Below are positions 1 to 64,000 of a stretch of DNA of 64,000 nt, piece after piece. The stretch lies in NCBI GenBank assembly GCA_035454885.1, contig DATIGE010000038.1, positions 55,239-119,238 on the forward strand, in the 5' to 3' direction. Both the position numbers and the translations under genes were made by a program. How positions within the stretch are numbered: the first letter of the stretch is position 1; each line of letters opens with the position of its first letter. The DNA comes from a bacterium. Lineage in GTDB: Bacteria; UBA10199; JACPAL01; GCA-016699445. The notes under the pieces were generated by a model, which saw only the letters and a list, made by a program, of their open reading frames with translations, was not told where the DNA came from and ran no database searches.

Positions 1-1830
1 CCCCGTGTTGACCTCCCCTCCGCCGAAACCGCCGATCGCGGCGTAGTAGTATTTGATGTCCGGCCGGCCCATCATATAGGCCTCCGCCTTCTTCATGACC
101 TCGTCGGTCGCGCCGATGGAGGACCCGATGGGCGTCTGGAGGCGGATCAGGAAGCGGCCTTCGTCCTGAGGCGGCACGAATTCCTTCCGGATGAACTGCG
201 TGAGAAAGAGCGACCCCGCGAAGAGAACAGAGGCCGCGACAATGACCGTCCAGCGGCGGCCGAGCAGGATTTCCAAGGAACGGCGGTAGGCCTTCGCGAG
301 CCGGTCCATGAGGGCGTCCACGTTCCGGGCGAGCCAGTTGGCATGGCCCACTTCGAGGTATTGCGAGCACCGCATCGGGGCGAGCGTCAGGGCCTCGAGA
401 AGGGAAAGCAGGACTGCGACGGTCATCGTTACGCCGAACTGATAGAAGAACCGCCCCATGATCCCCTTCATGAAGACGACGGGAAGGAAGATGGCCAGGA
501 TCGCGACGGTGGAGGCCATGGCGGCGAAGGTGATCTCGCGCGCCCCGACGATCGCCGCGCGGATGCGGGACTGGCCGTGCTCCCGGTGGCGGACGATGTT
601 TTCCAGCACCATAATGGCGTCGTCGACCACGATGCCGATGGCGAGCGAGAGGCCGAGCAGCGTGAACGTGTTGAGGGTGAACCCCATGAAGTAGAGGATC
701 GTGAAGGCCCCGATCACCGACGTGGGAATGGCCAGCAGCACGTTCAAGGTCGAGCTCCAGGATCCTAAGAAAAGCCAGCAGACCAGGGCGGTCAGGAGGG
801 CGGACAGGATCAGCGTGAAGTTGAGCTCGTGCGTGGATTGCTCGATGTAGCGCGTGCTGTCGAAGACGATGTTGAGGTGCATCCCCTCGGGTAGGTTCTT
901 TTGAAGGGATGCGATCCGCTCCTTGACGCCGCGGGCGACCTCGACGGCGTTCGAGCCGCGCTGTTTCTTGACTCCCAGACCGACGGCCGGCTTGCCTTGG
1001 TGGCGCGAGATGCGGCGGACGTCGTCCAGCCCGTCCTCCACGCTCGCGGCCTCGCCGATACGGATCGTCTTCCAAATGGCCTCCCCGCTGCGCGAGGGGA
1101 TGATGATCCTTTCGAAGTCCCGGGGATTCGCCGCTTCGCCCATGACCCGGACGTTGAGCTCCCGGTCGCCCGTGTCGATGTAGCCGGCGGGGACTTCCTC
1201 GTGCTGCGTTTGGATGGCCGCGATGATGTCCTCGACCGTCAGCTCCAGCGCGTCCATTTTCTCCGAGGAGAGCCAGACGCGCAGGTTCGGGTCGACGTAG
1301 CCGCCCAGGATGACCTCGCCCACGCCGGAGACGGTGGTGAACTGGTTTTTCAAAAAATCGTGCGTGTAGGCCATCATCTCCCGGAGCGGCCTGTCCCCCG
1401 AGAGGGCCGCCCACAGGATGGGCTGGTCCTCCGGGTTGGTCTTCGTGACGACCGGAGGGTCGATGTCATTGGGGAGGTCCCGCTGGGCCTGGGTGATCTT
1501 GGTCTGGACCTCTTGGAGGGCGGCGTCGATGTCGCGGGAGAGCTCGAATTCGATCGTGATGTTGGCCCGCCCCTGGCGGGAATTGGAGCTCACCTCCTTG
1601 ATCCCCTCGATCGACATCACCACGTCCTCGATGACGTCGGTGACCTCCGTTTCCATCACCTCGGGAGCCGCGCCCTCCCAGGTGACGGAGACGGTCACGA
1701 CCGGAAAATCGACGTCCGGGAGCTGGCTGATGCCCATGCGTGTGAAGCTCACCCAGCCGAACACGATCAGACCCACCATGATCATCCAGGCAAAAACAGG
1801 ATTCTTGATGGAGAGATCAGAAAGGGTCAT
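1..1830 (-). CDS. RND efflux transporter permease (AcrB/HAE1 family), partial: N-terminal ~610 aa; C-terminus lies beyond window start
   Basis: Reverse-strand translation from ATG (cat at 1828-1830) reads MTLSDLSIKNPVFAWMIMVGLIVFGW...VDDAIMVLENIVRH...FGGGEVNT with no stop to position 1. Typical AcrB N-terminal TM1 and porter domain. Absent from ORF track only because it runs off the edge. Start overlaps the OMF stop (ATGA). Confidence 0.85.
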   Translation of the reverse strand, partial: MTLSDLSIKNPVFAWMIMVGLIVFGWVSFTRMGISQLPDVDFPVVTVSVTWEGAAPEVMETEVTDVIEDVVMSIEGIKEVSSNSRQGRANITIEFELSRDIDAALQEVQTKITQAQRDLPNDIDPPVVTKTNPEDQPILWAALSGDRPLREMMAYTHDFLKNQFTTVSGVGEVILGGYVDPNLRVWLSSEKMDALELTVEDIIAAIQTQHEEVPAGYIDTGDRELNVRVMGEAANPRDFERIIIPSRSGEAIWKTIRIGEAASVEDGLDDVRRISRHQGKPAVGLGVKKQRGSNAVEVARGVKERIASLQKNLPEGMHLNIVFDSTRYIEQSTHELNFTLILSALLTALVCWLFLGSWSSTLNVLLAIPTSVIGAFTILYFMGFTLNTFTLLGLSLAIGIVVDDAIMVLENIVRHREHGQSRIRAAIVGAREITFAAMASTVAILAIFLPVVFMKGIMGRFFYQFGVTMTVAVLLSLLEALTLAPMRCSQYLEVGHANWLARNVDALMDRLAKAYRRSLEILLGRRWTVIVAASVLFAGSLFLTQFIRKEFVPPQDEGRFLIRLQTPIGSSIGATDEVMKKAEAYMMGRPDIKYYYAAIGGFGGGEVNTG

Positions 1831-3113
1831 TCAAGCACCTTCGGCGGCACGTCGCCGGTTGCGATCAGGAGCCCCAGGTATTCGAGCTTCGTCTCGTAGT
1901 GGGAGCGATTGGTGTCGAGTCGGCTCTCCTGCCAGTTGCGGAGCGATTGGAGTACGTCCAGGTTATTGACCAGACCGAGGGTGTACTCCTCAAGCTGGGA
2001 GTTGTAGTCGGCTCCGTATTTTTTCTCGGCCTTCCTCAGGGCGGCCTCCCGCGATCTGGCCGACTGAAGTTCGTGATAAGCCTGGCGGATTTCGAGGTCC
2101 GCCTTCCTCCGGCTTTCTTCATGGGCGAGTTCGGATTGCTTGAGACCGGCCGCGGCCTCGCGGATCAGGCCGCGCGTGGCGCCTCCCTTGAAGACGGGAA
2201 CGGTGAGGGCGAAGTTCACGTCCCAGTCGATGTCGCTCAAGAAACCAACGCGGTAGGGGTAATAATTCGCCTCTACATCCACGGTCGGGTAGCGGCCCCC
2301 TTTCTCGTAATCGAGACGGCCCTTGGAGAGCCGGACTTGCTCCTTCGAGGCGTTCACGTCGGGGCGCCGGTCGCCTTGATCCAGAAACGTCTCAAGCCCG
2401 GCTATCTTCGGTACCGGGAACTCGTCGACCAACCGAGCGGTGACCGGTTCGCCGACCAAGAATGCCAAGAAGTCGCGTGCGGAGAGGATCAGACCCTTGG
2501 TCTCCTCCTGGTTGGCCTCGTTCTGCGCCAGCCCCGCCTCCGTCGTGAGAAGCTCGCTCTCGCGCGATTTTCCCAAGAGGATCCGATTTTTAAGATCGTC
2601 GACGCGTTTTTGAAGCGTCGCGCGGAGCGACTGCTCGATCTTAAGCTGATCCTCGAGTTCCAGCACCGTGTAGTAGGCGCGGGCCACGTCGCCGAAGAGG
2701 ATCTGCCGTGCCCGATCGCGTTGGTAGGTGTTCCGGTTTTTTTCCGCGCTGGAGGCCTTGAGGGCGTTGAACTCCCTCAGGCCCTGGAAAAGGGGTTGCT
2801 TCAAATTGACCGCGACCTCGGGACGGCTTCGGCGCGTGAAGGTCTGGCCGACCGACGCGTCTCCGCCGCTGACGGGCGCCGTGTCCTGGAGGAGCTCGTT
2901 GGCCCGGACCTCGATGTGGGGAAGGACGGTGCCCAAGGCTTGAAGGTAGTGCGCCTCGGCGATTTTGATATCTTGCCCTTCCATGGCAAGGGTCTCGCTC
3001 CGTGTGAGGGCGCGCTTGAAGCTCTCCTTGAGCGTCAGGACGCCGCCGTCCGCCCCGGCGGCGGGCGCCGCCAGGCAAACGGCGAGGGTGATGGGGATCA
3101 GTCGCGCTCTCAC
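1827..3113 (-). CDS. Outer membrane efflux protein (TolC/OMF family) with signal peptide
   Basis: 428 aa ORF. N-terminal signal peptide MRARLIPITLAVCLAAPAAGA. Two-repeat OEP architecture with coiled-coil-rich sequence. GTG start at 3113 overlaps tetR stop (GTGA). Stop overlaps RND start. Confidence 0.85.
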   Translation of the reverse strand: MRARLIPITLAVCLAAPAAGADGGVLTLKESFKRALTRSETLAMEGQDIKIAEAHYLQALGTVLPHIEVRANELLQDTAPVSGGDASVGQTFTRRSRPEVAVNLKQPLFQGLREFNALKASSAEKNRNTYQRDRARQILFGDVARAYYTVLELEDQLKIEQSLRATLQKRVDDLKNRILLGKSRESELLTTEAGLAQNEANQEETKGLILSARDFLAFLVGEPVTARLVDEFPVPKIAGLETFLDQGDRRPDVNASKEQVRLSKGRLDYEKGGRYPTVDVEANYYPYRVGFLSDIDWDVNFALTVPVFKGGATRGLIREAAAGLKQSELAHEESRRKADLEIRQAYHELQSARSREAALRKAEKKYGADYNSQLEEYTLGLVNNLDVLQSLRNWQESRLDTNRSHYETKLEYLGLLIATGDVPPKVLE

Positions 3114-3706
3114 GGCAGGACTCCGTGGAGAAAGACGCCGACGTACTCGTCCATGAGTTCTTCGGCGGCGTGCTTCGTGACTTGCGGAACCTTATAGATG
3201 ATCCGCGATTCGATATAACCGAAAACCATCGCCAGAAACGCCAGGGCCTTGGTCTCCGGATCGGATTTTTCCAAAACGCCCGCGTCCATCGCCTTGCGAA
3301 AATAGTCCACCAGGAAACCGGCGACGGCCATCGTCCTCTTCTTAAAAAAGAGGTCGTTGAGCTTGTGGTCTTCCAACGCTGAAAAAAGAAAGAGCCGGAG
3401 GAACGACGGGTCGTCCTCGTGGGTGCGGACGAGCCGCCGCGCGAGCGCCCGGAGCAAGGTTTCGGGGCCCCGATCCGTCGGCAGATCCCCGAGGATGCGG
3501 GGGTTGCTCTCCTCCATTTTTCTTTGGAGGATGGCGTCGTAGAGGCGCTCTTTGTTGGGAAAATGACGAAAGAGGAGCGCCTCGCTGATCCCCGCCTTCC
3601 GCGCGATCCTCCGCGTGGTGGTTCCTGCGAAACCTCCCTGTGAAAACAGGGAGATAGCTGCTTTTAGGATCTTGTCGCGACGCTCTCCGGAAGGGATTTT
3701 TTTCAT
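3110..3706 (-). CDS. TetR/AcrR family transcriptional regulator
   Basis: 198 aa. N-terminal HTH RDKILKAAISLFSQGGFAGTTTRRIARKAGISEALLFRHFPNKERLYDAIL is a classic TetR_N. First gene of the efflux operon. Confidence 0.85.
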   Translation of the reverse strand: MKKIPSGERRDKILKAAISLFSQGGFAGTTTRRIARKAGISEALLFRHFPNKERLYDAILQRKMEESNPRILGDLPTDRGPETLLRALARRLVRTHEDDPSFLRLFLFSALEDHKLNDLFFKKRTMAVAGFLVDYFRKAMDAGVLEKSDPETKALAFLAMVFGYIESRIIYKVPQVTKHAAEELMDEYVGVFLHGVLP

Positions 3707-3827
3707 ACAAGTAAGTGCTTACTTACAAAAGATTAGACTTGCGAGACCGCCAAGTCCAGTTTTTTGACGGCGGTTGACATTCGCACCCTCCTCCGGTAGC
3801 CCTTGGCGCTCTTTTTCGGAGGATTGA

Positions 3828-4013
3828 ATGCCGGTTCCACGCAAGAAAAAGTCGAGGGCGCGCCGCAACAACCGTCGCTCCCATCAGCATCTGGCCAAAC
3901 TTCAGGTGCAAAAGTGCAAGCGCTGCGGCAGCCCGCGCCTCTCCCACCGCGTGTGCCCGTCCTGCGGCTTTCTCGGAGAGGCCGAGGTCTTCCGCATCGA
4001 GGAAGCCAAGTAA
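3828..4013 (+). CDS. rpmF: 50S ribosomal protein L32
   Basis: 61 aa MPVPRKKKSRARRNNRRSHQHL...CKRCGSPRLSHRVCPSCG. L32 family with zinc-ribbon cysteines. Confidence 0.9.
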   Translation: MPVPRKKKSRARRNNRRSHQHLAKLQVQKCKRCGSPRLSHRVCPSCGFLGEAEVFRIEEAK

Positions 4014-4016
4014 CCC

Positions 4017-4256
4017 ATGTCATCCGCGGTCGAGCAACGGGTGAAAGCGATCATCGCAGAACAGCTCGGAGTGTCGGAGGACGAAGTCGGTCCGTCGGAT
4101 TTGATCGTCGACGACCTGGGCGCGGACTCCGTCGACATCGCCGAGCTCATCATGGCGCTTGAAGAAGAGTTCGAGGTCGACATCTCCGATGAGGACGCGG
4201 AAAAGATGAGGAGCGTCAAGGATACCGTCGACTACGTCCGGAAGACCGTCCCATGA
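4017..4256 (+). CDS. acpP: Acyl carrier protein
   Basis: 79 aa with [20 protein letters not shown] phosphopantetheine-attachment Ser motif (DSL/DSV). Confidence 0.9.
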
Positions 4257-4705
4257 AACTTCTGATCGCCTCCGATCACGGCGGGTTCGCACTCAAGTCC
4301 CGCATCGTCGCCTTCCTGAGTAAGAGAAAGGTCCATATCGAGGACCTCGGCACGGATTCCGACGGATCCGTCGATTATCCCGACTTTGCCATCAAGGTGG
4401 CCGAGCGTGTCTCGCAGGGCCATGCGGACGCGGGCGTGCTCGTCTGCGGTACGGGCATCGGCATGTGCATCGTGGCCAACAAGTTCAGAAACGTCCGCGC
4501 CGCCGTCGTCAGCGATCCCTATTCTGCGAGAATGGCCAAGGAGCACAACAACGCCAACATCCTCTGCGTGGGCGGCCGCGTGTTGGAGGAGAACGGCAAG
4601 GCCGAAGAGATTCTCGCGGCCTGGCTGGACGCCCAATATCAAGGCGGCCGCCACGACCGCCGGCTGGACAAGATCCGGCAAATCGAAAAACAGAATTTCA
4701 AATAA
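4253..4705 (+). CDS. rpiB: Ribose-5-phosphate isomerase B (RpiB/LacAB family)
   Basis: 150 aa [15 protein letters not shown]...[16 protein letters not shown]... RpiB signature. ATGA overlap with acpP stop. Confidence 0.85.
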
Positions 4706-5677
4706 TCAAAGCCACTTCTTCTTCCGGAAAAAGTAAATCAGCCCCCCCGCGACCGCCACCAAGAGCCCCAACGTCATGTAGTATCCGTGCTCCCATTCCA
4801 GCTCCGGCATGTGTTTGAAGTTCATCCCGTAGATTCCGGTGATGACGGTCAAGGGCAGCATGATGGCGGCGGAGATCGTCAGGAGTTTCATGACCTCGTT
4901 CGCCTTGTTGGAGGAGGTGAGCAGGTGGGCCTCGATCAGCCCGCCGATGGCGTCCCGGTTGGATTCGGTGCGGTCGGAGATCCTCACCAGGTGGTCCCGG
5001 ACGTTGGAAAGGTAGGGGATTGAGATGGGAAGGACCTCGTCGTAACCTTCCTTGACCAAGCTCATCAGCATGTCGATCTGCTGGGCACAGATTCGCTTCA
5101 AACGCGCCAAGTTCCTCTTAAGACTGAAGATTTCAGGCAGGAGGTTCTTTTCATGCTGTTCCAGGACGTTGTCCTCCAGGACGGCGATCCGGCGGTCGAA
5201 CTGGTCCAGGACGGGCATATAAAGGTTGACCATCTCGTCCAGGAGCCGGGCCATGAGGAAGTCCGCGCTCCGCATCGCAGACTTGGGGTTCCGCTCCGCC
5301 CGCTCCTTCGCCATGGCGGTGCTGCGGAGTTTGGGCTTGTGGTAGGTCACCAGGAAATTCGCCCCCAAAAACATGTCGAGCTCGGCCGTCTTGAATTCCC
5401 GGTCGGCCGACTCCGCCGGCAGTACCTCGTGAAAGATGAGAAAGATGTAATCGCCGTACTGGTCGATCTTGGGCTGGTGTCTCGGAGAGAGACAGTCGTC
5501 GATGGTCAGCGGGTGAAAGTTGAAGGCGACGTCCAGGAGTTCGGTCTCCTCCGGCGTCGGTTTTTCAATGTCCACCCACGTCACGCGTGTCTTGTCGGCG
5601 ACCAGGGCGCGGATCTCGGAGGCGTTCTTCACCTCCTGCATGCCGGAGGTCTCGCTGTAGGTGAAGATCGTCAGCAT
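4706..5677 (-). CDS. corA: Magnesium/cobalt transporter CorA
   Basis: 323 aa. C-terminal two TM helices with YGMNF (GMN) motif: IYGMNFKHMPELEWEHGYYMTLGLLVAVAGGLIYFFRKKKW. Confidence 0.85.
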   Translation of the reverse strand: MLTIFTYSETSGMQEVKNASEIRALVADKTRVTWVDIEKPTPEETELLDVAFNFHPLTIDDCLSPRHQPKIDQYGDYIFLIFHEVLPAESADREFKTAELDMFLGANFLVTYHKPKLRSTAMAKERAERNPKSAMRSADFLMARLLDEMVNLYMPVLDQFDRRIAVLEDNVLEQHEKNLLPEIFSLKRNLARLKRICAQQIDMLMSLVKEGYDEVLPISIPYLSNVRDHLVRISDRTESNRDAIGGLIEAHLLTSSNKANEVMKLLTISAAIMLPLTVITGIYGMNFKHMPELEWEHGYYMTLGLLVAVAGGLIYFFRKKKWL

Positions 5678-5787
5678 ACGGGGATTGTATCGATTTGTAG
5701 CAGACGCCCGGAGACCGGTCCATCCCTTTTGACGGGGAAAAAATTCAGCCCGAGTATTCGCATGTATACGGAACTTGCCGAACTTTC

Positions 5788-5871
5788 TTGACTAAAGCGG
5801 CTCATCCATGTTTTTTATGCCGCCGTAACCTGAGCATAATCAAAACCTAGCATCACGGAGGGGGTTCTAAG
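5788..5871 (+). promoter_or_regulatory. Candidate promoter and strong RBS upstream of first beta-helix array gene
   Basis: TTGACT at 5788-5793 with AT-rich stretch downstream (ttttttatgc, gcataatc). GGAGGGGG Shine-Dalgarno at 5857-5864, 7 nt before ATG 5872. Promoter assignment is tentative. Confidence 0.25.
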
Positions 5872-8151
5872 ATGCAAAATCAATCACGCCGTAACTCCAT
5901 TTTTTTCGCGCTGACCGCGCTGGCTCTTCCGTTCACAGCCTTAACGGCCGGCACCGCTCACGCGGATTGCACGACGCCCGTCACGCACACGGTGACGAGC
6001 CTGGCCGATGACGGCTCGGTGGGCACCCTCCGGCAGCTCATCAACTCGGCGACGGTCGAAGACTGCGACACCATCGACATCCCGGCCGGGACGATCGTCT
6101 ATGACGGGACGGGTCCAGGGCAGATTCAGATTCGAAAGAACATTACCCTCCACGGCGCCGGCGCCGGGACGACCATCATCGACGCCAACGGTCCCAATAC
6201 GGCCGATCGCGCCTTCGAGATCGATCCGGATGACACCGGGGTCGGCGTGACGATGGAAGGGGTTACGGTTCAGAATGGACTCCCCGGCACGGACGGCGGC
6301 GGTATTATCCTCTCAAATAACGGATCCCTGCGACTGATCGACAGCGCGGTGATCGGGAATGAGGCGAGCGGCAATGGCGGTGGAATCCACTTGGATGATG
6401 ACGGAAGTTCATTGACCCTCGATAACTCGGTCATTTCGCACAACATCGCTTCGAGCGACGGTGGCGGCATTTATTTCGCGGGATCGGGCACCTCCGGCAT
6501 TATTGCCAATGGGTCCGTCATTTCCGATAACGAAGCCGGGAGCGAGGGTGGTGGAATCTATCACAGCGACGGCCAGTTGGAGGTCTTCAACAGCAGGATC
6601 ATCGACAACAAGTCGGGCAGTGACGGCGGCGGCATTTCCAATGAATTCGCCGCGATTACCCTGGTCGATTCTGAGATCAGTGGAAATGTGGCGGATTCCA
6701 GCGGCGGCGGTATCTACAACAATTACACGACCTTCATCGATAACTGTGTCATTAGCAATAATAAGACAACCAGCGACAACGACGGCGGCGGCATTTACAA
6801 CGACGACCTCTTATACATTGTCAAGAGCACGGTCTCAGGAAACCGCGCCGAGGGCGACGCCGGCGGGATCTATAACAGTGAAGGGATCACGATCGAAGAC
6901 ACAACGATTTCCGACAACATCGCGGACGTCGATGGAGACAACACGGGTGGCTGCGATGGCGGTTGCGGCGGAGGCATCTACAATAATTTCACCCTGACGC
7001 TCATTCGGAGCATCGTGAGCGGGAATACCTCCAACGGTGAAGCCGACGGCGGCGGGATCTACCAGAATGACTATGCGATCATCGTCGATTCTCTCATAGC
7101 CAACAACACGACAACGAACGGCGACGGCGGGGGCATCAGTGCCTGCAGCGAGCCGACATCAATCCGCAACACGACAATCTCCGGCAATCAGGCGAAGGGT
7201 GAGAGCAATGATGCTAGCGGTGAGGATGCCGAGGGCGGCGGCATATACAACTGCGAGCCGATGGATATCATCAACTCCACGATCGTGAACAATTCCGCCG
7301 ACGGCAGCGGCGGCGGTATCTATAATGACGAAGAGTTGACCCTCAATAACGTCACCATTGCGTTTAATACGGCGGACGCGAACGAGGGCGGCCTTTCCTT
7401 GGGCGACGGCGGCGGTGTTTACAACAACGCGCGGGTCGTCATGGTCAATAGCATCATCGCGGGAAATGCAGATGTCGGTCCGGGCCCCGGCGCCCCGGAT
7501 TGCTTCAATGATTTCAGCGGCGTTTCAAATGAAATGACTGCGGGTGGTCCCAACCTTGTCCAGGACACCTCCAACTGCGAAATCACGGGTTTCAAGGAAT
7601 TGGTTGTGGAGGCCGATCCTCTCTTTGACGCGGCGGGATTGGCCGACAACAGCGGCACCTCTGCGGGCGATCCTGACAGTCTTCTAGTCATCCAAACGGT
7701 CTCGCTCCAAAGCGGGAGCCCGGCCGTTGACGCCGGCGATACAGGGGTCTGTGCGACAACCGACGAGAGAGGTGTCAGCCGTCCCCAGGGAGCCGAATGT
7801 GACCTGGGTGCCGTGGAGGTTGAAGGTGGGGCGGGCCCTATCGACGATGACGACGATGACGACGACGGCGTCCTGGACGTCGACGACAACTGTCCCTCCG
7901 ATGCGAACGCCGACCAGGCCGATACTGACGGGGATGGCGTCGGCGACGCCTGCGACAACTGCGTGGACGATGACAACGCGGATCAGGCCGACGCGGACGG
8001 CGACGGCATCGGCGACGCCTGTGATTCAGGAGGTGGCGGCGGCGGATGCTCGCTCATGACGGCCGGTTCTTCCGGAGGCGGCCTTGTGGGTCTCCTCTCT
8101 CTCATGACCGTAGCGGGGATGTTTATGATCCGAAAGAAATCGTTCAAAAAA
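5872..8151 (+). CDS. Array unit A: secreted CSLREA-like/PbH1 beta-helix repeat protein with TSP3 Ca-binding repeats and full C-terminal GGCSL-TM-RKK sorting tag (no stop codon; continues in-frame into unit B)
   Basis: Signal peptide MQNQSRRNSIFFALTALALPFTALTAGTAHA. N-domain [30 protein letters not shown]. About 15 repeats of [LIV]x[DN]SxIxxNxAxxxGGGIYN. LADNSGTSAGDPDS...GSPAVDAGD...RPQGAECDLGAVE. DDDDDDDG plus DxDxDGxGDxCDNC (thrombospondin type 3) repeats. Tail GGGGGGCSLMTAGSSGGGLVGLLSLMTVAGMFMIRKKSFKK. Part of 1491-aa ORF 5872..10347. Confidence 0.8.
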
Positions 8152-10347
8152 ATGGCGCTCTTGGGCGGATTGGTCCTGCCCTTGATTCCGGCGGTGGCCC
8201 AGGCCGACTGCACGACCCCGGCGACCTTCACGGTCACCAACTGTGGCGACGACGGCTCGGTGGGGACACTCCGCCAGTTGATCCACAGCGCCTCGGTTCA
8301 GGATTGCGACACGATCCAGATCCCGGCCTGTACGATCGTGCTCGACACGGCAGGGTCGACGTTCTTTGCCGAGACGGACGCGAACGCGGACCTGGATGTC
8401 GACAAGAGCATCACGATTCGGGGGGCAGGTCCCGGTAGCACGGTCATCGATGCCGACGGCGCTGTCACAGGCGCCCGCGTCTTTGAAATCGATCCGGACG
8501 ATACCGGCGTTGGCGTTACGTTCCAAGGCCTGACGATCACCGGCGGACAGCCGTCGTCCGGTGAGGGGGGCGGCATTCTGGTCAGCAATCACGGCGTGCT
8601 TACGGTGCTCGATAGCGCCGTTGACGGGAACGACTCGGATACGGTTGCCAGCTCCGCGGGGGGCGGTATCGCCCTGCCGGATGACGGTTCCCTGATTCTG
8701 ACCAACAGTTCGGTCTCCAACAACAAGTCGGGTGATAACGGCGGTGGCCTCTGGTTCTCGTGCGGCGACGCCACCTCGGGAATTATCTCCAACAGCGAAA
8801 TCGACGGAAATACGGCGGTCAGCAACGGCGGTGGCGGCGTCTACATCGACTGCGGAACATTGGAGGTGATCAACAGCCGGATCACGAACAATGTGTCGGA
8901 CGGAAACTATGGCGGCGGTCTTTGGAACGAATACGCTTCCGTGTATGTCCTCAATTCCGACTTTATCGGTAACCGTTCCGAAGGAAGCCAAGGCGGTGGC
9001 ATTGAAAACGACTACACCATCCTGATCGACAATTGCTTGATCCAAGACAACGTGGCGACGAGCTCCTCCGGTTATGGCGGGGGAGTCGCAAACGAGGACG
9101 GCGGGATCATGACCATCATGAACTCGACCATCGACGGTAATCGGGCCGACGACGACGGCGGCGGAATTTACAATGATTATTACGCCGTCAATATCATCAA
9201 TAGCACGATTTCCAACAATGTCGCCGATGCCGACGATGATGGATCCGGCAATGGCGGCGGCATCAGCAACGACGATTGCTATCACCTCTATGTGACCAAC
9301 AGCTTGATCATCAATAACCTGTCCAAAGGTGATATCGGGGGCGGCATTTATCAAGACGGATACGCCATCATCGATAACAGCACCATCGCCGGCAACGTTG
9401 CGGCAAACAATCACGGCGGCGGCATCTATACGGATTGCGAGCCCACGGTGATCCGTAACAGCACGATCTCGGGGAATGCGGCCCTCGGTGACGACGGTTC
9501 TGATGACAGCCAGGGCGGCGGTATTTGGAATACGTACCCCCTGCTCCTCACGAACACCACGATCGCGAACAACCGCGCCGACGGTCATGGCGGCGGAATC
9601 TACTCCGACGATGAAGGTACGAGCCTCAACAATGTCACGATGACCGGCAACGTCGCCGATGCCAATGAAGGTGGCCTCAGTGGCGGCGACGGCGGAGGCA
9701 TTTACAACATTGACCGCGTGGCGGTCACCAACAGCATCCTCGCGGGAAATCTCGACGCCAGCCCCGGCCATGAAGCCCCGGACTGCTACAACAACTTTAC
9801 CATTGACGGAGACAGTATCGAGATCCTTGGCCCCAACCTCATTCAAGACACATCCGGATGCGAACTTCAGGGCCAATTGAGTCTCCTCATAGAAGCGGAT
9901 CCCCTGTTCGCTCCCGCCGGGCTGGCCGACAACGGCGGTTCCGATCAGGGGGACGACCCCAAGGAGCCCGCCAAGACCATCGGTCTCCAAGCCGGGAGCC
10001 CGGCGATCAATGCGGGCGATAATGGGTCCTGCGAACCGACGGATCAGAACGGCGTTGCACGGCCCCAGGGTGACAATTGTGATCTGGGCGCAGTCGAAGT
10101 CTCGGCGGCGGTTGGCCCCGTCGACGACGAGGATGACGACGACGACGGCGTTCTCGACGTGGATGACAACTGCCCCGCTGACGCGAACGCCGACCAGGCC
10201 GATGCGGACGGTGACGGTGTCGGCGACGCCTGCGACAACTGCGTGGACGATGACAACGCCGACCAGGCGGATGCGGATGCCGATGGCATCGGTGACGCCT
10301 GCGATACGGACGGCGGCGGTAGCGGTGGTTGTTCTTTGATTCGATAA
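8152..10347 (+). CDS. Array unit B: paralogous beta-helix repeat protein, TSP3 repeats, truncated tag ending GGCSLIR-stop
   Basis: In-frame ATG at 8152 begins signal peptide [18 protein letters not shown] followed by [29 protein letters not shown]. Same repeat architecture as unit A. Ends ...[17 protein letters not shown] with TAA at 10345-10347. Confidence 0.75.
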
Positions 10348-10415
10348 ATGACATTGGGGGGCGGCCTCGCGGGGCCGTCCCCCTCCATTTGCTCACAACC
10401 CGAGGAGCGACTCTT

Positions 10416-12809
10416 ATGACCAAACGTCTCGGCATACTCTCAATCTTTGCCTCCTTTATCATCACGGGACTCGCCCTGAGCTCTCCAGCTACGGCAGCCA
10501 CCTGGACCGTGACCAACGCCGCGGATGACGGCTCCTCGGGGACCCTCCGGACGATCATCGAAAATCCGGCCGTCATCGACGGCGACGTGATCGTCTTCGA
10601 TGCCAGCGTCACCACCGTCACCCTGACCGATGACCTCGACATCAACAAGAGCATCACGATCCGCGGAAACGGCGCGGGGACAACGATCATCGACGCCAAT
10701 GGCGCGGTCACGAACGACCGGGCCATCGACATCGACGCCGATGACCGGGGGGTGCATGTCGCCATCGAGGCCCTCACGGTCCAGGGGGGGCGTGAGGACT
10801 CGGGAACCGGCGGCGGCATTCGGATTCGCAACTCCGGCTCCCTCCTTCTGAGGGATTGCGAGGTCAAGGACAACCAGGTGACTGCGGGATCGACCGACGG
10901 CGGGGGTATTGCCATCGAATCCGACGGCGCCTTGGTCGTCGAAAACTCCACGATCTCGGACAACGCGGCGACGCAGGACGGCGGCGGCATTTATGCAAAC
11001 GCCGGCTTCATCGAAATCAAGAACAGCTCGATCGAGAACAATATCTCAAGCTTCGGCGCTTCCACCACGGACGGGGACGGCGGCGGCATCTACTCGGAAG
11101 ATGGAACCCTTAATATCATCGATACCGCCATCAAAGGAAACATCGCCGGCGACAACGACAGCACGTTCGACGATCCGGAGGATACGAGCAGCGAGGGCGG
11201 CGGCATCTACACGACGAGCGATCAATCGGCCACGATCACGGGGTCCGGCGCCTGCGAGATCAGCGGCAACAAGTCCGGTGGTGATGGCGGTGGAATTCAT
11301 AACGGCGAACTCATGTCGATCGATAACTGCCTCATCGACGATAACCATGCGATGAATGACCACGATGGCGGCGGCATCTACACGGAAGATCTTCTGACCC
11401 TGACGGACAGCACCGTCAGCAACAACGACGCCGAGGACAACGGGGGCGGCATCTACAACAGCGGATCACTCACAATCTTGAACAGCACGATCTCGGGCAA
11501 CACGGCCGACGTGGACGCGGACCCCGATGGAAGCCAGGGCGGAGGCATCTACACGGATAACTACTTCTTCCTCAGTGGCAGCGTCGTCCGCGGCAATATC
11601 TCCGTGAGCGGAGAAGGCGGCGGCATCTACTCGGACAGCTCCAACTACATCATCATCGAATCGAGCGTCATCGCCGACAACGAAGCCAGCGATCACGACG
11701 CCGGCGGGATCTATAACACCGGCGCCCCGATGATCATCCGCAACAGCACGATCTCCGGAAACCGGGCCCTCGGAGATGAGAACGGCGGCGGGACGGACAG
11801 TATCGGCGGCGGCATCGTCTCCTATTATCCCCTCATGATGTCGAACACGACCGTGGCCAACAACGAGGCCGACGGCGACGGCGGCGGCATCTATGCCTCC
11901 GGCGGCGACGATCACTTCTTCAACAACGTCACTATTTCGGGCAACGTCGCGGACCAAGAGGGCGGGGCCGATGGCGTCGGCGGCGGAATCTACAACGACG
12001 CCACCGGCGTCACGATTACCAATTCGATCCTCGCCGACAACTCCGATGACGCAACCGCGCCCGACTGCTTCAGCGATTTCTCGGCTGGTGCGGTTTTTAC
12101 GTCCCTCAGCGCCAATCTCATCGAAGTTACGACCGGATGCGACGTGACCGGTTTGGGACTCGTCACCGGCGACCCGGCCTTGGCCGCCCTGGCGGACAAT
12201 GGTGGCCCGGACGCCGGCGACCCCGACAGCCCCGAGCCGATCCTTACCAGCGCCATCGCGGCCGGCAGCGCGGCCTTGGACGCGGGCGACAGCGGGACCT
12301 GCGAGTTGGATGACGAGCGCGGTACGAGCCGGCCTCAAGGTCCGGCCTGCGATTTGGGGGCCTTTGAGCTCTTCACCGATACGGACGGCGACGGCATCGA
12401 GGACAACTCGGACAACTGCCCGTCGACCGCCAACGCCGGACAGGAAGACGGCGATGCCGACGGCGTCGGAGACGTCTGCGACAACTGCGCGGACGATGCC
12501 AACGCCGATCAGGCCGACACCGACGGCGACGGAACGGGAGACGCCTGCGAGGCGGCCGTGACGCCTGCCACGGATACCGACGGGGACGGCGTCCCGGATT
12601 CGACGGATAATTGCGATGCCGTCGCCAACGCGGACCAGGCAGATGCAGACGCTGACGGGATCGGCGACGCGTGTGACGCGGAAGACGGCGGGGGCGGTTG
12701 CAGCCTCAACGCCGGTTCCACCGCCGCGCGCGGAGCCACGGAGGGTCTTTCAATGTTCCTGATGTCGATCCTGGCCTTTGCCGGATTATGCCTGTTCCGG
12801 GGTAGGCGC
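10416..12809 (+). CDS. Array unit C: paralogous beta-helix repeat protein with TSP3 repeats and full GGCSL-TM-RGRR sorting tag (no stop; continues into unit D)
   Basis: GAGGAG RBS 9-14 nt upstream of ATG 10416. Signal peptide [41 protein letters not shown]-domain. GGGIY repeats. Four TSP3 repeats. Tail [41 protein letters not shown]. First unit of 3089-aa ORF 10329..19598. Confidence 0.8.
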
Positions 12810-15068
12810 GTGGCCCGCCGTGCCCTTCCGGCCGCGGCGATCCTGCTCCTGTTTTCCAGCACCGGCCGAGCGGCGGACATAACCGTCACGAGCCTCCTGG
12901 ACGACGGTACACCAGGGACACTCCGCAATGCGATCGCGACCGCGCTGGACGGGGACGTGATCATCGTTCCGGCTGGAACCATCGTACTCACCCTGGCGGG
13001 CGGCGCCTTTGACGCCGACACATTCCCGGATTTGGACATTACGAAAACAATCACCATCCAGGGCGCCGGGGCCGGAAGCACCTTCATCGACGGCAGCGGC
13101 GACCTGACCGCCGACCGCGTCTTTCATATCGATCCCAACGACACCGGGGCGGGGGCGACCCTCGAAGGCATGACCATCCAGGCCGGAAAGCCTTCGGCCA
13201 ACGGCGGCGGCGTCCTCATCGACAACCGGGGCTCCCTGACCCTTGTCGACAGCGTCGTGAGCGACAACGAGACCAATGGAGCGGACGGCGGCGGCATTTA
13301 TCTGAATGAGGGCGCCTTGGCCGTGATCCGCTCGACCGTCCGGACCAACGTCGCCGACGGCAACGGCGGAGGCATCTACAATACCAGCGGCTCCCTGATC
13401 ATCTCCGATGGGAGTTCCGTCACCGGCAACATCGCGACCTCCTCCGGGGGAGGCATCTATACCGATGCGGGAGGGCTCGACGTCATCAACAGCCAAATCA
13501 ACAACAACGATGCGGACAGCGACGGCGGCGGTATCTACAACGGCTACACGGCCGTGGTCCTGAACAATTCGGATTTGAGCGGCAATACGGCCGAGGGCAA
13601 CGGCGGCGGCGTTTACAATGGTTATACGCTGCTGATCTCTGCCTCCACGGTCTCCCACAATCAGGCCCTGAATGACAGTGACGGCGGCGCTGTCTTCAAT
13701 GACGTGGAGCTCTGGGTCGAAGACAGTACCCTTTCCGACAATGGAGCCGATGACGATGGCGGCGCCATCTACAACAACTCAACGGCCGTGATCGAGCGCA
13801 GCACGATCGCCGACAATGCCACCGATATCGACTCCGACGGCTCCGAGGGCAATGGCGGCGGGATCAACACCGACGGTGATCTCTACGTGCGGGAGAGCAG
13901 CATCCTGAGAAACGTGGCCGGCGGCGGCGGCGTCGGGGGCGGTATCTCCGGCACGGGCAGTGAGTACACGGTCATTGATCGGAGCACCATTGCCGACAAC
14001 GTGGCCGCGGATAACGACGGCGGAGGCATCTATTTCGACAATTCCCAGACCATCATCACGAACAGCACCATCTCCGGCAACATCGCCCTGGGGGATCAGC
14101 ACAATTCGGCCTCAACCGACAGCCAGGGCGGCGGCATTTGGCACGACGAAGCGCTGACCATGACCAATTGTACGGTCGTCGGGAACCGTGCCGACGGCGA
14201 CGGCGGTGGGATCTACGTGAATTCCGACAGCGATGCGAACATCATCCTGAGCAACGTGACGATCACGGGCAATACCGCCGATGCCAACGAAGGAGGCTTC
14301 TCGGGCGGCGAAGGCGGAGGCGTCTTCAACGATCAGGGTGTGCTGCTCACCAATTCCATCATCGCCGGGAACACGGACGCCAGCTTCATTTCCACTTCCC
14401 CCGATTGCTACAGCAACTTTACCGGGGATGGTAACAACTTCACCGTCGTCGGACCGAATATCATCCAAAATCTGGATGGTTGCGAGGTCGTGGGAGACGT
14501 CTCAAGTCTCCGGAGCGACGATCCGCTCTTCGACCCGGCCGGCCTGGCCGACAACGGTGGCCCGACCCAGACCTTGGCCCTTCAGGCCGCGAGCCCTGCC
14601 TTGGACGTGGGTGACAACGGCTCCTGCGAACTCACCGACCAGCGCGGCACTGCGCGGCCCCAAGGCGCGGCTTGCGACTTGGGCGCCTTCGAATTGGAGC
14701 CCGACGCCGATGGCGACGGGATTCCCAATACTTTGGACAACTGCCCCGACGTCTCCAATGCGGACCAAACCGACACGGACGGCGACGGCGCGGGTGACGC
14801 CTGCGACACGGACGACGACGGAGACGGCGTCGCCGACGGGGTCGACAACTGCCCTCTGGTCGCCAACGCGGACCAGGCCGATGAAGACGGCGACGGGATC
14901 GGCGCCGCCTGCGACACCGATGACACCGGCGGCGGCACGACCGGCGGCGGAGGAAACGGTGGGGGATGCGGCCTAGTCGCGAGTGGTGATGCGAAGCCTC
15001 ATGTCACCTTCTGGGCCGTGTTCGCCGGCCTTGCGGCCTTAGCGGCGCTTCGGATGAGGAAAATCGCG
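12810..15068 (+). CDS. Array unit D: paralogous beta-helix repeat protein with TSP3 repeats and full GGCGL-TM-RMRK tag (no stop; continues into unit E); start codon uncertain (GTG)
   Basis: Signal-peptide-like (M/V)[20 protein letters not shown] followed by [24 protein letters not shown]. No in-frame ATG at the boundary, so GTG 12810 is proposed. Tail [39 protein letters not shown]. Confidence 0.65.
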
Positions 15069-17411
15069 ATGAAAAAAGGCTTTTGGATTTTGGCGCTGGC
15101 GTCATTGTTGCTTCCGTCCACCGCCGGTGCGGTTACCTACAACGTCGATCCAAACTCGATGGGTGCGGCGCCGACCGTTCCGGACGGAGATCCGGGGTCC
15201 CTGCGTTTCTATCTCGAGAACATCGCGCTCGCGGACGGCGACACCGTCGTCATCCCGTCAGGCACGGTCAATCTCGACTCAACCATCGGGGAGATTGAAA
15301 TCAGGCGGAACGTAACGATCCAGGGCGCAGGCGCTTCCGACACCATCATCGACGGAAACGGGGCCGGAGGCGGCGACGATCGCGTCTTCAGCATCGACCC
15401 GGACGACACCGGCATCGCGGTGACCATCTCGGGGGTCACCATCACGGGCGGCGATGTGGGCGCCAGCGGCGGCGGCATTCTCCTGAGCTGGACAGCGAGT
15501 CTGACCCTCATTGATTCGGTGGTCGACGGAAACCACTGCACCACCAGCGGTGGCGGCATCGATGTGGAGGATCAGGGAACCCTCGTGCTCATCAACAGCA
15601 CGGTCTCCAACAACACCGCGGACAACGACGGCGGCGGTATCTGGAGCGGCGAGGGGTTCGTCCATGTCATCGGCAACAGCGTCATTGGGCCCAATAATCA
15701 GGCCCTCGGCAGCTACGGCGGCGGCATTTACACTAGCGGCGGCGTCCTTCAGATCGTGGACAGCCAGGTCACGGGCAACCGCGCGGACGATTATGGCGGC
15801 GGGCTCTATCTCGACAGCAACCAAGATACCTCGGCCTATCTCCTGAATTGCGAGATCACCAACAACGCGACCATCAACGATGACGGCGGGGGGATCTATA
15901 ACGACAGCACCCTCTTCATCGACAACTGCCGGATCGCCGGAAACACAGCAGACGGAGACGGCGGCGGCATCGACAATAGTGAACATCTCACCCTAATCAA
16001 CAGCACCATCTTCGGCAATCACGCCAACGAAAGCGCGGGTGGTATCTACAACGACGACGGTCTCACAATCAGCAACTCGACCATTTCCGAGAATATCGCC
16101 GACTTTAACGACGACGGTTCCGGCGGTTACGGCGGCGGAATCTACAATAACGACTATCTTTCACTCTCCGACAGCTTGGTCAGCAACAATATTTCAATCA
16201 GCAACAACGGCGGCGGTATCTATTTCAACGATTACGCCGTTCTGGACGGAGTGGCCGTCACGGGCAACATCGCCCAAGACGACGACGGAGGCGGCCTTTA
16301 TGTCGACGGGGACCCGGTTGTCCTACGGAACTGCACCATTTCCGGAAACGCCGCCCGCAACAACAGCGACGGGGGTGGACTTTATACGACCTATGCGATG
16401 GATATCTCCAACACGACCATCGCCAACAATACGGCAGACGGCAACGGCGGCGGACTTTACAACGATTCCGGCGGTGACGGCATCCTTCTCAACAACGTGA
16501 CCATTACGGGTAACGAATCGGACGCGGATGCGGCCGGCGGTGGTGACGGCGGCGGATTCTATGACGACAACTCGGACGCCGTCATGATCAACACGATCAT
16601 CGCGGGCAATACGAGCCCCAACCTGGGGGATGACTGCATCAGCGATTCGACCGCCGGCGCGAGTACGTTGACCTCGGGCGGTCCCAACTTCGTCGGTGTC
16701 GTCGATACCGACTGCGACATTGAGGGCGACGATACGGCCGTCCTGACCGGAGACCCCGGCTTCGCCGCGGCCGGCCTGGCCGACAACAACGGTCCCTTGG
16801 TCGGAGACCCCGAGGCCCCGGTCCGGTTGCAGACGGTTGCCCTGGCCCCGGCCAGTGCCGCGGCCGAAGCGGGCGACAATGCAAGTTGCGCCTTGACCGA
16901 CGAGCGCGGCGTGACCCGGCCCCAGGGCGCCGATTGTGACCTGGGAGCGTTTGAACTGGTCGTGGATACCGACGGCGACGGGGTAAGCGACGACGTCGAC
17001 AACTGCCCCGCTGCATCCAACGCCGATCAGGCGGACGGTGATGCCGACGGTGTGGGCGACGTCTGTGACAACTGTCCGGCGGACGCCAACGCCGACCAGG
17101 CGGACGCGGACGGCGACGGGACGGGCGACGTCTGCGAGGCGCCTCCCGCGGTCTGCGGCAATGGAGACGTGGAGACCGGTGAAGGATGCGACGACGGCGA
17201 TACGGACGCGGGAGACGGTTGCAGCGACACCTGCAGCGTGGAAGCCGGTTTCACCTGTTCCGGGGAGCCCTCCGTCTGCACCGAAACGGCCGGGGACGGC
17301 GGAGGCTGCTCCCTGACGGACGGGGGCACATCGGCGGCTGCGACCGGCCCCTTGATGGCGATTTTCGCAGGTTTAGGGGTCCTGTTTCTCCGTCGCATGG
17401 GGAAAAAAACA
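15069..17411 (+). CDS. Array unit E: paralogous beta-helix repeat protein with TSP3 repeats, Myxococcus-type Cys-rich repeat and full GGCSL-TM-RRMGKK tag (no stop; continues into unit F)
   Basis: GAGGA RBS 8-12 nt upstream of ATG 15069. Signal peptide [39 protein letters not shown] repeats. TSP3 repeats. [35 protein letters not shown] (Myxo_disulf_rpt-like). Tail [39 protein letters not shown]. Confidence 0.75.
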
Positions 17412-19598
17412 ATGAAAAAGGCTCTGTTGGGCATGGGATTTCTGGCCTTGATGCTTCCGGCGGGCACGGTGGGTGCGGCGACCTTTACCGTGACGAAGAT
17501 CACGGACGACGCCCCGGATGGCAACTGCGACGCCGATTGCTCCCTGCGCGAGGCCGTTATTGCGGCCAATGCAAGCGTCGGAGTTGATGACGAAATCGTG
17601 ATTCCGGCCGGAATCTATCAGTTGACCATTGCCGGCGCGGGCGAGGACCTTGCCGCGACGGGCGATCTTGACATTACGGACAATGTGATCATCACCGGAT
17701 CCGGCTCTCTGACGACCGTCATTGAAGGCAATGGTGCCGCCACTGGAGATCGGGTCTTTCATATCGATGCCGGCGCGAGTCCCGGCGTTGCCGCGAGCGT
17801 CGTGATGACCGGCGTCACCATTCAAGGAGGCAATGTCAGTGGGAGCGGGGGTGGAATAAACATCGACAATCGCGGTTTCTTGAGGATCGTAGACAGCCTC
17901 GTCTTTGGAAATGACGCTACAGGCGATGGCGGCGGTATTCACTTGGACGATGACGGTTCGGGCCTAGTCGTGGAAAACTGTACCCTTTCCAATAATATCT
18001 CGGAGGACGATGGCGGAGCCATCAGCAACGACGACGGCTCCCTTCTCGTCAAGAACAGCACGATTGCTGAAAACAAGGCCGGCGATGACGGCAGCGGAAA
18101 CGGCGGCGGCATCTACAACAACGAGGACGGGGCCGAGATCATTGACACCCGGGTCGTTGACAACGAGACTGGAAGTTCGAGCGGCGACGGCGGCGGCATC
18201 ATGAATGACTACGGGGCGATGACCATCACCGGCAGCGGCAACTGCGAAATCAGCGGAAACCGCACCCTTGCCGGCGAGGGTGGGGGAGTCGACAACGAAT
18301 ACACCATGCTGATCGACAACTGCCTGATCGCCGAAAACCAGGCCCTGGACGACAACGACGGCGGCGGTGTCTACAACGACGATGAGATGGTGATCCTGAA
18401 CAGCACGATCAGCGGGAACCGCTCCGAAGACAGCGGCGGGGGCGTCTATAACTACTACCACATCACCATCGACAACAGCACGATCGCCGACAACATCGGA
18501 GACACCGACGAGGATGGAGGCGGCGGCGGCGAAGGCGGCGGCGGGATCCACTTCGACGACTGGAGCACGGTCAGTAACTCCATCATTTCCGGAAACACAC
18601 ATCTGACCGGAGAGGGCGGCGGTATCGACGCCTATTACTACTTCGTCCTCGATAACTGCCTCATTACCGGCAACACCGCGGCGGACAATGACGGCGGCGG
18701 GATTGCGACCGATTACCCCGGCGTCATCCGGAACACTCTGATCAGCGACAATCGTGCCCTTGGGGATCAGAATAATTCGGCCACGGACGACAGCAATGGC
18801 GGCGGCATTGCGACAGACTACCCGCTCCAGATCATCAACACGACCATTGTCAACAACCAGGCGGATGGCCATGGCGGCGGAATTTGGAGTGATGATAAGC
18901 TGGACTTGAACAACGTGACGATCGCCTTCAACACGTCGGACGCGAATGAGGGAGGTTTTACGGGCGGCGACGGCGGCGGAATTTACAACGATGATGACAT
19001 GGTATTCAGCAATACCCTCATTGCCGGCAATACCGACGCGAGCCCCGGCGCCGAGGCCCCGGATTGCCTCAACGACTTCACGGGTGCCGGGAACAGCATG
19101 GCTTCGAGCGGGCCCAACATAGTCCAAGACCCGTCTGGTTGTGAGATCACCGGTGATCCGACGGGCGTCCTGAATGTGGACCCCCTCTTTGATCTGGCGG
19201 GTCTGGCGGACAACGGCGGTCGGTTCGCCGGCGACGAGCCGACCTCGGTGGTCCAAAGCCTCTCCCTGCAGGCCGGGAGCCCCGCGATTGACGCCGGTAA
19301 CAACGCCACCTGCGACCCGACCGACCAGGTCGGTACCGATCGTCCCGTCGGCGACGCCTGTGACCTGGGCGCCTTGGAGGTTACAACCCCCGCGGCCCCC
19401 CCGGTTCCGCCGGTCGTGCCTGCTGTTTGTGGAAACGGCGACGTGGAGACCGGTGAGGGCTGCGATGATGGCGACACCACTGCGGGCGACGGTTGCAGCG
19501 CTACCTGTGTGGTCGAAGATGGCTTTACCTGCACGGGTGAACCGTCGGTCTGTACCGAGGAGTCGGGAGGCAGCGGCGGTTGCAGCTTGATTAGATAA
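17412..19598 (+). CDS. Array unit F: paralogous beta-helix repeat protein with canonical CSLREA motif, Myxococcus-type Cys-rich repeat, no TSP3 repeats, truncated tag GGCSLIR-stop
   Basis: ATG 17412. Signal peptide [23 protein letters not shown]-domain ...[31 protein letters not shown] repeats. Ends ...[56 protein letters not shown] with TAA 19596-19598. Confidence 0.75.
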
Positions 19599-19604
19599 TA
19601 CGAA

Positions 19605-19676
19605 GGGCGAACACGAGGTTCGCCCCGACACTATCTCGAAGGCGGCCCTCGAAAGAGGGTCGCCTTTTTTGTTTTG
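19605..19676 (+). terminator. Tandem hairpins / rho-independent terminator after beta-helix array
   Basis: gggcgaacacgaggttcgccc hairpin, then ggcggccctc-gaaa-gagggtcgcc stem followed by TTTTTTGTTTT. Confidence 0.6.
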
Positions 19677-19678
19677 CC

Positions 19679-20986
19679 ATGCTACCCCCCGAATTCATGA
19701 TGTCTTACCTTCAAAAACAGGACCCCGACATCCACGCCGCCATCCACGGCGAGACGGAGCGCCAGGAATTCACCCTGGAAATGATCGCGTCCGAGAACTT
19801 CGTCTCGCGGGCCGTTTTGGAGGCGGCCGGGAGCGTGATGACGAACAAATACGCCGAGGGCTACCCCGGTAAGCGCTATTACGGCGGCTGCGAGTTCGTG
19901 GACCGGGCGGAGGACCTGGCGCGGGACCGGGTCAAGAGGCTCTTTGGCGCCGAATACGCCAACGTCCAGCCGCACTCCGGCTCCCAGGCCAACATGGGCG
20001 TGTATTTCACGTTCCTCAAGCCAGGAGATAAGGTCATGGGGATGAACCTGTCCCATGGCGGCCACCTGACGCACGGATCACCCGTCAATTTTTCCGGTCA
20101 ACTTTATAATTTTGCCGCCTACGGGGTGGACCCCAAGACGGGGCGGATCGACTACGACCGGTGCGCGGATCAGGCCAAGAAGGAACGTCCCAAGATGATC
20201 ACGGTGGGAGCCTCGGCCTATTCACGCAACATCGACTACAAGAAGTTCCGGGAGATCGCGGATTCCGTCGGGGCCTTTCTCTTCGCCGACATCGCCCACC
20301 CGGCGGGACTGATCGCGAAGAAGCTCCACAACGACCCCGTGCCGCATTGCCATGTGGTGACCTCGACGACGCACAAGACCCTCCGGGGACCCCGCGGCGG
20401 CTTGATCCTGATCGGCAAGGACTACGAGAACCCCTTCGGCCTCGTCGCGCCCAAATCGGGGCGCGTGAAGAAGATGAGCGAACTGATCGACTCGATGATC
20501 ATCCCGGGCATCCAGGGCGGGCCGCTCATGCACATTATCGCCGCCAAGGCGGTGGCCTTTGAGGAGGCCCTGCAGCCGGCGTTCGAGGACTACGCCCGCC
20601 AGATCATCAAGAACGCGCAGGCCCTCGCCCAAACGCTGGTGGACCTGGGCTACAACCTGGTCTCCGGCGGGACGGACAATCACCTGATGCTGGTGGACTT
20701 GAGAAACAGGAAGGTCACCGGCAAGGACGCCCAAGAGGCCCTCGAAGAGGCCGGGATCACGGTCAACAAGAACGCGGTCCCCTTCGACGACCAGAGTCCT
20801 CTCATCACCAGCGGCATCCGGATCGGCACCGCGGCCCTCACGACGCGGGGTATGAAGGAACCGGAGATGAAGACGATCGGGGGTTGGATCCATACGGTCC
20901 TGTCTGACCTCAAGAATGAAAAGGCGAAGCGCGAGGTGAGGGAGAGTATCCGCGCGCTCTGCAAGAAATTCCCCCTGTATTTGTGA
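19679..20986 (+). CDS. glyA: Serine hydroxymethyltransferase
   Basis: 435 aa. ...[42 protein letters not shown]...[14 protein letters not shown]... PLP Lys motif. True start may be the second or third Met (MSYLQ...) at ~19700. Confidence 0.9.
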
Positions 20987-21444
20987 AATGCCCTTTCTGT
21001 AACCATCCCAACAGCAGCGTCGTCGACAGCCGCGACTCCAAGGAAGGCGAGACGATCAGGCGCCGGCGCGAGTGCGACACGTGCGGCAAGCGGTTTACCA
21101 CCTACGAGCGCGTCGAGGAGCTCCTCCCCCTCGTCATCAAAAAGGACGGCCGCCGCGAGCCGTTTGACCGCAAGAAGATCGTCGGCGGCATCCAGAAGGC
21201 CTGCGAGAAGAGGCCCGTGCCCATGGAGAAGATCGAGGAGACCGTCGACCGGATCGAGCGGGAGATCGTCGAATTGGGCGAGAAAGAAGTGAACTCCAAG
21301 GAGATCGGCGAGCGGATCATGCGCGCCTTGCACGATCTGGATCACGTCGCCTACGTCCGATTCGCCTCCGTCTACCGGGACTTCAAGGACGTGAACCAAT
21401 TCCTAAACGAACTGCAGGGGCTGCTCAACGATAAGAAGAAATAA
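20983..21444 (+). CDS. nrdR: Transcriptional repressor NrdR
   Basis: 153 aa [46 protein letters not shown]... Zinc ribbon plus ATP-cone. ATGA overlap with glyA. Confidence 0.9.
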
Positions 21445-22198
21445 AGTCCTGAATTCGCGCATCCGTCGCCGCCGCGACGCTTTCCGAGGCCCGATGCAGG
21501 ACCGTGATGCCCCGCGTGAAAGGGTCGACCATCACCTGAAATTCGATGAAGACGGGCTCGCCGCGAAGAAAACCGAAGAGGGTATGGCGAAAGCATCGGC
21601 CCCTCCGGTGGCATGCCCGCTCCGCGAGCGCATTTAAGTCGTCGTCCGTCGGCAGGGGGTTCCGTGACGGCGGATGGACATGCGCCACCCAGGTCACGTC
21701 GAAAAAAGATTCCTCGAAAACATCGTAGGTTTCGCCTCCCAGGACGGACCGGTCGGACGCCGAGGGAGAGCCCTCGCGCACCTCGTAGCGCGATGGCCGA
21801 GAGGCCGGTCCGTGGCGGAAGAGCGAGTAGTGGTGACCCGTCAGTTGGGAGCGATTGATGAGGTAGTCGACGATCTCCTGAGGGAGGGTCGTATGAGGGA
21901 GCCGGACGGTGAAGGCCGAACGGTAGGGCGTCCACGCGTTGGGAGAACGGTGACTCGCGCCGGCGGGAAAGAAGACCGAGGGCGCGTCGGAGAAATGCGT
22001 TTCCAAGTGGTTTCCATGGACCGGTCCGGGAAGGGGCTCCGACGCAGAAACGGCCATGGGCGCACCGGCCCTGGCCTGCACGTAGGCGTTCGCGGCGAGA
22101 TAGGCTTGGACGGCGAATAGACCCAAAGACATGGCGCTTTCTTCGCCGGGGGAGCGTTCAAAGTTGCCAACTAAAGATACCGGTGTTTGCGGAACCAT
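21425..22198 (-). CDS. Hypothetical protein (start uncertain)
   Basis: 257 aa ORF with balanced composition, unlike surrounding Arg/Gly-rich spurious frames. Contains [16 protein letters not shown] (HxHP...T.D, weakly JAMM-like). Convergent 20-nt overlap with nrdR. Confidence 0.4.
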
Positions 22199-23154
22199 GC
22201 GATCGCCCGTTCGAGGGTCTCCTCCAGGGGCGTCGCCGTGAAGCCAAGCTCCTTCCGGGCTCGGGACGTATCGTAGTGCATCCCGTACTTGAGAAAGTCG
22301 ATGCCGACCTGGGGGAGGAGGGGCTTGGGCCGATTGAAAAAGTCCCCTACGACCTCCGAGACCATCGCGAGGACCTCCCCCACGAAGAGCGGGAGGCGGC
22401 CGAAGGGCATTCGGACCTTGGCGATCCTGCAGACCTTTTGAGCCAACTCCCAGACCGTCGTATTATGCCCCCCCAGGAGATAGCGTCGGCCGGAACGACC
22501 CTGTTTGAGGGCGGCCACTTGTCCACGGCCGACGTCCCCGGCATCGACGGCGTTCATGAGGGCGTCGAAGAGGAAGGGGACCTGGGCCTTGGCCAATGCG
22601 ACGATGAGGGCCCCCGAGGTCGGCTTGACGTCGTAGTCGCCGAAGACGCCGGTGGGATTGACGACGACGATGTGGCGTCCCTTACGCGCCGCTTCCAGGG
22701 CGAGTTGCTCTTGAAGGTATTTGATCTCGTAATACAGGCCCTTGAAATAATTCGTGTCGTACGGGGTGTCTTCGTCGGACGGCGACCCGTCCGCCGTCTT
22801 TCCGATCGCGCTCATCGAGCTCGTGTAGACGGTTTTTTCGACCCCCGCTTCCGCCGCGGCCTCCAGGACGTTCGTCATTTGGGCCAGCGCCGTCCTTTTC
22901 TGGGGTTTGCGGTTGAGCGAATAGAGGGGGTAGTAGCCCGCGACGTGAAAGAGGGCCTGGCAGCCCTTCATGCCCTGGATCAACGATTTCTTGTCGTCGA
23001 GATCCCCCATGACCCGCTCGACGTGCAATCCTTCCAAGGCGAGGGACGGGCTCGTGCCCCGGCTCAAGACGCGGACGTCGATCCCTTCCTGCGCGAGGGA
23101 GCGCGCGACGTGGGAACCGATGAAACCGGTTGCGCCGAGGACGATGGCTTTCAT
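22171..23154 (-). CDS. NAD-dependent epimerase/dehydratase family protein (SDR; HpnA/dihydroflavonol-reductase-like)
   Basis: Start taken at MKAIVLGATGFIGSHVARSL (GxxGxxG Rossmann motif) rather than upstream Met of ORF 22171..23220. YxxxK present (YYEIKYLQEQ). Confidence 0.8.
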   Translation of the reverse strand: MKAIVLGATGFIGSHVARSLAQEGIDVRVLSRGTSPSLALEGLHVERVMGDLDDKKSLIQGMKGCQALFHVAGYYPLYSLNRKPQKRTALAQMTNVLEAAAEAGVEKTVYTSSMSAIGKTADGSPSDEDTPYDTNYFKGLYYEIKYLQEQLALEAARKGRHIVVVNPTGVFGDYDVKPTSGALIVALAKAQVPFLFDALMNAVDAGDVGRGQVAALKQGRSGRRYLLGGHNTTVWELAQKVCRIAKVRMPFGRLPLFVGEVLAMVSEVVGDFFNRPKPLLPQVGIDFLKYGMHYDTSRARKELGFTATPLEETLERAIAWFRKHRYL

Positions 23155-23173
23155 AGGGTGAGTCGAGGCTAGA

Positions 23174-24178
23174 TTGAAACCGGCAACCTGGCAATCGAAA
23201 CTCCTGGCGTGGTACCGCAAGAACCGTCGCGATCTTCCGTGGCGTCGGACGAAGGACCCCTACGCCATCTGGGTCTCGGAGATCATGCTGCAGCAAACCA
23301 CCGTCGAGGCCGTCATCCCTTACTACGAGCGCTTTCTGAAACGATTCCCGACGGTGAAGGCGTTGGCCGCCGGTTCCGAAGAAGACGTCCTGAGGCTCTG
23401 GTCGGGGCTCGGTTATTATTCGCGGGCGAGGAACCTGCACAGGGCGGCGGGGATGATCGTGGAATTGCCCGGCTCGGTCGAAGAATTGATGAAATTACCC
23501 GGTATCGGCCGCTACACCGCCGGCGCCATCGCCTCCATCGCTTTCGGTCGGAAGGCGCCGATCGTCGACGGCAACGTCATCCGCGTCCTCTCGCGGATCT
23601 TCGCGATCCGCGAAGATCCGAAATCGTCCGCAGGTCAAAAAGTGTTTTGGGGAATGGCCCAGCAAATCCTGCCGCACAAGCATTGCGGAGATTTCAATCA
23701 GGCCGTCATGGAGTTGGGCGCAACGGTCTGTTCGCCCGAAAATCCCTCCTGCCTTTCTTGCCCCGTTTCGACGGATTGCCTCGCCCGGAAGAAGGGAAGG
23801 CCCGAAGAATTCCCCAAAGGAAAGAAAAGGACGGAGTACCGCGACGTCCTCATGGTTGCGGCTGTCGTCCGGAAGGAAGGCAGGATTCTTTTTGTGCGGC
23901 GTCCTCAACAAGGTCTTCTCCGCGGGATGTGGGAGCTGCCCATGGTGACGGGGGATTCTCGGGATTTAGGGAAAGATTGGCCGGTGGACGTGGCTCGCGC
24001 GCTGCCAATGGTCCGTCACTCCGTCCTCAACCGTCGCCTCAAGATCTTACCGTTTCTCTGCGAACTCCGGGGGACCGCCTCCTGGCCTTGTGAGCACCGT
24101 TGGACCCGCCTTTCGGAGGTGGATTCCCTCCCCACCTCCTCCATGAACCGGAAAATCCTCAAGCATCTCAGAGACTAA
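23174..24178 (+). CDS. mutY: A/G-specific adenine DNA glycosylase
   Basis: 334 aa. HhH-GPD domain (LPGIGRYTAGAIASIAFG). FeS cluster cysteines CSPENPSCLSCPVSTDC. C-terminal NUDIX-like domain. Confidence 0.85.
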   Translation: MKPATWQSKLLAWYRKNRRDLPWRRTKDPYAIWVSEIMLQQTTVEAVIPYYERFLKRFPTVKALAAGSEEDVLRLWSGLGYYSRARNLHRAAGMIVELPGSVEELMKLPGIGRYTAGAIASIAFGRKAPIVDGNVIRVLSRIFAIREDPKSSAGQKVFWGMAQQILPHKHCGDFNQAVMELGATVCSPENPSCLSCPVSTDCLARKKGRPEEFPKGKKRTEYRDVLMVAAVVRKEGRILFVRRPQQGLLRGMWELPMVTGDSRDLGKDWPVDVARALPMVRHSVLNRRLKILPFLCELRGTASWPCEHRWTRLSEVDSLPTSSMNRKILKHLRD

Positions 24179-24278
24179 GGAGAGTGTTATCATTTTGATA
24201 ATAATGCTGATACTCGGCCTAAAAAAATATGCATTTCAAGAAACTACAGAGTACTATTTGGCCGATAATTGAAGATAT

Positions 24279-25025
24279 ATGTCAAAAATTTCGTCATCGG
24301 CGGCCGAGTATCAGTTTGTGGAGATTCGGGACAACGGCGACGGGATTGTCGGGAAAGGGGATCGGGTCGTTTTCAGGGATGAGGGGGGCCGTCGCCGCGA
24401 GTATGGCATCAGCGATCGCTACGTGCGGGGATTCCTCTCGAATCTGGGTGTGGCCAAGATCAGCGGTCTCACGGTCGGCCGCGCCCAGGCTTATATCCAG
24501 TACCAGGCGTTACGGCAGCTGGCAGAGAGATCTTCCAGGGAAGGAAATTCCGAAGAGTTGGCCCGCGCTTCCAATCAAATGAGGGGATTGGCCGTGAACG
24601 CGGGGATGACCTTCGACCGGAATTGGTCTGACTCCCTGTTCATTACGGCGTATTTGAACAGCGCCGGGAACTATGCCGAGGCGCCGAGTACAATGGGAAT
24701 CATCATGGCCAATGCCGGCATCGGTGACGCCCGCCATTTGGCCAGGATTCTCTTTGAGCGCGGCGGACCCGATCTGAGGGCACAGGTCAGAGACCGGGCG
24801 GCCGAGATCGTGAACCGCACGATGGAGAACGCCCTTCGGAGGGCCGACGAGGCAGCACTCCGGGGCGATGCCGCCGCCGTTGATGAGTGGCTCCATACGG
24901 CGGAAGGTTTCGTGACGGAGCATGCCGGCCAGGATTTCGCATCGTGGTCGACATATAGCACCCGGGCGGACCAAATTCGCGATCATCCCCGCGTTACGAC
25001 GGCTCTTCTTGTTCCGAGACGGTAG
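24279..25025 (+). CDS. Hypothetical protein
   Basis: 248 aa ORF immediately downstream of a ~110 nt AT-rich segment. No recognisable motifs. Confidence 0.45.
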   Translation: MSKISSSAAEYQFVEIRDNGDGIVGKGDRVVFRDEGGRRREYGISDRYVRGFLSNLGVAKISGLTVGRAQAYIQYQALRQLAERSSREGNSEELARASNQMRGLAVNAGMTFDRNWSDSLFITAYLNSAGNYAEAPSTMGIIMANAGIGDARHLARILFERGGPDLRAQVRDRAAEIVNRTMENALRRADEAALRGDAAAVDEWLHTAEGFVTEHAGQDFASWSTYSTRADQIRDHPRVTTALLVPRR

Positions 25026-25055
25026 GCGATTTTCCTTTTTGGCCGCCTTTTCCCC

Positions 25056-26177
25056 TCATTTCGGCATTTCGGGAGGAGCGACCACGGGGTAGGGGTTGCC
25101 GTCCAGGGCTTTCAGGAACGCCACCAAATCGGTTTTTTCCTGAGCGGTCAGATTCAACGCCTCCATCCGCACATCCAAATTGGGATTCTTGGTGCCCCCC
25201 CGGTTGTAGAACTCGACCACGTCCTCCAGAGTTTTTTCCGAGCCGTCATGCATGTACGGGGCCGTCTTCGTGACGTCTCGCACCGTCGGCGTCTTGAACG
25301 CGCCCATGTCTTCCTTCGCCTTGGTGACCGCAAAGCGTCCCTGATCGGGTTTGGGCTTGTTCTGTCCGACCCCCAGGTTGTGGAACATGCTGTCCGAAAA
25401 ATTCGGGCCCGCGTGGCAGCGCGTGCAGAGGGCCTTTCCGAAGAAGAGGTCGCGGCCGCGGATATCCTGTTCCGTCATCGCCGTCTTGTCGCCGAAGGTC
25501 CACCGGTCGTAGCGGGAATTGCCGCTCAAGACCGTCCTTTCGAACGATGCGATCGCCTGGGCGATGCGTTCCTTGGTGATGGCCTCATCGCCGAACGCCT
25601 TCTTGAAGTACGGCGCGTAGCCCGGGATCGACTTGCAGGTGGAGACCATGACCTCGTGCGAGGGGAGCCCCATCTCCACCGGATTGACGACGGGTCCCAG
25701 CGCCTGCTCCTCCAGCGTGGCCGCCCGGCCGTCCCAGAATTGCAGGGCCATGTAGGTGGCGTTCACCACCGTCGGCGCGCTCACCGTGCCCTTCTTGCCG
25801 TGAATGCCCGCGGAGACGGGTTCGTTGTCCGTCCATCCCTGGCGGGGGTTGTGGCAGGTCGCGCAGGAGACCTTTCCGTCGGCCGAGAAACGCGCGTCGA
25901 AATAAAGCAGCCTTCCCAACTCCGCCTTCTCGGGCGTCAAAGGATTGTCGGCGGGGATGTTCAGGTTTTCGTTGTCCAGGCCCAGGGGGACTTGGAGCCA
26001 GGGGGCCTCTTTGGAAGGATTCGAGGTCGGGATGGTTGGCGCCGTTTCGGGCGAAGGAGCGGGGGCTGCCGCCGCGGGCCCGGTGGCGGCAGGCTGGGTC
26101 GCCGGGGGCGCTTCGGTTTTTGGCGCGCAGGCGGCCACGGCTGCGATCAGTGCGAGTCCGGTGAGGATGTTTTTCAC
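25056..26177 (-). CDS. Di-haem cytochrome c peroxidase (CCP/MauG family), lipoprotein
   Basis: 373 aa. Lipobox LIAAVAAC. Two haem-binding motifs CATCH and CTRCH. Conserved ...FWDGRA...PYMHDG.... Confidence 0.85.
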   Translation of the reverse strand: MKNILTGLALIAAVAACAPKTEAPPATQPAATGPAAAAPAPSPETAPTIPTSNPSKEAPWLQVPLGLDNENLNIPADNPLTPEKAELGRLLYFDARFSADGKVSCATCHNPRQGWTDNEPVSAGIHGKKGTVSAPTVVNATYMALQFWDGRAATLEEQALGPVVNPVEMGLPSHEVMVSTCKSIPGYAPYFKKAFGDEAITKERIAQAIASFERTVLSGNSRYDRWTFGDKTAMTEQDIRGRDLFFGKALCTRCHAGPNFSDSMFHNLGVGQNKPKPDQGRFAVTKAKEDMGAFKTPTVRDVTKTAPYMHDGSEKTLEDVVEFYNRGGTKNPNLDVRMEALNLTAQEKTDLVAFLKALDGNPYPVVAPPEMPK

Positions 26178-26268
26178 GTTTCAGATCCTCCAAGAAGTTT
26201 AAGTCGTGAATCGCACAGAGTGCGATTTCCCCCTGGAGGTTTCTTACCCGATTTGAGATGGATTTTGA

Positions 26269-27477
26269 ATGAAGAAAATCGTCCCGTTCCTCTGCCTCTG
26301 GGTCGCCCTCTGCGGGTTTGCCCTCAATCCCTTCGGCTGTTCTTCGTCCAAGAAGGACGTCGTCGTCTTCACGCCCGTGGGGGCGTCGTTCGGAACCGCG
26401 AACCTGATCGATCTGGAGTTTTTGCCGGGTACGGACGGAGAGGCGGTCGTCATCGCCAAGGACGGGACGGTTTTTTACATGACGAAGGACTTCGCGCCGC
26501 TGGCTCAAACGGTGACCGTGGGAGTTCTCGACGAAGACGAACAGGGCCTTTTGAACGTCGTCGCCGACCCGGGCTACGCGGATAATCATTTTATCTATTT
26601 GTACGGCACGTTGCCGACGGGCGACGGCAACCACCTGGGCCGCTACACGGTGGCGGTGGACATCTCCGCCGGCACCTTCGATCTGACCGATCCCCAGGCG
26701 GTCGAAATCTTCTCGAAAACGGCTTCCCCGGACTTCGACGGCCACCACAACGGCGGCGGCCTGGTCTTTGGCTCCGACGGCGCGCTTTATTTGGGCGTCG
26801 GGGACGGCGGCGGCGCGGGCGGGCCCGATACCATTCTCGCCCTCGCCCAGGACGGCACGAATCCCCTGGGCAAGATCCATCGCATCCTTCCCAACCGGAA
26901 TCCGGGCGAGGGCGGGGCCCTCGTCTCGGAGATCCACGGGCGGGGGTTCCGAAATCCCTTCACGCTGGCGGTGGGGCCGGCCGGTCTTTTCGTCGGCGAC
27001 GTCGGCTCGACGCGGGTGGAGGAGGTCGATCTCCTGCCCGAACCGGGACTCAACTTCGGCTGGCCCATCACCGAGGGGCCGTCGAGCCTCTTCACTTACG
27101 TGAATCCCGTCCACTCCTACGAGCACACGGACAACAAATTCGCGAAGGAAGACCCGACGGAGAGCGACTTTGACGTCATCGAAGGAGACGCCGATGAGAC
27201 TTCGAATCCCCAGTCCGTCATTGTCGGGGCCTTCTACGAAGGCGGCCAGTATGACGGAAAGCTCGACGGCCGCCTGATCTACAGCGACTTCTTCCAGGGC
27301 TGGGTGCGCGGCTTCAAGCTCAAGGAGGGCGACGAGGGTCTCACGATCGATGACGACAAGCACCTGGGCCATTTGAACGGGCTGACGTCCCTCCAAAAGG
27401 GGCCGGACGGGTTCTTATACGCAATTTCGCTCTTCGGGTCGGATCATGTCTTGCGGGTGGATTTGGCGGGGCATTAG
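26269..27477 (+). CDS. PQQ-dependent sugar dehydrogenase (soluble glucose/sorbosone dehydrogenase-like beta-propeller), lipoprotein
   Basis: 402 aa. Signal MKKIVPFLCLWVALCGFALNPFGCSS. HHNGGGLVFGSDGALYLGVGDGG and RGFRNPF motifs typical of GSDH family. Confidence 0.75.
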   Translation: MKKIVPFLCLWVALCGFALNPFGCSSSKKDVVVFTPVGASFGTANLIDLEFLPGTDGEAVVIAKDGTVFYMTKDFAPLAQTVTVGVLDEDEQGLLNVVADPGYADNHFIYLYGTLPTGDGNHLGRYTVAVDISAGTFDLTDPQAVEIFSKTASPDFDGHHNGGGLVFGSDGALYLGVGDGGGAGGPDTILALAQDGTNPLGKIHRILPNRNPGEGGALVSEIHGRGFRNPFTLAVGPAGLFVGDVGSTRVEEVDLLPEPGLNFGWPITEGPSSLFTYVNPVHSYEHTDNKFAKEDPTESDFDVIEGDADETSNPQSVIVGAFYEGGQYDGKLDGRLIYSDFFQGWVRGFKLKEGDEGLTIDDDKHLGHLNGLTSLQKGPDGFLYAISLFGSDHVLRVDLAGH

Positions 27478-27941
27478 GATTTTTTCAGACACGCAGGCAT
27501 CAAACTCATCACCGCACGCCGGTAAAAGATCAACGTTAGGACGAAAATAGGCCCGTCGCAGAAGACCGATCCCATCAGATAATTGAAATACGGCCGGTCC
27601 CAGAAGAAGGCCGAAAGCATCACGGAGGTCGACGTGAGCTTCGAGACGAGGAGAAAACTCGTGAGGACCAGGTTCGCCCGTACGTCCTTTTGGATGTAAT
27701 AGGCGATCATCGTGATCGTCGCCATCATGGAGACGGTGAGCGAGAGCCAGAACTTCTCCACGGGGAGCGGCATCGCGGGCAGGCCCCATTTCATGATCTC
27801 CACGGAGAAATAGTTGCCGGAGTAGAGGATCCAATCGCCGAAGAGGAGGAAGGCCACGGCGCCCGCGCCGAAGAGAAAGGTCCAAAGCCGCATGAGGGTC
27901 CGAAGCTGGCGTTCCTGGGGGGTAAGGGAAATCTCATTCAT
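27474..27941 (-). CDS. Hypothetical integral membrane protein (4 predicted TM helices)
   Basis: 155 aa with four hydrophobic segments. Overlaps stop of upstream convergent gene by 4 nt. Confidence 0.5.
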   Translation of the reverse strand: MNEISLTPQERQLRTLMRLWTFLFGAGAVAFLLFGDWILYSGNYFSVEIMKWGLPAMPLPVEKFWLSLTVSMMATITMIAYYIQKDVRANLVLTSFLLVSKLTSTSVMLSAFFWDRPYFNYLMGSVFCDGPIFVLTLIFYRRAVMSLMPACLKKS

Positions 27942-28145
27942 GTCGGCACCTTAGATCACACGCCTGCGCGTGTGAAAGGCAAAAAAGTTCTTGCCAGTGT
28001 TCCGGGGATTTCTTATGAACGGCCCTCAAGAGACGTGGTCGTTTGATGTACGAAGGCTTTTTAATGCAGGTGAGTTCATCTCCCCGTGGGGCATCCCGCC
28101 TCAATCCTCTCGTTTCAAAAAACGGCAGCGTAAAAGGAGGACAGT

Positions 28146-28355
28146 ATGTCCAAACAAAAAGGAACCGTTAAGTGGTTCAATGACGCCAAAGGCTACGGCT
28201 TCATCACGCCCGACGGCGGCGGCAAGGACCTCTTCGTTCACCACACGAACATCCAGGGCGAAGGCTACAAGTCGCTCGCGGAAGGCCAGCCGGTCGAGTT
28301 CAGCGTCGGACAAGGCCCCAAGGGCGAGTTCGCCACCGAGGTCGCGAAGGCTTAA
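28146..28355 (+). CDS. Cold-shock protein (CspA family)
   Basis: 69 aa [37 protein letters not shown]... with RNP1/RNP2 motifs. AAAGGAGGA RBS. About 170-nt 5' UTR typical of csp genes. Confidence 0.9.
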
Positions 28356-28374
28356 CTTCAAAATCTCTTGCGCA

Positions 28375-28414
28375 AAACCGCTCCGTCCCGTTTGGGGCGG
28401 AGCGGTTTTTTTTT
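28375..28414. terminator. Bidirectional rho-independent terminator between csp (+) and GIY-YIG gene (-)
   Basis: aaaaccgctccg-loop-cggagcggtttttttttt. Stem with T-run on + strand and A/T run on - strand. Confidence 0.7.
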
Positions 28415-28730
28415 ACCGGGTCAGATCCAGTTTCTTATCGCGCGGCAGGGCCTTGACCGCGCATTCGCGGATCAAGGCCTCCGAACGGTTCGCGCATCGC
28501 TCATAGTAGAGGAGTTTGACGGGACGGCGCGTCCGCGTGTAGCTGGCTCCCTTGCCGTCGTTATGCTTCCGCACGCGGCGGAGAATGTCGTTGGTGATGC
28601 CTGTGTAGAGGGACCCGTCGTTGCATTCGACAAGGTAGACGAACCAGGGCTCGGAGGAGGGGGCCGTTCCCGCCCCTTTTTCCTTGAGTCCCTGGAGCAT
28701 CCGTCGATAGGTTGGTTTCACCGTGATCAA
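28413..28730 (-). CDS. GIY-YIG nuclease family protein (UPF0213-like)
   Basis: 105 aa. WFVYLVECNDGSLYTGITNDILRRVRKHNDGKGASYTRTRRPVKLLYYE is a GIY-YIG motif. Confidence 0.8.
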   Translation of the reverse strand: MITVKPTYRRMLQGLKEKGAGTAPSSEPWFVYLVECNDGSLYTGITNDILRRVRKHNDGKGASYTRTRRPVKLLYYERCANRSEALIRECAVKALPRDKKLDLTR

Positions 28731-30582
28731 GATACAGAATCTCCATAAACAGTACGGCGCTCAAGTCCTTTTTGACGACGCCTCACTTCAGATGGGACCG
28801 GGAGAGCGCTTAGGGTTAGTGGGCCGGAACGGGCACGGCAAGTCCACGCTCTTGCGGATCATTTTGGGCGAGGATGAGGCGGACGAGGGCTCCGTCGTAC
28901 TGCCCCGCGGCTACCGTCTCGGCCACCTGGCCCAGCACATCCGTTTCTCGAGGCCGACGGTCCTGGAGGAGGGCTGTCTCGGGCTCCCGGAGGGCGAGGA
29001 GCACGACTCTTATAAGGTGGAGCGCATCCTCTTCGGCCTGGGCTTCACCAAGGAGGACATGGACCGCCCTCCGGAGGAATTCTCAGGCGGCTATCAAGTG
29101 CGCCTCAACCTCGCCAAGGTCCTGGTCTCGCACCCGAATCTGCTCCTTTTGGACGAGCCCACCAACTACCTGGACATCGTCTCCATCCGCTGGATCACGA
29201 AGTTCCTCCGGGCCTGGGAGGGCGAGATGATCCTCATTTCCCACGACCGGGAGTTCATGGATTCCGTGACGACGCATACGGCGGCGATCCACCGGCAAAA
29301 GATCAAGAAGGTGCAGGGCGGGACCGAGAAGCTCTACGCCCAGATCGCCCAGGAGGAGGAGATCCACGAGAAGACGCGCGTCAACGAGGAGAAGAGGCGG
29401 CAGCAGATCGAGGCCTTCGTGACGCGCTTCAAGGCCAAGGCCTCCAAGGCCGCGGCGGCCCAGTCCCGGGTCAAGATGCTGGAGAAGATGCCCAGCCGAG
29501 AGGTGTTGGCGCGGATCGCGGATCTGGACTTCGAGTTCCGTTACGCCCCGTTCGAGGCGAAGACGATCTTGGAGGCCCAGGGGCTCTCGTTCGGATTCGA
29601 CGAGGAATTGTTCCATGACTTGAATCTCACGATCGGCGCCAAGGACCGCATCGCCGTCATCGGCAAGAACGGCAAGGGCAAGTCGACGCTCTTGAACGTG
29701 CTCGCCGGGGAATTCGCTCCCAAGTCGGGCAGTATCCGCACCCATCCGAACATGAAGCTCGGCTACTTCGGCCAGACCAACATCGACCGGCTGCATCCGA
29801 AGCTGACGGTCGAGGAGGAGATCGGCAACGCGAACCTCGAGCTCAGCCGCACGAGCGTGCGCGGGATCTGCGGCATCATGATGTTTTCGGGGGAGGCGGC
29901 GGAGAAGCGCGTCTCGGTCCTCTCCGGCGGCGAAAAAAGCCGCGTCCTCTTGGGCAAGATCCTGGCCTCGCCCGCGAACCTCCTTTTCTTGGACGAGCCG
30001 ACCAACCACCTGGACATGCAGTCGATCGAGGCCTTGGTGGACGCCATCGACCTCTTCGAGGGCGCGGTCGTCATCGTGACCCACAGCGAGATGATCCTCC
30101 GGGAAGTGGCGACCAAGCTGGTGGTCTTCCAGCACGGAGACGCCGAGGTCTTCAACGGGACCTACGCGGAGTTCTTGGACAAGATCGGTTGGGAAGAGGA
30201 ATCGACGGATGGTAGGGGCACGGCGCGCCGTGCCCCTACGGCGGCGCCGCCGATTCCACAGGAACCCGTCAACAAGAAGGAATCCCGGAAGAAAAGAGCC
30301 GACGTCATCGCCGAGAAATCCAGAATCTTAACGCCGCTGAAGAAGGAAATGGAAACCCTCGAGGCGGACATCTGCCGCCTGGAGTCAGAGCAGGCCGCCG
30401 TGAATCAAGAGCTGGCGGCGGCTTCCGAGGGCAAGAACATCGACGCCTTCGTGAGGCTCTCGAAGAAGATGAAGGAGATCCAGGACGAGATCGAGGAGAA
30501 ATTCGGGCGTTTGGAAACGGCGACCAAGAAGCACGACGAGAAGAGCCGCAAGTACGAGGCGCTCCTCGAGGAGGCGCCGTGA
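28723..30582 (+). CDS. ABC-F family ATPase (two ABC domains, no TM; YheS/Uup-like) with C-terminal coiled coil
   Basis: 619 aa. Two Walker A motifs (GRNGHGKST, GKNGKGKST). Two LSGG signatures. Lys/Glu-rich C-terminal tail. Confidence 0.85.
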   Translation: MIKIQNLHKQYGAQVLFDDASLQMGPGERLGLVGRNGHGKSTLLRIILGEDEADEGSVVLPRGYRLGHLAQHIRFSRPTVLEEGCLGLPEGEEHDSYKVERILFGLGFTKEDMDRPPEEFSGGYQVRLNLAKVLVSHPNLLLLDEPTNYLDIVSIRWITKFLRAWEGEMILISHDREFMDSVTTHTAAIHRQKIKKVQGGTEKLYAQIAQEEEIHEKTRVNEEKRRQQIEAFVTRFKAKASKAAAAQSRVKMLEKMPSREVLARIADLDFEFRYAPFEAKTILEAQGLSFGFDEELFHDLNLTIGAKDRIAVIGKNGKGKSTLLNVLAGEFAPKSGSIRTHPNMKLGYFGQTNIDRLHPKLTVEEEIGNANLELSRTSVRGICGIMMFSGEAAEKRVSVLSGGEKSRVLLGKILASPANLLFLDEPTNHLDMQSIEALVDAIDLFEGAVVIVTHSEMILREVATKLVVFQHGDAEVFNGTYAEFLDKIGWEEESTDGRGTARRAPTAAPPIPQEPVNKKESRKKRADVIAEKSRILTPLKKEMETLEADICRLESEQAAVNQELAAASEGKNIDAFVRLSKKMKEIQDEIEEKFGRLETATKKHDEKSRKYEALLEEAP

Positions 30583-30821
30583 TCCGTTTTCTCATCTTTT
30601 TGGGGCTTCTCTATGTGCTCTATCTGGTGATCACCAGGCCCATGAACGACCTGTTCGGCAAAAACCCCCGTTTCAAATTCCGCAAACCGAAACCGGAGCC
30701 CAAGAGACCGAGGCTGGAGGCGGAGGAGATGGCCGCCTGCGAGCTCTGCGGCACGTTCATCTCACGGCGCGAGGGCGAGATCCGCGACGGCAAGTTCGTC
30801 TGCAAGCCGCATTGTCATTAA
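30579..30821 (+). CDS. Small membrane-anchored zinc-ribbon protein (hypothetical)
   Basis: 80 aa. N-terminal TM (IRFLIFLGLLYVLYLVI), Lys/Pro-rich linker, C-terminal CELCGTF...FVCKPHCH. Overlaps both flanking ABC-F genes by 4 nt. Confidence 0.5.
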   Translation: MIRFLIFLGLLYVLYLVITRPMNDLFGKNPRFKFRKPKPEPKRPRLEAEEMAACELCGTFISRREGEIRDGKFVCKPHCH

Positions 30822-32512
30822 TCGCGTTTCAATTTCTTGTACTTGATCCGGTGGGTCTCGAGGGCGGCCTCGCCCAGGCGACGCTTCTTGTCCTCTTCGT
30901 ACTCCGAGAAATTCCCGTCGAACCACGTCACCTGGCTGTTTCCCTCGAAGGCGAGCATGTGGGTCGCGATCCGGTCCAGGAACCAGCGGTCATGGCTGAT
31001 GATGACGGCGCAGCCAGCGAAGTTCTCCAGGGCGACCTCCAGGGCGCGGAGGGTGTTCACGTCCAGGTCGTTCGTCGGCTCGTCGAGCAAAAGGACGTTG
31101 CCGGCCTCCTTGAGGGTCATCGCCAGGTGCACGCGGTTTCTCTCGCCGCCCGAGAGGACGCTGATCGGCTTCTGCTGGTCCGTCCCGGAAAAATTGAATC
31201 GGGCCACGTAGGCTCGCGAGTTGACCTCGCGGGCTCCCAGCTTGACGACGTCGAGTCCGCCCGAGACCACGTCCCAGACCGTCCGTGTGTCTTCCGGCGA
31301 GAAACGGTTCTGATCGACGTAGCCGAGCTTGACCGTCTCACCCACCTTGAATGTGCCGCTGTCCGGCTTCTCCTGGCCCATGATCATCCGGAAGAGGGTC
31401 GTCTTGCCGGCCCCGTTGGGGCCGATGACGCCCACGATGCCGCCCTGGGGGAGCTTGAAGTTCAGGTTCTCGAAGAGGAGGCGGTCGCCGTAGGCCTTGG
31501 AGACGCCCTTGGCCTCGATGACCATCTCCCCCAAACGCGGCCCGGGGGGGATGTAGATCTCGAGCTCTTCTTCGGACTGGGCGGCGGATTGTTTGAGGAG
31601 GTTCTCGTAGTTCGAGAGCCGGGCCTTCGATTTGGCGCGGCGCGCCGAGGGCGACTGCCGCACCCATTCGAGTTCCCGTTCCAACGTCTTCAAGCGCTTT
31701 TGATCGGCCTTCTCCTCCCGGCGGAGCCGTTCGTCCTTTTGCTCCAACCAAGACGAATAATTGCCCTTCCACGGGATGCCGTGGCCGCGGTCGAGTTCCA
31801 AGATCCAGCCGGCGACGTTGTCCAAAAAATACCGGTCATGGGTGACGGCGATGACCGTGCCCTTGTACTGCTGGAGGTGGCGCTCCAGCCAGTAGACGGA
31901 TTCCGCGTCCAGGTGGTTGGTGGGTTCGTCCAGGAGGAGGATGTCCGGTTCCTTCAAGAGTAGCCGGCAGAGGGCCACGCGGCGCTTCTCGCCGCCGGAG
32001 AGGGTCGAGATGATCGCGTCCTCCGGCGGGCAGCGCAGGGCGTCCATGGCCAGCTCCAGTCGGCTGTCCAGGTTCCAGGCGTCGTGCTGCTCGAGCTTTT
32101 CTTGGACCGCGGCCTGCCTCTCGAGGAGTTTCGCCATCTCGCCGTCGGACATCGGGTTCGCGAAGCTGTTGTTGATGGTCTCGAACTCCTTCAACAGGTC
32201 GACGACCTCCTGGACACCCTCGGAGACCGATTCCTTGACCGTCTTGTCGGGATTGAGGCGGGGCTCCTGTTCCAGGAATCCGATCGAGTAGTCCTTCGAG
32301 AAATGGACTTCCCCCGTGTGATCCTGGTCCACGCCCGCGATGATCCGGAGGAGGCTGGACTTGCCGGAGCCGTTGAGCCCCAGGACGCCGATCTTCGCCC
32401 CGTAAAAGAACGAGAGGGAGATGTCCTTCAGGACCTCTTTCTTGGGCGGATGGACCCGGCCCACGCGGGTCATGGAAAAGATGATCTTGTGGGGTTCGGT
32501 GGAGATGGCCAT
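30818..32512 (-). CDS. ettA: Energy-dependent translational throttle protein EttA (ABC-F)
   Basis: 564 aa collinear with EttA/YjjK. ...VHPPKKEVLKDISLSFFYGAKIGVLGLNGSGKSSLLRIIAGVD... LSGGEKRRVALCRLLL... DRWFLDRIATH... KRIKYKK C-terminus. Confidence 0.9.
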   Translation of the reverse strand: MAISTEPHKIIFSMTRVGRVHPPKKEVLKDISLSFFYGAKIGVLGLNGSGKSSLLRIIAGVDQDHTGEVHFSKDYSIGFLEQEPRLNPDKTVKESVSEGVQEVVDLLKEFETINNSFANPMSDGEMAKLLERQAAVQEKLEQHDAWNLDSRLELAMDALRCPPEDAIISTLSGGEKRRVALCRLLLKEPDILLLDEPTNHLDAESVYWLERHLQQYKGTVIAVTHDRYFLDNVAGWILELDRGHGIPWKGNYSSWLEQKDERLRREEKADQKRLKTLERELEWVRQSPSARRAKSKARLSNYENLLKQSAAQSEEELEIYIPPGPRLGEMVIEAKGVSKAYGDRLLFENLNFKLPQGGIVGVIGPNGAGKTTLFRMIMGQEKPDSGTFKVGETVKLGYVDQNRFSPEDTRTVWDVVSGGLDVVKLGAREVNSRAYVARFNFSGTDQQKPISVLSGGERNRVHLAMTLKEAGNVLLLDEPTNDLDVNTLRALEVALENFAGCAVIISHDRWFLDRIATHMLAFEGNSQVTWFDGNFSEYEEDKKRRLGEAALETHRIKYKKLKRD

Positions 32513-32596
32513 GGCAGCAAAAAGCTACATCTGATAGATTTTTGCAACCACACTAAAGTGCGATTCAGAATTTAAATGTTTTGGAGGATCTGAAAC

Positions 32597-33631
32597 GTGT
32601 CCTATCGGGAAAGCTGGATGGAGGAAAAAAGGTCCGCCTATCTCTACCGCGTGATCGCGGAGGCGGAAAAGGAGACCCTCCGCCGGAACCTCTTCTCGGG
32701 CCTGGCCCAGGAGGCGGAGCTTCAGGCGGGGCATTGGGCCCGCAAGCTCGCCGCCGCCTCCCAAGCCGTGCCCGGGGCGTACGCGCCGGATCTCCGCTCC
32801 CGCGTCGTCGCCGCCCTCGTCCGGCGCCTGGGACCGAAGGCCCTGCGGACGCCTCTCGCCGCCCTCAAGATCCGCGGCCTCTCCGTCTACGACAAGACCC
32901 CGCCGGGCCACGAGTCGCCCGTGCGAGTGGAGGAGGTGGGGCGGAGGCATCGGGGCACGAAGACCGGAGGCAACCTCCGGGCGGCCGTCTTCGGCGTCAA
33001 CGACGGGCTGGTCTCCAATGCAGGCCTCATTTTGGGCGTGGCCGGGGCGACCAACGACCCGCACGCGATCCTCCTGTCAGGCATCGCGGGCCTGCTCGCC
33101 GGGGCCTTCTCGATGGCGGCGGGGGAGTTCGTGTCGGTTCGGTCCCAGCGCGAGATGTACGAGTACCAAATCGGTCTCGAACGGGAGGAGTTGGCCGAGT
33201 ATCCCCAACAAGAGGCCGAGGAGCTGGCGCTGATCTATCAGGCCAAGGGACTTTCCGAGACGGAGGCCCAGGAGATCGCCAAAAAACTCATTGATGATCC
33301 GGGCAAGGCCCTGGAGACGCTGGCCCGTGAGGAACTGGGCCTGGACCCGCAGGCCCTCGGTTCGCCTTGGGGGGCGGCGGTGTTTTCTTTTGTCGCGTTC
33401 GCCGTCGGGGCCTCGATCCCCCTCCTGCCCTTTCTGATCTCCGGGGGGGGCGGGGCCCTGTTCTATTGCATCGGGTTGACGGCCGCCGCCTTATTCGGTG
33501 TCGGCGCGGTCCTCACCCTGTTCACGGGCCGAAACGCCTTATGGGGTGGCCTGAGGATGCTCGCGATCGGGGCGGCCGCCGGCGGCGTCACCTACGCGAT
33601 CGGACGGCTCTTAGGGGTGAGTCTGAATTAG
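32597..33631 (+). CDS. VIT1/CCC1 family iron/manganese transporter with N-terminal ferritin-like (MbfA-type) domain
   Basis: 344 aa. VFGVNDGLVSNAGLILGVAG VIT signature. C-terminal TM helices. N-terminal ~100 aa helical, erythrin-like. Confidence 0.7.
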   Translation: MSYRESWMEEKRSAYLYRVIAEAEKETLRRNLFSGLAQEAELQAGHWARKLAAASQAVPGAYAPDLRSRVVAALVRRLGPKALRTPLAALKIRGLSVYDKTPPGHESPVRVEEVGRRHRGTKTGGNLRAAVFGVNDGLVSNAGLILGVAGATNDPHAILLSGIAGLLAGAFSMAAGEFVSVRSQREMYEYQIGLEREELAEYPQQEAEELALIYQAKGLSETEAQEIAKKLIDDPGKALETLAREELGLDPQALGSPWGAAVFSFVAFAVGASIPLLPFLISGGGGALFYCIGLTAAALFGVGAVLTLFTGRNALWGGLRMLAIGAAAGGVTYAIGRLLGVSLN

Positions 33632-33638
33632 TAGGCCG

Positions 33639-33917
33639 CTAGCCGCGGCCCGCGGAGGTCTTGAAGAGGGCGATGGCCCGTTCGAGTCGGCCGAGGCTGC
33701 TCTGTTCGCCCCATCCCGAGTATTGGCCCTTCAGACGGTCGAAGATCTCTTGGCTCGCGGCCAGAAGCTCGGGAAGGGCCTGGAATTCCTGGGCGTGCTC
33801 GGAGTGGACGGTTGCGATCACGTCTCCGGTCTCGTTTTTCAGCGCGTAGAGATGGGGGAATTCGCGAAGGGGGACCAGCTGCCAATTGGCGGGTAAGCGG
33901 TTGTTGACGGTTGCCAT
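33639..33917 (-). CDS. Small hypothetical protein (92 aa)
   Basis: MATVNNRLPANWQLVPLREFPHLYALKNETGDVIATVHSEHAQEFQALPELLAASQEIFDRLKGQY... preceded by GGAGG RBS 7 nt upstream. Track shows it fused to a spurious Arg-rich extension (33639..34517). Confidence 0.45.
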   Translation of the reverse strand: MATVNNRLPANWQLVPLREFPHLYALKNETGDVIATVHSEHAQEFQALPELLAASQEIFDRLKGQYSGWGEQSSLGRLERAIALFKTSAGRG

Positions 33918-33997
33918 CGGAGGACCTCCCGATCGAGAGAGTCTCATACCCAATCGGCGCCCTCCGTCAACCCGAAAGTCAGGTGACTTTTTGATGG

Positions 33998-34579
33998 CTA
34001 TTTCTTGGAGGGGGCGGTCACGTAGCCGAGATAGGTCTTCAACTCCGCGATGGACTCGTGGATGTCGCCGATCGCCCGGTGGGCGTTCTTCTTCTCGTGT
34101 TTGAAACCGTATTTCTGTCGAAAGACCTCCTTGAACGAGCTCACGTCGATCAACCGGTAATGGAGCCGCTCGGCGAAGGCGGGCAGATAGCGGTCGATGA
34201 ACCGCCGGTCGTTCCCGACGGAGTTGCCGCAGAGGACGATCTTGTCCTCTTTTTTCGGAAAATGCCGGTTGGCGAGAGCGATCAGGTCTTTTTCGACATC
34301 GGCGAGCGGGACGCCCGTCTTGACCTTGTCGGTGAGTCCGCTGGCCCCATGGGTCTTCTTGCACCAATCGTCCATCCGGTCGAGGGCTTCCTGGGGCTGG
34401 TGGACGACGCGTTCGTATTCCTCGAGGATCTTGAAGTCGAGGTCGGTCACGACGGCGCCGACTTCGAGGATGACGTCCTTGGCGTCGTCGAGTCCCGTCA
34501 TTTCGAGGTCGATCCATAGGAGCGGGGGGCGATACCGCTCTCCCCCCGAACCCCCCATCTGAGAATTATTTTCAGCCAT
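33998..34579 (-). CDS. orn: Oligoribonuclease
   Basis: 193 aa. LLWIDLEMTGLD (DEDDh exonuclease motif I) ... HRAIGDIHESIAELKTY motif III. Confidence 0.9.
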   Translation of the reverse strand: MAENNSQMGGSGGERYRPPLLWIDLEMTGLDDAKDVILEVGAVVTDLDFKILEEYERVVHQPQEALDRMDDWCKKTHGASGLTDKVKTGVPLADVEKDLIALANRHFPKKEDKIVLCGNSVGNDRRFIDRYLPAFAERLHYRLIDVSSFKEVFRQKYGFKHEKKNAHRAIGDIHESIAELKTYLGYVTAPSKK

Positions 34580-34625
34580 CGCTCACTCCGAAAGGGAACC
34601 TTTCTTCGCCCGCTATAGTGAATTG

Positions 34626-35984
34626 TCAGAGACTTGGGAACAGAATTTCCGCGTCGAGCCCTCCGCCCGCGCGGTTGGTGAAGGTCAGGCGAAGGCCGCA
34701 GAGACCCGCGATCTTCTGGCAGAGGTTCAGTCCGACGCCCGTCACCTCCAGAACCGGTCTGCCGGCGTTGAGCGCCTCCAACAGAGGGGAGGGGAGCCCC
34801 GGTCCGTCGTCGGAAAGGAGGAGCTTGGCGCCGGAGACCGCGAGCCGGCACGGGCTTCCGGGGGCGTGCTTGCGCACGTTCCGGACGAGGTTGTCCACGA
34901 GAGAGTCCGCCAGCCTCGGGTCGAAACGGACTTTCGCAGGGTCCGCCGCCGCGAGGTCCGCCTCGATCGGTCCACCCAGGGTCCTCTCCCAGCGGGGGAG
35001 CTTCTCTTCTATCCAGGCGGCCAGACTGGTCACCACCGGCTCCGTCGCCACGTCCGTTCGTTCCCACTCGCCGGTCTGCAAGACGGTCGCGACGATCTCC
35101 GACATCCGCTGGATCTCCTCAAGCGAACTCTTGAGGACATCGCGGTAGTCCTCCCGTCCGGCCCCTGTGTTCGCCAGGGCGGTCTCCGCCTCGCCTTGAA
35201 GGATGGTGAGCGGCGTGCGGAGTTCATGGGCCACGTAGCGCCCCATCTTCCGGATTTGCAGGACCGCCGCGCGCGTGCGCTCGCTCAGGGCGTTGATCCT
35301 TCGGACGATCGCATCGAGGTAGGGGCCTGTCTCCTCGATCGCAAGGGGTTTCCAGTCCTCCACGCGGGTGGGGTCCATGCCCTCGAGATGGAGGGCGATG
35401 GCATCGACGGGGCGCAGGAGCCTCCCGGACAACCGGCGCGAGAGGATGAGGGCCAAACCCGTCAGAGCGATGAGAAGGAGCAGGCCTTGCCACCAGAGGT
35501 TCTTGAGGATCTCCGCGTAGGACGGCAGGGGGATCAGGATCTGCAGAAAGAACGGTCGCTTCCGCCCGAACGTCGAGTAGGGGATCACGAGGGACTCGTA
35601 GTTCCTCTTCCGACCTTCCATGGCGAAGAAGGAGGGCTTCGCGAAGGATTCGGGCAGCCGGTCGGGCAGTTGGTCATAACCGCGGCGGGCGGTCGAGAAG
35701 GCCAGGAGGCCCGTATTGGTGTAGATCCGGACGACCTGGTCCACGCGCTCGAGTCCCAGGGCCCCTTCGATGAAACGGCTCAGTTCGTCGATGTTTTCCA
35801 AATCGCCAAAGTCGTCGATGCCCAGCGAGATGAGCGCGGACGCGGTGGATTCGAGCTGGCGCCGGATCGACTCGCGGTGGCTGCGGACGAGCAGGGCGCC
35901 GGTCAGGAGCATGGCGGCCAGCGTGCTGGCCGCGGTCATGACCCACATCACCCGCGCGATTCTCGAGGCGAGAGGGTTCTTCAA
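34626..35984 (-). CDS. Two-component sensor histidine kinase (two TM, HAMP, HisKA, HATPase_c)
   Basis: 452 aa. H-box VAHELRTPLTILQGEAE. N/G boxes near C-terminus. Overlaps the upstream response regulator stop by 4 nt. Confidence 0.85.
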   Translation of the reverse strand: MKNPLASRIARVMWVMTAASTLAAMLLTGALLVRSHRESIRRQLESTASALISLGIDDFGDLENIDELSRFIEGALGLERVDQVVRIYTNTGLLAFSTARRGYDQLPDRLPESFAKPSFFAMEGRKRNYESLVIPYSTFGRKRPFFLQILIPLPSYAEILKNLWWQGLLLLIALTGLALILSRRLSGRLLRPVDAIALHLEGMDPTRVEDWKPLAIEETGPYLDAIVRRINALSERTRAAVLQIRKMGRYVAHELRTPLTILQGEAETALANTGAGREDYRDVLKSSLEEIQRMSEIVATVLQTGEWERTDVATEPVVTSLAAWIEEKLPRWERTLGGPIEADLAAADPAKVRFDPRLADSLVDNLVRNVRKHAPGSPCRLAVSGAKLLLSDDGPGLPSPLLEALNAGRPVLEVTGVGLNLCQKIAGLCGLRLTFTNRAGGGLDAEILFPSL

Positions 35985-36664
35985 GCCTCACCCAGCCAGT
36001 ACCCCACCCCCCGCCGGTTGTGGATCAGCGGCCGGAACCCCTTGTCGATCTTGCCTCTGAGACCCGCGATCGTGACTTCCACGACGTTGCTTTCGGGGAA
36101 ATGATTCATGTCCCAAACCTGGTCCAGGAGCTCCATCTTGGAAAATACCTTCCCTGGGTGCCGGGCAAGCGTGCAGAGGAGGCGGAACTCCTTGGCCGAG
36201 AGGTCGACGCGCTTGTTGGCCCGGAACACCCGCTGCGTCTCCAAATCGATCTTGACGTCTTCGTACGCGAGCAGAGTGTCTTTCACCGCCCGGCCCTCCG
36301 ACTCCGTCCTGCGGGCGAGGGATCGGAGACGGGCGATGAGCTCGCCCACGTGGAACGGCTTGCCCAGGTAGTCGTCGGCCCCCTCCGTCAGACCCTTCAC
36401 CTTGTCCTCGACCTCCGAGAGGGCGCTCAAGACCAGGATTTTGACGTGGGCGTTGGAACGGCGGATGTCGGCGATCCGGTCCAGGGAATCGCGGCCCTTC
36501 AGAAGGCGATCCAAGATGAGGATGTCGTAGGCGTTCGCACGGACGGAGGCGAGAAGGTCTTCGACCGTATCGACGGCGTCGACCGTGAATCCGGCCTCTT
36601 CCGTGGCCTTTTTCACGAAACTCCGGACCTTGGGCTCATCCTCGGCGATCAGGATCTTCATCAT
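35981..36664 (-). CDS. OmpR-family response regulator
   Basis: 227 aa. MMKILIAEDEPKV...ILILDRLLKGRDSL... receiver domain. Winged-helix C-terminus ...VGYWLGEA. Confidence 0.9.
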   Translation of the reverse strand: MMKILIAEDEPKVRSFVKKATEEAGFTVDAVDTVEDLLASVRANAYDILILDRLLKGRDSLDRIADIRRSNAHVKILVLSALSEVEDKVKGLTEGADDYLGKPFHVGELIARLRSLARRTESEGRAVKDTLLAYEDVKIDLETQRVFRANKRVDLSAKEFRLLCTLARHPGKVFSKMELLDQVWDMNHFPESNVVEVTIAGLRGKIDKGFRPLIHNRRGVGYWLGEA

Positions 36665-36777
36665 CCTTATGTATAGAGGATCGGAGGGCCGCGTTCAAAT
36701 GAGGTTTTTTTAATGTGCTTTTCATCAAGGTTTTAAGGCGCGCCCCTAGAAGAGGGTCAATGGAAGGAGGTGATCGC

Positions 36778-37065
36778 ATGAAAAAGAGTCCTCTTCTGGC
36801 CGTGACGGCCGCCGCCCTGTTGGCGGTGGGAATCGCCGGAGCCGTGGAAAAAGCGAAGTCCGCAGATGCTCAGGCGAATGCGAAAACGCCGCCGAGCGCG
36901 TTCCAGATTTGCAAGGATCAAGGGAAGCAGGGCAAGGAGCTGACCGATTGCATCCGCGCCGAACACGAGAAGCAGCGCGAGGCACGCAAACAAGAACGCG
37001 AAGCCAAGACACAGCAGGCCAGCGCTTCACCCGAAGCCTCCGGCGGAACGTTGCCGCCCAAGTAA
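36778..37065 (+). CDS. Small secreted Lys/Glu-rich protein (hypothetical)
   Basis: GGAGG RBS. MKKSPLLAVTAAALLAVGIAGA signal peptide. Two Cys. 95 aa. ORF-track version has spurious N-terminal extension. Confidence 0.5.
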   Translation: MKKSPLLAVTAAALLAVGIAGAVEKAKSADAQANAKTPPSAFQICKDQGKQGKELTDCIRAEHEKQREARKQEREAKTQQASASPEASGGTLPPK

Positions 37066-37203
37066 TCGCGACTGATGGGGAAGGTCCCCGTCCGCTTGAA
37101 TCCTCTTTATGAGTCCTCCTGGTGAAAGGCAGCATGAGGGTTCAGCGGGGGAGACCGGAACCCTTGTTGGAGAAAGGAGGTGATCGTCCCGGAGTTTGGA
37201 AAA

Positions 37204-37250
37204 GGCCCCCGTCGGACCCCCCCTCAGGTTCGGTGACGGGGGCCTTTTTT
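37204..37250. terminator. Bidirectional rho-independent terminator
   Basis: ggcccccgtc ... gacgggggcc stem followed by TTTTTT. Lies between converging small secreted-protein gene and ALDH gene. Confidence 0.65.
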
Positions 37251-37261
37251 GTCTTTGTTGA

Positions 37262-38671
37262 TCAGAGGTGCTTGGTCAGAAACCGGATGATCTTTTTGAT
37301 GCGTGGCGTGTAGGGGGGGTAGAATATTTTGACCATGTCGATCGCGCCCTGGCGGAGGACGGCCCGCTCGTGCGAGAAGGTCTTGAAGCCGAAGAAGCCG
37401 TGATAGCTGCCCATCCCGCTCGTGCCCACGCCGCCGAAGGGGAGGTTGGAATTGGCCAAATGGATGGCAAGGTTGTTCACGCAGGTCCCGCCCGCCGTCG
37501 TGTTGTTGAGGATCTCTTCCACGTGGCGCCGGTCCTTGGAGAAGATGTAGAGGGCCAGCGGCTTGTCTTTTGATTGGATGAGTTCGATGGCCTGATTCAA
37601 GGTCTGAAAGGTGAGAATGGGGAGGATCGGACCGAAGATCTCCTCGCGCATGATGGGTGAATCCGGGGTGACGTTGGAGAGCAGGGTGGGCGCCAGAAAC
37701 CGTCCGTCCCCGTCGGAGCCCGACAGGCCGCCCATCTCGACCTTGGCGCCCGACTTGATCGTCGCCTCCAGTATCTTTTGCAACCCCTGGCGGTGTTGTT
37801 CGCTGATGAGACGGCAGTAGTCCGAGCTCTTGGCCTGGTCCTTCTCCGTCGATCCGTAGCGCGAGGCCACGACCCTCTTGGCCTCTTCCACGAATTCTTT
37901 CGCCCGGCCCTCATGAACGAGCAGGTAGTCCGGGGCCACGCAGGTCTGGCCCGCGTTGATGAACTTGGCCCACATGATGCGAGCGGCGGCCTTTTTGACG
38001 TCCGCGGTCTCGTCGACGATGACGGGGGATTTGCCGCCGAGCTCCAAGGTGACCGGCGCCAGGTTCTTGGCCGCCGCCGCCATGACCTTTTTCCCGATGT
38101 TCGGGCTCCCCGTGAAAAAGATGTGGTCGAAGGGCATCTCCAGCAACGCGTCGGCGACGGCGTGGTCCCCCTCGAGCACCGCGACCTCGTCCTCGGCGAA
38201 GACCTCCGCCATGAGCTTTTTCAAAAAACGGGCCGTATGGGCGGTCTTGTTGGAGGGCTTGAGGATCACGCAGTTGCCCGCGGCCACGGCGCCGATAACG
38301 GGCGAGACGGCGAGTTGGAAGGGATAATTCCACGGCGAGAGGATGAGGACGACCCCCTTGGGCTCGTAGCGGATCTCGCTCGAGGCGCCGAAGAGCGTGA
38401 TGGGCGTCCTGACCTTGTGAGGGCGCATCCAGCGCCGCAGGTGCTTGATGGCGTCGTTCAGCTCCGAAACGACCAGGTGCGTCTCGGTCAGGTCCGTCTC
38501 GGCCGGATTCTTGCGGAAATCGTCATAGACCGCCTTGTGGAGCTCCTCGCGCCGGTTGAGGATGGCTTCGCGGAGCTTCTTGAGCTTGGCGATCCGCTGG
38601 TCGGCGGAGGTTTTGGCGATGCGCCAGCGGTTCTCCCTTTGGCGCTCGAAGATTTTCGCGAGGTCGTCCAT
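37262..38671 (-). CDS. Aldehyde dehydrogenase (ALDH3-like / fatty-aldehyde dehydrogenase family)
   Basis: Start at MDDLAKIFERQRENRW. AGGA RBS. ...LELGGKSP... CVAPDY (catalytic Cys) ... EEIFGPILPI. The 94-aa N-terminal extension in the track is Arg/Gly-rich and judged spurious. Confidence 0.85.
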   Translation of the reverse strand: MDDLAKIFERQRENRWRIAKTSADQRIAKLKKLREAILNRREELHKAVYDDFRKNPAETDLTETHLVVSELNDAIKHLRRWMRPHKVRTPITLFGASSEIRYEPKGVVLILSPWNYPFQLAVSPVIGAVAAGNCVILKPSNKTAHTARFLKKLMAEVFAEDEVAVLEGDHAVADALLEMPFDHIFFTGSPNIGKKVMAAAAKNLAPVTLELGGKSPVIVDETADVKKAAARIMWAKFINAGQTCVAPDYLLVHEGRAKEFVEEAKRVVASRYGSTEKDQAKSSDYCRLISEQHRQGLQKILEATIKSGAKVEMGGLSGSDGDGRFLAPTLLSNVTPDSPIMREEIFGPILPILTFQTLNQAIELIQSKDKPLALYIFSKDRRHVEEILNNTTAGGTCVNNLAIHLANSNLPFGGVGTSGMGSYHGFFGFKTFSHERAVLRQGAIDMVKIFYPPYTPRIKKIIRFLTKHL

Positions 38672-38679
38672 GAGGATTC

Positions 38680-39003
38680 CTATCCCTTGAGGCGTTTGAC
38701 CGCGGCGACGTATTTTTTCATCGCCTCGTCCTTGGATGTTCCCTTGAGTTCGGTCCATGCCTTGTATTTGGCCCTGCCCTTGAGGTCCAAGAGCCCCGGT
38801 TTGGACCCCGAGACGTCGCCGTCCGTGGCCTGCTTGTAGAGGGCGTAGAGATTCAGGAGTTCGTCGTTCGACGGCTTCGTCTTGAGGTTCCAGACCTCCT
38901 TGGAGGCCTTTTGAAAGTCGTCCTTGAGGGGCACGAGGGATTCTATACCACAAATCTCATGTTGTGGGAGCGAGAAAGGTGAACATATACGGTGCCATTC
39001 CAT
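38680..39003 (-). CDS. Acyl-CoA-binding protein (ACBP domain); start uncertain (ATG 39003 or GTG 38934)
   Basis: C-terminal 84 aa LKDDFQKASKEVWNLKTKPSNDELLNLYALYKQATDGDVSGSKPGLLDLKGRAKYKAWTELKGTSKDEAMKKYVAAVKRL matches ACBP fold motifs (YKQAT, KGxxKxxAW). Confidence 0.75.
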   Translation of the reverse strand: MEWHRICSPFSLPQHEICGIESLVPLKDDFQKASKEVWNLKTKPSNDELLNLYALYKQATDGDVSGSKPGLLDLKGRAKYKAWTELKGTSKDEAMKKYVAAVKRLKG

Positions 39004-40165
39004 GAACCCCTTCACCACCCCGAACCGCATCGTCGTGACCTGCGGCAAGCGCTTGTCGCCCTCTCTGCAGCGGGAGTTTTTGGAACTGGGCGTCACCCCC
39101 AAGCGGACGTTCGCGACGGGCGTTGAATGGCGGGGGACCCTCAACGACTGCATCCGGCTGAACCTGAATTTGCGATGCGCGAGCCAAGTCCTGTATTCGT
39201 TGAAGGAGTTTCCGGCGGATCATCCGGGAGGCGTCTACGACGCCTTGGTCACCCTCCCATGGGAAGAGGTCGTTCCCGAGGACGGCTACCTGTCGGTCAC
39301 CAGCACCGTGAGCCACCCGACCGTCAATAACTCGTTATTCATGAACGTGAAGGTCAAGGACGCGATCATGGACCGCATCCGCGACAAGACCGGAAAGAGG
39401 CCCGATTCCGGGCCGAAGTTGGACCGCACGGTCGTGCATTTGTACTGGCAGGACGACCGGGCCGAGGTATTCCTGGATTCCACGGGCGAGACCCTGGCCA
39501 AGCACGGCTACCGCAAGATGCCCGGCAAGGCGCCCATGCTGGAGTCGTTGGCCGCGGCGACGTTGATGGCGACCAAGTGGGACCGAAGCTCCCCGTTCGT
39601 CAACCCGATGTGCGGTTCCGGGACTGTGGCGATCGAGGCGGCCTTGCTGGCGACGCATCGCAAGCCTGGCTTGCTCCGGAGCCATTATGCGTTCATGCAC
39701 GTGAGGGGTTATGATCGGGCGGTGTACGACAAAGAGCGCCGAAGGCTCGCCGACGAGGTGAAAGAGGTTCCCGGGCTCATGATCATAGCGACCGATTTGA
39801 GCGAAGAAGCCGTCCGTATCGCCAGGATCAACGCGAACGCCGCCGGCGTGGGGGATTTGATCCGGTTCGGTGTCGGCGATTTCGAAACGACGCCCCTCCC
39901 CGAGCCGCCCGGCGTTGTCTATTTCAATCCCGAGTACGGGGAACGCCTCGGCCACATGGCCGAACTGGAAGCCACGTACGCGCGCATCGGCGATTTCATG
40001 AAAAAGAAATGCAAAGGATTCATGGGTTACCTTTTTACGGGCAATTTGGACCTGGCGAAAAAGGTCGGGCTGAAGGCCAGCCGCCGGATCGAGTTTTACA
40101 CGGGCAAGATCGACTGCCGGTTGTTGGAGTACGAATTGTACGCCGGCACCAAGAGGGAATCGTAA
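39002..40165 (+). CDS. THUMP-domain class I SAM-dependent RNA methyltransferase (RlmL/COG0116 N6-adenine methylase-like)
   Basis: Start at MNPFTTPNRIVVTC. DPMCGSGTVAIEAAL SAM-binding motif. NPEYGERL (NPPY-like) catalytic motif. Confidence 0.8.
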   Translation: MNPFTTPNRIVVTCGKRLSPSLQREFLELGVTPKRTFATGVEWRGTLNDCIRLNLNLRCASQVLYSLKEFPADHPGGVYDALVTLPWEEVVPEDGYLSVTSTVSHPTVNNSLFMNVKVKDAIMDRIRDKTGKRPDSGPKLDRTVVHLYWQDDRAEVFLDSTGETLAKHGYRKMPGKAPMLESLAAATLMATKWDRSSPFVNPMCGSGTVAIEAALLATHRKPGLLRSHYAFMHVRGYDRAVYDKERRRLADEVKEVPGLMIIATDLSEEAVRIARINANAAGVGDLIRFGVGDFETTPLPEPPGVVYFNPEYGERLGHMAELEATYARIGDFMKKKCKGFMGYLFTGNLDLAKKVGLKASRRIEFYTGKIDCRLLEYELYAGTKRES

Positions 40166-40166
40166 C

Positions 40167-40538
40167 ATGGCTCTTCGAAGGACGCTGCGGACCATCGCCC
40201 ATGCGAAGCGGGCCGGTTTTCAATGGCGGGGCTGGACCGGACCGTTGAGAAAGGTCAAAGAAGAGCTCCGCGAGTTGGAGCGGGAGATCCGCCGCCGTGA
40301 CAAGACCAAGGCGCGGACCTCGGAGGAAATCGGCGACCTGCTTTTTTCGGTCTGCAACCTGGCCACCTTGCTCGAGCTGAACCCGGAAAAGGCCCTCCAT
40401 GCGACCCTGGACAAGTTCCAGTCCCGTTTCCGGTTCGTCAAAAACGAACTGCGAAAGAAGGGGAAGAGGCCCAAAGACTCGAATCTGAAAGAGATGGGCG
40501 CTCTTTGGAAAAAGGCTAAGACGAGGCCGCACCCTTGA
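40167..40538 (+). CDS. MazG-like nucleotide pyrophosphohydrolase domain protein
   Basis: 123 aa. KVKEELRELEREI...EEIGDLLFSVCNLATLLELNPEKAL is the MazG EExxD/E motif pair. Confidence 0.7.
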   Translation: MALRRTLRTIAHAKRAGFQWRGWTGPLRKVKEELRELEREIRRRDKTKARTSEEIGDLLFSVCNLATLLELNPEKALHATLDKFQSRFRFVKNELRKKGKRPKDSNLKEMGALWKKAKTRPHP

Positions 40539-42399
40539 GGACCGCCAGCAATTCCTCGCCGAACGACGCGCACTTGCGCTCCCCCATTCCGAAAACGCCG
40601 GCCAACTCGTCCAGGTTGCGCGGTCTCTTGACGCAGAGGTCGTCGATCGTCCGGTCCCAAAAGAGGGTGTAGGGCGGGATTCCCTTCCGGCGGGCGGTTT
40701 CCGCGCGCCAGCTTCGGATCGCCTGCCAGAGACCGCCGTGGTCGGCGCCGCCCGGCACGGAGGATGCGACCGTTCCCGCACTCCGGCTCCGGCGCGGCCT
40801 TCGAGTCATGAGTTCATCGTAGAGTCTCTTGGGCAAGACCGGTTCCTTTTGGTCCCTCATCACCGCCGATCCTTCCGCGGTCAGTGAGAGCGTGGGGTAC
40901 TTGAACCCGTTTTGCTGGATGTAGCCCTGTCGGATCAGGAGATCGACGAGGCCCATGAGTTCCGGACGTCTTTTGTGGGCCAGAAGACCGAAGGTCGAAA
41001 GTCGGTCATGGCCATACGCTTCACCGCGCTCGCTCGTTTTTCCCGTCAGACAGTCGATCAAGACGCCCTTGCCGAAGGAGGCGGCCGTGCCAAATCGGGC
41101 AAGGCCCGAGAGGACGATGCGGATGTCTTTCTTCAGCTCAGAGGAGATCTCAAAAGTCTCCGTCTCCGAGCAATTGTCGCAGGCGCCGCACCCGTCTTTG
41201 AGCCTTTCGCCGTCGCCGAAATAGTCCATGAGGGCCGCCTGGCGGCACGCGGACCCGTGCGCGTAGCGTTGCATGAGCTTGAGTTTGTCTTCACGGTTCC
41301 CGAGCCACGCGTCTCGCCGGTCCGAAGGGACGGTCTCCAAGACCTGCTGGATGAAAAAGTCTTGGAGGCCGGCGTCGTCGCCGCCGAAAAAGAGAAGACA
41401 CTGCGCCTCGAGCCCGTCGCGCCCCGCGCGGCCCGCTTCCTGGTAATAGGCCTCGAGACTCCCCGGCATTTGGGCGTGGACGACGAGCCTCACGTCCGGC
41501 CGGTCGACCCCCATCCCGAAGGCGTTCGTGGCGACCAAGACGACCCTGGCGTCTTCCTGAAAATGCCTGTGGGCCTTCTCCCGAGCGTCGGCCTCGAGTC
41601 CGGCGTGATAGGGAAAGGCGGGGACCTTGCGGCTTCTCAACAATTCCGTCAGGGCGTCGACCACCTTGCGGGTGCCGCAATAGACGATGGCCGCCCCTTC
41701 CGGGAGGCTCTCCAGGAGACGGAGGATCTCCGAAAACCGCGCCTTTTTGCCGCCCTCCATCCGCGCGCGGAACTTGAGGTTGGGCCGGTAGAAGCCGTGG
41801 ACGCGGATGAGAGGGTCTTGAAGCTCGAGCGAGGCCGCGATCTCCCTCTGGACTTCGGGCGTCGCCGTGGCCGTCACGGCGATCACCGGGCAACCCCACT
41901 CGCGCCTGATCCGGCCGAGGTCGCGATACTCTTCCCGGAAATCATGACCCCATTGGGCGATGCAGTGGGCCTCGTCCACCGCCGCGTAGTCGGGGCGGTG
42001 CCTTTTCAGGAATTCGAAGAAGCCGGGCAGCGCGATCCGTTCGGGGGAGACGTAATAAAGATTGATCTGCCGTTCCGCCCAGGCGGCAAGGGCTTCTCCG
42101 TCATCTTTATTTGCCGAATGCGTCGTCGCCGCCGGAATGTTCAAGAGATTGAGCTTTGCGACCTGGTCGTTCATGAGGCTGATCAAGGGGGAAACGACCA
42201 GACAGCGCTTGCCCGCGGCGACCGCGGGGAGCTGGTAACAGAGGGATTTCCCGGAGCCGGTCGCCATCACCGCGAGGACGTCGCGTCCCTCCAAAACGGC
42301 GCGAACGATCTCCTCCTGTCCGGGCCTAAATCCCTCAAGACCGAAAACCGAATGGAGTGTCGATTCCAATGACGTCATTGTCGGCTTGATAATTGTCAC
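40516..42399 (-). CDS. recQ: ATP-dependent DNA helicase RecQ
   Basis: 627 aa. ATGSGKSLCYQLPA (motif I). DEAHC. RQC zinc cysteines. C-terminal HRDC domain. Confidence 0.9.
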   Translation of the reverse strand: MTIIKPTMTSLESTLHSVFGLEGFRPGQEEIVRAVLEGRDVLAVMATGSGKSLCYQLPAVAAGKRCLVVSPLISLMNDQVAKLNLLNIPAATTHSANKDDGEALAAWAERQINLYYVSPERIALPGFFEFLKRHRPDYAAVDEAHCIAQWGHDFREEYRDLGRIRREWGCPVIAVTATATPEVQREIAASLELQDPLIRVHGFYRPNLKFRARMEGGKKARFSEILRLLESLPEGAAIVYCGTRKVVDALTELLRSRKVPAFPYHAGLEADAREKAHRHFQEDARVVLVATNAFGMGVDRPDVRLVVHAQMPGSLEAYYQEAGRAGRDGLEAQCLLFFGGDDAGLQDFFIQQVLETVPSDRRDAWLGNREDKLKLMQRYAHGSACRQAALMDYFGDGERLKDGCGACDNCSETETFEISSELKKDIRIVLSGLARFGTAASFGKGVLIDCLTGKTSERGEAYGHDRLSTFGLLAHKRRPELMGLVDLLIRQGYIQQNGFKYPTLSLTAEGSAVMRDQKEPVLPKRLYDELMTRRPRRSRSAGTVASSVPGGADHGGLWQAIRSWRAETARRKGIPPYTLFWDRTIDDLCVKRPRNLDELAGVFGMGERKCASFGEELLAVLKGAASS

Positions 42400-42445
42400 G
42401 TTCGCGGGTAGAGCAAGGTCCTATAACCTTTACTAAGGAGCCAAT

Positions 42446-42904
42446 ATGAAAAAAATGAAAAAAATTCTCATCGTGGCACTGTTGGCGGTCCTTCCCGTCG
42501 TTTTCGCGGGGCCTGCTTTTTCCAAGGGCCGCGGCGTCAGGGATCTTGTGGGCGAGCAAAGCGGCTGGACGAAAGGTCTCATCAACTCCAAGGCCTTCGC
42601 CGGCAAGACGATCCTGGTCGAGATCGCGGACCAGCGCAAATCCACCAAGGTGGGAGACCTCTTCGATACGGTCCAGTCGGTCTTGTCCGCCTCCCAACGG
42701 AGCATTTTTGTGGATCCCCTCCTCTTGGCCGAGCATCAGAACGCCGCCTACGTGACGGTGGAGGTCGACGGGGCGGTCTTGAAAAGCGTGGGACTGAGCA
42801 GCCAGCCGCCCGCGGAGCAGAAGGGCGTTGCCGCTCTGGTGCTGACCTTCAAGGGCGACACGACGCTCCCTGTTCAGGTTCTGGCGAACATCAAGCCGCA
42901 ATAG
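42446..42904 (+). CDS. Hypothetical secreted protein
   Basis: 152 aa with signal peptide MKKMKKILIVALLAVLPVVFAGPAFS. Confidence 0.5.
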   Translation: MKKMKKILIVALLAVLPVVFAGPAFSKGRGVRDLVGEQSGWTKGLINSKAFAGKTILVEIADQRKSTKVGDLFDTVQSVLSASQRSIFVDPLLLAEHQNAAYVTVEVDGAVLKSVGLSSQPPAEQKGVAALVLTFKGDTTLPVQVLANIKPQ

Positions 42905-42907
42905 GCG

Positions 42908-43372
42908 TTGAAGATCGTCCTCTTTCGCCCGGAGATCCCCCAAAACACGGGCAATATCGGCCGGCTGTGCGTCGCGACGCAGACGGAACTCTATCTCGTC
43001 CGCCCCATGGGTTTCTTCCTCGACTCCAGGGAGATCCGCCGCTCCGGCCTCGATTATTGGGAGCACCTCAAATACAAGGTCGTCTCCGGTCTGGAGGAAG
43101 TGAAGGGGGAGAATCCACGGTCGCGGCTCTGGTATCTCAGCACCAAGGGTAAGACGGTCTATTCCGAAGCGGCCTACCGTCCGGACGATGTCCTGGTGTT
43201 CGGCTCGGAAGGCTCGGGCCTGCCCTCCGAGGTCCTGGAAGCGAACCCCGAGTCCGTTCTCAACATCCCGCAATGGGGACCGGTCAGGAGTTTAAACCTC
43301 GCCACGGCCGTTGGGATCGTCCTCTACGAGGCCTACCGTCAGACAGGCAACGGCCGGTTTCAGAAAAAATAA
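42908..43372 (+). CDS. trmL: tRNA (cytidine/uridine-2'-O)-methyltransferase TrmL (SpoU/TrmH family)
   Basis: 154 aa collinear with TrmL. LFRPEIPQNTGNIGRLC...GLDYWEH...VFGSEGSGLP...SLNLATAVGIVLYEAYRQ. Confidence 0.85.
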   Translation: MKIVLFRPEIPQNTGNIGRLCVATQTELYLVRPMGFFLDSREIRRSGLDYWEHLKYKVVSGLEEVKGENPRSRLWYLSTKGKTVYSEAAYRPDDVLVFGSEGSGLPSEVLEANPESVLNIPQWGPVRSLNLATAVGIVLYEAYRQTGNGRFQKK

Positions 43373-43866
43373 AAACGCGCGCCGATGCCGCCGGTCATGT
43401 CGAATTCGCTGTCGGGAATGATCTGAATTCCGGGGGCAACCTCGAAAAAGACTTCCACGGGATAATGGACGAACTGCATGGCGACGCCGACGGGGACGCG
43501 GATGGCCGCGATGGTCTTGCCGTCTCCGTTGCCTCCCTTGTCGAAGCCGATCTTGCCGCCGGCTCCGGCGTAGAAGGGCAGGGTGAAACTCGAGGCATGT
43601 ACGGGGATGTCGAGGATGTCATAGGTCACGTCGCCGATGAGCGTGAAGGAGGACTCGATGAACGACCAGGCGACGATGGCGTCCAGGGCGAGGCGTTCGG
43701 TGAGATAACCTTTGACCGTCAAGCCGGTCGGATCGCCGAGGTAAAGGCCGGCGCCGAAACGCCTGGATTCGGGGCCGTAGGCGGCAGGCGCCGCGAAAAC
43801 GCGATTGTAGGCCAGGAGAGAGGCCAGCAGCACGGCGAATGCGAATAATCTTGAGTGCTTCTTCAT
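43360..43866 (-). CDS. Outer-membrane beta-barrel protein (small porin/OmpA-like TM domain family)
   Basis: Signal peptide MKKHSRLFAFAVLLASLLAYNRVFA. Alternating hydrophobic beta-strand pattern. C-terminal ...GIGARFYFF aromatic terminus typical of OMPs. Confidence 0.6.
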   Translation of the reverse strand: MKKHSRLFAFAVLLASLLAYNRVFAAPAAYGPESRRFGAGLYLGDPTGLTVKGYLTERLALDAIVAWSFIESSFTLIGDVTYDILDIPVHASSFTLPFYAGAGGKIGFDKGGNGDGKTIAAIRVPVGVAMQFVHYPVEVFFEVAPGIQIIPDSEFDMTGGIGARFYFF

Positions 43867-43972
43867 GCGAGTCTCCTTGTCTGAGGGTTTGAGGGATTGC
43901 GGAATTGACACGGGACTCTATCGGGGGGAGTAAGAGGGGTCAAGAGATCCCGATTATTTTGTATACAAGCGT

Positions 43973-44566
43973 ATGCGCGGCGCCGTTTTGAAATCGATCG
44001 CCCGGATCGAGGCCCGATTGTCGGAGGACCCGAGGCTCGAGAAAACGAGCTCCGAAGAAGGTCCGCGCGATCTGCTGTTCGTTCGCCGAGTCGTCTCGTG
44101 GGTGGGCCGTTTATCCCCGAGCCCCTCTGAATCCCTCCTTCTCGCGGCGTGGGGCCACGTCCTCGACCGCTGGACGCTCCCGCGTGACAGCCAGCCCCAA
44201 AAATATCCGATGACCACGGCCGGCTACCACAAATGGCGGAAGGCCCTTAACCTCATCTCGGCCGACGCGACGTCGAAGATCCTGAGCGAGGAGGGCGTCG
44301 ACGAGAAGGCCATCTCGCGGGTGCGCGATCTGATCCTCAAGAAGAATTTTCCCTCCGACCCCGATTCACAGTCCTTGGAGGACGCCGATTGCCTGGCCTT
44401 TTTGGAATTGAAGCTCGAAGGGTATTTGGAGGAATGGGACGAGGCCAAGACCGTCCGGATCCTTCGCGGTACGTTGGAAAAAATGACACCGCGCGCCCGC
44501 GAGATGGCCGCCCGGATCCCCTTGCCCGAAAAGGCGGTCGCCCTCTTGAAGAAGGCCTCTCCCTAG
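43973..44566 (+). CDS. Hypothetical protein (DUF4202-like; assignment from memory, uncertain)
   Basis: 197 aa soluble protein. No catalytic motifs recognised. Confidence 0.45.
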   Translation: MRGAVLKSIARIEARLSEDPRLEKTSSEEGPRDLLFVRRVVSWVGRLSPSPSESLLLAAWGHVLDRWTLPRDSQPQKYPMTTAGYHKWRKALNLISADATSKILSEEGVDEKAISRVRDLILKKNFPSDPDSQSLEDADCLAFLELKLEGYLEEWDEAKTVRILRGTLEKMTPRAREMAARIPLPEKAVALLKKASP

Positions 44567-44585
44567 TTATCCACAATGTGGATAA
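44567..44585. promoter_or_regulatory. Perfect palindrome of two DnaA-box consensus 9-mers (TTATCCACA-A-TGTGGATAA)
   Basis: Exact TTATCCACA and its reverse complement separated by 1 nt, in an AT-richer intergenic segment ~105 nt upstream of histidine kinase 44691. Confidence 0.4.
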
Positions 44586-44690
44586 CCATCTTAACAGGCT
44601 GATATTCCTTGCCTTCTGACGCATAGAGTCATCACTTTTCACTGGCCCAACCCCCCAACGATATGAAAGAAAGAGGGTCCGAAAGAAACT

Positions 44691-46094
44691 ATGGCGGTTA
44701 CGGCCATCCTTCCCATCTTGGACGTCGTGCAGTTGATCACCTCCGCAACCAGCCGGTTGACGGGAGGCGTTCCCTCCCATGCGGTGGCCACCGATGTGCT
44801 CTCCGCCGCCGAGCGGTGGAGAAAGAGGAATTTGGAAGACCGCTTGGAGCCGCTCCAAGAATTGGCGACGTCCCAGGCGGAAAAGGGTTCCGCCTCCCGC
44901 CGGGACGTGGCCCTGGCGCTTCGGGAATTTGCCCTTAGCATCGTCCCCCTCGCCAATCCTCATCAGCAGGGGCTTCTGAATTCCCTCAGCGCCGAACTGC
45001 AGGGCGTCCTGCAGGAATCGGATCCTACGGAGCCGGTGAGCGGCGTCTTTCGGCTCCGCACCGGGCGCTCGGAGCGCGACGCCCGGGCCCGCGTGGATCG
45101 GAACGTGCGGGAGGCCTTTTTCGTCTCCATCGGTGGCGCCCTCCACGACACCAACAACACCCTGACCGTCTTGGGTCTCACGGTCGCCACCGCGAAGAAG
45201 AAGATTAGGGATTTTCCAGACGCCCCGGCCTTGAACGAGATCATTTTGGACATCGAGCATCAGATCGACGTGATTGCGACGCTCATCAAACAGATGAGGG
45301 GCCAGATTGACTCCCAACGTGACGACTACGGAGGCGATCCGGCGGACTTGAAGACGCTCCTGTTCTCCGAGGGCCACGTCCATCAGGTCTTTACGAAACT
45401 GGCCAAACTCCTCCACCCGCTCGGCCGGTTGCAAAGGACGCTCCGCCTGAGACCCCGGGACGGGGAGGGGGGCGGCGTTGTGTGGAGCGTCCTGGAATCG
45501 GTCGGGACGTCCATCGATCTGACGAAGCTGTCCGCCACCCTCTTCCGGAGATTGCTCAGGCTTCAGGACCTTTGCGAACAGACGGAGTGCCCGTTTTCCA
45601 TCAATCCCCATGCCTACCTGAGGGAGGATATGATCCAGGCGATCCTGGGAAAGGGCATCCGGCTTCGCATGGACCTCGATCCCTCGCCCTGGACCGTGCG
45701 CGGACCGTCCATCCGGATCTGGCAGGTGATCATCAACCTGGTTGGCAACGCGCGGCAGGCCATGGAGGACTTTGGGAGCATGGAAATATCAACGCGCCGC
45801 GTGAGCCTCACGGCGGAAGAGGCCGAGTCTCTTCCGCACGATTCTGCAAGCTGCTCCCCGAGGGCGGGCGATTACATGCAGTTGACGATCCGGGATGCGG
45901 GCCCCGGCATCCCTGCGGGGCTTATGGGAAGAATCTTCGACCTCTTCTACAGCGGCCGGAACTCGAGCGGTTACGGTCTGGCCGTGACCCGCGAGCTGGT
46001 GGAGGACATGGGAGGCTTTCTCGGAATCGACTCCGAGACGGAGGGCGAAGGTCACGGGACGGCCTTTCATATTTACCTTCCCCGGGCTTCCTAA
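44691..46094 (+). CDS. Cytoplasmic sensor histidine kinase (no TM; HATPase_c), paralog of 46234..48225
   Basis: 467 aa. H-box ALHDTNNTLTVLGL. N box IRIWQVIINLVGNARQAM. G boxes DAGPGIP / GYGLAV. Confidence 0.75.
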   Translation: MAVTAILPILDVVQLITSATSRLTGGVPSHAVATDVLSAAERWRKRNLEDRLEPLQELATSQAEKGSASRRDVALALREFALSIVPLANPHQQGLLNSLSAELQGVLQESDPTEPVSGVFRLRTGRSERDARARVDRNVREAFFVSIGGALHDTNNTLTVLGLTVATAKKKIRDFPDAPALNEIILDIEHQIDVIATLIKQMRGQIDSQRDDYGGDPADLKTLLFSEGHVHQVFTKLAKLLHPLGRLQRTLRLRPRDGEGGGVVWSVLESVGTSIDLTKLSATLFRRLLRLQDLCEQTECPFSINPHAYLREDMIQAILGKGIRLRMDLDPSPWTVRGPSIRIWQVIINLVGNARQAMEDFGSMEISTRRVSLTAEEAESLPHDSASCSPRAGDYMQLTIRDAGPGIPAGLMGRIFDLFYSGRNSSGYGLAVTRELVEDMGGFLGIDSETEGEGHGTAFHIYLPRAS

Positions 46095-46098
46095 ATCT

Positions 46099-46139
46099 TT
46101 ATCCATTCATTTGAATCAACTTGGAACAACGTTGGATAA
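46099..46139. promoter_or_regulatory. Inverted repeat TTATCCA(N27)TGGATAA in AT-rich intergenic region upstream of second HK paralog
   Basis: tttatccattcatttgaatcaacttggaacaacgttggataaa. Half-sites share the TTATCCA core with the palindrome at 44567. Confidence 0.3.
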
Positions 46140-46233
46140 AAACTTTTCCATTTTCTTTGTAAAATCAATCAGTTAGGCCAGTTTTTCCTAGCAACGCCAA
46201 GACCGGCCATGCGAAAAGGCGCCATAGGCCATT

Positions 46234-48225
46234 ATGCCGGCGCTCGCGATTACAGACGTCTTTCACCAAATCCTCCACTGGACGGTGATGCTGTCCCAAG
46301 GGGTCGATCCCTCGGAAATCCACAACGAGATGGCGGCCTCCGTTCCTCAATGGCAGGAAGCGCCTGAGTTGAGGGCCCCACTGGCCCACATCAGCAGCCT
46401 CCTACCCCCCAGGCCCGACACGATGCCTCCGGCATCGGGCGTCGTACCGGTGACGCGCGAACGGCTCGTCCAGGCCTTGGACGATACGATCCGGGACTTG
46501 GAGGTCACGACGGACGACCTTCAATTGCGGGAAAATATCGATAGCCTCCGGAGAAGATTCGCGCGGCTGAAACAAGGAGACGGCGAGGCCGTTTCGATCG
46601 CGCCGCCCGTTCTTCGCGTCCACGGAACGCGCGAGATCTCCGGGGAGATCATCGCACAGCAGATGGCGGATGCCTTGCGGGACGCCCTGGCCAAGGTGAC
46701 CCACGACGCTAACAACATCCTAACCGCCCTCACGGGCGAGATGACCGTCGCGGAGGAGACCTGCCAGAGGGTCGACTTCCTGGCCCGACGGCACTTTCAT
46801 CTCATTCCCGGCGACGTCAGGGTGCGGTTGAGCGGCACGCTCGAATCGATGGACCGCGTCCTGGACGGCATGAGCGGCGTTCTCATGAACGTCGCGCAGC
46901 TTGTCCGGGGCGTTCAGCGGGTCATCGCGTCCCTGAGGGACGTGGGCGCCGGCGCCGATCTCGAGCGGACTCGGCTCGCGTCGGACGGAGGATTGATCGC
47001 CCAAATCACCATCGGTCTCTTCGACCTCTTGACGGACGCCGGAAGGGCCGAGGAGAACTTGAGGGAGATGAACCTCATCGCCGACCAATACGGTCACGTG
47101 GCCTCGGCCGAGGATCTCGCGGAGGGTTTGGCCCTCCTCCGCGACCTTTCCGAATGCTTTCAGACCGCCAAGGAACTGACTGCGCTGACCGTCGACCTCT
47201 TCCGGCTCCATCAGGAATTCGTCTTGGGGCTCAAGAACGGCGGCGAGGGGGCCGCGGACCTGCACGCCCACCTGAACAAAAGGACCTTGTCCGCGTTCAT
47301 GGGCCGGGGGGTCGAGGTGGAATTCCGCCTCGACGGCGAGCCCTGGAGGATTCCCGGTCCTTCCATCCGGGTCTGGCAGGTGATCCTCAACAACATCGTC
47401 AACGCGCGGGACGCCATGGGCGGGAGCGGCCGGCTGTCCGTCTCCACCCGCAAAGTGCTTCTGGACGAGGACGACGCGGCAAGGCTCTCCGCACCCTTGA
47501 TTCGCGGGACGCACCGCGCCGGCGATTTCATGATGCTCCAAGTCAGCGACGATGGTCCGGGCATTCCGCCCCATGTCCTGCCCCGGATCTTCGATCCGTC
47601 CTTCAGCGGCAAGAACTCGACGGGTTTGGGGCTGGCGGTGACCCTCCAGATCGTCCAGACCATGGGCGGCTTCATCGCCGTCCGGACGTCGACGGCCCCC
47701 GAAAATCACGGGACGGTCTTTTCGATCTATTTCCCCAGGGCGGAAGAGGCCCCGCCCCCCCCTCTCCGGCCCCTGCCGGAGACGGGCCGCGAAATCGTGC
47801 TGGTCGTCGACAACGAGGAGTTGATCCTGCGCACGGCGAAACGCGTCTTGATGGCGAGGGGACACGGGGTCCTGACGGCGTCGGGAGGCCGGGAGGCCGT
47901 GGACCGCGCGCAAGAGTGGTACCGGGACCTCTCGCGTCCCCCGATCAGCGCCGTCCTGCTCGATATCAACATGCCGGGCGTCGCGACGCGCGCGCTTTTG
48001 GAAAAACTCCGGACCGTCGATCCCCACATGGTCTGCCTGTTTCAGAGCGGGATAGACGGCCTCCCCGAAGACCTCCAGGACGTCGAGATGGCGGGTTTCC
48101 TCCCCAAGCCGGCGTCGGCCGACGAGCTGGTGGGGCAGATGAGGTTCCTGCTCAACCGCATGCGGAGGAACCGGCCGACGCTACCAGCCCCGCCACGGCT
48201 TTCACCCAAAGGGGATGGTCGTTGA
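46234..48225 (+). CDS. Hybrid sensor histidine kinase with C-terminal receiver domain (cytoplasmic)
   Basis: 663 aa. H-box VTHDANNILTALTG. HATPase_c IRVWQVILNNIVNARDAM...GLGLAV. REC domain EIVLVVDNEELILR...LLDINMPGV... Confidence 0.8.
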   Translation: MPALAITDVFHQILHWTVMLSQGVDPSEIHNEMAASVPQWQEAPELRAPLAHISSLLPPRPDTMPPASGVVPVTRERLVQALDDTIRDLEVTTDDLQLRENIDSLRRRFARLKQGDGEAVSIAPPVLRVHGTREISGEIIAQQMADALRDALAKVTHDANNILTALTGEMTVAEETCQRVDFLARRHFHLIPGDVRVRLSGTLESMDRVLDGMSGVLMNVAQLVRGVQRVIASLRDVGAGADLERTRLASDGGLIAQITIGLFDLLTDAGRAEENLREMNLIADQYGHVASAEDLAEGLALLRDLSECFQTAKELTALTVDLFRLHQEFVLGLKNGGEGAADLHAHLNKRTLSAFMGRGVEVEFRLDGEPWRIPGPSIRVWQVILNNIVNARDAMGGSGRLSVSTRKVLLDEDDAARLSAPLIRGTHRAGDFMMLQVSDDGPGIPPHVLPRIFDPSFSGKNSTGLGLAVTLQIVQTMGGFIAVRTSTAPENHGTVFSIYFPRAEEAPPPPLRPLPETGREIVLVVDNEELILRTAKRVLMARGHGVLTASGGREAVDRAQEWYRDLSRPPISAVLLDINMPGVATRALLEKLRTVDPHMVCLFQSGIDGLPEDLQDVEMAGFLPKPASADELVGQMRFLLNRMRRNRPTLPAPPRLSPKGDGR

Positions 48226-49183
48226 GCGAAGGCACGAGTTCGAAGGCCTCCGCGCCGGCCGCCATCGCCGTTTCCTTGGCCCGGATCCCGATCTCTTCCA
48301 GGGTTTCCAGACAATCCGCCACAAAGGCCGGACAGAAGACGACGAGGCGCCTGCGCCCCGCTTTGACCAGTTCCGGAATCACCAGATCCGTGTAGGGCTT
48401 GAGCCAGGGCGTGCGGCCCAGGCGCGATTGGAACGACACGCTGCACACGTCGTCGGGTATTCCGATCCTCTTCATCAGGGACCTCGCCGTCTTGAAGGCG
48501 TGGGAACGGTAGCATCGCTGATTCTGCATCACGTCCTGATCGCAGCATTCGTCGAATTTCAGGCAGTGGTTCCCCACCGGGTCTTCCTTGAGGATGTGGC
48601 GTTCGGGCAATCCGTGAAAACTGAAGAGGACATGATCCGGCCGCACGCGCTCCAGCACCGGCTCGCCCACGGCGGCGAAGGCCGAGAGGAAGCCCGGATG
48701 GTTGTAGAAGGGCGGAAGGACCCGGAACGGGGGCGCGTCTTTCTTCGACGTCATCACCCGCTCAAACTCCGCGACGGCGGAACCGGTGGAGGAGGCCGCG
48801 TATTGGGGAAAGAGGGGCAGCATGCGGACCTCCGAGACCCCGGCCGCGATCAGCCGATCGACGGCGGATAAAATGGACGGGCTGCCGTACCGCATCCCGA
48901 CGGCGACTTGGCAGTCTTTCCCCAAAACCGCTTGGACCTTTTTCGCCAGGTTGTTCGTGTGAAACAGGAGCGGCGATCCTTCCGGCATCCAAATCTTCTT
49001 GTAGGCCTCGGCGGATTTCGGGGACCGGAAGGGGGCGATGACGAGATTGACCAACATCCATCGCGCCACCGGGTGGATGTCGATCACCATCGGGTCCGAG
49101 AGAAATTGGCGGAGATACCGCCGCACCGCGGGCGTAGTCGGGGCGTCGGGCGTTCCCAAATTGACGAGAAGGATTCCGATCAT
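48152..49183 (-). CDS. hemH: Ferrochelatase
   Basis: Start at MIGILLVNLGTPDAPT. ...LPLFPQYAASSTGS... FSFHGLPE... typical HemH. 74-nt convergent overlap with HK 3' end. Confidence 0.85.
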   Translation of the reverse strand: MIGILLVNLGTPDAPTTPAVRRYLRQFLSDPMVIDIHPVARWMLVNLVIAPFRSPKSAEAYKKIWMPEGSPLLFHTNNLAKKVQAVLGKDCQVAVGMRYGSPSILSAVDRLIAAGVSEVRMLPLFPQYAASSTGSAVAEFERVMTSKKDAPPFRVLPPFYNHPGFLSAFAAVGEPVLERVRPDHVLFSFHGLPERHILKEDPVGNHCLKFDECCDQDVMQNQRCYRSHAFKTARSLMKRIGIPDDVCSVSFQSRLGRTPWLKPYTDLVIPELVKAGRRRLVVFCPAFVADCLETLEEIGIRAKETAMAAGAEAFELVPSLNDHPLWVKAVAGLVASAGSSACG

Positions 49184-49295
49184 GGGGCGCTCCGTTCTTA
49201 TCCGAAGGAGGGTATGAAGAACATGAAAAAAAGCTGGCAACCTATCCTCAAGTCGTGCGAGGAGGCGCGCACGGGGGCAAGCAAAGGGGCTTTTT

Positions 49296-50879
49296 ATGAC
49301 GATTTCGGCGGTCTCTCCGGCCTTGGCGGCCAATCTCGCGGCGCAGTCTTCTTATTTTCAGCCCGGGCGGCGCGGAGCGGTCTTCGAGCGCTTTCTGGCC
49401 GTCGCCCCCCTCGTTTCCCCGCATGATCAGACGCTGCTTTCCTTGAGCGCGCCCAACCATGTCTATGCCCATCTCCTGCGGATCGGCGATCGCGTCTTTC
49501 CCGCCGCCCGCATCCAAGACGAGAACGTTTTGGCGGAATACGGCCGCCTGCTCGGTTACCGGGGGTTGGATTACAAGGGAGGCATCCGTTTCCATCCCGA
49601 CGTGACCTTGGGCAAGAACAAGGAGCTCGCCTTTGAGATGACCTTGAAGAACGCGGTCGTCGCTCCGTCCTTCGATCCGGCGGACGCGATGGAGGCGGGC
49701 GCCCGTCTCTTCATGGGGGGCGGCAAGGGGACGGTGCGCGTCGATCCGTCGACGCTGACGGACCAGGAGCTGGTGCAATTGGCGGCCGAATACGGACGCA
49801 CGTTCGCGTCCCACCTGGCCGGACCGGACTGGCATCCCATCGACGTGCCGGCCCCGGACGTGAACACCATCGGGCGGTACATGCAGATCATGACGGACGA
49901 GTACAGCCGTCAGGCGGGGCGCCGGGTCTGGTCGGTCTTCACGGGGAAACGGATCGAGGACGGGGGCATCTACGTCCGCGACGAGGCGACCGCCCGCGGC
50001 GGCTTCATCGTCCTGGAATGGCTCCTCCGGGAGACGCTCAAGATCGACGGCAATCCGTTCGAGGGCCGCACGTTCGCGATCGACGGCTTCGGCAACGCCG
50101 GCAGCTTCATGGCCCAGATCGTCACGTCCCGGGGCGGGCGAGTTCTTGCCTTCAGCGATTCGCGGGGCGGGCTGCGCTCCAAGAATCCGGAAGGGTTCAC
50201 CGCCGACGAGATCGGCAATTTCCTCGCCCTCAAGGAGGAGGAGCGCAAGCAGCGGACGCGCCTCTTCGACCGGAACCTGGACCCCAAGGACTTGCTCGCG
50301 ATGGACGCGGACGTCTTGGTCCTGGCCGCGCCCGATTTGACGCTCACGGGGTCGAATGCGGACCGGGTGCGCGCCAAGTACATCGTCGAGTTGGGCAATG
50401 GGGTGACCAATACCGAAGCGGACAAGATCCTGCAGGAGAAGGGCGTGATCCTCCTTCCGGACATCCTGGCCAACGCCGGCGGCGTCATGGTCTCGGGCTA
50501 CGAGTATCTGCAAGGCCGGGAATGGGAGCGTCTGGCGCCGAACGCTCCGCGCCACTGGTGGACCCGCGACTACGTGATGGGCCTCTTGAGCCAGCAGATG
50601 ACCGCCGCGGCCGCGGCCGTCTACGGCCTGGCCGTTCAGCACAGCATCGCGCTCCGCACCGCGGCCGACGCCAAGGCCTTGAAGACGCTCGACCGCGCCT
50701 ATCGGGTCGTGCGCCTGGGCGAAAAGGACCCCGGCGGCGGCAGACATTCGGGACGGCAGCCAAGGGACGGCGCTCCCGAGGATGTCAAGCGGGCCCTCGA
50801 TGACATCGATTCACCCGCCGGTGGCGGTAACGGGCAAGGTCAGGAGACGCCGCTCGATGCTTCGGAAACCGGGTCTTGA
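49296..50879 (+). CDS. Glu/Leu/Phe/Val dehydrogenase family protein (glutamate dehydrogenase-like) with N- and C-terminal extensions
   Basis: 527 aa. ...KGGIRFHPDVTL... AIDGFGNAGSF (GxGxxG NAD(P) site) ... ILLPDILANAGGV. Confidence 0.75.
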   Translation: MTISAVSPALAANLAAQSSYFQPGRRGAVFERFLAVAPLVSPHDQTLLSLSAPNHVYAHLLRIGDRVFPAARIQDENVLAEYGRLLGYRGLDYKGGIRFHPDVTLGKNKELAFEMTLKNAVVAPSFDPADAMEAGARLFMGGGKGTVRVDPSTLTDQELVQLAAEYGRTFASHLAGPDWHPIDVPAPDVNTIGRYMQIMTDEYSRQAGRRVWSVFTGKRIEDGGIYVRDEATARGGFIVLEWLLRETLKIDGNPFEGRTFAIDGFGNAGSFMAQIVTSRGGRVLAFSDSRGGLRSKNPEGFTADEIGNFLALKEEERKQRTRLFDRNLDPKDLLAMDADVLVLAAPDLTLTGSNADRVRAKYIVELGNGVTNTEADKILQEKGVILLPDILANAGGVMVSGYEYLQGREWERLAPNAPRHWWTRDYVMGLLSQQMTAAAAAVYGLAVQHSIALRTAADAKALKTLDRAYRVVRLGEKDPGGGRHSGRQPRDGAPEDVKRALDDIDSPAGGGNGQGQETPLDASETGS

Positions 50880-50894
50880 CCGTAGAACCCCCAA

Positions 50895-52274
50895 TTAGAC
50901 CGTCCTAGAAAAGACCGGGTTCTTGGCCGTTGACTTTATTTCCTCCAAGTGCCGGTCGAAGGCCATCGCGACGTTTCTAAGGAAAAGATGGCCCTCATGG
51001 ACGACGCGAAGGGCCTGTGAATCGAGGGTGACCAGGCCGTCGGCGATCATCGGGCCGAGGTGCGGCAGGTCGTCCTTGAAATAATCCGCAAAGACGATCC
51101 CCCAGTCCTTTTCAAAGGCAGGAATCTCCGCGACGCCCCGGCACATGATCTGGCGGATGAGTTCCCGGCGGACGTGGTCGTCGCGGTTCAGGAGATAGCC
51201 CCGTTGGGTCGCCAGGCCGCCCGCGCGGATGGCGGCCTCGTAAGCCTCCATGTCCTTGTGATTTTGAAAATAATTTCCGTCGGCATAGGAGATGGAGCTG
51301 AGGCCGAATCCGATCTGGTGCGCGTCGGCCTTGGTCGAATAGCCCATGAAATTGCGGTGAATCGTTCCGTTCTTGTGCGCCTTGGCGAGGTCGTCGTCGG
51401 CGAGCGCGAAGTGATCCATGCCGATGGGCTGGTAACCGCCGGCGGTGAGCGTCCGGTAGGCGGTCTCGAACAGCCGCAGCTTGAGCTCCGGAGACGGCAG
51501 GTCCTTGTCTTCGAAGGATCTCTGGTAGGGCTTGAGCCAGGGCACGTGGGCATAGCTGTAGACGGCGAGGCGATTGGGCCTGAGGCCGATGACCTGGTTC
51601 AGCGTCTTCGTCCATTCCGCGATCGTTTGTCCCGGAAGCCCGTAGATGAGATCGAAGTTGAAGGCCGTGAAGCCGAGCCTTCGGAGCAAGGCCACCATGT
51701 CCGCCGTCATTTCGTAGGTCTGATGACGGTTGATGAGCTTTTGGACCACCGGGTCGAAGTCCTGAACGCCCAGCGAGATCCGGTTGAAGCCGAGACGGGC
51801 CGTCATTTCGCAGAATTCGGGCGTGCTGGTGCGGGGGTGCATTTCGATCGCGATCTCGGCGTCCGCCTCGAACCGGAAACGCGCGCGCGTTCGATCGACG
51901 ACGTCCTTCAGTTCGTCCGGCTGCAGGTAATTGGGGCTGCCGCCCCCGAAGTGCATTTGGGAGACCTGGCCGCCGGCGCCGGGAATCAAGGAGGCGATCC
52001 GGTCGAGCTCGGTCAACAGGACGTCGACGTACCGGCGGGAGCGCGCATGGTCCTTCGTGATGATCTTCATGCATCCGCAGAAGTGGCAGAGGGTCTCGCA
52101 GAACGGGACGTGGAAATAGAGGGACAAGGGTTCGCCGGACTTGAGGCTCGAAAGACTTTTCCGGAAGTCGCCCTCTCCGACGGAGTTGGTCCACGCGGGC
52201 GCGGTCGGGTAACTTGTGTACCGCGGCCCCGCGACGTCGTATTTTTTCAGGAGCATTGCGAGACGGTCAGCCAT
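50895..52274 (-). CDS. hemN: Oxygen-independent coproporphyrinogen III oxidase (radical SAM)
   Basis: Start MADRLAMLLKKYDVAGPRYTSYPTA. CETLCHFCGC radical-SAM cluster motif. HemN_C region. Confidence 0.85.
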   Translation of the reverse strand: MADRLAMLLKKYDVAGPRYTSYPTAPAWTNSVGEGDFRKSLSSLKSGEPLSLYFHVPFCETLCHFCGCMKIITKDHARSRRYVDVLLTELDRIASLIPGAGGQVSQMHFGGGSPNYLQPDELKDVVDRTRARFRFEADAEIAIEMHPRTSTPEFCEMTARLGFNRISLGVQDFDPVVQKLINRHQTYEMTADMVALLRRLGFTAFNFDLIYGLPGQTIAEWTKTLNQVIGLRPNRLAVYSYAHVPWLKPYQRSFEDKDLPSPELKLRLFETAYRTLTAGGYQPIGMDHFALADDDLAKAHKNGTIHRNFMGYSTKADAHQIGFGLSSISYADGNYFQNHKDMEAYEAAIRAGGLATQRGYLLNRDDHVRRELIRQIMCRGVAEIPAFEKDWGIVFADYFKDDLPHLGPMIADGLVTLDSQALRVVHEGHLFLRNVAMAFDRHLEEIKSTAKNPVFSRTV

Positions 52275-53295
52275 GATTCTTCGCCGCGTCCACGAACGCC
52301 TGCGCGTTCTCGACGGGGACGTCCTCCAAGATGCCGTGGCCAAGGTTCACGAGATAGCCGGGGGAGCCCCCGGCCGCGTCGATCATCTTCCTCGTTTCCT
52401 GCCGGATGACCTCCGGCGGCGCATAGAGCCTCGCCGGGTCGAAATTTCCTTGAATGGCGACCTCGCCCTTCGCCCGTTCCCGCGCCAGGGTCAGATCCAT
52501 CCGCCAGTCGATGCTGATGACGTCCGGTCCCGCGGCTTTCATTTCGTCAAAGAGGTGAGAGCCGCCCTTGATGTAGAGGATCGCCGGAACGCCGGCCGAC
52601 TTGACCTCCTTGAGGATCTCGCGCGCGTAGGGCAGGGCGAACTGGCGGTAGTCCTCGGCGGTGAGCGTTCCCGCCCAGGTGTCGAAGAGCTGGACCGCGT
52701 CGACGCCGGCGGCGACCTGGGCCTTGAGGTAATCCATCGTCGCCAGCGCGACCTTTTCCATGAGCGTCCGAAAGACGTCCCGGTGCTGGTAGGCGATCTT
52801 CTTGATGCGAGCGCCGTCGTAGGAGCCGTCGCCTCCCGCCATGTAGGCCCCGACGGTGAAGGGCGCCCCGGCAAAACCGAGGAGGGGGATGTCCGGGGAG
52901 AGTTCCTTGCGGATCCTCTTGATCGTCTCGAAGACGAACGGGCATCGCTCCGGCACGTCCTTCTCGCGGAGCCAATGCGCGTCCGCCTTGTTCTCGATCT
53001 TCCGGTCGAAGACCGGTCCCACGTCCCGGACGAAGTCGAGCTTGAGTCCCATCGCCTCGGGGACGATCAGGATGTCGCTGTAGAGGATGGCGGCATCGAC
53101 GCCCAAACGGCGGACGGGTTGCAGGGTGATCTCGCAGGCGGTCGCCGGGTCCTTCATCATCTCCAGGGTGGATTTCGACTTCCGGATCTCGCGGTACTCG
53201 GGCAGGTAACGCCCCGCCTGCCGCATCATCCAGACGGGAGGGCGGTCGACCTCTTCGCGCCGGCAGGCCTTGAGGAATCGGTCCTTGGGGGTCAT
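52267..53295 (-). CDS. hemE: Uroporphyrinogen decarboxylase
   Basis: Start MTPKDRFLKACRREEVDRPPVWMMRQAGRYLPEY, the canonical HemE N-terminus. Confidence 0.9.
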   Translation of the reverse strand: MTPKDRFLKACRREEVDRPPVWMMRQAGRYLPEYREIRKSKSTLEMMKDPATACEITLQPVRRLGVDAAILYSDILIVPEAMGLKLDFVRDVGPVFDRKIENKADAHWLREKDVPERCPFVFETIKRIRKELSPDIPLLGFAGAPFTVGAYMAGGDGSYDGARIKKIAYQHRDVFRTLMEKVALATMDYLKAQVAAGVDAVQLFDTWAGTLTAEDYRQFALPYAREILKEVKSAGVPAILYIKGGSHLFDEMKAAGPDVISIDWRMDLTLARERAKGEVAIQGNFDPARLYAPPEVIRQETRKMIDAAGGSPGYLVNLGHGILEDVPVENAQAFVDAAKNHG

Positions 53296-53344
53296 GACCC
53301 AAGATTGCCTTGAAGGGGAACGCCGTTGCAACTATAGAAACCGG

Positions 53345-53965
53345 ATGAATTTAGCCTGCCTCGACCTCGAAGGCGTCCTCGTTCCCGAGATCTGGATCAG
53401 CTTCGCCGAAAAGACCGGCATCCGGGAGCTGCGCCTCACCACCCGCGACGTGCCGGACTACGACGTCCTCATGAAGGGCCGGCTGAAGATCCTCGCGGAG
53501 CATAAGTTCAAGCTGGAGGACATCCAGGACGTGATCGGCAGCCTTCGCCCGCTCGATGGGGCCCACGAGTTTCTCGACTGGCTGCGGACGGAGTTCCAGG
53601 TCGTGATCCTCTCCGACACCTTCTACGAGTTCGCGATGCCGCTCATGAAACAGCTCGGGTACCCGACGCTCTTCTGCCATTCCCTCAAGGTCGCTCCGGG
53701 CGGGGCGATCGCCGATTACCAGCTCCGGATCAAGGACCAGAAAAAGCTCTCCGTGGAGGCGTTCCGCAGGCTCCAATTCAAGGTCGTGGCGGCCGGAGAC
53801 TCTTACAACGACACGGCGATGCTCGCCGCCGCCCACCAAGGCATCCTTTTTTGCCCGCCAGACAACGTGAAAAAGGAATTCCCCCAATTCCCCGTGGCGG
53901 AGAATCACAAGGAACTCCGAGCCCTTTTCGGAGAAGCCGGCAAGAAATTATCAATACGGGGCTAA
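53345..53965 (+). CDS. HAD-family phosphoserine phosphatase / homoserine phosphotransferase ThrH-like
   Basis: Start MNLACLDLEGVLVPEIW (DxD-like HAD motif I with E) ... SDTFYEF ... AAGDSYNDTAML (motif IV). Confidence 0.7.
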   Translation: MNLACLDLEGVLVPEIWISFAEKTGIRELRLTTRDVPDYDVLMKGRLKILAEHKFKLEDIQDVIGSLRPLDGAHEFLDWLRTEFQVVILSDTFYEFAMPLMKQLGYPTLFCHSLKVAPGGAIADYQLRIKDQKKLSVEAFRRLQFKVVAAGDSYNDTAMLAAAHQGILFCPPDNVKKEFPQFPVAENHKELRALFGEAGKKLSIRG

Positions 53966-54020
53966 TGTAGGCCCGGCAAGGGCTTGACAGCAATGACGCG
54001 CTGTGACAGTGCGTTGCGTC

Positions 54021-54641
54021 ATGAACCCATTGAACATTTTGGCACAGCAGCAGTTGACCTCGCACATCACGGCTTGGGCGCAGATCCCCGCCTCCCTGAC
54101 GGCGAACAGCCCGATTCCCTACTCGAATGGAGGCGGCCTGGGGCTATCGGACCGGCTGGATACCTTTGTGCGCGACGTTCGCGTCCAGGAACGCGCCCTT
54201 CTCGCGCCCCTGAACGTGGGTCAGGCCCTCTTGGACGAGTTCCTGGCCAAGAACGGGCAGTTTCGCGTGCTGTTCTGGCAGCTTTCCTTGCCTTGGGTCT
54301 CGGCCGATCGCCCGCGCGCCAGCCGCGTGATGAGCGACCTGGAGACTCTCAGCACGTCGCTTCGTGCCCTCGAAAATGCCATCGCCGGATGGAACGCCCC
54401 GGACCTGCGAAGGGACGAAGACGCGTTGGCGATCACCATCGGGAGGAACGTGAATCTTCTGCGCCGCGTGATCGCCCCGCGCGCGAGCCTGGCCGAAGAG
54501 ATACTGCCCTTGGTTTCCCAGGAACCCGCGGAGGCGGTGACGATCTTCTACGACGACGCCATCCGGTCCCTGCGCCAATTTGATTCGCTGACCGTGTCGA
54601 TGGAACTCTACCACAGCCGCCGCCCCTCGTGGCGCCCCTAA
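54021..54641 (+). CDS. Hypothetical protein
   Basis: ORF with balanced composition. No motifs recognised. TTGACA hexamer at ~53983 upstream. Confidence 0.4.
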   Translation: MNPLNILAQQQLTSHITAWAQIPASLTANSPIPYSNGGGLGLSDRLDTFVRDVRVQERALLAPLNVGQALLDEFLAKNGQFRVLFWQLSLPWVSADRPRASRVMSDLETLSTSLRALENAIAGWNAPDLRRDEDALAITIGRNVNLLRRVIAPRASLAEEILPLVSQEPAEAVTIFYDDAIRSLRQFDSLTVSMELYHSRRPSWRP

Positions 54642-54709
54642 TCCCTCTAGAAAAAAACCTTTCATTGGCCCATCGCCTCGGATATTAAGCGCGAATCCAA
54701 GGAGGGGGT

Positions 54710-55432
54710 ATGGCATCCATGCGACGTGTCTTGACGATCATCCTGGTTGGGGCTTTCGTCCTGCCGTTGGTTTCCTGCGACAAACTCACGCAGTTGACCG
54801 GCAAGAAGGTCGAGGAGGTCTCTCCGCAGGATCAAAAAATGAAGGAGCTGGAGGCCAAGGTTCAGCAGATGGAAGCCGAGGCCAAGGCGCGCAAGGAGGC
54901 CGAGGAGAAGGCCCAGGCGGAGGCGGAGATGAGGGCCAAGATCGAGGCCGAACTCAAGGCCAAGGCCGAGACCCAGCCCGCCGCGCCGACCACCCAGCCC
55001 GCGACGCCCCCGGCCGCAGTGACCCCCGCGCCCGCCCCGACCAAGGTGGTGGAACGGGTCATCGTCAAGGAAGTGCCGGCGAAGCCGGCGGCCGAAGCCG
55101 CCCCGTCGGCCACCGCCGCAACGCCGACCAAGGCGTCCGGTTACGTGCGTCTCTACGATGACGCCGGCTTCACCGACCGCATCCTGACCGTCCGCTTCGG
55201 CCGCGACATCGGCAACATGCACTATGTCTCCTCCGACGACGGCAAGTCGGGCTTCAACGACAAGGCGTCTTCGGTCAAGTGGAGCGTGCCCGCCGGCTGG
55301 CAGGCGGTCCTTTACGAAAACAACAATTACTCCAAGCGCGGCTACGTCCTGAAGGGCTCTGGCTCCGTTCCGGATCTCGGTTACTTCGGCGACAAGTGCT
55401 CCTCGCTCCGTTGGGAGCGGGCCGGAGAATAA
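54710..55432 (+). CDS. Lipoprotein with coiled-coil Ala/Glu/Lys region and C-terminal beta/gamma-crystallin (Protein S-like Greek-key) domain
   Basis: Lipobox LPLVSC. EAKxxEAE repeats. Pro/Thr/Ala linker. C-terminal GYVRLYDDAGFTDR...SSVKW...WQAVLYENNNYSKRGYVLKGSG...CSSLRW fits double Greek-key Y/FxxxxF/YxG..S pattern. Confidence 0.6.
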   Translation: MASMRRVLTIILVGAFVLPLVSCDKLTQLTGKKVEEVSPQDQKMKELEAKVQQMEAEAKARKEAEEKAQAEAEMRAKIEAELKAKAETQPAAPTTQPATPPAAVTPAPAPTKVVERVIVKEVPAKPAAEAAPSATAATPTKASGYVRLYDDAGFTDRILTVRFGRDIGNMHYVSSDDGKSGFNDKASSVKWSVPAGWQAVLYENNNYSKRGYVLKGSGSVPDLGYFGDKCSSLRWERAGE

Positions 55433-55439
55433 TCCTTCC

Positions 55440-56204
55440 ATGTTCAAACTGGGACTCGGGGCCAAGATCGGTCTGATCGCCGGCTTGATCGGCGGAGGGA
55501 TCGGCCTGCTCGCCGCGGTCATCGCGTCGCCGGTCTACGGCGGGCTGATGGCGGTCGTCTTCGTCGCGATCTTCGGTTCGGTCTTCATGGCCGTCCTCCG
55601 GCCGCTCTTCCGCGCGAACGCGATCCTCAAGACCGGCGAACCCGCGACGGCCTTGATCAAGGGCGTGCGCGACACGGGCGTCACCGTCAATAACGCGCCC
55701 CAGATCGAGCTCGCCCTGGAGGTCCGATCCAAATTCAAGCCGCCCTACGAGGCCAAGGTGAAAACCCTGGTCTCGCGCATCAACCCCAATCTCTTCCAAC
55801 CGGGAATGACCGTCGCGATCAAGGTGGATCCCAAGGATCCCCAGGCCGTGGCGATCGATCCCGAGGGCGGATTGGCGCCGGCCGGCGCGATCCTCATGAA
55901 CCAGGAGCAGGCCCTCAGAGAGGCGGCGGAGTTCGAGGCCGTGAACAAGAGGCTCGCAGCCGGCGGCCAGTCGGCCTTTGCCAAGATCCTCCAGGCGACG
56001 CCGCTGGGGTTTCAGGTCAACGGCGACAACCCGGCGATGGAGCTGCTGGTCGAGGTCGAACCGACGGGCAAACCAAAATTCCTCTCGCGCGCCAAGGGCG
56101 TGATCGCGGAGGCGTCGATTCCCAAGTACCAGCCGGGCAAATCGATCTACGTGAAGTACGACCCCGCCGACACGACGATCGTGGCGATCGAACGGTCCGC
56201 CTAG
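55440..56204 (+). CDS. Hypothetical membrane protein (N-terminal two TM helices; DUF3592-like)
   Basis: 254 aa. Gly-rich TM hairpin at N-terminus, then soluble domain. Confidence 0.5.
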   Translation: MFKLGLGAKIGLIAGLIGGGIGLLAAVIASPVYGGLMAVVFVAIFGSVFMAVLRPLFRANAILKTGEPATALIKGVRDTGVTVNNAPQIELALEVRSKFKPPYEAKVKTLVSRINPNLFQPGMTVAIKVDPKDPQAVAIDPEGGLAPAGAILMNQEQALREAAEFEAVNKRLAAGGQSAFAKILQATPLGFQVNGDNPAMELLVEVEPTGKPKFLSRAKGVIAEASIPKYQPGKSIYVKYDPADTTIVAIERSA

Positions 56205-56208
56205 GAGG

Positions 56209-56667
56209 GTGTCTATGTCCGAACACCGTATCAGCTTGTCCTGGAAGCGAAAGACCCCGGACTTCGTTTACGAGACCTACGACCGCACCCACACGGTGAT
56301 GTACAACGGCGGGCAGACGGTGGAGACCTCCGCGGCGCCGCAGTACCTGGGCAAGGAGGAGTACGCGAACCCGGAGGAGATGCTCGCCGCCTCGCTGGCC
56401 TCGTGCCACATGCTGACCTTTCTCGCGATCGCCGCCAAGAGCCGCTACGTCGTCGATTCTTACGAAGACGAGGCGACGGCGATTCTCGGCAAGGACGCCG
56501 GGGGGGCGATGGCGGTCACCAAGATCGTCTTGAAGCCCAAAGCGGTCTTTTCGGGCGAGAAGAAGCCGGACGCCGCGCAATTAAAAGGCCTCCACGACAA
56601 GGCCGGCAAGAACTGTTTCATCGAAAGCTCCATCAAGAGCGAGGTCGTCGTCGAGCCCCAGGCGTGA
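56209..56667 (+). CDS. OsmC/Ohr family peroxiredoxin-like protein
   Basis: 152 aa. ...EEMLAASLASCHMLTFLAIAA... and C-terminal Cys (GKNCFIES), typical of OsmC. Confidence 0.85.
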   Translation: MSMSEHRISLSWKRKTPDFVYETYDRTHTVMYNGGQTVETSAAPQYLGKEEYANPEEMLAASLASCHMLTFLAIAAKSRYVVDSYEDEATAILGKDAGGAMAVTKIVLKPKAVFSGEKKPDAAQLKGLHDKAGKNCFIESSIKSEVVVEPQA

Positions 56668-57995
56668 TTTCCGATTCCCCCGGACACCCGTCTTTCCTTC
56701 AGGCCTTTCGCTTCTGGTTCAAGCTGGGCTGGATCAGTTTCGGCGGTCCCACGGGCCAGATCGCCATCATGCACCAGGAGCTCGTCGAGAAGCGCCGCTG
56801 GATCTCCGAGGAGCGGTTCCTCCACGCCCTCAATTACTGCATGTTGCTTCCCGGTCCCGAGGCCCAGCAGCTCGCCATCTACATCGGCTGGCTCCTGCAC
56901 CGGGCCTGGGGAGGGATCGTCGCGGGGGCGTTCTTCGTCATCCCGTCGATCTTCATCCTGACGTCTTTGAGCTGGGTCTACATGGCCTACGGGAAGATCC
57001 CGGTCATCGCATCGCTCTTCTATGGCCTCAAAGCGGCGGTGCTGGCGATCGTCGCGGCGGCGGTGATCCGGATCGGTCAAAAGGTCCTCAAGAACGGGGC
57101 GATGATCACGCTCGCCGCCGCGGCGTTCGTCGGGATCTTTTTCCTCAAAATTCCGTTCCCGTTGATCATTCTCGGGGCGGGGCTCATCGGCCTGGCGGGC
57201 GGGAGAATGGCGCCGAAGCATTTTCTCGTCGTGAAAGGGCACGGGGCGTCGTCTTCGTCCGGTTCCGGCGCGGTCCTCGACACGCACCATGAAACCCCGG
57301 ATCACGCCCATCCGACCCTCGTTCATACCCTCAAGGTCCTGGGTCTCTGTCTGCCGCTTTGGTTTCTCCCGCTGATCGCCCTGTCTCTGCGGCGCGGCAG
57401 CGAGGACGTCTTCTTCCGCATGGGCATCTTTTTCTCCAAGGCCGCCATGGTGACCTTCGGCGGCGCGTATGCGGTCCTGCCCTACGTCGCCCAGGAGTGC
57501 GTGAAGACCTACGGGTGGTTGACCGGCGCCCAGATGATGGACGGACTGGGGTTGGCCGAAACGACGCCGGGTCCTCTCATCATGGTGGTGAACTTCGTGG
57601 GCTTCGTCGGGGCCTGGCAACACGCGGGCGGCCTGCCGCCCTGGCTCGCGGGAGTCTTCGGAGGTCTCGTCGCCACGTACTTCACGTTCCTTCCGTGCTT
57701 TCTCTGGATCTTCCTGGGGGCGCCCTACGTCGAAAAATTGCGGGGCAACGTCCAACTCACGTCCGCCCTTTCGGCGATCACCGCCGCGGTGGTCGGCGTC
57801 GTCCTGAACCTCGCCGTGTTCTTCGGCGGCCACGTCCTGAAACCCGAGGGGCGGGGTTTTGATTTCGCAGCCCTGATGTTGGCCGCGATCGCCTTTTTTG
57901 GCATGCGGAAATGGAATTGGGACATCGTCTGGGTGGCCCTGGGAGCCGCCTTCGCGGGGCTCCTTCTTCACATTGGACATCTCATTCCGATTTGA
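56664..57995 (+). CDS. chrA: Chromate ion transporter (CHR family)
   Basis: GTG start overlapping osmC stop (GTGA). Two homologous halves, each with FGGP/FGGA motif (ISFGGPTGQIAIMH ; MVTFGGAYAVLPY). Confidence 0.85.
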   Translation: MISDSPGHPSFLQAFRFWFKLGWISFGGPTGQIAIMHQELVEKRRWISEERFLHALNYCMLLPGPEAQQLAIYIGWLLHRAWGGIVAGAFFVIPSIFILTSLSWVYMAYGKIPVIASLFYGLKAAVLAIVAAAVIRIGQKVLKNGAMITLAAAAFVGIFFLKIPFPLIILGAGLIGLAGGRMAPKHFLVVKGHGASSSSGSGAVLDTHHETPDHAHPTLVHTLKVLGLCLPLWFLPLIALSLRRGSEDVFFRMGIFFSKAAMVTFGGAYAVLPYVAQECVKTYGWLTGAQMMDGLGLAETTPGPLIMVVNFVGFVGAWQHAGGLPPWLAGVFGGLVATYFTFLPCFLWIFLGAPYVEKLRGNVQLTSALSAITAAVVGVVLNLAVFFGGHVLKPEGRGFDFAALMLAAIAFFGMRKWNWDIVWVALGAAFAGLLLHIGHLIPI

Positions 57996-58011
57996 ATAGA
58001 GAGGGATCAGT

Positions 58012-58058
58012 TCCGCCACCGAGCCGCGTTTCGGCTCGGTGGTTCTTTTGTTTTTTGC
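58012..58058 (+). terminator. Rho-independent terminator after chrA
   Basis: ccaccgagccg-cgttt-cggctcggtgg 11-bp stem followed by TTCTTTTGTTTTTTG. Confidence 0.7.
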
Positions 58059-58072
58059 GGGCAAAACATCTT

Positions 58073-60040
58073 ATGCCGTTGACCGACGAGCAGGCGAGAG
58101 AGATCGGCGAGGAGGAGTCCTCCCGCTGGAAAGAGACCCACACGGCGATCGTGGCGGAGCTTCGCCGCACGAGCGCGGATTACGAGGAGGACCGCAAGCT
58201 CGCGCGCGAACTGACCTCCCAAATCGTCGCGTCGACCCGGGACGAGGACAAGGCGGCGCTCGCTTCCGATGAAGCCGTGGCTCACGGACTGACGGCCCTC
58301 CGAAAGGACAAGTCGCAAGGCTTGGACAGCCTGGAGGAACAGCCGTATTTCGCGCGCGTCGTCACCGAGGAGCTCAATGAGGCCGGCGACTTGAAGGAAG
58401 TCGAATTCCGCCTCGGCACGGCCAGTTTTCCCGCCCAACGCATCATCGACTGGCGCAAGGCGCCCATCAGCAAGCTCTATTACGACTTCAAGGAAGGCGA
58501 CGAGTTCTCCGAGACGATCCAGGGCCGCGACCGCGAGGGGACGATCAAGCTCCGGCGGTCGTACCACGGCCGGCGCGACGTTCTGAACATCATCGAAACC
58601 CCGCGCGGTACCCTCGCCGTCCAGAACGGGAAATGGAGGGTGAAGGACGGGGGCGAGCCGCTCTCGCGGACCTCGGGCCACGACGGGCACCTGCCGCCGA
58701 TCCTGTCGCTCATCACCGCCGAGCAATTCGAGCTGATCACGAAGGATGCCAAGAATCCGATCGTCATCCAGGGCATCGCGGGCAGCGGCAAGACGACGGT
58801 CGCGCTGCACCGGCTGGCGTGGCTGTTGCATGAAGACAATTCGAACGCGAAGGCCGAGAAATGCCTCGTCGTGATGCAGAGCCCGGCCCTCAAGGCCTAC
58901 GTCGACACGACGCTCCCCGAGCTCAAGATCCACGGCGTCCCCATCCGCACTTTCCAACAGTGGGCCTCGAAGCTCGTGACCGAGCTGGCGGGCGCGCGCC
59001 CGACCGGGATTTTCCAAAAAACCCTCGAGATGGAGAGGTTCAAGTCGTCGATCGTCTGCCTCCAGCTCATGAACAAGTACGTTCAGTCCCACCCGGAACG
59101 GGATCTCTCGGATTGGGTGGCGGATCTCTTCCGGTTTTTCCAATTTCTCACCACGCAGGAAGTCTTCTGGCCTCAGTGGGAAGAGATCCGCAAACAGCTC
59201 AAGGAGCAGGTCGCGCGACGGCATTGCGAGGAGCAGGATGATGCGTTGATCCTTCATCTCATTTATCTGGAGCGCGGCTATTACCCGGTCCGGTCGGCGG
59301 GGAGCCTGGGCGTGTGCGATCACGTCGTCATCGACGAGGCGCAGGATTTCGGATTGATCGAGATCAAGGCGCTGCTCAACGCGGTCGACCAGAAGAGGAC
59401 GGTGACGATCGTGGGCGACCTGGCCCAGAAGATCGTCATGGGACGGAATTTCGACAGCTGGGAGACGGTCCTGAAAGACGCCGGCTTTGAGAACACCTCG
59501 CCGATCGAGCTCACCGTCTCTCACCGGACGACGCGCGAGATCCTGGACCTTGCGGGCAAGTTGCGGGGGGGGGACCAGCCGTTGCCGCCGGGCGCGCAAA
59601 AGTTAAGGAGCGGGCCGATTCCCTCCTTTTTCAAAACGGACACCGCGGCCGCCTTGCCGAATCTGGCCGCCAATTGGATCCGCGCCTGCCAAGGCGAGAA
59701 CGCCAACGCCCTGAGCGCGGTGATCTGCCGCCATCCGAAAGAGGCGCAGGCCCTGACCGAGGAACTCAGAAAATTGGGGCTCCCCTCCGTCCGTTGGGGG
59801 CACCGCGAACAGTTCGACTTCTCGCCCGGCGTGGTCATCACCAGCATCCATCAGGTGAAGGGCCTCGAGTTCCGCAACGTCCTGGTGCTGGAACCTTCCG
59901 AGGAAAACTACCCCCCGAACGAGGAAGGGCGGAATCTTCTTTACGTGGCGGCCACCCGGGCCGAGGTCCGGGTCGATTTTGCCGGCGCCAAGGCGCCCTC
60001 GCCGTTGCTGCCCCGCCTCCCCAAGGGCAAATGGGCATGA
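58073..60040 (+). CDS. UvrD/Rep-superfamily DNA helicase, HelD (helicase IV)-like
   Basis: Start MPLTDEQAREIGEEE. Walker A GIAGSGKTTVALHRLAWLL. VIDEAQDF. LTVSHRTT. VKGLEFRNVLV. Confidence 0.8.
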   Translation: MPLTDEQAREIGEEESSRWKETHTAIVAELRRTSADYEEDRKLARELTSQIVASTRDEDKAALASDEAVAHGLTALRKDKSQGLDSLEEQPYFARVVTEELNEAGDLKEVEFRLGTASFPAQRIIDWRKAPISKLYYDFKEGDEFSETIQGRDREGTIKLRRSYHGRRDVLNIIETPRGTLAVQNGKWRVKDGGEPLSRTSGHDGHLPPILSLITAEQFELITKDAKNPIVIQGIAGSGKTTVALHRLAWLLHEDNSNAKAEKCLVVMQSPALKAYVDTTLPELKIHGVPIRTFQQWASKLVTELAGARPTGIFQKTLEMERFKSSIVCLQLMNKYVQSHPERDLSDWVADLFRFFQFLTTQEVFWPQWEEIRKQLKEQVARRHCEEQDDALILHLIYLERGYYPVRSAGSLGVCDHVVIDEAQDFGLIEIKALLNAVDQKRTVTIVGDLAQKIVMGRNFDSWETVLKDAGFENTSPIELTVSHRTTREILDLAGKLRGGDQPLPPGAQKLRSGPIPSFFKTDTAAALPNLAANWIRACQGENANALSAVICRHPKEAQALTEELRKLGLPSVRWGHREQFDFSPGVVITSIHQVKGLEFRNVLVLEPSEENYPPNEEGRNLLYVAATRAEVRVDFAGAKAPSPLLPRLPKGKWA

Positions 60041-61272
60041 CGTTTCCTTGGTTCTTCTGGCTCTTCGCGGCCTGTTACACGGTCCATTTGGTCTGGGAGA
60101 CGGCGCTCACGCTCCTCAACAACGCCCACATCCGCAGGCACGCCGGCGAGATCCCCGAATACTTTCGGGGCAAGATCGAGCCGGATCGTTACCGGAAGGC
60201 CGTCGCCTACAACCTGGAGAAGGCGCGCTTCGGCCTCGCCGTGCGGGGTTATGACGTCGCCGTGACCTGGGCGATACTCCTGAGCGGCGTCCTGGAAAGG
60301 CTCGACGGCTGGGTCGGTCTCCGCGGGATTCCCCACTCGATCCTCTACTGCGGCGCCGTGGCCTTAAGCCTGACGGCCTTGCGCCTCCCGGTGTCGCTCT
60401 ATTCCCACTTCGTGTTGGAGGAGAAATACGGGTTCAACAAGATGACGGGGAAAACCTTCGTCCTGGACCTGCTGAAGGGAATCGCGCTCGGCGCGGCGCT
60501 GGGCGGGCCGATCCTGGCGCTCGTCTTCTGGCTCTACCAAAAGGCCGGCGGCCTCTGGTGGCTTTGGGCCTTCCTGGGCGTCTACGGCTTCGAGTTCGTC
60601 ATGGCGGCGGTCTATCCGACCCTCCTGGCCCCGATCTTCAACAAGTTCACCCCGCTGCCCGATGGCTCGCTGAAGGACGCGATCACGGCGCTGGCGAAAA
60701 AAATCCGCTTCAAGATGTCCGGCATTTTCACGATCGACGGCTCGCGCCGATCGGCGCATTCGAACGCCTACTTCGCCGGGATGGGCCGGATGCGGCGGAT
60801 CGTCCTTTTCGACACGCTCCAGAAGCAGCTGACCGAGCGGGAGATCATCGCCGTCCTGGGCCATGAGATGGGCCACAACAAGCTCCGGCACATCCAAAAG
60901 ATGCTGGTCATGGGTTTCGCGACCTCCCTCGCCGGTTTCTGGATCTTGTCGCTCTTGATCGGTTGGGAGCCTCTTTACGCCGCCTTCAACGCCGGCGCCC
61001 CGGCCCCGCACAAGGCGCTGGTGATCGTCTCGCTCTTCGGAAGCCACTTTACGTTCTTCCTCAAGATCCTGACCAACGCCCTCTCGCGGCGCTACGAGTA
61101 CGCCTCGGACCTCTTTTCGGTCAAGGTGGTGGGGGACCGCGAGGCGATGGCGTCGTCCCTGGTCGCGCTCTCGCGGGAGAATCTCTCGAACCTCACGCCG
61201 CATCCGCTCTTCAGCTTTTATCACTACACGCACCCGACGACGCTCGAGCGGGTCAGGGCGCTTCAGGCATGA
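60031..61272 (+). CDS. M48-family zinc metalloprotease (Ste24/CAAX-protease-1 homolog), multi-TM
   Basis: 413 aa. N-terminal TM helices. HEMGHNKLRH (HExxH) ... C-terminal ...THPTTLERV. 10-nt overlap with helicase. Confidence 0.85.
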   Translation: MGMTFPWFFWLFAACYTVHLVWETALTLLNNAHIRRHAGEIPEYFRGKIEPDRYRKAVAYNLEKARFGLAVRGYDVAVTWAILLSGVLERLDGWVGLRGIPHSILYCGAVALSLTALRLPVSLYSHFVLEEKYGFNKMTGKTFVLDLLKGIALGAALGGPILALVFWLYQKAGGLWWLWAFLGVYGFEFVMAAVYPTLLAPIFNKFTPLPDGSLKDAITALAKKIRFKMSGIFTIDGSRRSAHSNAYFAGMGRMRRIVLFDTLQKQLTEREIIAVLGHEMGHNKLRHIQKMLVMGFATSLAGFWILSLLIGWEPLYAAFNAGAPAPHKALVIVSLFGSHFTFFLKILTNALSRRYEYASDLFSVKVVGDREAMASSLVALSRENLSNLTPHPLFSFYHYTHPTTLERVRALQA

Positions 61273-61279
61273 TAGAGTC

Positions 61280-61564
61280 TTATTTGATGCGAATATCCAA
61301 ACGCCGCCCAAAAACAGTAGCAAACTTGATTAAAGAATCGACGCCGACATTTGCCTTCGGATCGCTGATCATTCGAACCACTTGCGATTTGCTGGTTCCC
61401 ATGAGGCGGGCGACGTGACGAATGGAGAGATGAGATTTCGTCATAATCTGTCGCAAGCGCTCAACGAGACGAAGGCGGCTCTTTTCTTTTTGAAAAAGAG
61501 TCTCAAACTTGGTTTTCCGGAGGTCTTTCTCCAAATCCTTATGAAAATCTCCACCTGTTCTCAT
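61280..61564 (-). CDS. HTH (XRE/HigA-like) antitoxin
   Basis: 94 aa. HTH LSIRHVARLMGTSKSQVVRM. Immediately downstream of toxin gene. Confidence 0.7.
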   Translation of the reverse strand: MRTGGDFHKDLEKDLRKTKFETLFQKEKSRLRLVERLRQIMTKSHLSIRHVARLMGTSKSQVVRMISDPKANVGVDSLIKFATVFGRRLDIRIK

Positions 61565-61574
61565 GTTGCACCCC

Positions 61575-61886
61575 TTACGATCTCATTCTTGAATAAGCCG
61601 TCTCCAACTCGCGGCTAGGCGTCTTGTCGGACTTTTTTCGAAACGCATGCAGCAGAACGATCATCCCCTCATGGTAACAATAGAAAATTCGATGTGCGCC
61701 CGGCCTCAGTTCAAACAGACCGGGGTAGCCGGCGATTTTCTTCGCATGGGGTTCCTTGAGCGTGACCGCCTCCGAGAGGTAGTCGATCAGCGCCTTGACC
61801 TTGGCCCGCTCACGATCTTGCAAAGCCTCCAAATAATCGCGAACAGGAAGATCCCCACGGGGCGTTTGATAATAAGTGACCTTCAT
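61575..61886 (-). CDS. Type II toxin-antitoxin RelE/ParE-superfamily toxin (HigB/Gp49-like)
   Basis: 103 aa. ...YLEAL...KIAGYPGLFELRPGAHRIFYCYHEGMIVLLHAFRKKSDKTP matches phage Gp49/HigB-type toxin core. Toxin upstream of antitoxin as in higBA. GTACCcgtaaataGGTAC palindrome just upstream. Confidence 0.7.
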   Translation of the reverse strand: MKVTYYQTPRGDLPVRDYLEALQDRERAKVKALIDYLSEAVTLKEPHAKKIAGYPGLFELRPGAHRIFYCYHEGMIVLLHAFRKKSDKTPSRELETAYSRMRS

Positions 61887-62011
61887 AAGAAGTGTACCCG
61901 TAAATAGGTACGAACGTCAACCCGAGACTGTTGAGTGCAAATGCCTTGCCATGCCGGCTGAGCGGCGGTGGCGGGGCGAGGGTATGAATTTCGGTCTCAA
62001 GGGTATGGAAA

Positions 62012-62458
62012 TTAGGTCGATTCGCGAAACCGTATGACGACTTCGATCCTCCGGCCGCTCGGGTGCTCCGTGCGGAAGAAGCGGAAGACGAGCTCGCGCG
62101 GGTTTTTTTCGAACCTCGGGTCGGGGTTCTGGAGGAGGGCGATCCCCTCGAACTGGGCCAGGTTGACGAGGCGGAGAAATTCCTTCGGATCGGGCGGGGC
62201 CTGAGTCCAGCCCTTGAGCCTCGCCAGCGCCGCGAAATCCTTCTCGCCATGGATCCCGTAGGTCGTCCCGTCCTCGTCCATGAGGACGCGCTTCATCCCC
62301 GTGCCCGGATGCGCCTTGGGGTTGCAGGCGGTGATGACGGTGAGTCCCAACGGCGCCGGCTCCTCGCGGACGGAGACCTCGACCGGATGCCGATACTCCG
62401 CAAGCACCAAGTCCTTGAGCGCCTCGCCGACCTTTTTGATTTTACGGGTGAGTTTCAC
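62012..62458 (-). CDS. Hypothetical protein (start uncertain: GTG 62458 or internal ATG)
   Basis: ORF 62012..62545 overlaps the upstream lipoprotein gene. Shortened to first plausible start after that stop. No SD seen. Confidence 0.3.
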   Translation of the reverse strand: MKLTRKIKKVGEALKDLVLAEYRHPVEVSVREEPAPLGLTVITACNPKAHPGTGMKRVLMDEDGTTYGIHGEKDFAALARLKGWTQAPPDPKEFLRLVNLAQFEGIALLQNPDPRFEKNPRELVFRFFRTEHPSGRRIEVVIRFREST

Positions 62459-62460
62459 CT

Positions 62461-63456
62461 TTAGGGAAGGATCGGCCCGCTCTGGACCACCTCGAAGGCC
62501 GAGCCGGGGACGTCCTTCAATTGGTTCAGGTCTTCGTCGTCCCACCGGGAATCCGTCGAGCCCGAGATGTACCAGTTGGAGCCGTTGTCGGCGACGATGA
62601 GGCCGTATTTCTTGAGCGCCTCCAAGATCACGCGCGCGGCGCCCGTGAAACCCGAGACGTCGTAGGAGGCCTTGAGCCGGAGGCGCAGCCCCATCGGCGG
62701 GGCGTCGGGGTCGGTCTCGTCGCTCGCGAAGTGCGTGGCCGGGTGGATGTAGCCTCGCTGTGTGACGGAAAAGGTGACGCGGAGGGCGTGGTGGATCGAA
62801 CCCTCCCCGACGGCCTCCTGGTAGCGCACGAGGCCGGCCAAGATCGGGAGCCCCGCGGCGTCCGCGGAGGTCCAGCCGTCGGGTCTGAGGTCGTTCGACG
62901 TCAAGTCGAAGACCGCCCCCGAGGCGCAGTCCCAGCCGGACCCATTCTTCTCCGCGACGTACATCTCGTAAAGAACGCAGCCGTCCTGATCGATCACCAG
63001 GACGTGTCCATCGCCGCCGCCCTCCACGTCCGCGTCGGGCGGGATCGGGTAGGGGCCCGGGTCGCTCTCGTCGCCAAAGTCCGTAAAGGTGATGGGGACG
63101 AGAGGCTGATCGCCGCCCACCACTTCATAGGGAATCCCGTAGTCGGGGTTTGAGCCGAAGTCCGGGTGCAGGAAGTCGCCGCCGTTCGCCAGGATAAAGG
63201 CGATGTAACCGTCGGAGTTGGGATCGAGGGGGTCGCCCGAGACGTCCCGGTTCCAGGGATTGTCCGGCGGAAAGACCGTGCACTCGGTCGTGATGTTTGC
63301 GGGGTCGGTGGGGGAGGCCGGTCCTCCCGTGGTCCCGCCCGTCGTGCCGCCGCCCGAGGCGGCCGTGCCGGAGCAGCCGGCCGCCCCGCCGCCGACGGAT
63401 GCGGCGGGTACCCAAAGGAGGGCCGCCGCGATGAGGCCGGCAACTTTTTTTCTCAT
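62461..63456 (-). CDS. Hypothetical lipoprotein with Gly/Thr-rich linker
   Basis: Start MRKKVAGLIAAALLWVPAASVGGGAAGCSG (lipobox). Linker GGGTTGGTTGGPASPTDP. Asp-rich globular domain. Confidence 0.6.
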   Translation of the reverse strand: MRKKVAGLIAAALLWVPAASVGGGAAGCSGTAASGGGTTGGTTGGPASPTDPANITTECTVFPPDNPWNRDVSGDPLDPNSDGYIAFILANGGDFLHPDFGSNPDYGIPYEVVGGDQPLVPITFTDFGDESDPGPYPIPPDADVEGGGDGHVLVIDQDGCVLYEMYVAEKNGSGWDCASGAVFDLTSNDLRPDGWTSADAAGLPILAGLVRYQEAVGEGSIHHALRVTFSVTQRGYIHPATHFASDETDPDAPPMGLRLRLKASYDVSGFTGAARVILEALKKYGLIVADNGSNWYISGSTDSRWDDEDLNQLKDVPGSAFEVVQSGPILP

Positions 63457-63534
63457 GGCCTTTTCATAGCGCGAGTTTTTTCTTACGACAAGGCCGCTTC
63501 GTGGCATAATTCATCGTCTTTTTTTGAGGTGTGA

Positions 63535-64000
63535 ATGAAGCCGCTCCATCGCCGTTACCTCGCCCTTTCGTTTGCGGTCGCCGCACTGGCTTCCTGCCGG
63601 ACGTCCGTTCCCGGCTCGGGCGGTGGTTTGGGTGGGACGGGGGGCGGCTCCGGGGGGGCGCCGTCATCTCCTTTGGCCTGCACCTTGCGCGGGGCGGGTC
63701 AAGGCCCCTCCGGCAACAAGGCCTCGGATTTTCCGACCATCAGCGGCTTGGATTTCGCCGCGTTTCCCCGGGACCCGGGGGACTGCACGGGGGCCCATGT
63801 CTTCCACGTCTCGACGGCCGGTTCCGACGCCAATCCCGGAACGCCGTCTTCGCCGTTCAAGACGATCGCGCGCGCGATCGCGGCGGCCTCGGCGGGGGAC
63901 GCGATCCTTGTGGGCGGAGGGAGCTATCCGGAGGGGGCGGACGGCGAATACCGTTCGCTGGTGATCGACAAGGCGATCCGCCTTTGCGCGGCGTCCGGCG
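63535..64000 (+). CDS. Lipoprotein with DUF1565/right-handed beta-helix-like N-terminal motif, partial (continues beyond window)
   Basis: GAGGTG RBS. MKPLHRRYLALSFAVAALASC lipobox. Gly-rich linker. HVSTAGSDANPGTPSSPFKTIARAIAAASAGDAILVGGGSY matches signature seen at start of pectate-lyase-like beta-helix proteins. Not in ORF track because no stop in window. Confidence 0.55.
   Translation, partial: MKPLHRRYLALSFAVAALASCRTSVPGSGGGLGGTGGGSGGAPSSPLACTLRGAGQGPSGNKASDFPTISGLDFAAFPRDPGDCTGAHVFHVSTAGSDANPGTPSSPFKTIARAIAAASAGDAILVGGGSYPEGADGEYRSLVIDKAIRLCAASG

Follow-up and report, generated by a model that had tools for sequence, protein, structure and literature searches.

Six paralogous beta-helix units translationally fused through internal Cys-type sorting tags in two bacterial ORFs

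Gene layout and units of the locus

The window analysed here (the whole stretch of DNA, 64,000 nucleotides) contains a 13.7-kb region on the + strand (5872–19598) which encodes six paralogous units, A–F, of 728–798 aa each, translationally fused into a two-unit and a four-unit polyprotein. It seems fairly probable that the products are Sec-exported polyproteins from which signal peptidase I, together with a myxosortase-like protease, would release the single beta-helix surface proteins, each anchored through its Cys. Sorting signals of the LPXTG, PEP-CTERM, GlyGly-CTERM and MYXO-CTERM kinds are defined as terminal, one per protein, whereas a single chain here contains as many as three internal Cys-type tags, every one of them fused to a signal peptide. 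Should the proposed processing hold, this bacterium would make sets of sorted surface proteins as genuine polyproteins, as viruses do with their own proteins, a strategy apparently undescribed for sorted surface proteins of bacteria; no case of repeated sorted units in one bacterial polyprotein was found in the literature searched.

The ORF listing and translation revealed two ORFs in the region, 5872–10347 and 10329/10416–19598. The features of the locus are as follows (a slash within a sequence marks the predicted signal peptidase site).

5872..10347, +, gene 1, two-unit polyprotein A–B, 1491 aa (HSA59372.1), single ORF with no internal stop, identical to the NCBI record
5872..5964, +, signal peptide of unit A, ending AGTAHA/DCTTP, from sequence and hydropathy
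5965..8055, +, mature unit A: N-cap, beta-helix, choice-of-anchor Q cap, poly-Asp and TSP3 repeats, Gly run, GGCSL
8056..8205, +, A/B hairpin, 50 aa: spacer, TM helix, basic loop RKKSFKK, signal-peptide h-region, AQA/D
8206..10338, +, mature unit B, ending GGCSL
10339..10347, +, Ile-Arg and TAA, the tail of unit B (end of GGCSLIR), with neither TM helix nor basic cluster
10356..10384, +, GC-rich 12-bp stem-loop without U-tract between genes 1 and 2 (z = -2.9)
10416..19598, +, gene 2, four-unit polyprotein C–F, 3060 aa (HSA59373.1), single ORF, with the ATG at 10416 in agreement with the NCBI record
10497..12707, +, mature unit C: Beta_helix, three TSP3 repeats, GGCSL
12708..12872, +, C/D hairpin, 55 aa: TM helix, loop RGRRVARR without Met, h-region, GRA/A
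12873..14975, +, mature unit D, the modelled unit, ending GGGCGL
14976..15131, +, D/E hairpin, 52 aa: loop and signal-peptide end, the next unit starting with V
15132..17315, +, mature unit E: TSP3 and Myxococcus Cys-rich repeat, GGCSL
17316..17477, +, E/F hairpin, 54 aa: loop and signal-peptide end, the next unit starting with A
17478..19589, +, mature unit F: CSLREA N-cap, beta-helix, Cys-rich repeat, no TSP3, GGCSL
19590..19598, +, Ile-Arg and TAA, the tail of unit F, with neither TM helix nor basic cluster
19638..19677, +, intrinsic terminator closing the locus, 13-bp stem and T-run

The original prediction of six paralogous units over about 13.7 kb stands, but its six separate proteins and genes are replaced by the two ORFs, which NCBI also lists as proteins of 1491 and 3060 aa. 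Translation revealed no stop codons at the A/B, C/D, D/E and E/F junctions. The same is true of all 20 internal junctions of the window and the related loci L001–L005 taken together, and of six more in the related locus L167. The ATG of gene 2 at 10416 is preceded by GAGGAG as a ribosome-binding site (RBS), and a stem-loop of different sequence is found at the same intergenic place in L001 (z = -5.7). Full-length relatives of gene 1 (P0002 and P0003) are 69–70% identical to it, and the gene 2 ortholog of L001 is 3020 aa long (represented by P0241, 3019 aa). Annotation by gene callers and family models overlooks the internal tags and the short ends of such loci, which come out as single 'choice-of-anchor Q' proteins.

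Domain composition and fold of the units

In the HMM search, all six units matched the choice-of-anchor Q model NF041518 (47–82 bits, cutoff 25) and Chlam_PMP (PF02415, above cutoff), and units C and E also passed the cutoff of Beta_helix (PF13229). AlphaFold predicted unit D (pLDDT 80, pTM 0.77) to fold as a right-handed parallel beta-helix with about 18 coils, and the PDB entries that match the model best are beta-helix proteins too. As judged by the HMM matches and this model, the units are right-handed parallel beta-helix proteins of the Chlam_PMP repeat type. Both the beta-helix repeats of the original prediction and the structure prediction of one unit that it proposed lead to the same fold.

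The remaining domains are distributed less evenly. TSP_3 (PF02412) was found in units C (61.0 bits) and D (56.8 bits) and fell just below the cutoff of 25 in unit E (23.9 bits), TSP3-type repeats were seen in units A and B via partial MtsC matches, and the HMM search found none in unit F. TSP3 repeats after the cap, expected in every unit, are thus indicated in A–E, above the cutoff in C and D, but not in F. The opposite applies to the CSLREA N-terminal domain, a motif of this type having been expected in each unit and its exact form in F: only F matches TIGR04214 (30.9 bits, cutoff 25), while A–E carry a degenerate G(T/S)LR motif that the model does not match. The Myxococcus Cys-rich repeat was correctly assigned to units E and F (TIGR02232, myxo_disulf_rpt, 42.0 and 46.8 bits, cutoff 20.8) and was detected in none of the other four. 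The search gave no match to an autotransporter domain in any of the six units.

Each unit would then be a choice-of-anchor-Q, PMP-repeat beta-helix surface protein with a calcium-binding TSP3 and/or Cys-rich stalk, ending in a Gly run and an invariant Cys. The domain matches, the tag comparison and the fold all back the view that the units form a family of secreted surface proteins with a beta-helix and a sorting tag that contains Cys.

Junctions between the units

At all four junctions of the window, a GGC[SG]L tag, a spacer, a TM helix and a basic loop continue in frame as the signal peptide of the following unit, with AxA at its end (signal peptides and TM helices were called from hydropathy and motif inspection). 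The original prediction placed a full tripartite tag at the C-terminus of each unit. Units A, C, D and E do have it, B and F do not, stopping at GGCSLIR, and the position proved wrong: the four complete tags are all internal, each followed by at least 700 residues.

The anatomy of the junctions is conserved among the relatives. The GGC[SAG][LM] motif is invariant and lies 8–15 residues ahead of the helix, the linker is 49–55 aa long (11 junctions measured), and the loops are rich in K/R, with 3–6 charges per basic loop. Ala is found at position -1, and A, G, V or S at -3, in 20/20 junctions, and a conserved mature N-terminus follows, of the same type as after true N-terminal signal peptides. 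The A/B hairpin is kept in P0002 and P0003, in P0002 with a loop lacking Met; Met is likewise absent in P0004 and P0005, and about half of the 20 junction loops have none. The topology obeys the positive-inside rule. An AlphaFold model of a junction was uninformative (pLDDT 50).

Proposed processing and its alternatives

The TM helix of the tag (N-out, C-in), the basic cytoplasmic loop and the following h-region (N-in, C-out) would together make up an inner-membrane helical hairpin. Signal peptidase I would cut after AxA and free the N-terminus of the next unit, and a sorting endopeptidase for Cys-type tripartite signals, by analogy a CPBP/Rce1-like myxosortase, would cut just past the Cys, which is probably lipidated. 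The hairpin peptide of about 50 aa would be discarded, and the units would be anchored separately, in fixed 1:1 ratios. The fused ORFs, the build of the hairpins with its conservation and the beta-helix fold are results of the analysis, whereas we infer every step of cleavage and lipidation, which enzyme acts, and that the units reach the surface. A search of the 64-kb window and of the 10-kb flanks of L001–L005 and L165–L168 found no CPBP, rhomboid or exosortase genes. The window also has a Ste24-type M48A gene at 59674–61272, without a link to the polyprotein locus.

The hairpins might instead be permanent, uncut anchors of giant inner-membrane proteins with two or four periplasmic beta-helix domains. 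The continuity of the ORFs, the positive-inside topology and the lack of a sorting protease nearby, both in the window and in the flanks of the relatives, are all compatible with this arrangement. It is nevertheless unlikely, since a canonical AxA directly before a conserved mature N-terminus at every one of the 20 junctions resembles true signal peptides, and the Cys motif keeps its place before the helix as in sorting signals recognised by enzymes. The single-unit and terminal forms, moreover, carry the same GGC motif without any anchor.

Independent translation of six genes, with internal initiation at each signal peptide, is very improbable. An ATG is present in the loop at 3/4 junctions of the window, with a GTG for unit D, but the upstream units have no stop codon, so ribosomes must read through, and the frequent absence of Met from the loops and the two proteins in NCBI also count against this reading. 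Where genes in such loci are genuinely separate, they show a stop, a spacer of 25–80 nt and a clear RBS. Errors in assembly or sequencing (repeats collapsed or duplicated, stops erased by frameshifts), conceivable for a repetitive locus in a metagenome-assembled genome, are effectively refuted as the cause by the divergence of the units (60–85% identity in DNA, 46–59% in protein), by their positional orthologs in a syntenic metagenome locus (63–80% identity) and by the same fused layout in independent JGI, Logan, ENA and NCBI assemblies, one of them a 2.4-Mb contig.

The processed polyprotein remains the preferred reading, and its junctions would make a natural substrate in which cleavage by signal peptidase and by the sorting enzyme can both be read on one molecule.

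Short ends of the polyproteins

The end peptide is conserved at 11 gene ends as CSLIR, CSLIRE or CSLIPHP. The codons vary at these ends (Ser TCN/AGY, Arg CGN/AGA, Leu TTG/CTN, stops TAA/TAG), and the constancy of the peptide despite synonymous changes indicates that the whole CSLIR peptide, and not just its Cys, is under purifying selection. Adjacent genes of L167 carry a full tag (GGGCSLVSITSM…) and a short one (GGGCSLVR followed by a stop). Such natural pairs of full and truncated tags raise the question of whether recognition depends on the TM helix.

It is a realistic possibility, though short of an even chance, that the terminal GGCSL[IV]R is not a sorting signal, and that the last unit is soluble, secreted or non-covalently attached, its Cys forming, for example, an intermolecular disulfide with lipid-anchored sister units. 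The TM helix and the basic cluster are absent at these ends, the myxosortase model presumes TM–TM contacts, and the Cys of GGCSLIR is the fifth residue from the C-terminus, while CAAX needs the fourth (the variants being CSLIRE, CSLIPHP and CSLVR). Selection on the entire pentapeptide at 11 gene ends and the CSLVR end in L167 speak against this, and the C-S-L core common to short ends and full tags indicates the same recognition element.

Alternatively, the last unit of each gene may carry, in GGCSLIR-COOH, a minimal version of the tag signal that works in the manner of CAAX. Processing at this end is speculative because the TM helix, which according to Haft contacts the intramembrane protease, is missing there. 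The fuller proposal must be regarded as rather doubtful: that GGCSL[IV]R-COOH is a minimal periplasmic CAAX-like sorting signal, which undergoes lipidation at its Cys and is trimmed by the CPBP-type enzyme that also cuts the full tags, with the polyprotein serving as a dedicated device for stoichiometric paralogous lipid-anchored beta-helix proteins. If true, one lineage would span both ends of the range between MYXO-CTERM-type signals and eukaryotic CAAX processing.

Comparison with known sorting systems

MYXO-CTERM and JDVT-CTERM are Cys-type signals, and CPBP myxosortases cut distal to the presumably lipidated Cys (10.1101/2023.06.07.544157; PMC11980579). The full tags of units A, C, D and E share with the MYXO-CTERM/myxosortase system (MrtX, MrtC and MrtP of Myxococcota and Bradymonadales) a Gly-preceded invariant Cys, a TM helix and a basic cluster, and its cargo likewise includes proteins with TSP3 and Cys-rich repeats (MtsC, TraA). 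The alignment of isolated tags with TIGR03901.2 spans positions 1–31 of 34, with best scores of 18.5 and 17.3 bits (cutoff 20); whole units gave no match to this model. None of the curated C-terminal sorting models reached its own cutoff on the tags: JDVT-CTERM scored at best 17.1 bits (cutoff 27), and GlyGly-CTERM (TIGR03501-type) gave no match on isolated tags even at E ≤ 10. Of the two families originally named as most similar, MYXO-CTERM is reasonable, though sub-threshold, and GlyGly-CTERM is not borne out. Differences from MYXO-CTERM are a single Cys without the GCGC motif, the internal position of 4/6 tags, the loss of the TM and basic parts in 2/6, and the lack of a myxosortase in the window and the 10-kb flanks. 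The nearest named relatives of the host are MAGs labelled 'Deltaproteobacteria bacterium'.

The JDVT-CTERM/MrtJ system also has a single-Cys tripartite signal, but its near-invariant DP motif is absent here, as is an adjacent CPBP protease. In that system, MrtJ is adjacent in 16/17 cases.

Internal tripartite tags have been reported as processed, and one internal MYXO-CTERM, that of MXAN_5598, was noted (PMC11980579). This protein (adhesin, tag, OM beta-barrel/OmpA) resembles the polyproteins in having a mid-protein tag followed by a second exported part, and a Kofleriaceae ORF of 2684 aa (L056), in which a tag runs into a signal peptide, is of the same type. However, MXAN_5598 is one fusion of two unlike proteins, whereas homologous signal-peptide units are repeated here up to four times, in a layout that is conserved, varies in number across genomes and ends in short CSLIR tails.

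The short ends recall the CAAX/Rce1 system (eukaryotic and archaeal, CPBP) in their C-terminal Cys and the handful of residues after it, most of them aliphatic (C-S-L-I-R), and its protease family is the one proposed for Cys-type bacterial signals. Haft points out that long signals (MYXO-CTERM) as well as short ones (CAAX) are handled by the CPBP family. The likeness is limited by the presence of four residues past the Cys instead of three and by a periplasmic instead of cytosolic location.

Among structures, the best local match to the beta-helix of unit D is Rhombotarget A (PDB 9cdv/9cdu; probability 1.0, rmsd 5.5 Å, 18% identity), also a beta-helix cargo of a C-terminal sorting system. It differs in being a single-unit protein with a GlyGly-CTERM tag and a rhomboid protease (rhombosortase). 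Chlamydial Pmp proteins have the same GGAI/FxxN-type PMP repeats (PF02415) and a beta-helix passenger, but they are autotransporters with a C-terminal beta-barrel; the units have no such barrel and a Cys tag in its place.

A similar alternation of stop-transfer helices with internal signal sequences cleaved by signal peptidase is seen in flavivirus polyproteins and in FbcH, the cytochrome b/c1 precursor of Bradyrhizobium. These join unlike proteins, and a C-terminal sorting tag is not involved.

Conservation and distribution

The positional orthologs of the units are less similar than the housekeeping protein EttA from the same contig pair (93% identity). This indicates that the units evolve faster, which is not in itself a demonstration of positive selection.

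At least five relatives keep the fused layout, their genes comprising 1–4 units each, and the synteny RpiB/CorA, polyproteins, SHMT-NrdR is retained in L001, L003 and L167. Comparison of the locus across relatives, which the original prediction had also proposed, revealed that the number of units varies between genomes (2+4, 4+4, 1+3+4, 2+2 and 4). The divergence of the paralogs and of the positional orthologs, together with synteny maintained while unit numbers vary, suggests that the fused layout is ancient. Elsewhere it is rare, occurring in about 10 of 1.84 billion representative proteins.

Organisation of the locus

The ORF listing and translation revealed two ORFs on the plus strand between positions 5872 and 19598, at 5872–10347 (1491 aa) and 10329–19598, encoding six homologous units (A–F) of 728–798 aa each. 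The likely start of the second gene is ATG 10416, preceded by a GAGGAG ribosome-binding site (RBS). The NCBI products HSA59372.1 (1491 aa) and HSA59373.1 (3060 aa) are identical to the products of the two ORFs and were automatically named 'choice-of-anchor Q domain-containing protein [bacterium]'.

Polyprotein genes of the window
5872–10347, plus strand: gene 1, ORF, NCBI HSA59372.1, units A and B
10416–19598 (ORF from 10329), plus strand: gene 2, RBS and ATG, NCBI HSA59373.1, units C–F

The original prediction described six separate paralogous proteins in a tandem array. The six units are real and homologous in translation, but they do not constitute separate proteins, as the A/B, C/D, D/E and E/F boundaries contain zero stop codons and the units are translationally fused within the two ORFs.

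Conservation in related genomes

The source of the window and its relatives are labelled only 'bacterium' in NCBI, and the nearest named EttA sequences belong to 'Deltaproteobacteria bacterium' MAGs (78–82 % identity). A syntenic locus in a JGI metagenome (L001) has the order CorA, 1497 aa, 3020 aa, SHMT, with the same 2+4 layout as in the window and a positional ortholog for every window unit (63–80 % identity); EttA of the two contigs is 93 % identical. Fused genes with varying unit numbers were found at further loci.

Polyprotein genes at other related loci
L002: three or more polyprotein genes in a row, of which two are complete with 2 units each and one is partial
L003 and L005 (one MAG, DASUFF01): a partial gene and a 2-unit gene; 1-, 3- and 4-unit genes
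L004 (2.4-Mb contig): one 4-unit gene
L167: 4+4 units, adjoining SHMT-NrdR

The conservation of the fused layout in the relatives rules out an artefact. The paralogous units of the window share 46–59 % protein identity, and recent duplication or assembly collapse was rejected because the repeats are just 60–85 % identical in DNA. A scan of the genome collection yielded three close loci, the remainder being TSP3-only matches, and the matches listed from the metagenome collection were TSP3-level or distant only. In L167, a HepT/MNT-type toxin–antitoxin pair, absent from the window, lies between the polyprotein genes and SHMT (18723-19699, minus strand).

Domain composition and predicted fold

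All six units match the choice-of-anchor Q model NF041518 (47–82 bits; cutoff 25) and, likewise six of six, the Chlam_PMP repeats (PF02415), and Beta_helix (PF13229) was matched by C and E. The HMM scan placed TSP_3 above the cutoff in C and D and just below it in E, made it visible in A and B via partial MtsC matches, and did not find it in F. The Myxococcus Cys-rich repeat (TIGR02232) is present in E and F, and CSLREA (TIGR04214) in F only. The AlphaFold2 model of the mature sequence of unit D, built with a 12-row alignment (pLDDT 80, pTM 0.77), shows residues 1–550 as a regular right-handed parallel beta-helix with three strands per coil and roughly 18 coils. A Foldseek comparison with the PDB returned pectate and alginate lyases, AlgE4 and phage tailspikes, with Rhombotarget A as the best local match. 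Given the HMM matches and the beta-helical predicted fold, neither of the two outcomes named with the original prediction as refuting it (absence of HMM matches, absence of a beta-helix) occurred, and the units are genuine beta-helix proteins of the choice-of-anchor Q, PMP-repeat kind.

The mature N-termini of A and B start with D-C-T-T-P (5965-5979 and 8206-8220), and their N-cap carries an additional Cys (…DCDTI…); both features are missing from units C–E. These extra Cys residues may form a subfamily-specific disulfide.

Junctions between units

Each internal junction, comprising the sorting tag of one unit and the signal peptide of the next, opens with a run of Gly and then an invariant Cys (GGC[SG]L). 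A spacer of 8–15 residues (polar or Gly-Ser) leads to a hydrophobic helix about 20 residues long, which a K/R-rich loop separates from another hydrophobic stretch, of 12–16 residues. The junction ends in an AxA-type site (AQA/D, GRA/A, AGA/V, VGA/A), after which the next unit begins with its conserved mature N-terminus. Measured in 11 junctions, CSL and this N-terminus are 49–55 aa apart. The downstream half matches Sec signal peptides and is similar to those at the true N-termini of A and C. Signal-peptide and TM assignments were made by hydropathy and motifs rather than by a trained predictor, and on these grounds the junction is a predicted helical hairpin following the positive-inside rule. 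The AlphaFold model of a 138-aa junction (8 sequences) had a pLDDT of 50 and was structurally uninformative.

In total, 20 open internal junctions were found, plus six in L167. In about half of them the loop contains no Met (as in the related protein P0002: …RKKSFKKAAVLTG…), so the units flanking them cannot be separate cistrons.

Gene ends

A tripartite tag had been predicted on every unit. The Cys tag, helix and basic loop do occur at the internal boundaries, but B and F have no such tag and stop at GGCSLIR. Translation revealed no hydrophobic segment or TM helix 3′ of these stops in any of the three frames. Gene 1 is followed by a GC-rich stem-loop, the RBS and gene 2, and gene 2 by a strong intrinsic terminator. 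Readthrough or frameshifting at the stops was therefore rejected, since in place of a TM helix there is either a hairpin with an RBS and the next gene, or a terminator.

Gene ends were compared at five loci, the window and four relatives: of eleven, nine read CSLIR, one CSLIRE and one CSLIPHP. They are spelt with many different synonymous codons (Cys TGT/TGC; Ser TCT/TCC/TCG/AGC/AGT; Leu TTG/CTG/CTA; Arg CGA/CGG/CGT/CGC/AGA; stop TAA/TAG), which indicates selection on the peptide and not on a DNA element. Across the roughly 1.4 Mb of locus sequence examined, the CSLIR-type ending is confined to the family of these units. The L004 gene and L167 gene 1 carry a full tag at the C-terminus. In L167, gene 2 ends in GGGCSLVR-stop beside gene 1 with GGGCSLVSITSM…TM…RKQTSK-stop, and thus both end types coexist in neighbouring genes with a common C-S-L-[IV] core. 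Short CSL[IV]R ends belong specifically to the clade of the window.

A strong stem-loop of 12–13 bp lies between the 2-unit and 4-unit genes both in the window (10356-10384) and in L001 (about 14507-14537); its position is the same in both, its sequence differs and a U-tract is missing (z = -2.9 and -5.7, respectively). It could set the ratio of the two polyproteins, as an attenuator or through mRNA stability.

Fused junctions in other proteins

A 134-position junction profile searched against 1.84 billion representative proteins gave 1827 matches at E ≤ 1e-3. Among the matches listed, nearly all are confined to the half with the signal peptide and N-cap and lie at a true N-terminus, and about ten proteins contain the whole profile at an internal position. 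These include P0241, P0242, P0243, P0002 and P0005 from the clade of the window and the more distant, 2-unit or fragmentary P0247, P0248, P0249, P0251 and P0260, whose Cys tags include GGCALD, SGCELS, GGGCTIS and DCGS. Of these five more distant proteins, those whose C-terminus is intact finish with a full tag. P0014 is an additional 3-unit example. Fusion of tag and signal peptide thus recurs among Cys-tagged beta-helix proteins, although rarely. A generic scan also reported many 'hairpins' that proved to be artefacts of antisense frames in GC-rich DNA; these were excluded.

The giant proteins P0245 (3752 aa), P0267 (5181 aa) and P0344 (2777 aa) contain 4–8 copies of the CSLREA–beta-helix–cap module per chain, with other domains between and without any tag or signal-peptide hairpin, so tandem duplication of the module is common even without cleavage signals. 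Two long ORFs from an unrelated metagenome (L143, plus strand from 4361 and minus strand from 16852) contain a different internal motif, 'DNLACFI', followed by a spacer, a TM helix, a KK loop and a signal-peptide-like segment; this motif may represent another fusion-forming tag family. A 2684-aa ORF of a Kofleriaceae MAG (L056, plus strand from 4325) has an internal MYXO-CTERM (GGGCHVAS…RRRRR) that runs straight into a signal peptide, with an OmpA-like part at the C-terminus, and is of the MXAN_5598 or TraA-TraB-fusion type mentioned in PMC11980579.

Sorting signals and possible processing

The highest scores of isolated tags were 18.5 and 17.3 bits against MYXO-CTERM (cutoff 20) and 17.1 bits against JDVT-CTERM (cutoff 27), and the units are not demonstrable members of MYXO-CTERM, JDVT-CTERM, GlyGly-CTERM or CAAX. 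MYXO-CTERM and JDVT-CTERM are two of the four Cys-type tripartite signals assigned by Haft to CPBP/Rce1-like 'myxosortases' (10.1101/2023.06.07.544157). MrtX cleaves the MYXO-CTERM of TraA in a Cys-dependent manner, and the working model comprises Cys lipidation, cleavage distal to the Cys and type II secretion to the surface (PMC11980579). The same paper mentions MXAN_5598 as a single atypical case of an internal MYXO-CTERM and refers to studies in which processing of internal LPXTG and PGF-type signals was shown.

The most economical reading, which we consider somewhat probable, is processing of a polyprotein, each step of which we infer. Sec would thread the chain as alternating stop-transfer and signal sequences, signal peptidase I would cleave every AxA site, and a myxosortase-like enzyme would cleave after each Cys, which is probably lipidated. 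Each chain would yield two or four distinct, anchored beta-helix proteins at a fixed stoichiometry. A more speculative and rather doubtful suggestion is that the GGCSLIR end is a CAAX-like minimal substrate of the same myxosortase-like enzyme; the CPBP family spans long signals and CAAX (Haft, 10.1101/2023.06.07.544157). Alternatively, this end could mark an unanchored, released terminal unit.

Full-text literature searches of partial coverage, aimed at bacterial polyproteins that carry signal peptides or sorting tags internally, yielded only the MXAN_5598 remark. An architecture of several [signal peptide–passenger–Cys tag] units within a single ORF, kept across genomes in varying number, appears to be new, as does the selected short CSL[IV]R terminus. 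The polyprotein architecture is relevant to the protein-sorting field and directly testable.

Genomic context and proteases

The rest of the window is ordinary chromosome (AcrB/OEP/TetR, RpiB, CorA, SHMT, NrdR, MutY, RecQ, two-component systems and similar genes). No multi-TM ORF bearing CPBP motifs was found in the window or L001–L005, and Pfam comparisons of about 40 window ORFs (most called genes), selected locus ORFs and flanks detected no CPBP, rhomboid, exosortase, Lgt, LspA, LepB or T2SS proteins. Nor was a protease adjacent to the distant polyproteins P0248, P0251, P0242, P0249 and P0014 in the contexts examined. The same situation is reported by Haft for housekeeping myxosortases, which are likewise not encoded beside their many substrates (10.1101/2023.06.07.544157).

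A Ste24/ZMPSTE24-type membrane metalloprotease is encoded about 40 kb from the locus (59674-61272, plus strand; Peptidase_M48_N, 'CAAX prenyl protease N-terminal', 178 bits; Peptidase_M48, 123 bits), with Pfam domains from near 60127. Its listed start overlaps a UvrD-like gene (57911-60040), and the true start is therefore probably further downstream. This protease is intriguing beside the CAAX-like CSLIR ends, but nothing connects it with the locus. An HtpX-like M48 peptidase (124 bits) is encoded about 7 kb upstream of the 4-unit gene in L004 (1288-2244, minus strand; CBDCFN01 MAG). At 63535-63999 (plus strand), running off the window, lies a DUF1565 gene for a probable beta-helix protein, whose lipoprotein-type signal (…ALASC) would imply N-terminal anchoring and not a C-terminal tag.

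Follow-up and report, generated by a model that had tools for sequence, protein, structure and literature searches.

Two adjacent ORFs encode six homologous units (A to F), and at four of the unit boundaries one unit is joined to the next in frame and without a stop codon. The same design was found in eight independent assemblies, namely the window, i.e. the whole 64,000-nucleotide stretch of DNA analysed here, and seven others, the eight coming from different projects (NCBI, JGI, ENA and Logan). The stop-less junctions are genuine and do not result from an assembly artefact. The conservation of the fusions across these assemblies, a small-x-Ala site conserved at every tabulated junction and the dispensability of internal start codons and Shine–Dalgarno sites together strongly support read-through into multi-unit precursors. 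We propose, with a probability of roughly 0.6, that each long ORF yields a Sec-exported polyprotein, which signal peptidase I would cut internally and in which a myxosortase-like protease would trim the Cys motif. The host is an uncultured deltaproteobacteria-like lineage, and is not a recognised member of Myxococcota or Bradymonadales.

Architecture of the six-unit array

The sequence-only reading had described four same-frame junctions lacking a terminator codon. Translation confirmed all four, with the joining points at 8151/8152, 12809/12810, 15068/15069 and 17411/17412; a single frame is open at each, and stops occur in both other frames (Table 1). The TAA and the 68-nt spacer with a GAGGAG Shine–Dalgarno (SD) sequence reported for the B/C boundary were also recovered, the spacer containing a GC-rich stem-loop of 12 bp (10356–10383). 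Of the two ORF sizes originally given, 1491 aa stood, while 3089 aa did not. The mechanical call for ORF2 (10329–19598) uses a TTG start overlapping ORF1, and ORF2 was assigned 3060 aa because both the orthologues and the SD point to the ATG at 10416. ORF1 is preceded by the SD GGAGG, approximately 9 nt from its start.

All six units matched the choice-of-anchor Q model (NCBIfam NF041518) at 47.2–82.1 bits, above the curated cutoff of 25, and all six contain PF02415 Pmp repeats. The domain scan detected no autotransporter domain in any unit, which separates them from Chlamydial Pmp-type autotransporters. Unit F combines a CSLREA N-terminal domain, a beta-helix, choice-of-anchor Q and a myxo-type Cys-rich repeat. 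No strong terminator was found inside the A–F array, and the intrinsic terminator behind unit F marks the end of the A–F transcription unit. An Rfam scan of 5000–20500 returned no matches.

Table 1. Coordinates of ORFs, units, junctions and associated signals in the window; a slash within a peptide marks a predicted cleavage site.
Feature	Position	Strand	Details
ORF1, two-unit precursor A+B	5872..10347	+	1491 aa; identical to NCBI protein P0001
Unit A N-terminal signal peptide	5872..5964	+	ends ...TAHA/DCTTP
Unit A	5872..8151	+	beta-helix, Chlam_PMP repeats, choice-of-anchor Q domain, TSP3-like repeats
A/B fused junction	8041..8205	+	GGCSL motif and linker 8041-8073; TM1 8074-8130; loop RKKSFKK 8131-8151; internal signal peptide 8152-8205, predicted cut AQA/DC
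Unit B	8152..10344	+	tail GGCSLIR 10324-10344, then TAA 10345-10347
ORF1/ORF2 spacer	10348..10415	+	68 nt; SD GAGGAG 10402-10407
ORF2, four-unit precursor C+D+E+F	10416..19598	+	3060 aa from ATG 10416
C/D fused junction	12693..12872	+	GGCSL and linker; TM1 12744-12797; loop RGRRVARR 12798-12821; internal signal peptide to 12872, ends GRA/ADITV
D/E fused junction	14961..15131	+	GGCGL and linker; TM1 15003-15050; loop RMRKIAMKK 15051-15077; internal signal peptide to 15131, ends AGA/VTYNV
E/F fused junction	17301..17477	+	GGCSL and linker; TM1 17352-17390; loop 17391-17420; internal signal peptide to 17477, ends VGA/ATFTV
Unit F	17412..19595	+	tail GGCSLIR 19575-19595, then TAA
Intrinsic terminator	19638..19667	+	13-bp stem and T-run; sole strong one in the region

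Unit boundaries fall into two types. At fused boundaries, a hairpin is formed by a common order of elements: GGC, a linker of 6–17 aa, a TM helix of 18–25 aa, a K/R loop free of acidic residues, and a short hydrophobic stretch, which is signal-peptide-like, shorter than TM1 and ends in small-x-Ala just before the mature N-terminus. GGC was invariant in the 19 aligned units, and the succession of Cys signature, TM helix and basic cluster was present in the tags of A, C, D and E and in all 22 tabulated junctions. None of these 22 junctions has an acidic residue in the loop, and 21 have three to six K/R there. The AxA-type signal-peptidase site noted at the internal units was retained throughout, position −1 being Ala and position −3 being A, S, G or V in 22/22 junctions, directly before the conserved mature N-terminus. 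All 22 thus show the arrangement expected of a polyprotein resolved by signal peptidase, in which a stop-transfer TM and a basic loop precede an internal signal peptide whose −3 and −1 residues are small. AlphaFold2 modelling of the A/B junction gave no usable structure (mean pLDDT 43.5).

At split boundaries, GGCSLIR is followed by a stop, a spacer with a strong SD, and an ATG. The sorting tag with TM and basic cluster initially attributed to the units therefore holds for the four fused junctions, while B and F end in a short TM-less GGCSLIR without a basic cluster, the same ending being written with different codons. Every gene-terminal unit ends in a short TM-less tail of this type. Because these tails have no TM, the TM and basic cluster may serve topology as much as sorting; at fused junctions they may bring the chain back to the cytoplasmic side for the next signal peptide. 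This strict alternation, a short tail with a stop or a long tail with a TM, raises the question of what the TM of a sorting tag does.

Conservation of the junctions and of internal start signals

Inspection of orthologous arrays for the same junctions had been suggested as a check, and was carried out at the syntenic loci L001, L002/3, L004, L005+L124, L086, L087 and L123. It revealed 22 more stop-less in-frame junctions in the seven other assemblies. Not a single in-frame stop occurred in 22 junction segments of 60 codons (>1300 codons). As a check on chance, stops in alternative frames, at 0.042 per codon, give P of about 0.08 for one stop-free segment of 60 codons. Between the window and L001/L002, pS was saturated (0.67–0.76), and dN/dS in the unit bodies was about 0.1 or less. 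The junction segments reached a pN of up to 0.54 with several indels, and none gained a stop or lost its frame.

The packaging of units differs between lineages (2+4, 4, 4+4, 2+2 and 4+1+1 units) and unit types shift position, in agreement with the suggestion of gene fusion and fission plasticity. Depending on the genome, one and the same unit type starts with a true N-terminal signal peptide or carries an internal one, and its cut site relative to the mature end does not change, as in protein P0308 (...AAFA/DCTTP) and window unit B (...AQA/DCTTP). True stand-alone units are found at L124. L123 contains one frameshift inside a unit, and its protein P0306 was considered as a stand-alone unit and rejected, since the reading frame at this locus continues across a fused junction and the unit before it is frameshifted. 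A genome-contig scan with unit F mostly matched a widespread Cys-rich 'ETGEGCDD' repeat, and the one relative of unit length that it gave, L006, is built differently and lacks the hairpin. A metagenome-contig scan with ORF2 yielded 33 loci with generic TSP3 motif matches, none of them containing the junction.

The sequence-only reading had also assigned each downstream unit its own Met or Val start. This is correct for the window, where the downstream units at the four junctions begin with ATG or GTG, and does not extend to its relatives. At A/B, L001 reads KK-AAVLTG across the joining point with no start codon; at D/E, the start codon is absent in both L001 and L002; and at C/D, L002 has only TTGs, which lie inside hydrophobic stretches. 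Two of the three junctions of L086 have no nearby start, and none was found at either L004 junction, one possible GTG excepted, or at one L005 junction. The GAGGA reported at D/E is present, 7 nt upstream of the start, and consists of coding Arg/Lys codons (CGG ATG AGG AAA). Most junctions lack an SD motif, whereas genuine gene starts always have GGAGG, GAGGAG or AGGAG. Internal starts and SDs are not conserved, and the downstream units thus depend on read-through; the internal Met starts and the embedded D/E motif, including its proposed role as an SD, are incidental. Slippage at the A7 runs of A/B and E/F as a source of separate products was set aside because these runs are missing from L001 and L002.

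Proposed processing and alternative explanations

Considering these results, we propose the following scenario. Each long ORF would be translated into a single precursor that passes through SecYEG stepwise. Export of the first beta-helix unit would be directed by the N-terminal signal peptide, and the TM helix behind GGC(S/A)L would stop transfer, leaving the short K/R loop in the cytoplasm. The next hydrophobic segment would then act as an N-in/C-out signal peptide that restarts translocation and exports the following unit, the cycle running up to four times. Signal peptidase I would cut after the small-x-Ala of each internal signal peptide and so separate the units, and the upstream unit would stay anchored in the inner membrane through its C-terminal TM, with the remnant of the cleaved signal peptide still attached. 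A myxosortase/CPBP-type intramembrane protease may cut just after the invariant Cys, probably once this has been lipidated. The five-residue gene-terminal tail C-S-L-I-R-COOH may be removed by the same trimming, and all units would then share a common mature ...GGC end. In the suggestion that polyproteins with TM hairpins are resolved into separate proteins, the read-through is strongly supported by the comparison of genomes, while we infer the membrane topology, both cleavages and the lipidation from the encoded motifs. The full pathway, in which a CaaX-protease-like activity trims the Cys motif in its long TM form as well as in its short GGC-SLIR-COOH form, is put forward tentatively. The short GGCSLIR tail has no TM, and the access of a membrane enzyme to it is a point that counts against the proposed scenario, as do the sub-cutoff tag scores and the negative searches for a protease gene and for unrelated tagged proteins described below.

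The single conserved frame and the hydrophobic-basic-hydrophobic hairpins fit equally well with an uncleaved precursor, i.e. giant multi-pass inner-membrane proteins with two or four periplasmic beta-helix domains held by TM hairpins, and the ORFs and flanks scanned yielded no protease gene linked to the array. However, a permanent hairpin has no need for the small-x-Ala present at 22/22 junctions, which coincides exactly with the cleavage position of N-terminal signal peptides in orthologous stand-alone units. The second hydrophobic stretch is signal-peptide-like, with a length below that of TM1, the invariant GGC would be left without a role, and choice-of-anchor Q proteins are typically surface proteins. 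An uncleaved precursor is thus considered rather unlikely.

Separate production of the units by internal initiation, with the missing stops as a tolerated quirk of tight coupling and read-through as a minor by-product, appears less probable still. The ATG or GTG starts of the window units and the GAGGA upstream of the D/E start make some internal initiation possible in this genome, and myxobacterial traA and traB are coupled by a 4-nt overlap (PMC3325183). Nevertheless, a start codon before the basic n-region is absent from many of the orthologous junctions, most junctions have no SD although every genuine gene start has a strong one, and ribosomes arriving from upstream must read through anyway where no stop exists. 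Sequencing or assembly errors, or a decaying pseudogene, are conceivable for a MAG-derived sequence with a relative (L123) that carries a frameshift inside a unit. The recurrence of an identical junction design in eight independent assemblies, the low dN/dS of the unit bodies at saturated dS and the absence of in-frame stops from more than 1300 junction codons make such an origin extremely improbable.

Relation to known systems and implications

The tags share with the MYXO-CTERM/myxosortase system a Cys in a Gly-rich signature, a TM helix and a basic cluster, and the passenger domains resemble myxobacterial ones (TSP3 repeats, myxo_disulf_rpt and MtsC-like). MYXO-CTERM is cleaved by the CPBP protease MrtX in a Cys-dependent manner (PMC11980579). 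In contrast to MYXO-CTERM, the clade has GGCSL instead of GCGC, its basic cluster mixes K and R, and four of the six window tags are internal while the two terminal ones have no TM. MYXO-CTERM domains are placed near the C-terminal end of their proteins (Haft, 2023), whereas each of the four TM-containing window tags is followed by a further unit of 728–781 aa. Against the MYXO-CTERM model TIGR03901.2 (curated cutoff 20 bits), the scanned tags reached 16.5, 8.4 and 12.9 bits, while two of those in the window did not match the model at all. The long tags thus resemble Cys-containing MYXO-CTERM and JDVT-CTERM signals while remaining below all NCBIfam sorting-signal cutoffs, and the short GGCSLIR tail matches no curated NCBIfam model. 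A genome with MYXO-CTERM proteins should also encode a cognate myxosortase (NF040914 core; MrtX, MrtC or MrtP). Neither the membrane ORFs scanned in the approximately 64 kb of this genome covered here nor the Pfam-annotated flanking regions at related loci yielded a CPBP/myxosortase gene. Tripartite sorting signals are, according to the Haft criteria, common to many otherwise unrelated proteins of one proteome. No unrelated ORF with the tag or a CSLIR end was found in the window and clade loci scanned (~200 kb), and a proteome-wide sorting system is therefore not established.

Internal tags have precedents. MXAN_5598 of Myxococcus xanthus has an internal tripartite Cys tag followed by a second exported module, as do the window ORFs; its N-terminal part was proposed to be still processed and sorted, in an 'atypical configuration' that is probably a gene fusion (PMC11980579; Guo, Haft & Wall, mBio 2025). 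It differs in having a MYXO-CTERM tag and a single junction between two unrelated partners, whereas the clade has up to three junctions per ORF between homologous units, fixed in the clade, with tags that fail the MYXO-CTERM model. Our contig scan found ORFs at L020 and L036 in which MYXO-CTERM, a signal-peptide-like segment and a TraB-like OmpA protein follow in frame; the internal L020 tag, used as a positive control for TIGR03901.2, scored 20.7 bits. In HVO_0405 of Haloferax volcanii, a central PGF-CTERM-like tripartite structure is cleaved by the archaeosortase ArtA, which proves experimentally that a non-terminal tripartite tag works, in a fusion of two formerly independent genes (PMC7157517). 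It is an archaeal Tat substrate with another tag and enzyme and one junction, is called strain-specific and, unlike the units of the clade studied here, is not reported to carry a cleavable signal peptide behind the tag. Sorting tags that occur singly inside a protein are thus known; a conserved serial design is not known.

Viral envelope polyproteins (flavivirus and bunyavirus Gn/Gc) alternate stop-transfer TMs with internal signal peptides, as the clade does. Host signal peptidase cuts these on the lumenal side, freeing separate ectodomain proteins. The viral case, unlike the bacterial one, involves the eukaryotic ER, Sec61 and the signal peptidase complex, and the use of signal-peptidase polyproteins for bacterial surface proteins was not described in the literature searched. 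The cytochrome b/c1 precursor FbcH of Bradyrhizobium japonicum, described by Thony-Meyer and co-workers in about 1991, is reportedly a bacterial polyprotein that is cut behind an internal segment resembling a signal peptide, itself preceded by membrane helices. FbcH differs in that one cleavage yields a polytopic membrane protein and a periplasmic cytochrome, with no sorting tag and no serial repeats.

As an analogy only, C-S-L-I-R recalls the CaaX box of the Rce1 system, in which a Cys near the C-terminus precedes mostly aliphatic residues, and Rce1 has homologues in the bacterial enzymes that cleave sorting tags of the Cys type (PMC11980579). The CaaX Cys is fourth from the end of a cytosolic protein, whereas the Cys here is fifth (CSLIR/CSLVR) in a signal-peptide-bearing protein with a periplasmic location, and prenylation or lipidation machinery was not identified here.

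As this clade shows, a sorting tag paired with a signal peptide can be a routine internal connector, so that what would be an operon of surface proteins is translated as a single chain. The Haft criteria and NCBIfam models take it for granted, in definition and in searches, that C-terminal sorting signals lie at the C-terminus. If the proposed processing is right, this also bears on annotation, since tag-based surveys will miss both internal tags and the short GGCSLIR form. Gene callers for their part give giant "choice-of-anchor Q" proteins or restart at an internal ATG, as for P0306. If the pathway that includes trimming of the short tail holds, this tail would be a previously unrecognised TM-less CaaX-like sorting/lipidation box in bacteria, and one translation event would give two to four adhesin-like units by repeated Sec stop-transfer and re-initiation. 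If processing occurs as proposed, the arrays would be a bacterial counterpart of viral envelope-polyprotein biogenesis, would provide natural substrates with distinct product sizes for studies of Sec re-initiation, of signal peptidase I at internal sites and of CPBP-type sorting proteases, and would allow several large adhesin-like proteins to be exported at the same place and in a fixed ratio.

Units and boundaries in the window

Translation of the two adjacent long plus-strand ORFs gave six homologous surface-protein units, A to F, of ~730-800 aa each. The sequence-only reading had claimed four stop-less, same-frame junctions (A/B, C/D, D/E and E/F) and, at B/C, a stop, a 68-nt spacer and a GAGGAG ribosome-binding site, and all of these were found; at each fused junction a single frame is open and the two alternative frames are closed by stops. 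The 3089-aa product proposed for ORF2 exists as a mechanical ORF, but this starts at a TTG, so that its first 19 nt coincide with the end of ORF1 in a different frame and the product is inflated; because the orthologues start at the ATG after the spacer, where a Shine-Dalgarno (SD) sequence is present, that ATG is the most likely start, giving 3060 aa. Similarly, the transmembrane (TM) tag assigned to the unit ends is carried by the fused units, but B and F end in a short tail lacking it, with the same amino-acid end in different codons (tgt tct ttg att cga vs tgc agc ttg att aga). Two seven-A runs (Lys AAA AAA), unusual for a 62% GC genome, lie inside the A/B and E/F cytoplasmic loops and are not kept in the related loci L001 or L002; a 1-base slippage deletion at the A/B run would lead to a stop 12 codons on and a stand-alone unit A with the full TM tag.

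The choice-of-anchor Q domain was detected in 6/6 units (47-82 bits; cutoff 25) and Chlam_PMP repeats in all six, with significant Beta_helix matches in several, thrombospondin-type-3-like repeats in every unit except F, the myxobacterial Cys-rich acidic repeat in E and F, and a CSLREA domain at the start of F. A to F appear to form a single transcription unit, since the one strong intrinsic terminator found lies just past F and promoter-like sites did not exceed their frequency in shuffled sequence. By its SHMT marker the organism groups with unclassified MAGs; among named relatives the nearest, at ~82% identity, are labelled "Deltaproteobacteria bacterium". Elsewhere in the window, GC drops (0.586 for the bin at 60-62 kb) in a stretch that holds several short ORFs of atypical codon-position GC, among them two small neighbouring ones on the minus strand; a small insert of mobile or toxin-antitoxin-like nature could lie here.

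Features of the array, its surroundings and related loci (positions refer to the window unless a locus is named)
Feature	Position	Strand	Detail
ORF1 (A, B)	5872-10347	+	1491 aa
ORF2 (C to F), mechanical	10329-19598	+	3089 aa; TTG 10329
Junction A/B	8151/8152	+	in frame, no stop
Junction C/D	12809/12810	+	in frame, no stop
Junction D/E	15068/15069	+	in frame, no stop
Junction E/F	17411/17412	+	in frame, no stop
Only internal stop	10345-10347	+	TAA
GAGGAG in B/C spacer	10402-10407	+	spacer of 68 nt after TAA
Start after spacer	10416	+	ATG
Seven-A runs	8146-8152; 17403-17409
Intrinsic terminator	19638-19667
Upstream neighbours			housekeeping: TetR, rpiB, corA
Downstream neighbours			housekeeping: glyA, NAD-dependent epimerase-family gene, mutY
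Low-GC stretch	~60300-62500
Two small ORFs	61280-61886	-	adjacent
Post-ORF1 stem-loop	10356-10383; L001 14495-14570; L002 9843-9914
Hairpin after a stop	L124 ~9950-9985
Array, L001			2+4 layout; 1497+3020 aa
Array, L002/L003			2+4 layout; 1499+3019 aa
Array, L004			cut unit, then genes of 1433 and 1419 aa
Array, L005			cut gene, then 1432-aa gene
Array, L086			single gene, 3020 aa
Array, L087			two genes, 3031+2887 aa
Array, L124 (same MAG as L005)			2858-aa gene, then separate 706- and 700-aa genes
Toxin-antitoxin pair	L087 9018-9994		between array and glyA
Frame shift	L123 ~640-1116		frame 1 to frame 3
Array-less loci	L088 9449-11287; L089 10001-11287		SHMT identity 85% and 82%
P0014	L085 1299-6305		Logan DRR333436
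Myxobacterial ORFs	L020 4329-13700; L036 3-6761	+	Myxococcaceae and Archangium MAGs

Junctions across related loci

ORF1 is identical to the NCBI MAG protein P0001 and has two orthologues (~70% identity, end-to-end coverage), whose loci are syntenic with the window (corA, array, glyA). Orthologous arrays in relatives proved to contain the same stop-less junctions, giving 26 fused junctions across eight independent assemblies in total, of which the 22 tabulated in detail underlie the junction statistics. Unit number and packaging varied among the genomes examined. In L123, a further related locus, the upstream unit carries a frame shift, so that the gene caller restarted at an internal ATG and yielded the false 'single-unit' database protein P0306; the units are in fact fused there across an open junction.

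The order of parts was identical in 22/22 junctions: a GGC motif (invariant in 19/19 aligned units, then S/A/G/T, then L/M), a Gly/Ser/Thr-rich linker of 6-17 aa, a hydrophobic helix of 18-25 aa (TM1), a loop with Asp/Glu in none of the 22 and with 3-6 Lys/Arg in 21, and a shorter second hydrophobic stretch with Ala at -1 and A/S/G/V at -3 in every case. This internal small-x-Ala directly precedes the conserved mature N-terminus (ATxTVT, DCTTP, VTYNVDP and similar). Such a layout would be expected of a stop-transfer anchor, a positive-inside loop and a cleavable signal peptide.

At separate-gene boundaries the upstream unit ends in GGCSL[IV]R-stop (once GGCSLIPHP-stop); a spacer of 26-68 nt, which includes a strong SD, leads from this stop to the ATG and signal peptide of the next gene. 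At fused boundaries GGCSL, linker, TM, loop and signal peptide follow in that order. The short form closed 16 of the 18 gene ends counted, and the sole gene end with the full TM tag before its stop was that of the first gene of L087 (...LMIALFAMAGLVMLRKQTSK-stop). On these counts the short tail is the normal C-terminus of the family, and the TM and basic loop occur almost only where another unit follows. This makes topological sense if TM1 returns the chain to the cytoplasmic face, since a signal peptide behind an exported domain acts only from that face.

Just past the ORF1 stop, the window, L001 and L002 share a stable, GC-rich stem-loop of 12-13 bp (MFE -32 to -33 kcal/mol, z-scores -3.1 to -5.7), which is kept in position, differs in stem sequence between the window and L001/L002, lacks a T-run and has the conserved flanks TAAATGACATTG and ACAACCCGAGGAG. 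It could be an mRNA processing/stability element, or an attenuator setting the ORF1:ORF2 ratio. L124 has a similar hairpin.

Production and proposed processing of the units

The Met/Val start attributed to each downstream unit is present in the window (ATG or GTG at 4/4 junctions) but is not conserved in relatives. The L001 A/B junction reads KK/AAVLTG, D/E in L001 and L002 has no start codon before the n-region, C/D in L002 has TTGs only, within hydrophobic stretches, no convincing start was found at either L004 junction or at one L005 junction, and a nearby start codon is absent at two of three junctions in L086; internal starts are dispensable. The GAGGA noted at D/E is there, but is composed of Arg/Lys codons, and junction SD motifs are present only where Arg codons generate them, whereas every real gene start in the arrays is preceded by GGAGG, GAGGAG or AGGAG at the proper distance. 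These comparisons imply that downstream units must be made by read-through, and separate initiation of each unit inside the ORFs is improbable and poorly supported. Furthermore, comparison of the window with L001/L002 showed saturation at synonymous sites (pS 0.67-0.76) and constraint in unit bodies (dN ~0.16-0.22, dN/dS ~0.1 or less), and the junction segments show much faster protein change (pN up to 0.54) and several indels, all still in frame. No in-frame stop occurred in the 22 junction segments (60 codons each); at the rate of 0.042 stops per codon seen in the alternative frames, a segment would be stop-free by chance with P ~0.08. That the junctions are an artefact is likewise poorly supported and very improbable indeed.

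We propose the following scenario for the arrays. One precursor would be exported in stages through Sec, signal peptidase I would cut at each internal small-x-Ala, and a myxosortase-like enzyme would trim at the GGC motif. We consider this the most likely mechanism, with a probability of roughly 0.6; the single frame, the junction layout and the dispensability of internal starts are observed, whereas the topology and both cleavages are predictions from sequence. Counting against it, a search of the available sequence (the window membrane ORFs scanned and the annotated flanks of related loci) revealed no sorting protease, the tags score under the MYXO-CTERM cutoff, no unrelated protein in the ~200 kb examined carries the tag, and the processing of the TM-less GGCSLIR tail is left unexplained. 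The main rival, an uncleaved multi-domain membrane protein, seems unlikely, as the signal-peptidase site is kept at all tabulated junctions and the Cys motif is invariant.

Known internal tags and the history of the array

Among the best 120 word-based homologues, the hairpins occurred in clade members and P0014 only, and when 1.84 billion proteins were searched with a profile, the new representatives listed included only three more hairpin proteins, all from the clade. P0014 is an independent fusion of three units of the CSLREA/choice-of-anchor Q type; its Cys tag is another one (...PG-S-ACGGTLG, TM, RRR), and its last unit keeps the full TM tag before the stop. The P0014 gene has as its neighbour, on the other strand, a gene of the sigma-70 family (Sigma70_r2). 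A full-text literature search for internal-signal-peptide polyproteins returned eukaryotic viruses only. Cleavage after an internal signal sequence in a bacterium has reportedly been seen in the B. japonicum FbcH cytochrome b/c1 precursor.

Two myxobacterial single ORFs (L020 and L036) came up incidentally in the genome scan. Each joins a large adhesin with MYXO-CTERM (GGGCGC...TM...RRR; 20.7 bits for the internal copy in L020), in frame, to a signal-peptide-like segment followed by a TraB-like beta-barrel/OmpA protein. They are probably orthologues of MXAN_5598, whose internal MYXO-CTERM has been called an "atypical configuration" of probable gene-fusion origin (Guo, Haft and Wall, mBio 2025; PMC11980579), and this fusion would thus be conserved across genera. 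The same authors cite evidence for mid-protein function of sorting tags, report that the CPBP protease MrtX cuts MYXO-CTERM in a Cys-dependent manner, and propose Cys lipidation followed by T2SS export (PMC11980579). A case of such mid-protein function is Haloferax HVO_0405, an ArtA-cleaved "strain-specific domain fusion" (PMC7157517). The tag criteria of Haft demand a C-terminal position, and the Haft paper makes no mention of internal or fused tags. Single internal sorting tags are thus already known and the arrays are not a new category; the searched literature does not, however, describe a conserved serial use of such tags, their explicit coupling to cleavable signal peptides or an either-or of short and long tails.

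In the unit tree, the orthologues at each of the positions A to F group as a triplet and deep branches separate the positions; the 2+4 fusion therefore predates these species. The CSLREA-type unit closes the set of four in the window, opens the pair in L004 and L005, and takes the third of four places in L087, which shows that units were reshuffled between lineages. In L087 only, a HepT-like/nucleotidyltransferase (MNT-type) toxin-antitoxin pair lies next to the array. The whole array is absent from the relatives L088, where rpiB directly adjoins glyA, and L089, which indicates that it is a lineage-specific island, gained or lost within the clade.

Follow-up and report, generated by a model that had tools for sequence, protein, structure and literature searches.

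A conserved cysteine-containing tail at the gene ends of concatenated choice-of-anchor Q proteins, possibly a helix-free short form of a C-terminal sorting signal

INTRODUCTION

What purpose does a seven-residue tail, GGCSLIR, serve at the end of two long genes whose internal units carry complete sorting tags? To our knowledge, all described prokaryotic C-terminal sorting signals are tripartite, with a signature, a helix and a basic cluster, and the helix is taken to present the signature to a membrane-embedded enzyme. An earlier note on the bacterial DNA analyzed here, a window of 64,000 nucleotides, had drawn attention to the tail and suggested that it is kept by selection. We compared the tail with the full tags of the same locus and with gene ends in relatives. 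A literature search found neither the short tail nor a concatenated architecture with sorting tags.

METHODS

Homologues were collected from the protein database, by look-up of the encoding contigs, by scans of genomes and metagenomes, and by a motif scan of the fetched sequence. The locus search used an alignment of six units; a 17-unit alignment was too divergent. The survey comprises 26 distinct gene ends, and its relatives come from at least 11 other assemblies. Matches to NF041518 were judged against its cut-off of 25 bits.

RESULTS

Two reading frames encode six exported units

Between corA and glyA lie two large reading frames on the + strand. ORF1 (5872-10347, 1491 aa) consists of two concatenated units, A and B, and its product is identical to P0001, named by NCBI 'choice-of-anchor Q domain-containing protein [bacterium]'. 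ORF2 (10416-19598, 3060 aa) consists of four, C to F, and starts 68 nt past ORF1 with its own GAGGAG. Some relatives have these genes in the interval from rpiB/corA to glyA; in three others (L167, L168 and L171) it is empty. For GlyA of the window, the nearest named group is a set of MAGs labelled 'Deltaproteobacteria bacterium', at 82%.

Profile matches and reading of the sequence give each unit the same layout: a signal peptide, a choice-of-anchor Q beta-helix, a stalk and a C-terminal tag. The stalk is made of thrombospondin type 3 repeats or of cysteine-rich acidic repeats, the latter preceding the tag in units E and F. NF041518 matches once per unit (E 8e-30 and 2e-60; 102.8 and 200.6 bits), and the units have further matches to PF13229 and to Chlamydia PMP repeats. 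Two genes of relatives, L166 and gene 1 of L161, also match NF041518. At the start of every unit, a basic n-region, a hydrophobic core and an AxA-type site can be read directly from the sequence, which points to export of each unit by a signal peptide of its own.

An AlphaFold model of unit B, with a shallow alignment behind it, has a confident right-handed beta-helix at residues 23-586 and pLDDT below 50 over the last 150 residues. This is consistent with a stalk and tail that would be flexible and exposed. The short tail itself closes a low-complexity Gly/Thr/Ser/Asp linker. The terminal units do not make up one clade: the nearest relative of unit B among the units is unit A (58%), and its identity to unit F is 51%.

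Internal junctions carry full cysteine-type tags

Four junctions in the window, all on the + strand, join a full tag to the signal peptide of the next unit. At A/B (8023..8202), the cysteine-type tag DSGGGGGGCSLMTAGSSGGGLVGLLSLMTVAGMFMIRKKSFKK leads in frame into the signal peptide of unit B. The others are C/D (12687..12881), with no Met in its loop, D/E (14943..15134) and E/F (17295..17477). With the junctions of relatives there are ∼28, each composed of GGC[S/A]L (GGC[S/G]L for the window units), a polar spacer of ∼10-15 residues, a membrane helix and a basic loop. The loop has 4-15 residues with 3-6 Arg/Lys (7-10 residues with 5-6 Arg/Lys in the window) and runs directly, in frame, into the hydrophobic core of the next signal peptide.

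No stop codon separates the units at any of these ∼28 junctions. Of the 29 loops scanned, which include one duplicate, 16 lack Met. A GGAG-type Shine–Dalgarno element precedes 15 of 17 true gene starts. On these grounds we rejected internal translation starts that would make separate proteins.

G-G-C never varies among the 28 full tags, and at least 90% of them have Leu at +2. The short tails share this signature, which argues that a machinery reading GGCSL is still under selection in the lineage. Scans of single tags give MYXO-CTERM (TIGR03901) matches at E<=1 for 11 of the 28, the best at E 2.4e-4. The best match in the window is the E/F tag, at 16.6 bits against a cut-off of 20; the authors of the TIGR03901 model noted that lineage-specific models are needed. 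JDVT-CTERM is the second most frequent weak match (7/28), and two tags weakly match one GlyGly-CTERM family model (SVAGG). In sequence, then, the full tags most resemble MYXO-CTERM among cysteine-type tripartite tags.

Both reading frames end in the same short tail

Unit B, and with it ORF1, ends in GGCSLIR and TAA (10324-10347, + strand). A second copy of GGCSLIR and TAA ends unit F and ORF2 (19575-19598, + strand). The codons at the end of ORF1 (10315-10347) are GGC GGT AGC GGT GGT TGT TCT TTG ATT CGA TAA, and those of ORF2 (19566-19598) are GGA GGC AGC GGC GGT TGC AGC TTG ATT AGA TAA. Thus, as the earlier note had it, with nucleotide strings that prove exact, the same peptide is written in different codons: 8 of 33 bases differ, including Ser TCT/AGC and Arg CGA/AGA. 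The note also had it right that a helix and a basic cluster are absent from both ends; the four internal tags of the window have both.

Its description of the tail as closing each operon was too strong. A canonical intrinsic terminator, a 13-bp stem followed by a T-run (19638..19677, + strand), is found only 3' of ORF2. Directly 3' of the ORF1 stop, between the two cistrons, is a 12-bp GC hairpin (10356..10384, + strand; –33.3 kcal/mol, z –2.9) that has no T-run and is not listed as a terminator.

The tail peptide is conserved across relatives

We compared the C-terminal tails of homologues, as had been proposed, at the 26 gene ends. Twenty end in C-[S/G]-L-[I/V]-R-stop (17 CSLIR, two CSLVR and one CGLIR), four are near variants that keep C-S-L-I (CSLIRE, CSLIRN, CSLIPHP and CSLIAG), and two have a full tripartite tag (L005, at 14311, and L081, at 16115). 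Cys is present in all 24 short tails and is preceded by GG in 23; the exception, a CSLIR ending in L146, has SG. In most genomes of the lineage, the tag is thus reduced at all true gene ends to the signature plus [I/V]-R.

Codon usage within the tails is diverse: Ser is TCT, TCC, TCG, AGC or AGT, Leu is TTG, CTG or CTA, Ile is ATT or ATC, Arg is CGA, CGT, CGC, CGG or AGA, and the stop is TAA or TAG. Over 16 tails, the mean pairwise synonymous difference (pS) is 0.67 and the non-synonymous difference (pN) 0.09, the latter almost wholly due to TCN/AGY serine switches. In the seven codons upstream, pS is 0.62 and pN 0.55. The peptide is kept between units that are only 41-51% identical. Because codons are scrambled while the peptide is fixed, and no helix remnant lies downstream, we regard purifying selection on the putative tail signal as established at the peptide level. 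This upholds the original claim of selection on the protein, now with 20 exact and four near tails in varied codons from at least 12 assemblies.

Such a match lies far outside what chance would produce. Of 15,935 stop-to-stop ORFs (at least 60 aa) in the 2.18 Mb of sequence fetched, 23 finish with C[SGA][LM][IV]x(0-3)-stop, and 22 of these 23 belong to the same family or lineage as the window genes.

Two residues are specific to the tail. With the 21 tails known at that stage, [IV] at +3 occurred in 21/21 tails versus 5/29 full tags (Fisher p 1e-9), and Arg at +4 in 20/21 versus 0/29 (Fisher p 4e-13). Of the options raised earlier, CSLIR as a distinct recognition element would fit best, since [IV]-R follows CSL in tails and never in the 29 full tags.

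No hidden or decayed helix lies downstream

The gaps from these stops to the next start are about 16 to 107 nt, so they cannot encode a helix. When the window and L002 ends were read through in frame, a stop came within about 24 codons or fewer. The ORF2 frame, open from 10323, encodes no helix or basic cluster at the end of ORF1. A frameshift or read-through to a hidden helix was rejected on the basis of the short gaps, the early stops and the lack of a helix in downstream frames. In 14 ends tested against shuffles, we found no tag remnant downstream of the stops (lowest uncorrected p 0.04; no end significant once corrected), and the downstream DNA differs from end to end. One candidate, an MT-GGGL similarity between the DNA downstream of ORF1 and tag A, was rejected as not above shuffles (p 0.49).

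The earlier note was therefore correct that the ends are no artefact of recent truncation or frameshift, given the lack of tag remnants and the diverse codons. It had allowed that homologues might carry full tags, with these ends as frameshifted remnants of them: two relatives (L005 and L081) do end in full tags, and no frameshifted remnants were found.

The tail occurs on single-unit genes and on an unrelated passenger

The tail had been thought specific to terminal units of long ORFs, which proved too narrow. Single-unit genes of 700-725 aa (L003, L004, L166 and P0308) end in it, as does a 371-aa protein. In L170, whose GlyA is 94% identical to that of the window, an F-like unit has its cysteine-rich stalk replaced by thrombospondin repeats, and the tail is kept.

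The 371-aa protein (L161) ends in GGCGLIR. Its passenger has no beta-helix or choice-of-anchor Q match, and no relatives of it were found in the PDB. Of 42 homologues from other lineages (Phycisphaerae, for example), 36 end in full Cys-containing tripartite tags, one (P0363) has a 37th full tag of lower hydrophobicity, and the remaining five look like fragments. On this unrelated passenger, the short tail thus takes the place of a full cysteine tag.

Of the polyproteins on contig Ga0315281_10001602 (L081/L163), the first finishes with a full tag, the second with CSLVR. The DNA of the two terminal units is ∼80% identical up to GGTTGCAGCCTGGTT (GGCSLV), where homology stops: one copy continues into the helix, and the other reads CGC TAG and then a terminator. 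Because this contig carries both forms on near-identical units, the short tail is a retained alternative ending, restricted to the lineage. By the flanking proteins OEP, TetR and RpiB, the L081/L163 genome is about as distant from the window, L001 and SMAG_U1372 as those are from one another. Full and short ends on such near-identical units could also mean that the two have different functions, a point that counts against the tail being a short form of the tag.

DISCUSSION

A possible helix-free short form of a cysteine-type signal

The reading we tentatively prefer, at a little under an even chance, is that GGC[S/G]L[I/V]R-COOH represents the cysteine-type sorting signal in a short form that lacks the helix, and that the same machinery would read it much as a CaaX box is read. 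The helix and basic loop of full tags would serve topology. The precursor would span the membrane repeatedly, with each tag helix stopping transfer and the following signal peptide setting export going again for the next unit; release of the individual units would then fall to signal peptidase and a tag-directed protease. An internal MYXO-CTERM in the fused protein MXAN_5598 provides a published precedent, from a single case (PMC11980579). The GGCSL signature would be what the cysteine-directed machinery reads. If that machinery is MYXO-CTERM-like, a lipid transferase would act on the Cys, and a glutamic protease of the CPBP/Rce1 type would then cut just after it. A gene end needs no stop-transfer, and the signature would survive there with a short aliphatic-basic leaving peptide, S-L-[I/V]-R, handled as Rce1-type enzymes handle Cys-aliphatic-aliphatic-X tails. 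The mature protein would end at a modified Cys, like the internal units.

The four variant tails bear on what would be recognized. They hold C-S-L-I constant and change only afterwards (RE, RN, PHP and AG), which fits a Cys-aliphatic-X motif better than strict recognition of a terminal Arg carboxylate. Cleavage by Rce1-like CPBP proteases after a modified Cys has been proposed or shown for MYXO-CTERM and JDVT-CTERM (10.1101/2023.06.07.544157; PMC11980579); the cut after presumed Cys lipidation is proposed for the class and shown for TraA (PMC11980579). An Lgt-like Cys lipid transferase, if one is used, should need a membrane-held substrate (PMC11980579), which speaks against the short form.

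The cognate sorting enzyme of the short-tail genomes is assumed. In the 64-kb window and in the flanks read, which extend up to 10 kb, a search for a CPBP protease, a rhombosortase or an exosortase found none, and no multi-pass protease turned up there either. Housekeeping myxosortases are not expected beside their clients (10.1101/2023.06.07.544157), so the absence of a protease gene nearby is what one expects if the enzyme is a housekeeping one.

A more specific proposal makes the tail the bacterial equivalent of the CaaX box outside the cytoplasm, a Cys-small-aliphatic-aliphatic-X ending of exported proteins, with the Cys lipid-modified and the last four residues removed by a CPBP/Rce1-type protease. 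This we consider unlikely, with several likenesses in its favor. Both are short C-terminal motifs with an invariant Cys, small or aliphatic residues, a variable end and no helix, and Rce1, which processes the CaaX box, gives its name to the protease family proposed for cysteine-type bacterial tags (10.1101/2023.06.07.544157). The differences concern position and compartment. The CaaX Cys is at –4, whereas that of the short tail is at –5, or at –6 or –7 in variants; it is followed by Ser or Gly and then by two aliphatic residues, so its position differs from that of CaaX. CaaX proteins are cytosolic and prenylated by soluble transferases; the proteins studied here have signal peptides and are exported, which would place the tail outside the cytoplasm. 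The Cys at –5 rather than –4, and the scores of the window tags below the MYXO-CTERM cut-off, are also observations against the short form.

Relation to known sorting systems

The nearest described system is MYXO-CTERM (TIGR03901), sorted by the myxosortases MrtX, MrtC and MrtP, glutamic intramembrane proteases of the CPBP/Rce1-like kind. Its tags are built like the full tags described here: an invariant Cys within a Gly-rich signature comes first, then a polar spacer and a membrane helix, and Arg/Lys residues cluster at the end. The carriers are alike too, being adhesin-like proteins with a signal peptide, thrombospondin type 3 repeats and cysteine-rich acidic repeats. The two kinds of tag differ in that the MYXO-CTERM signature is GCGC, against GGCSL with a single Cys, and in that the full tags of this lineage are used ∼28 times as internal junctions. 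Moreover, no myxosortase gene is present in the window or flanks, and the host is an unclassified bacterium. The short tail departs further: in place of the helix and basic cluster it has only L-[I/V] after C-S, and a single Arg. Set against the tripartite description of cysteine-type tags, it has the Cys signature and lacks the helix and the Arg/Lys cluster; every unit has the N-terminal signal peptide expected of a client, as read from the sequence. Since two of the three parts are missing, we do not file the short tail as a member of the family, and in a scan of NCBIfam and Pfam the short tails alone matched no model.

Other systems are more distant. [quoted passage not shown] It is also found once per genome beside its protease MrtJ, whereas this lineage has many tags per locus and no adjacent protease; the tags here do not belong to JDVT-CTERM. 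GlyGly-CTERM (rhombosortase) resembles the full tags in having a Gly-rich signature, a helix and a basic tail that come after an unstructured linker, and in its association with retention at the surface. Unlike in the tags here, an invariant Cys is not part of its signature, and a GG-only construct without the helix is released (10.64898/2026.02.05.703148). With weak SVAGG matches in just 2/28, the tags fall outside GlyGly-CTERM too. The passenger domains are members of the choice-of-anchor Q/CSLREA group (NF041518, TIGR04214), with scores above cut-off. That family is named for its alternative C-terminal anchors; the GGCSLIR ending and the in-frame concatenation, by comparison, match no NCBIfam or Pfam model.

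Alternative explanations

A somewhat unlikely but serious alternative is that the tail marks release: lacking a helix, a protein could neither stay in the inner membrane nor be processed by a sorting enzyme within it. Tail-bearing proteins and end units would be soluble and either secreted or shed, the tail being kept for some secondary reason, and surface anchoring would be limited to internal units and to the few end units that have a full tag. Helix-less forms of known clients provide the precedent. TraA without its MYXO-CTERM is released by the type II system (PMC11980579), and VesA, VesB and VesC are completely released when everything after the GG motif is replaced by a His tag (10.64898/2026.02.05.703148). 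Release into the medium upon helix removal in the two tested systems (TraA and VesB) is in itself an observation against a helix-free short form. The L081/L163 end units, with ∼80% identical DNA and a full tag versus CSLVR as their sole difference in form, likewise look like anchored and free isoforms of one protein. What release leaves unexplained is the invariance of S, L, [I/V], R and the stop position through saturated synonymous change, and the specificity of [IV]R to tails. It would also imply that this lineage has made nearly all of its stand-alone tagged proteins released, including the passenger that has full tags in 36 of 42 homologues elsewhere.

Alternatively, the tail might provide a thiol handle, a free Cys on a flexible linker through which the protein would be bonded, by a disulfide or another thiol link, to an anchored unit or a different partner and so tethered indirectly. 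The invariant Cys, the disordered linker before the tail and the production of anchored and helix-free units in fixed ratios from one precursor are all compatible with such a role. Yet a disulfide needs the Cys alone; conservation of S-L-[IV]-R and a constant length would not follow from it, and we regard the thiol handle as quite improbable.

Least probable by far, and on present comparisons apparently close to refuted, is that the tail is a non-functional remnant, an assembly artefact, a gene-conversion copy or a nucleotide-level signal (terminator or translational coupling): full tags at gene ends in L005 and L081 and a homology break exactly after CSLV in L081/L163 indicate that a 3' cassette swap did happen, but tails are known from at least 12 independent assemblies and vary in their codons even inside a single genome, which excludes gene conversion and a nucleotide-level function, the 14 downstream tests gave no tag remnant among mutually unrelated sequences, and the peptide is kept between units just 41-51% identical.

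What the short tail means

In its gene ends, this lineage keeps the signature of a cysteine tag under strong selection and drops the helix at nearly every one of them. In most genomes, complete tags are retained only where they have a second role, as topological links from one concatenated secreted unit to the next. For annotators, the tail is a simple motif that current family models miss.

If the helix-free tail is processed, recognition of the Cys motif would not need a helix, and the link between myxosortase-type sorting and eukaryotic CaaX processing would be testable with a seven-residue peptide. Were the CaaX counterpart true, membrane anchoring would not depend on a transmembrane segment in the precursor, prokaryotic Rce1-like enzymes would have their first natural short substrate, and the Cys lipid transferase of MYXO-CTERM-type sorting could be sought with a minimal handle. 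A tail that instead marks released proteins would be a natural switch that yields anchored and free copies from one precursor. On either reading, the locus illustrates how several surface proteins can be made from a single reading frame, in a manner so far undescribed.

Concatenation of complete units and exchange of their parts

We found in-frame reading frames of two to four complete secreted units in the window (5872–19598) and in related loci on other contigs (L001, L002–L006, L081, L160 and L163). Every concatenated unit carries its own signal peptide and a full sorting tag. Some 28 unit–unit junctions were counted; none contains a stop codon, and many lack a Met. At each junction, a fold-back is predicted, in the form of a hairpin of helix, basic loop and helix. 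This in-frame concatenation of complete secreted units is probably a separate finding in its own right.

In the window, the two multi-unit genes are separated by only 68 nt, from the stop codon of ORF1 to the start of ORF2, which is preceded by GAGGAG. Directly 3' of the ORF1 stop lies a GC hairpin with a 12-bp stem and no T-run (10356–10384). A canonical terminator (19638–19677) is present for ORF2 only. The two genes are probably carried on a single transcript. The stop codon of ORF1 and the 9 nt that follow it, TAAATGACATTG (12 bases in all, 10345–10356), recur unchanged at 14492–14503 of locus L001; the spacer beyond differs between ORF1 and this L001 orthologue, which are 69% identical.

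Two terminal units on one contig (L081 15960–16115 and L163 8630–8959) were compared at the DNA level. They are ∼80% identical up to the GGCSLV codons, after which homology ends abruptly: one copy goes on into a full helix tag, whereas the other has Arg, a stop codon and a terminator. As judged from sequence, this pair looks like the product of a 3' cassette swap. The closest relative of the window, L170 (GlyA 94%), has a counterpart of unit F at 2–442. Its stalk consists of thrombospondin type 3 repeats, versus cysteine-rich acidic repeats in unit F, yet it keeps the GGCSLIR end. Stalk modules are exchanged independently of the tail.

Genomic setting and spread of the tags

The interval from rpiB/corA to glyA (window 4253–19700) is a variable island. 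One to three genes of this surface-protein family occupy it in the window, L001, L002, L006, L160, L161, L163, L166 and L170; the close relatives L167, L168 and L171 have either no gene there or a NACHT/TPR gene instead. In L166 (1–1115), the gene 5' of a single-unit gene ends prematurely, and its Gly/Thr linker carries on in another frame past the stop; this is probably a frameshift by assembly error, or a pseudogene. Elsewhere in the window, a 257-aa ORF on the minus strand (21425–22198) has a JAMM-like HxH...D pattern and gave no Pfam match. Unannotated genes of 200–236 aa occupy the same position, after nrdR, in L160, L162/L163, L166 and L170.

Cysteine tags also occur on other proteins. 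Homologues (P0363–P0403) of the 371-aa L161 passenger, two of them named Phycisphaerae by NCBI, have another kind of cysteine tag at their C-terminus, CCGA-x-GPVAPLGLAIGMLLLSRF-x-GYR...RRR. Full tags, with a GGCSL or SGCSL signature, helix and basic cluster, were found on other proteins in L021 (6599–7315), L131 (378–3551) and L156 (2021–2728), which come from metagenome bins unrelated to one another or to the lineage; one of these bins bears the label Pseudomonadota. Full tags of the GGCSL type therefore extend beyond the lineage of the window.

Follow-up and report, generated by a model that had tools for sequence, protein, structure and literature searches.

Old, interchangeable stalk cassettes in a tandem array of secreted beta-helix proteins chained in frame

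The closest described systems are the MYXO-CTERM proteins, such as TraA and MtsC, the sorting of which involves MrtX and a type II secretion system (T2SS). The TraA protein of Myxococcus xanthus consists of a head, a Cys-rich stalk and a MYXO-CTERM signal, and the role suggested for its Cys-rich repeats is that of a rigid stalk (PMC3325183). Cleavage by MrtX has been described for MYXO-CTERM sorting (PMC11980579). The same work attributed the internal MYXO-CTERM of another M. xanthus protein, MXAN_5598, to a gene fusion, and its authors proposed that processing and anchoring of the N-terminal part still take place (PMC11980579). A second reference group are the choice-of-anchor Q proteins. Their homologs carry varied C-terminal modules, including dockerin, DUF11, Big_9, SLH and DUF4215, and variable C-terminal ends are therefore typical of this family. 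As to bacterial secreted proteins chained in frame with a sorting signal and a signal peptide at each junction, we found no description of them in the literature, nor did the literature on bacterial polyproteins with internal signal peptides or on 'choice-of-anchor' describe the arrangement. The sole precedent found was the fused protein MXAN_5598 (PMC11980579).

We have analyzed a stretch of 64 kb of bacterial DNA (the window) that contains six paralogous units, A to F, of a family of secreted beta-helix proteins, presumably surface proteins. The units lie in tandem and in the same orientation on the + strand. They are fused in frame, A and B in one gene (ORF 5872-10347) and C, D, E and F in the neighbouring 9.2-kb gene (ORF 10329-19598), whose 3' part is the region of an earlier note (17140-19600). 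All the peptides quoted in the earlier note were present in the translations of these two ORFs. The features of the array are the following:

Unit A, 5872..8151 (+): signal peptide 5872-5964, beta-helix core to 7818
Unit A, stalk (+): TSP3 7843-8025, the first loop being poly-Asp
Unit A, tail (+): Cys tail with transmembrane (TM) helix and RKKSFKK, 8041-8151, continuing in frame into unit B
Unit B, 8152..10347 (+), 8152-10344 without the stop: signal peptide 8152-8205, core to 10098
Unit B, stalk and end (+): TSP3 10123-10305 with a poly-Asp first loop, GGCSLIR 10324-10344, TAA stop
Unit C, 10416..12821 (+): true start at ATG 10416 with GAGGAG upstream, core to 12368
Unit C, stalk (+): TSP3 a-b-b 12378-12551, distal TSP3 a-b 12573-12677
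Unit C, tail (+): Cys tail, TM helix and basic cluster, 12693-12821
Unit D, 12822..15068 (+): own ATG absent, segment resembling a signal peptide 12822-12872, core to 14693
Unit D, stalk (+): TSP3 a-b-a-b 14703-14915, G/T-rich linker 14916-14960
Unit D, tail (+): Cys tail (GGCGL), TM helix and basic cluster, 14961-15068
Unit E, 15069..17411 (+): signal peptide 15069-15131, core to 16955
Unit E, stalk (+): TSP3 a-b-b 16965-17138, TIGR02232 Cys-rich repeat 17151-17285
Unit E, tail (+): Cys tail, TM helix and RRMGKKT, 17301-17411, continuing in frame into unit F
Unit F, 17412..19598 (+), 17412-19595 without the stop: signal peptide 17412-17477, CSLREA N-terminal motif 17520-17570
Unit F, core and stalk (+): beta-helix core to 19379, Pro-rich linker 19383-19424, TIGR02232 Cys-rich repeat 19425-19559
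Unit F, end (+): short tail GGCSLIR 19575-19595, TAA stop
Hairpin resembling an intrinsic terminator, 19638..19677 (+): 13-bp stem followed by a T run, closing the C-F transcription unit

Rfam gave 0 matches in the 64-kb window.

The head of the units is a right-handed beta-helix of ~600 aa with PMP-type GGxI repeats and a choice-of-anchor Q cap. All six passed the choice-of-anchor Q model NF041518 (A 59.5, B 58.2, C 47.2, D 82.1, E 53.3 and F 54.0 bits, over a curated cut-off of 25 bits) and the PMP repeat model PF02415 (28.7-53 bits), while the CSLREA N-terminal domain TIGR04214 was found in unit F only (30.9 bits, aa 25-53, cut-off 25). The AF2 model of unit F contained a confident beta-helix at residues ~20-660, with a mean pLDDT of 84, and a stalk with pLDDT below 50. 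The family membership is thus shared with the choice-of-anchor Q and CSLREA proteins, but most homologs are single-unit proteins, whereas the units of the window are chained by junctions of sorting signal and signal peptide, and their variable part is a short stalk before a fixed Cys motif. With the chlamydial Pmp proteins the units share the PMP repeats, the beta-helix passenger and the organization as a paralogous multigene family. However, no autotransporter beta-barrel domain was detected in any of the six at E<=0.01, so that a Pmp autotransporter reading was rejected, and a C-terminal Cys signal is predicted to do the anchoring instead. The best Foldseek match in the PDB for the unit F model was Rhombotarget A (9CDV/9CDU, E=4.4e-05), a weak structural match (TM 0.2-0.3, 14% identity). 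From its name, we take Rhombotarget A to be a beta-helix protein that carries a sorting tag at its C-terminus; it differs from the units in that its tag is of the GlyGly-CTERM class, with rhombosortase. The assignment of the window tails to GlyGly-CTERM was rejected, given that TIGR03501 did not match, that there was only an 8.8-bit trace to a GlyGly-CTERM protein family model and that the Cys of the motif is invariant.

The overall plan resembles that of the MYXO-CTERM proteins: a signal peptide, a head, a Cys-rich or TSP3 stalk and then a Gly/Cys signature motif, a TM helix and a basic cluster. The NCBIfam model of MtsC (NF047638), made up of TSP3 and MYXO-CTERM, matched the TSP3 stalks of the window locally, and the MYXO-CTERM model TIGR03901 was the recurrent best Cys-type match for the tails. 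Even so, the tails of the window stay below the curated cut-off of 20 bits. The only match was that of the E tail (15.5 bits); there was none for the other five units, whether with a complete tail (A, C, D) or a short end (B, F). Among 10 tails from relatives, 8 matched at 9-22.6 bits and 1 was above the cut-off. The motif of the window, GGC[S/G]L, has one Cys and is not GCGC, and the repeat of TraA is TIGR04201 while that of the window is TIGR02232. Only A, C, D and E, with their hydrophobic peaks, have the complete tail of Cys signature, TM helix and basic cluster; B and F are reduced to GGCSLIR followed by the stop, so the extreme tail is a mosaic as well. All four complete tails (4/6) are internal to the chained products, each followed in frame by the signal peptide of the next unit, in place of the C-terminal location expected of MYXO-CTERM. 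Since B and F have neither TM helix nor basic cluster, the canonical model of membrane-tethered processing does not apply to them as written. MYXO-CTERM is further defined by a cognate CPBP-family myxosortase and a T2SS in the genome and by a host within the Myxococcota or Bradymonadales. No gene for a sorting enzyme (CPBP, rhomboid, exosortase) or a T2SS was seen among the ~40 ORFs scanned in the 64-kb window. A regular-expression search of the window and a set of related loci for other tail-bearing proteins returned only the units' own family plus spurious frames.

We found the layout of the genes more surprising than the mosaic of the stalks. Each junction consists of the TM helix of a sorting signal, a basic loop and the signal peptide of the next unit, and the stop codon is missing at 4 of the 4 internal junctions of the window. 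The same is true of ~21 distinct junctions in seven assemblies, which also remain in frame despite a sequence divergence of ~40-50%. The chained layout and the terminal GGCSLIR tail recur in at least seven assemblies of related uncultured bacteria. MXAN_5598 also has a Cys-type sorting signal in the middle of the protein and a second exported part after it. It is however a single case with two unlike halves, whereas here the layout is conserved across a clade, and 2-4 or more like units are chained with a new cleavable signal peptide at each junction.

Two other explanations of the missing stops have to be considered. One is that the assembly collapsed or chimerized repeats, which might also have produced the differences in modules; the earlier note had named such a collapse as what would overturn its reading. 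The region is indeed highly repetitive at the protein level, with dozens of GGxI repeats that give many short DNA matches of 60-80%. Still, the units are only 56-61% identical to each other in DNA, too divergent to collapse in assembly, and the F stalk is 90% identical in an independent JGI metagenome contig (L083). A four-unit gene of ~3020 aa with the same F stalk and junction design was present in independent JGI, Logan, ENA and NCBI assemblies. We therefore consider an artefact of this kind effectively refuted. The other is that each unit is translated separately from its own internal start, the absence of stops being incidental. There are ATG codons at the starts of B, E and F, and a GAGGA motif ~9 nt upstream of the start of E. 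Against this, D has no ATG, the A/B and C/D junctions have no Shine-Dalgarno (SD) motif and clear SD motifs precede only A and C. Besides, a ribosome that has initiated at A or C will find no stop until B or F, and none of the junctions, all of them in frame, carries a stop. Separate translation appears to us extremely unlikely.

What we propose tentatively, as a plausible reading of the layout, is that both genes code for true secretory polyproteins that are cut unit by unit. Translation would begin a single time, at the start of A or of C, and its product would thread through Sec as large periplasmic domains alternating with TM hairpins, each hairpin being formed by the helix of a sorting signal, a basic loop in the cytoplasm and the signal peptide that follows. 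Cleavage would be by signal peptidase behind each AxA site and by a CPBP protease of the myxosortase-like type at each GGC[S/A]L motif, so that 2-4 separately anchored surface proteins would be released from one translation product. The terminal GGC-SLIR could be a minimal substrate, similar to a CaaX box, of the same pathway of Cys lipidation and CPBP cleavage. If so, these ends would mean that recognition does not require the TM helix. The same locus has complete tails and seven-residue tails on otherwise homologous proteins. If processed as proposed, it would be a natural test bed for how the protease and the lipidating enzyme of Cys-type signals recognize their substrates, and it would bear on the need for a membrane tether.

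The part that varies among the units is a stalk of 70-150 aa directly before the Gly-rich Cys motif GGC[S/G]L. When the stalks alone were scanned with the Pfam TSP_3 model (PF02412, gathering cut-off 25 bits), five of them passed (A 30.5, B 33.4, C 78.1, D 74.6 and E 36.5 bits), and that of F gave no match even at E<=10. The cysteine-rich acidic ('Myxococcus') repeat TIGR02232 was found in E (42.0 bits, E=5.9e-11, aa 696-730) and F (46.8 bits, E=1.9e-12, aa 673-707) and did not match in A-D (curated cut-off 20.8 bits). The Pfam DUF4215 model remained below its threshold of 27 bits on these single-copy repeats, with 14.5 and 16.8 bits. Thus three claims of the earlier note agree with the profiles and coordinates: that the Myxococcus-type repeat occurs only in E and F, that F has no TSP3 block and that the Pro-rich linker (19383-19424) is found in no other unit. 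It had also counted 3-4 TSP3 repeats in C, D and E. By inspection the number of calcium loops is 3 in A, B and E, 4 in D and 5 in C; Pfam delimited 3 TSP_3 stretches in A, B, D and E, and 4 in C. The poly-Asp runs described for A and B are there, but they do not form a separate linker. The TSP_3 profile covers them (stalk residues 10-33) and in the alignment they line up with the DTDGDGxxDxxDNCP loop of C and E, which identifies them, as judged from the alignment, as the first TSP3 calcium loop.

The DNA bears on the age of this mosaic. In the earlier note the modular shuffling was considered a hallmark of polymorphic surface-protein families. Different combinations of discrete modules do follow conserved cores, and comparison with the orthologs shows exchange at module borders; signs that it is still active, or was so recently, were not found. 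The Cys-rich modules of E and F have an identity of 89% at the protein level and 74% at the DNA level. Among their 41 identical residues, 17 use the same codon, compared with 19.4+-3.1 expected by chance (z=-0.8), so their codons are at chance level. High identity of modules with randomized synonymous sites indicates purifying selection on old cassettes. An active system of cassette shuffling or gene conversion, similar to antigenic-variation loci, would imply that the differences are recent. The single orientation of the tandem paralogs, the much faster divergence of the heads than of the flanking genes (see below) and a mild excess of same codons in the TSP3 blocks (A/B z=2.0, C/E z=2.4) would be in agreement, and a later exchange between the A/B or the C/E blocks is possible. 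However, the two longest DNA repeats within the array link A with B and measure 300 nt (76% identity) and 177 nt (85%), no tract longer than 177 nt is above 85% identity, and neither near-identical cassettes nor recent conversion tracts between copies were found in the array. No recombinase, invertase or silent cassettes were seen adjoining the array, and the stalk architectures of F, D and B are unchanged in orthologs with cores only 69-72% identical. Ongoing variation is therefore very unlikely. The exchange of cassettes is, from sequence comparison, real but old. In a neighbour-joining tree, 24 unit cores radiated in a star and support was confined to a few nodes, and therefore a donor and a recipient cannot be assigned to each move. 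The sliding-window identity among the six units has a best partner that keeps switching, with no sharp tracts of high identity, a pattern compatible both with old recombination of the cores and with its absence.

The orthologous arrays illustrate how the cassettes have changed. Unit C and its ortholog in the contig mentioned above (L083_u1) have cores 79% identical, and the proximal 61 aa of their stalks are collinear up to GTGDACE; from there on C has its distal TSP3 a-b block, whereas in L083_u1 and in a further ortholog, P0256, this position is taken by a Cys-rich repeat. An ortholog of unit E lacks 13 aa of the Cys-rich repeat. In another locus, the stalk of L082_u3 is 74% identical to that of E with a core of just 43%, and the stalk of L082_u4 is 71% identical to that of D with a core of just 48%, a discordance between the histories of stalk and core. 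Across genomes, the type of stalk tracks the genome and not the core subfamily.

It could be argued that the stalks are unconstrained spacers of low complexity, their composition being noise of insertions and deletions. The low pLDDT of the F stalk is in line with this, as are the stretches found in relatives at the stalk position, which are G/T-rich in nearly all the stalks of SMAG_U1372 and GE-rich (GE repeats) or P/G/S/T-rich in other genomes. But the Cys-rich module and Pro-rich linker of F are 90% conserved in the ortholog with a 69% identical core, the E and F modules keep their similarity with saturated synonymous sites and the TSP3 loops retain the Asp/Asn/Cys pattern of calcium binding. 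Neutral drift is thus unlikely, and the conservation indicates purifying selection on what would be folded modules stabilized by ions or disulfides. The heads, in turn, evolve faster than the stalks. Compared to relatives, the flanking genes were 89-91% (GlyA), 89-90% (NrdR) and 70% (AcrB) identical, while the cores of the units were 64-79% in L083 and only 43-54% in L082 and SMAG_U1372. The divergence of the array is thus much faster than that of its flanks, which fits a fast-evolving surface-protein locus.

Altogether, the locus is probably a set of chained secreted beta-helix proteins in which conserved, old and interchangeable stalk cassettes act as the spacer to a Cys anchor. Each copy has a Sec-type signal peptide, a beta-helix head, a short stalk and the Gly-rich Cys motif GGC[S/G]L, the stalk being built from a small set of cassettes: TSP3 calcium loops, the TIGR02232 repeat (E and F), the Pro-rich linker (F) and the G/T-rich linker (D). 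Over long times these have been acquired, dropped or exchanged among paralogs and orthologs, with the changes falling at cassette borders. The stalk, modelled at low confidence, may serve to keep the head away from the anchor. If the MYXO-CTERM proteins are a guide, the Cys would carry a lipid, cleavage behind it would be the task of a CPBP-type (myxosortase-like) protease, and the protein would reach the surface through a type II secretion system. The mosaic of the stalks is modest news and the gene layout matters more. Nevertheless, a stalk between head and anchor made of conserved, exchangeable calcium-binding and disulfide cassettes while the head evolves fast could be of use in annotating choice-of-anchor proteins and in engineering display scaffolds.

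Regarding the distribution of these structures, a query of the representative library with the D/E junction region gave 63,415 matches, mostly TSP3-repeat proteins, of which P0256 and P0382 were usable. The 72-aa stalk and tail of F gave 14 candidates, all short DUF4215 fragments, and no other family with GGCSLIR tails. To the earlier note the modules also hinted at the Myxococcota, a placement that is no more than a candidate. Among the labelled entries of the top 120 GlyA matches, most of which carry no label, there was no Myxococcota name; the nearest labelled relatives were MAGs designated 'bacterium' and 'Deltaproteobacteria bacterium'.

We have examined the two very long forward-strand ORFs of the window (5872-10347 and 10329-19598), whose translations split into six homologous units, A to F. 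All of them passed both the NF041518 choice-of-anchor Q domain model (47-82 bits) and the PF02415 PMP repeat model. An AlphaFold2 model of unit F, based on a 26-sequence alignment, gave a confident right-handed beta-helix at residues ~20-660 (mean pLDDT 84, pTM 0.84), with the final ~60 residues unconfident; its closest PDB matches were beta-helix proteins, Rhombotarget A first, with a weak TM score. In each unit the core ends in CDLGAxE and is followed by a short variable stalk and then by a Gly-rich Cys motif.

Units of the array: stalk, bits for TSP_3 (thrombospondin type 3 repeat; stalk-only Pfam scan) and TIGR02232 (cysteine-rich acidic repeat), and tail. Loop a, DxDGDGxxDxxDNCP-type; loop b, NADQxDxDxDGxGDxC-type.
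5872-8151, +, unit A: poly-Asp a-loop, b, b; TSP_3 30.5; TIGR02232 none; full tail (TM + basic)
8152-10344, +, unit B: poly-Asp a-loop, b, b; TSP_3 33.4; TIGR02232 none; tail GGCSLIR, stop
10416-12821, +, unit C: a-b-b, linker, a-b; TSP_3 78.1; TIGR02232 none; full tail
12822-15068, +, unit D: a-b-a-b, G/T linker; TSP_3 74.6; TIGR02232 none; full tail (GGCGL)
15069-17411, +, unit E: a-b-b, Cys-rich repeat; TSP_3 36.5; TIGR02232 42.0; full tail
17412-19595, +, unit F: Pro-rich linker, Cys-rich repeat; TSP_3 none; TIGR02232 46.8; tail GGCSLIR, stop

The HMM scans bear out the mosaic of C-terminal modules described in an earlier note, with TIGR02232 in E and F only and no TSP_3 match in the stalk-only scan of F. 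The TSP3 loops number three in A, B and E, four in D and five in C, which refines the 3-4 repeats previously ascribed to C, D and E. The poly-Asp runs proposed as linkers in A and B are present in both units. However, they are matched by the TSP_3 profile and, in the alignment, coincide with the calcium loop that comes first in C and E, indicating that they are an acidic form of this loop rather than an additional linker. Heterogeneity extends to the N-termini, so the mosaic is not limited to the C-terminal end: the CSLREA domain was found only in F (17520-17570). Mature A and B share an N-terminal DCTTP (5965-5979 and 8206-8220), and the two N-terminal types are found again in relatives.

Pairwise identity of the unit cores is 45-55% at the protein and 56-61% at the DNA level. 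The two longest internal repeats in the DNA are A/B matches, one of 300 nt (76%) and one of 177 nt (85%). These values speak against collapse of repeats in the assembly, the artefact that the earlier note had considered for the module differences. Between E and F, the Cys-rich modules reach 89% identity as protein but no more than 74% as DNA, and they use the same codon at 17 of 41 identical residues, the expectation being 19.4+-3.1 when synonymous sites are randomised under the codon usage of the gene. Such high identity with a same-codon count at chance points to purifying selection on old cassettes; judging from the codons, it is not a product of assembly collapse or recent conversion. For the TSP3 blocks, shared codons were no more than mildly in excess (A/B, z=2.0; C/E, z=2.4).

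Database homologs of unit E reached just 42% identity, and the nearest array loci in a scan of GTDB species genomes belonged to unclassified MAGs: 'bacterium' SMAG_U1372 (L001, L003 and L006), 'bacterium' CBDCFN01 (L004) and 'Deltaproteobacteria bacterium' OFTM19 (L005). Synteny is conserved, the array of SMAG_U1372 being likewise located between acrB/OEP/rpiB and glyA/nrdR. Using GlyA as query gave closer relatives, two of which, L083 (JGI 3300013121) and L082 (Logan SRR34141493), with GlyA at 90-91%, have a called 3020-aa gene immediately upstream of glyA. The L083 units pair off as orthologs with C, D, E and F, one to one, at core identities of 79, 72, 64 and 69%, all other pairs being at 45-54%. 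In the L083 ortholog of C the proximal a-b-b block matches window C nearly residue for residue through GTGDACE, after which there is a Cys-rich repeat where window C has a TSP3 a-b block; a second relative, P0256, is arranged like the ortholog. From the Cys-rich repeat of the E ortholog the second half, 13 residues, is missing. The F ortholog is 90% identical over Pro-rich linker, Cys-rich repeat and GGCSLIR, above the core (69%). The B ortholog retains the poly-Asp TSP3 stalk and GGCSLIR.

In L082 a four-unit gene (864-9926; 3020 aa, the length found in L083) adjoins a 91% identical glyA. Its four cores have no recognisable orthologs among the window units (43-54% identity). The stalk of its unit 3 is 74% identical to that of window E, and the stalk of its terminal unit 71% identical to that of window D; this terminal unit ends in GGCSLIR. 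Such a pattern suggests that, at a fixed locus, the heads were either replaced or diverged very fast. More distant genomes have G/T-rich, GE-repeat, acidic or P/G/S/T-rich linkers at the stalk position, and the stalk type tracks the genome, not the core subfamily. Given this discordance, stalk and core have partly independent histories. Shuffling, as the note had it, is therefore sustained on an evolutionary time scale by this discordance and by the cassette differences at C, but not as a recent process, the synonymous sites of the E/F module being randomised. Heads diverge far faster than the flanking housekeeping genes, as expected for exposed surface proteins.

No stop codons were found at the A/B, C/D, D/E and E/F junctions.

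Unit junctions (Cys motif, TM helix, basic loop, next signal peptide with AxA)
8041-8205, A/B
12693-12872, C/D
14961-15131, D/E
17301-17477, E/F

Internal tails run from GGC[S/G]L through 8-15 small residues and a ~16-residue hydrophobic helix to a basic cluster, which leads directly into the following signal peptide, with its hydrophobic core and AxA site. This design is common to 15 distinct junctions (window and four other assemblies) and appears also in L082, L083, P0256 and another relative, P0382. It recurs at ~21 junctions in seven assemblies. Public gene callers annotate the chained units as single proteins of 2858-3020 aa. At the sequence level, stop-free junctions with a sorting tail and a signal peptide imply that A-B and C-D-E-F are each a secretory polyprotein. 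Only A (ATG 5872; GGAGG, SD region 5841-5871) and C (ATG 10416; GAGGAG, SD region 10385-10415) are preceded by clear SD motifs, and D lacks an ATG. TTG 10329, merely the first in-frame start codon after a stop, lies in a different frame from B, whose end it overlaps, and is unlikely to be used.

GGCSLIR tails close B (10324-10347) and F (19575-19598) and occur in L001, L002, L003, L006, L082 and L083. Checked at the DNA level, 11 of 13 distinct termini of terminal or single-unit proteins have it (variants IRE and IPHP), nearly always followed by TAA; P0382 ends in GGCSLVR, and one relative keeps a full tail at its terminus. Codon choice for Ser, Leu, Ile and Arg differs among the 13 termini, indicating that selection acts on the peptide. 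GGCSLIR matched no curated sorting-signal model. Full tails gave recurrent matches to the MYXO-CTERM model TIGR03901, mostly under the cut-off (15.5 bits in the window; 9-22.6 in relatives, one passing).

Unit architecture, cassette content, selection pattern and chaining are observed here; the pathway is drawn by analogy with MYXO-CTERM (Haft 2023, doi 10.1101/2023.06.07.544157; Guo, Haft and Wall 2025, PMC11980579). Sec would export each unit, the tail helix would tether it, the Cys would be lipidated, a CPBP-family protease would cut after it and a T2SS would carry the unit to the cell surface. The stalk would be a spacer between lipid anchor and head, a role of spacer or stalk having been proposed for the Cys-rich repeats of TraA (PMC3325183). 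In chained genes each junction is predicted from positive-inside topology to form a TM hairpin, and signal peptidase would separate the units. Internal sorting tails have a precedent in principle in MXAN_5598, a single fusion protein in which a MYXO-CTERM lies internally, and in the statement that sorting tags function mid-protein (PMC11980579). The seven-residue GGCSLIR resembles a CaaX-like short peptide after the Cys, a likeness that, speculatively, may be suggestive given the Rce1-related protease family.

The hint towards a Myxococcota host seems plausible by analogy, as TSP3 stalks, MYXO-CTERM-like tails and the TIGR02232 repeat are reminiscent of this phylum's surface-protein toolkit. 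The labelled GlyA relatives were 'bacterium' and 'Deltaproteobacteria bacterium' and, at 76-78% identity, Ignavibacteria, Bacteroidota or Chlorobi; none was labelled Myxococcota in the top 120 matches, most of which are unlabelled. In a 'choice-of-anchor' family the stalk mosaic alone is to be expected. A new variation on Cys-type C-terminal sorting is provided by the conserved polyprotein layout and the short GGCSLIR tail, which make the locus worth experimental follow-up.

Upstream of the array are an AcrB-family pump and an outer-membrane efflux protein (1-3113), indicating a diderm host, and then rpiB and corA (4253-5677). In SMAG_U1372 the array directly follows rpiB, without corA, and is bigger, with at least 14 units over two contigs. 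Several long ORFs chosen by length alone (1899-3197, opposite the OEP gene 1827-3113; 25585-27396; 34623-36104) look like antisense shadows of real genes in this 62% GC sequence and should not be annotated as genes. Downstream of nrdR, a 257-aa ORF (21425-22198, - strand) had neither a Pfam match nor a predicted TM helix; L002 and L006 have a ~50% identical counterpart in the corresponding place, which is occupied in L082 and L083 by unannotated 229-aa genes.
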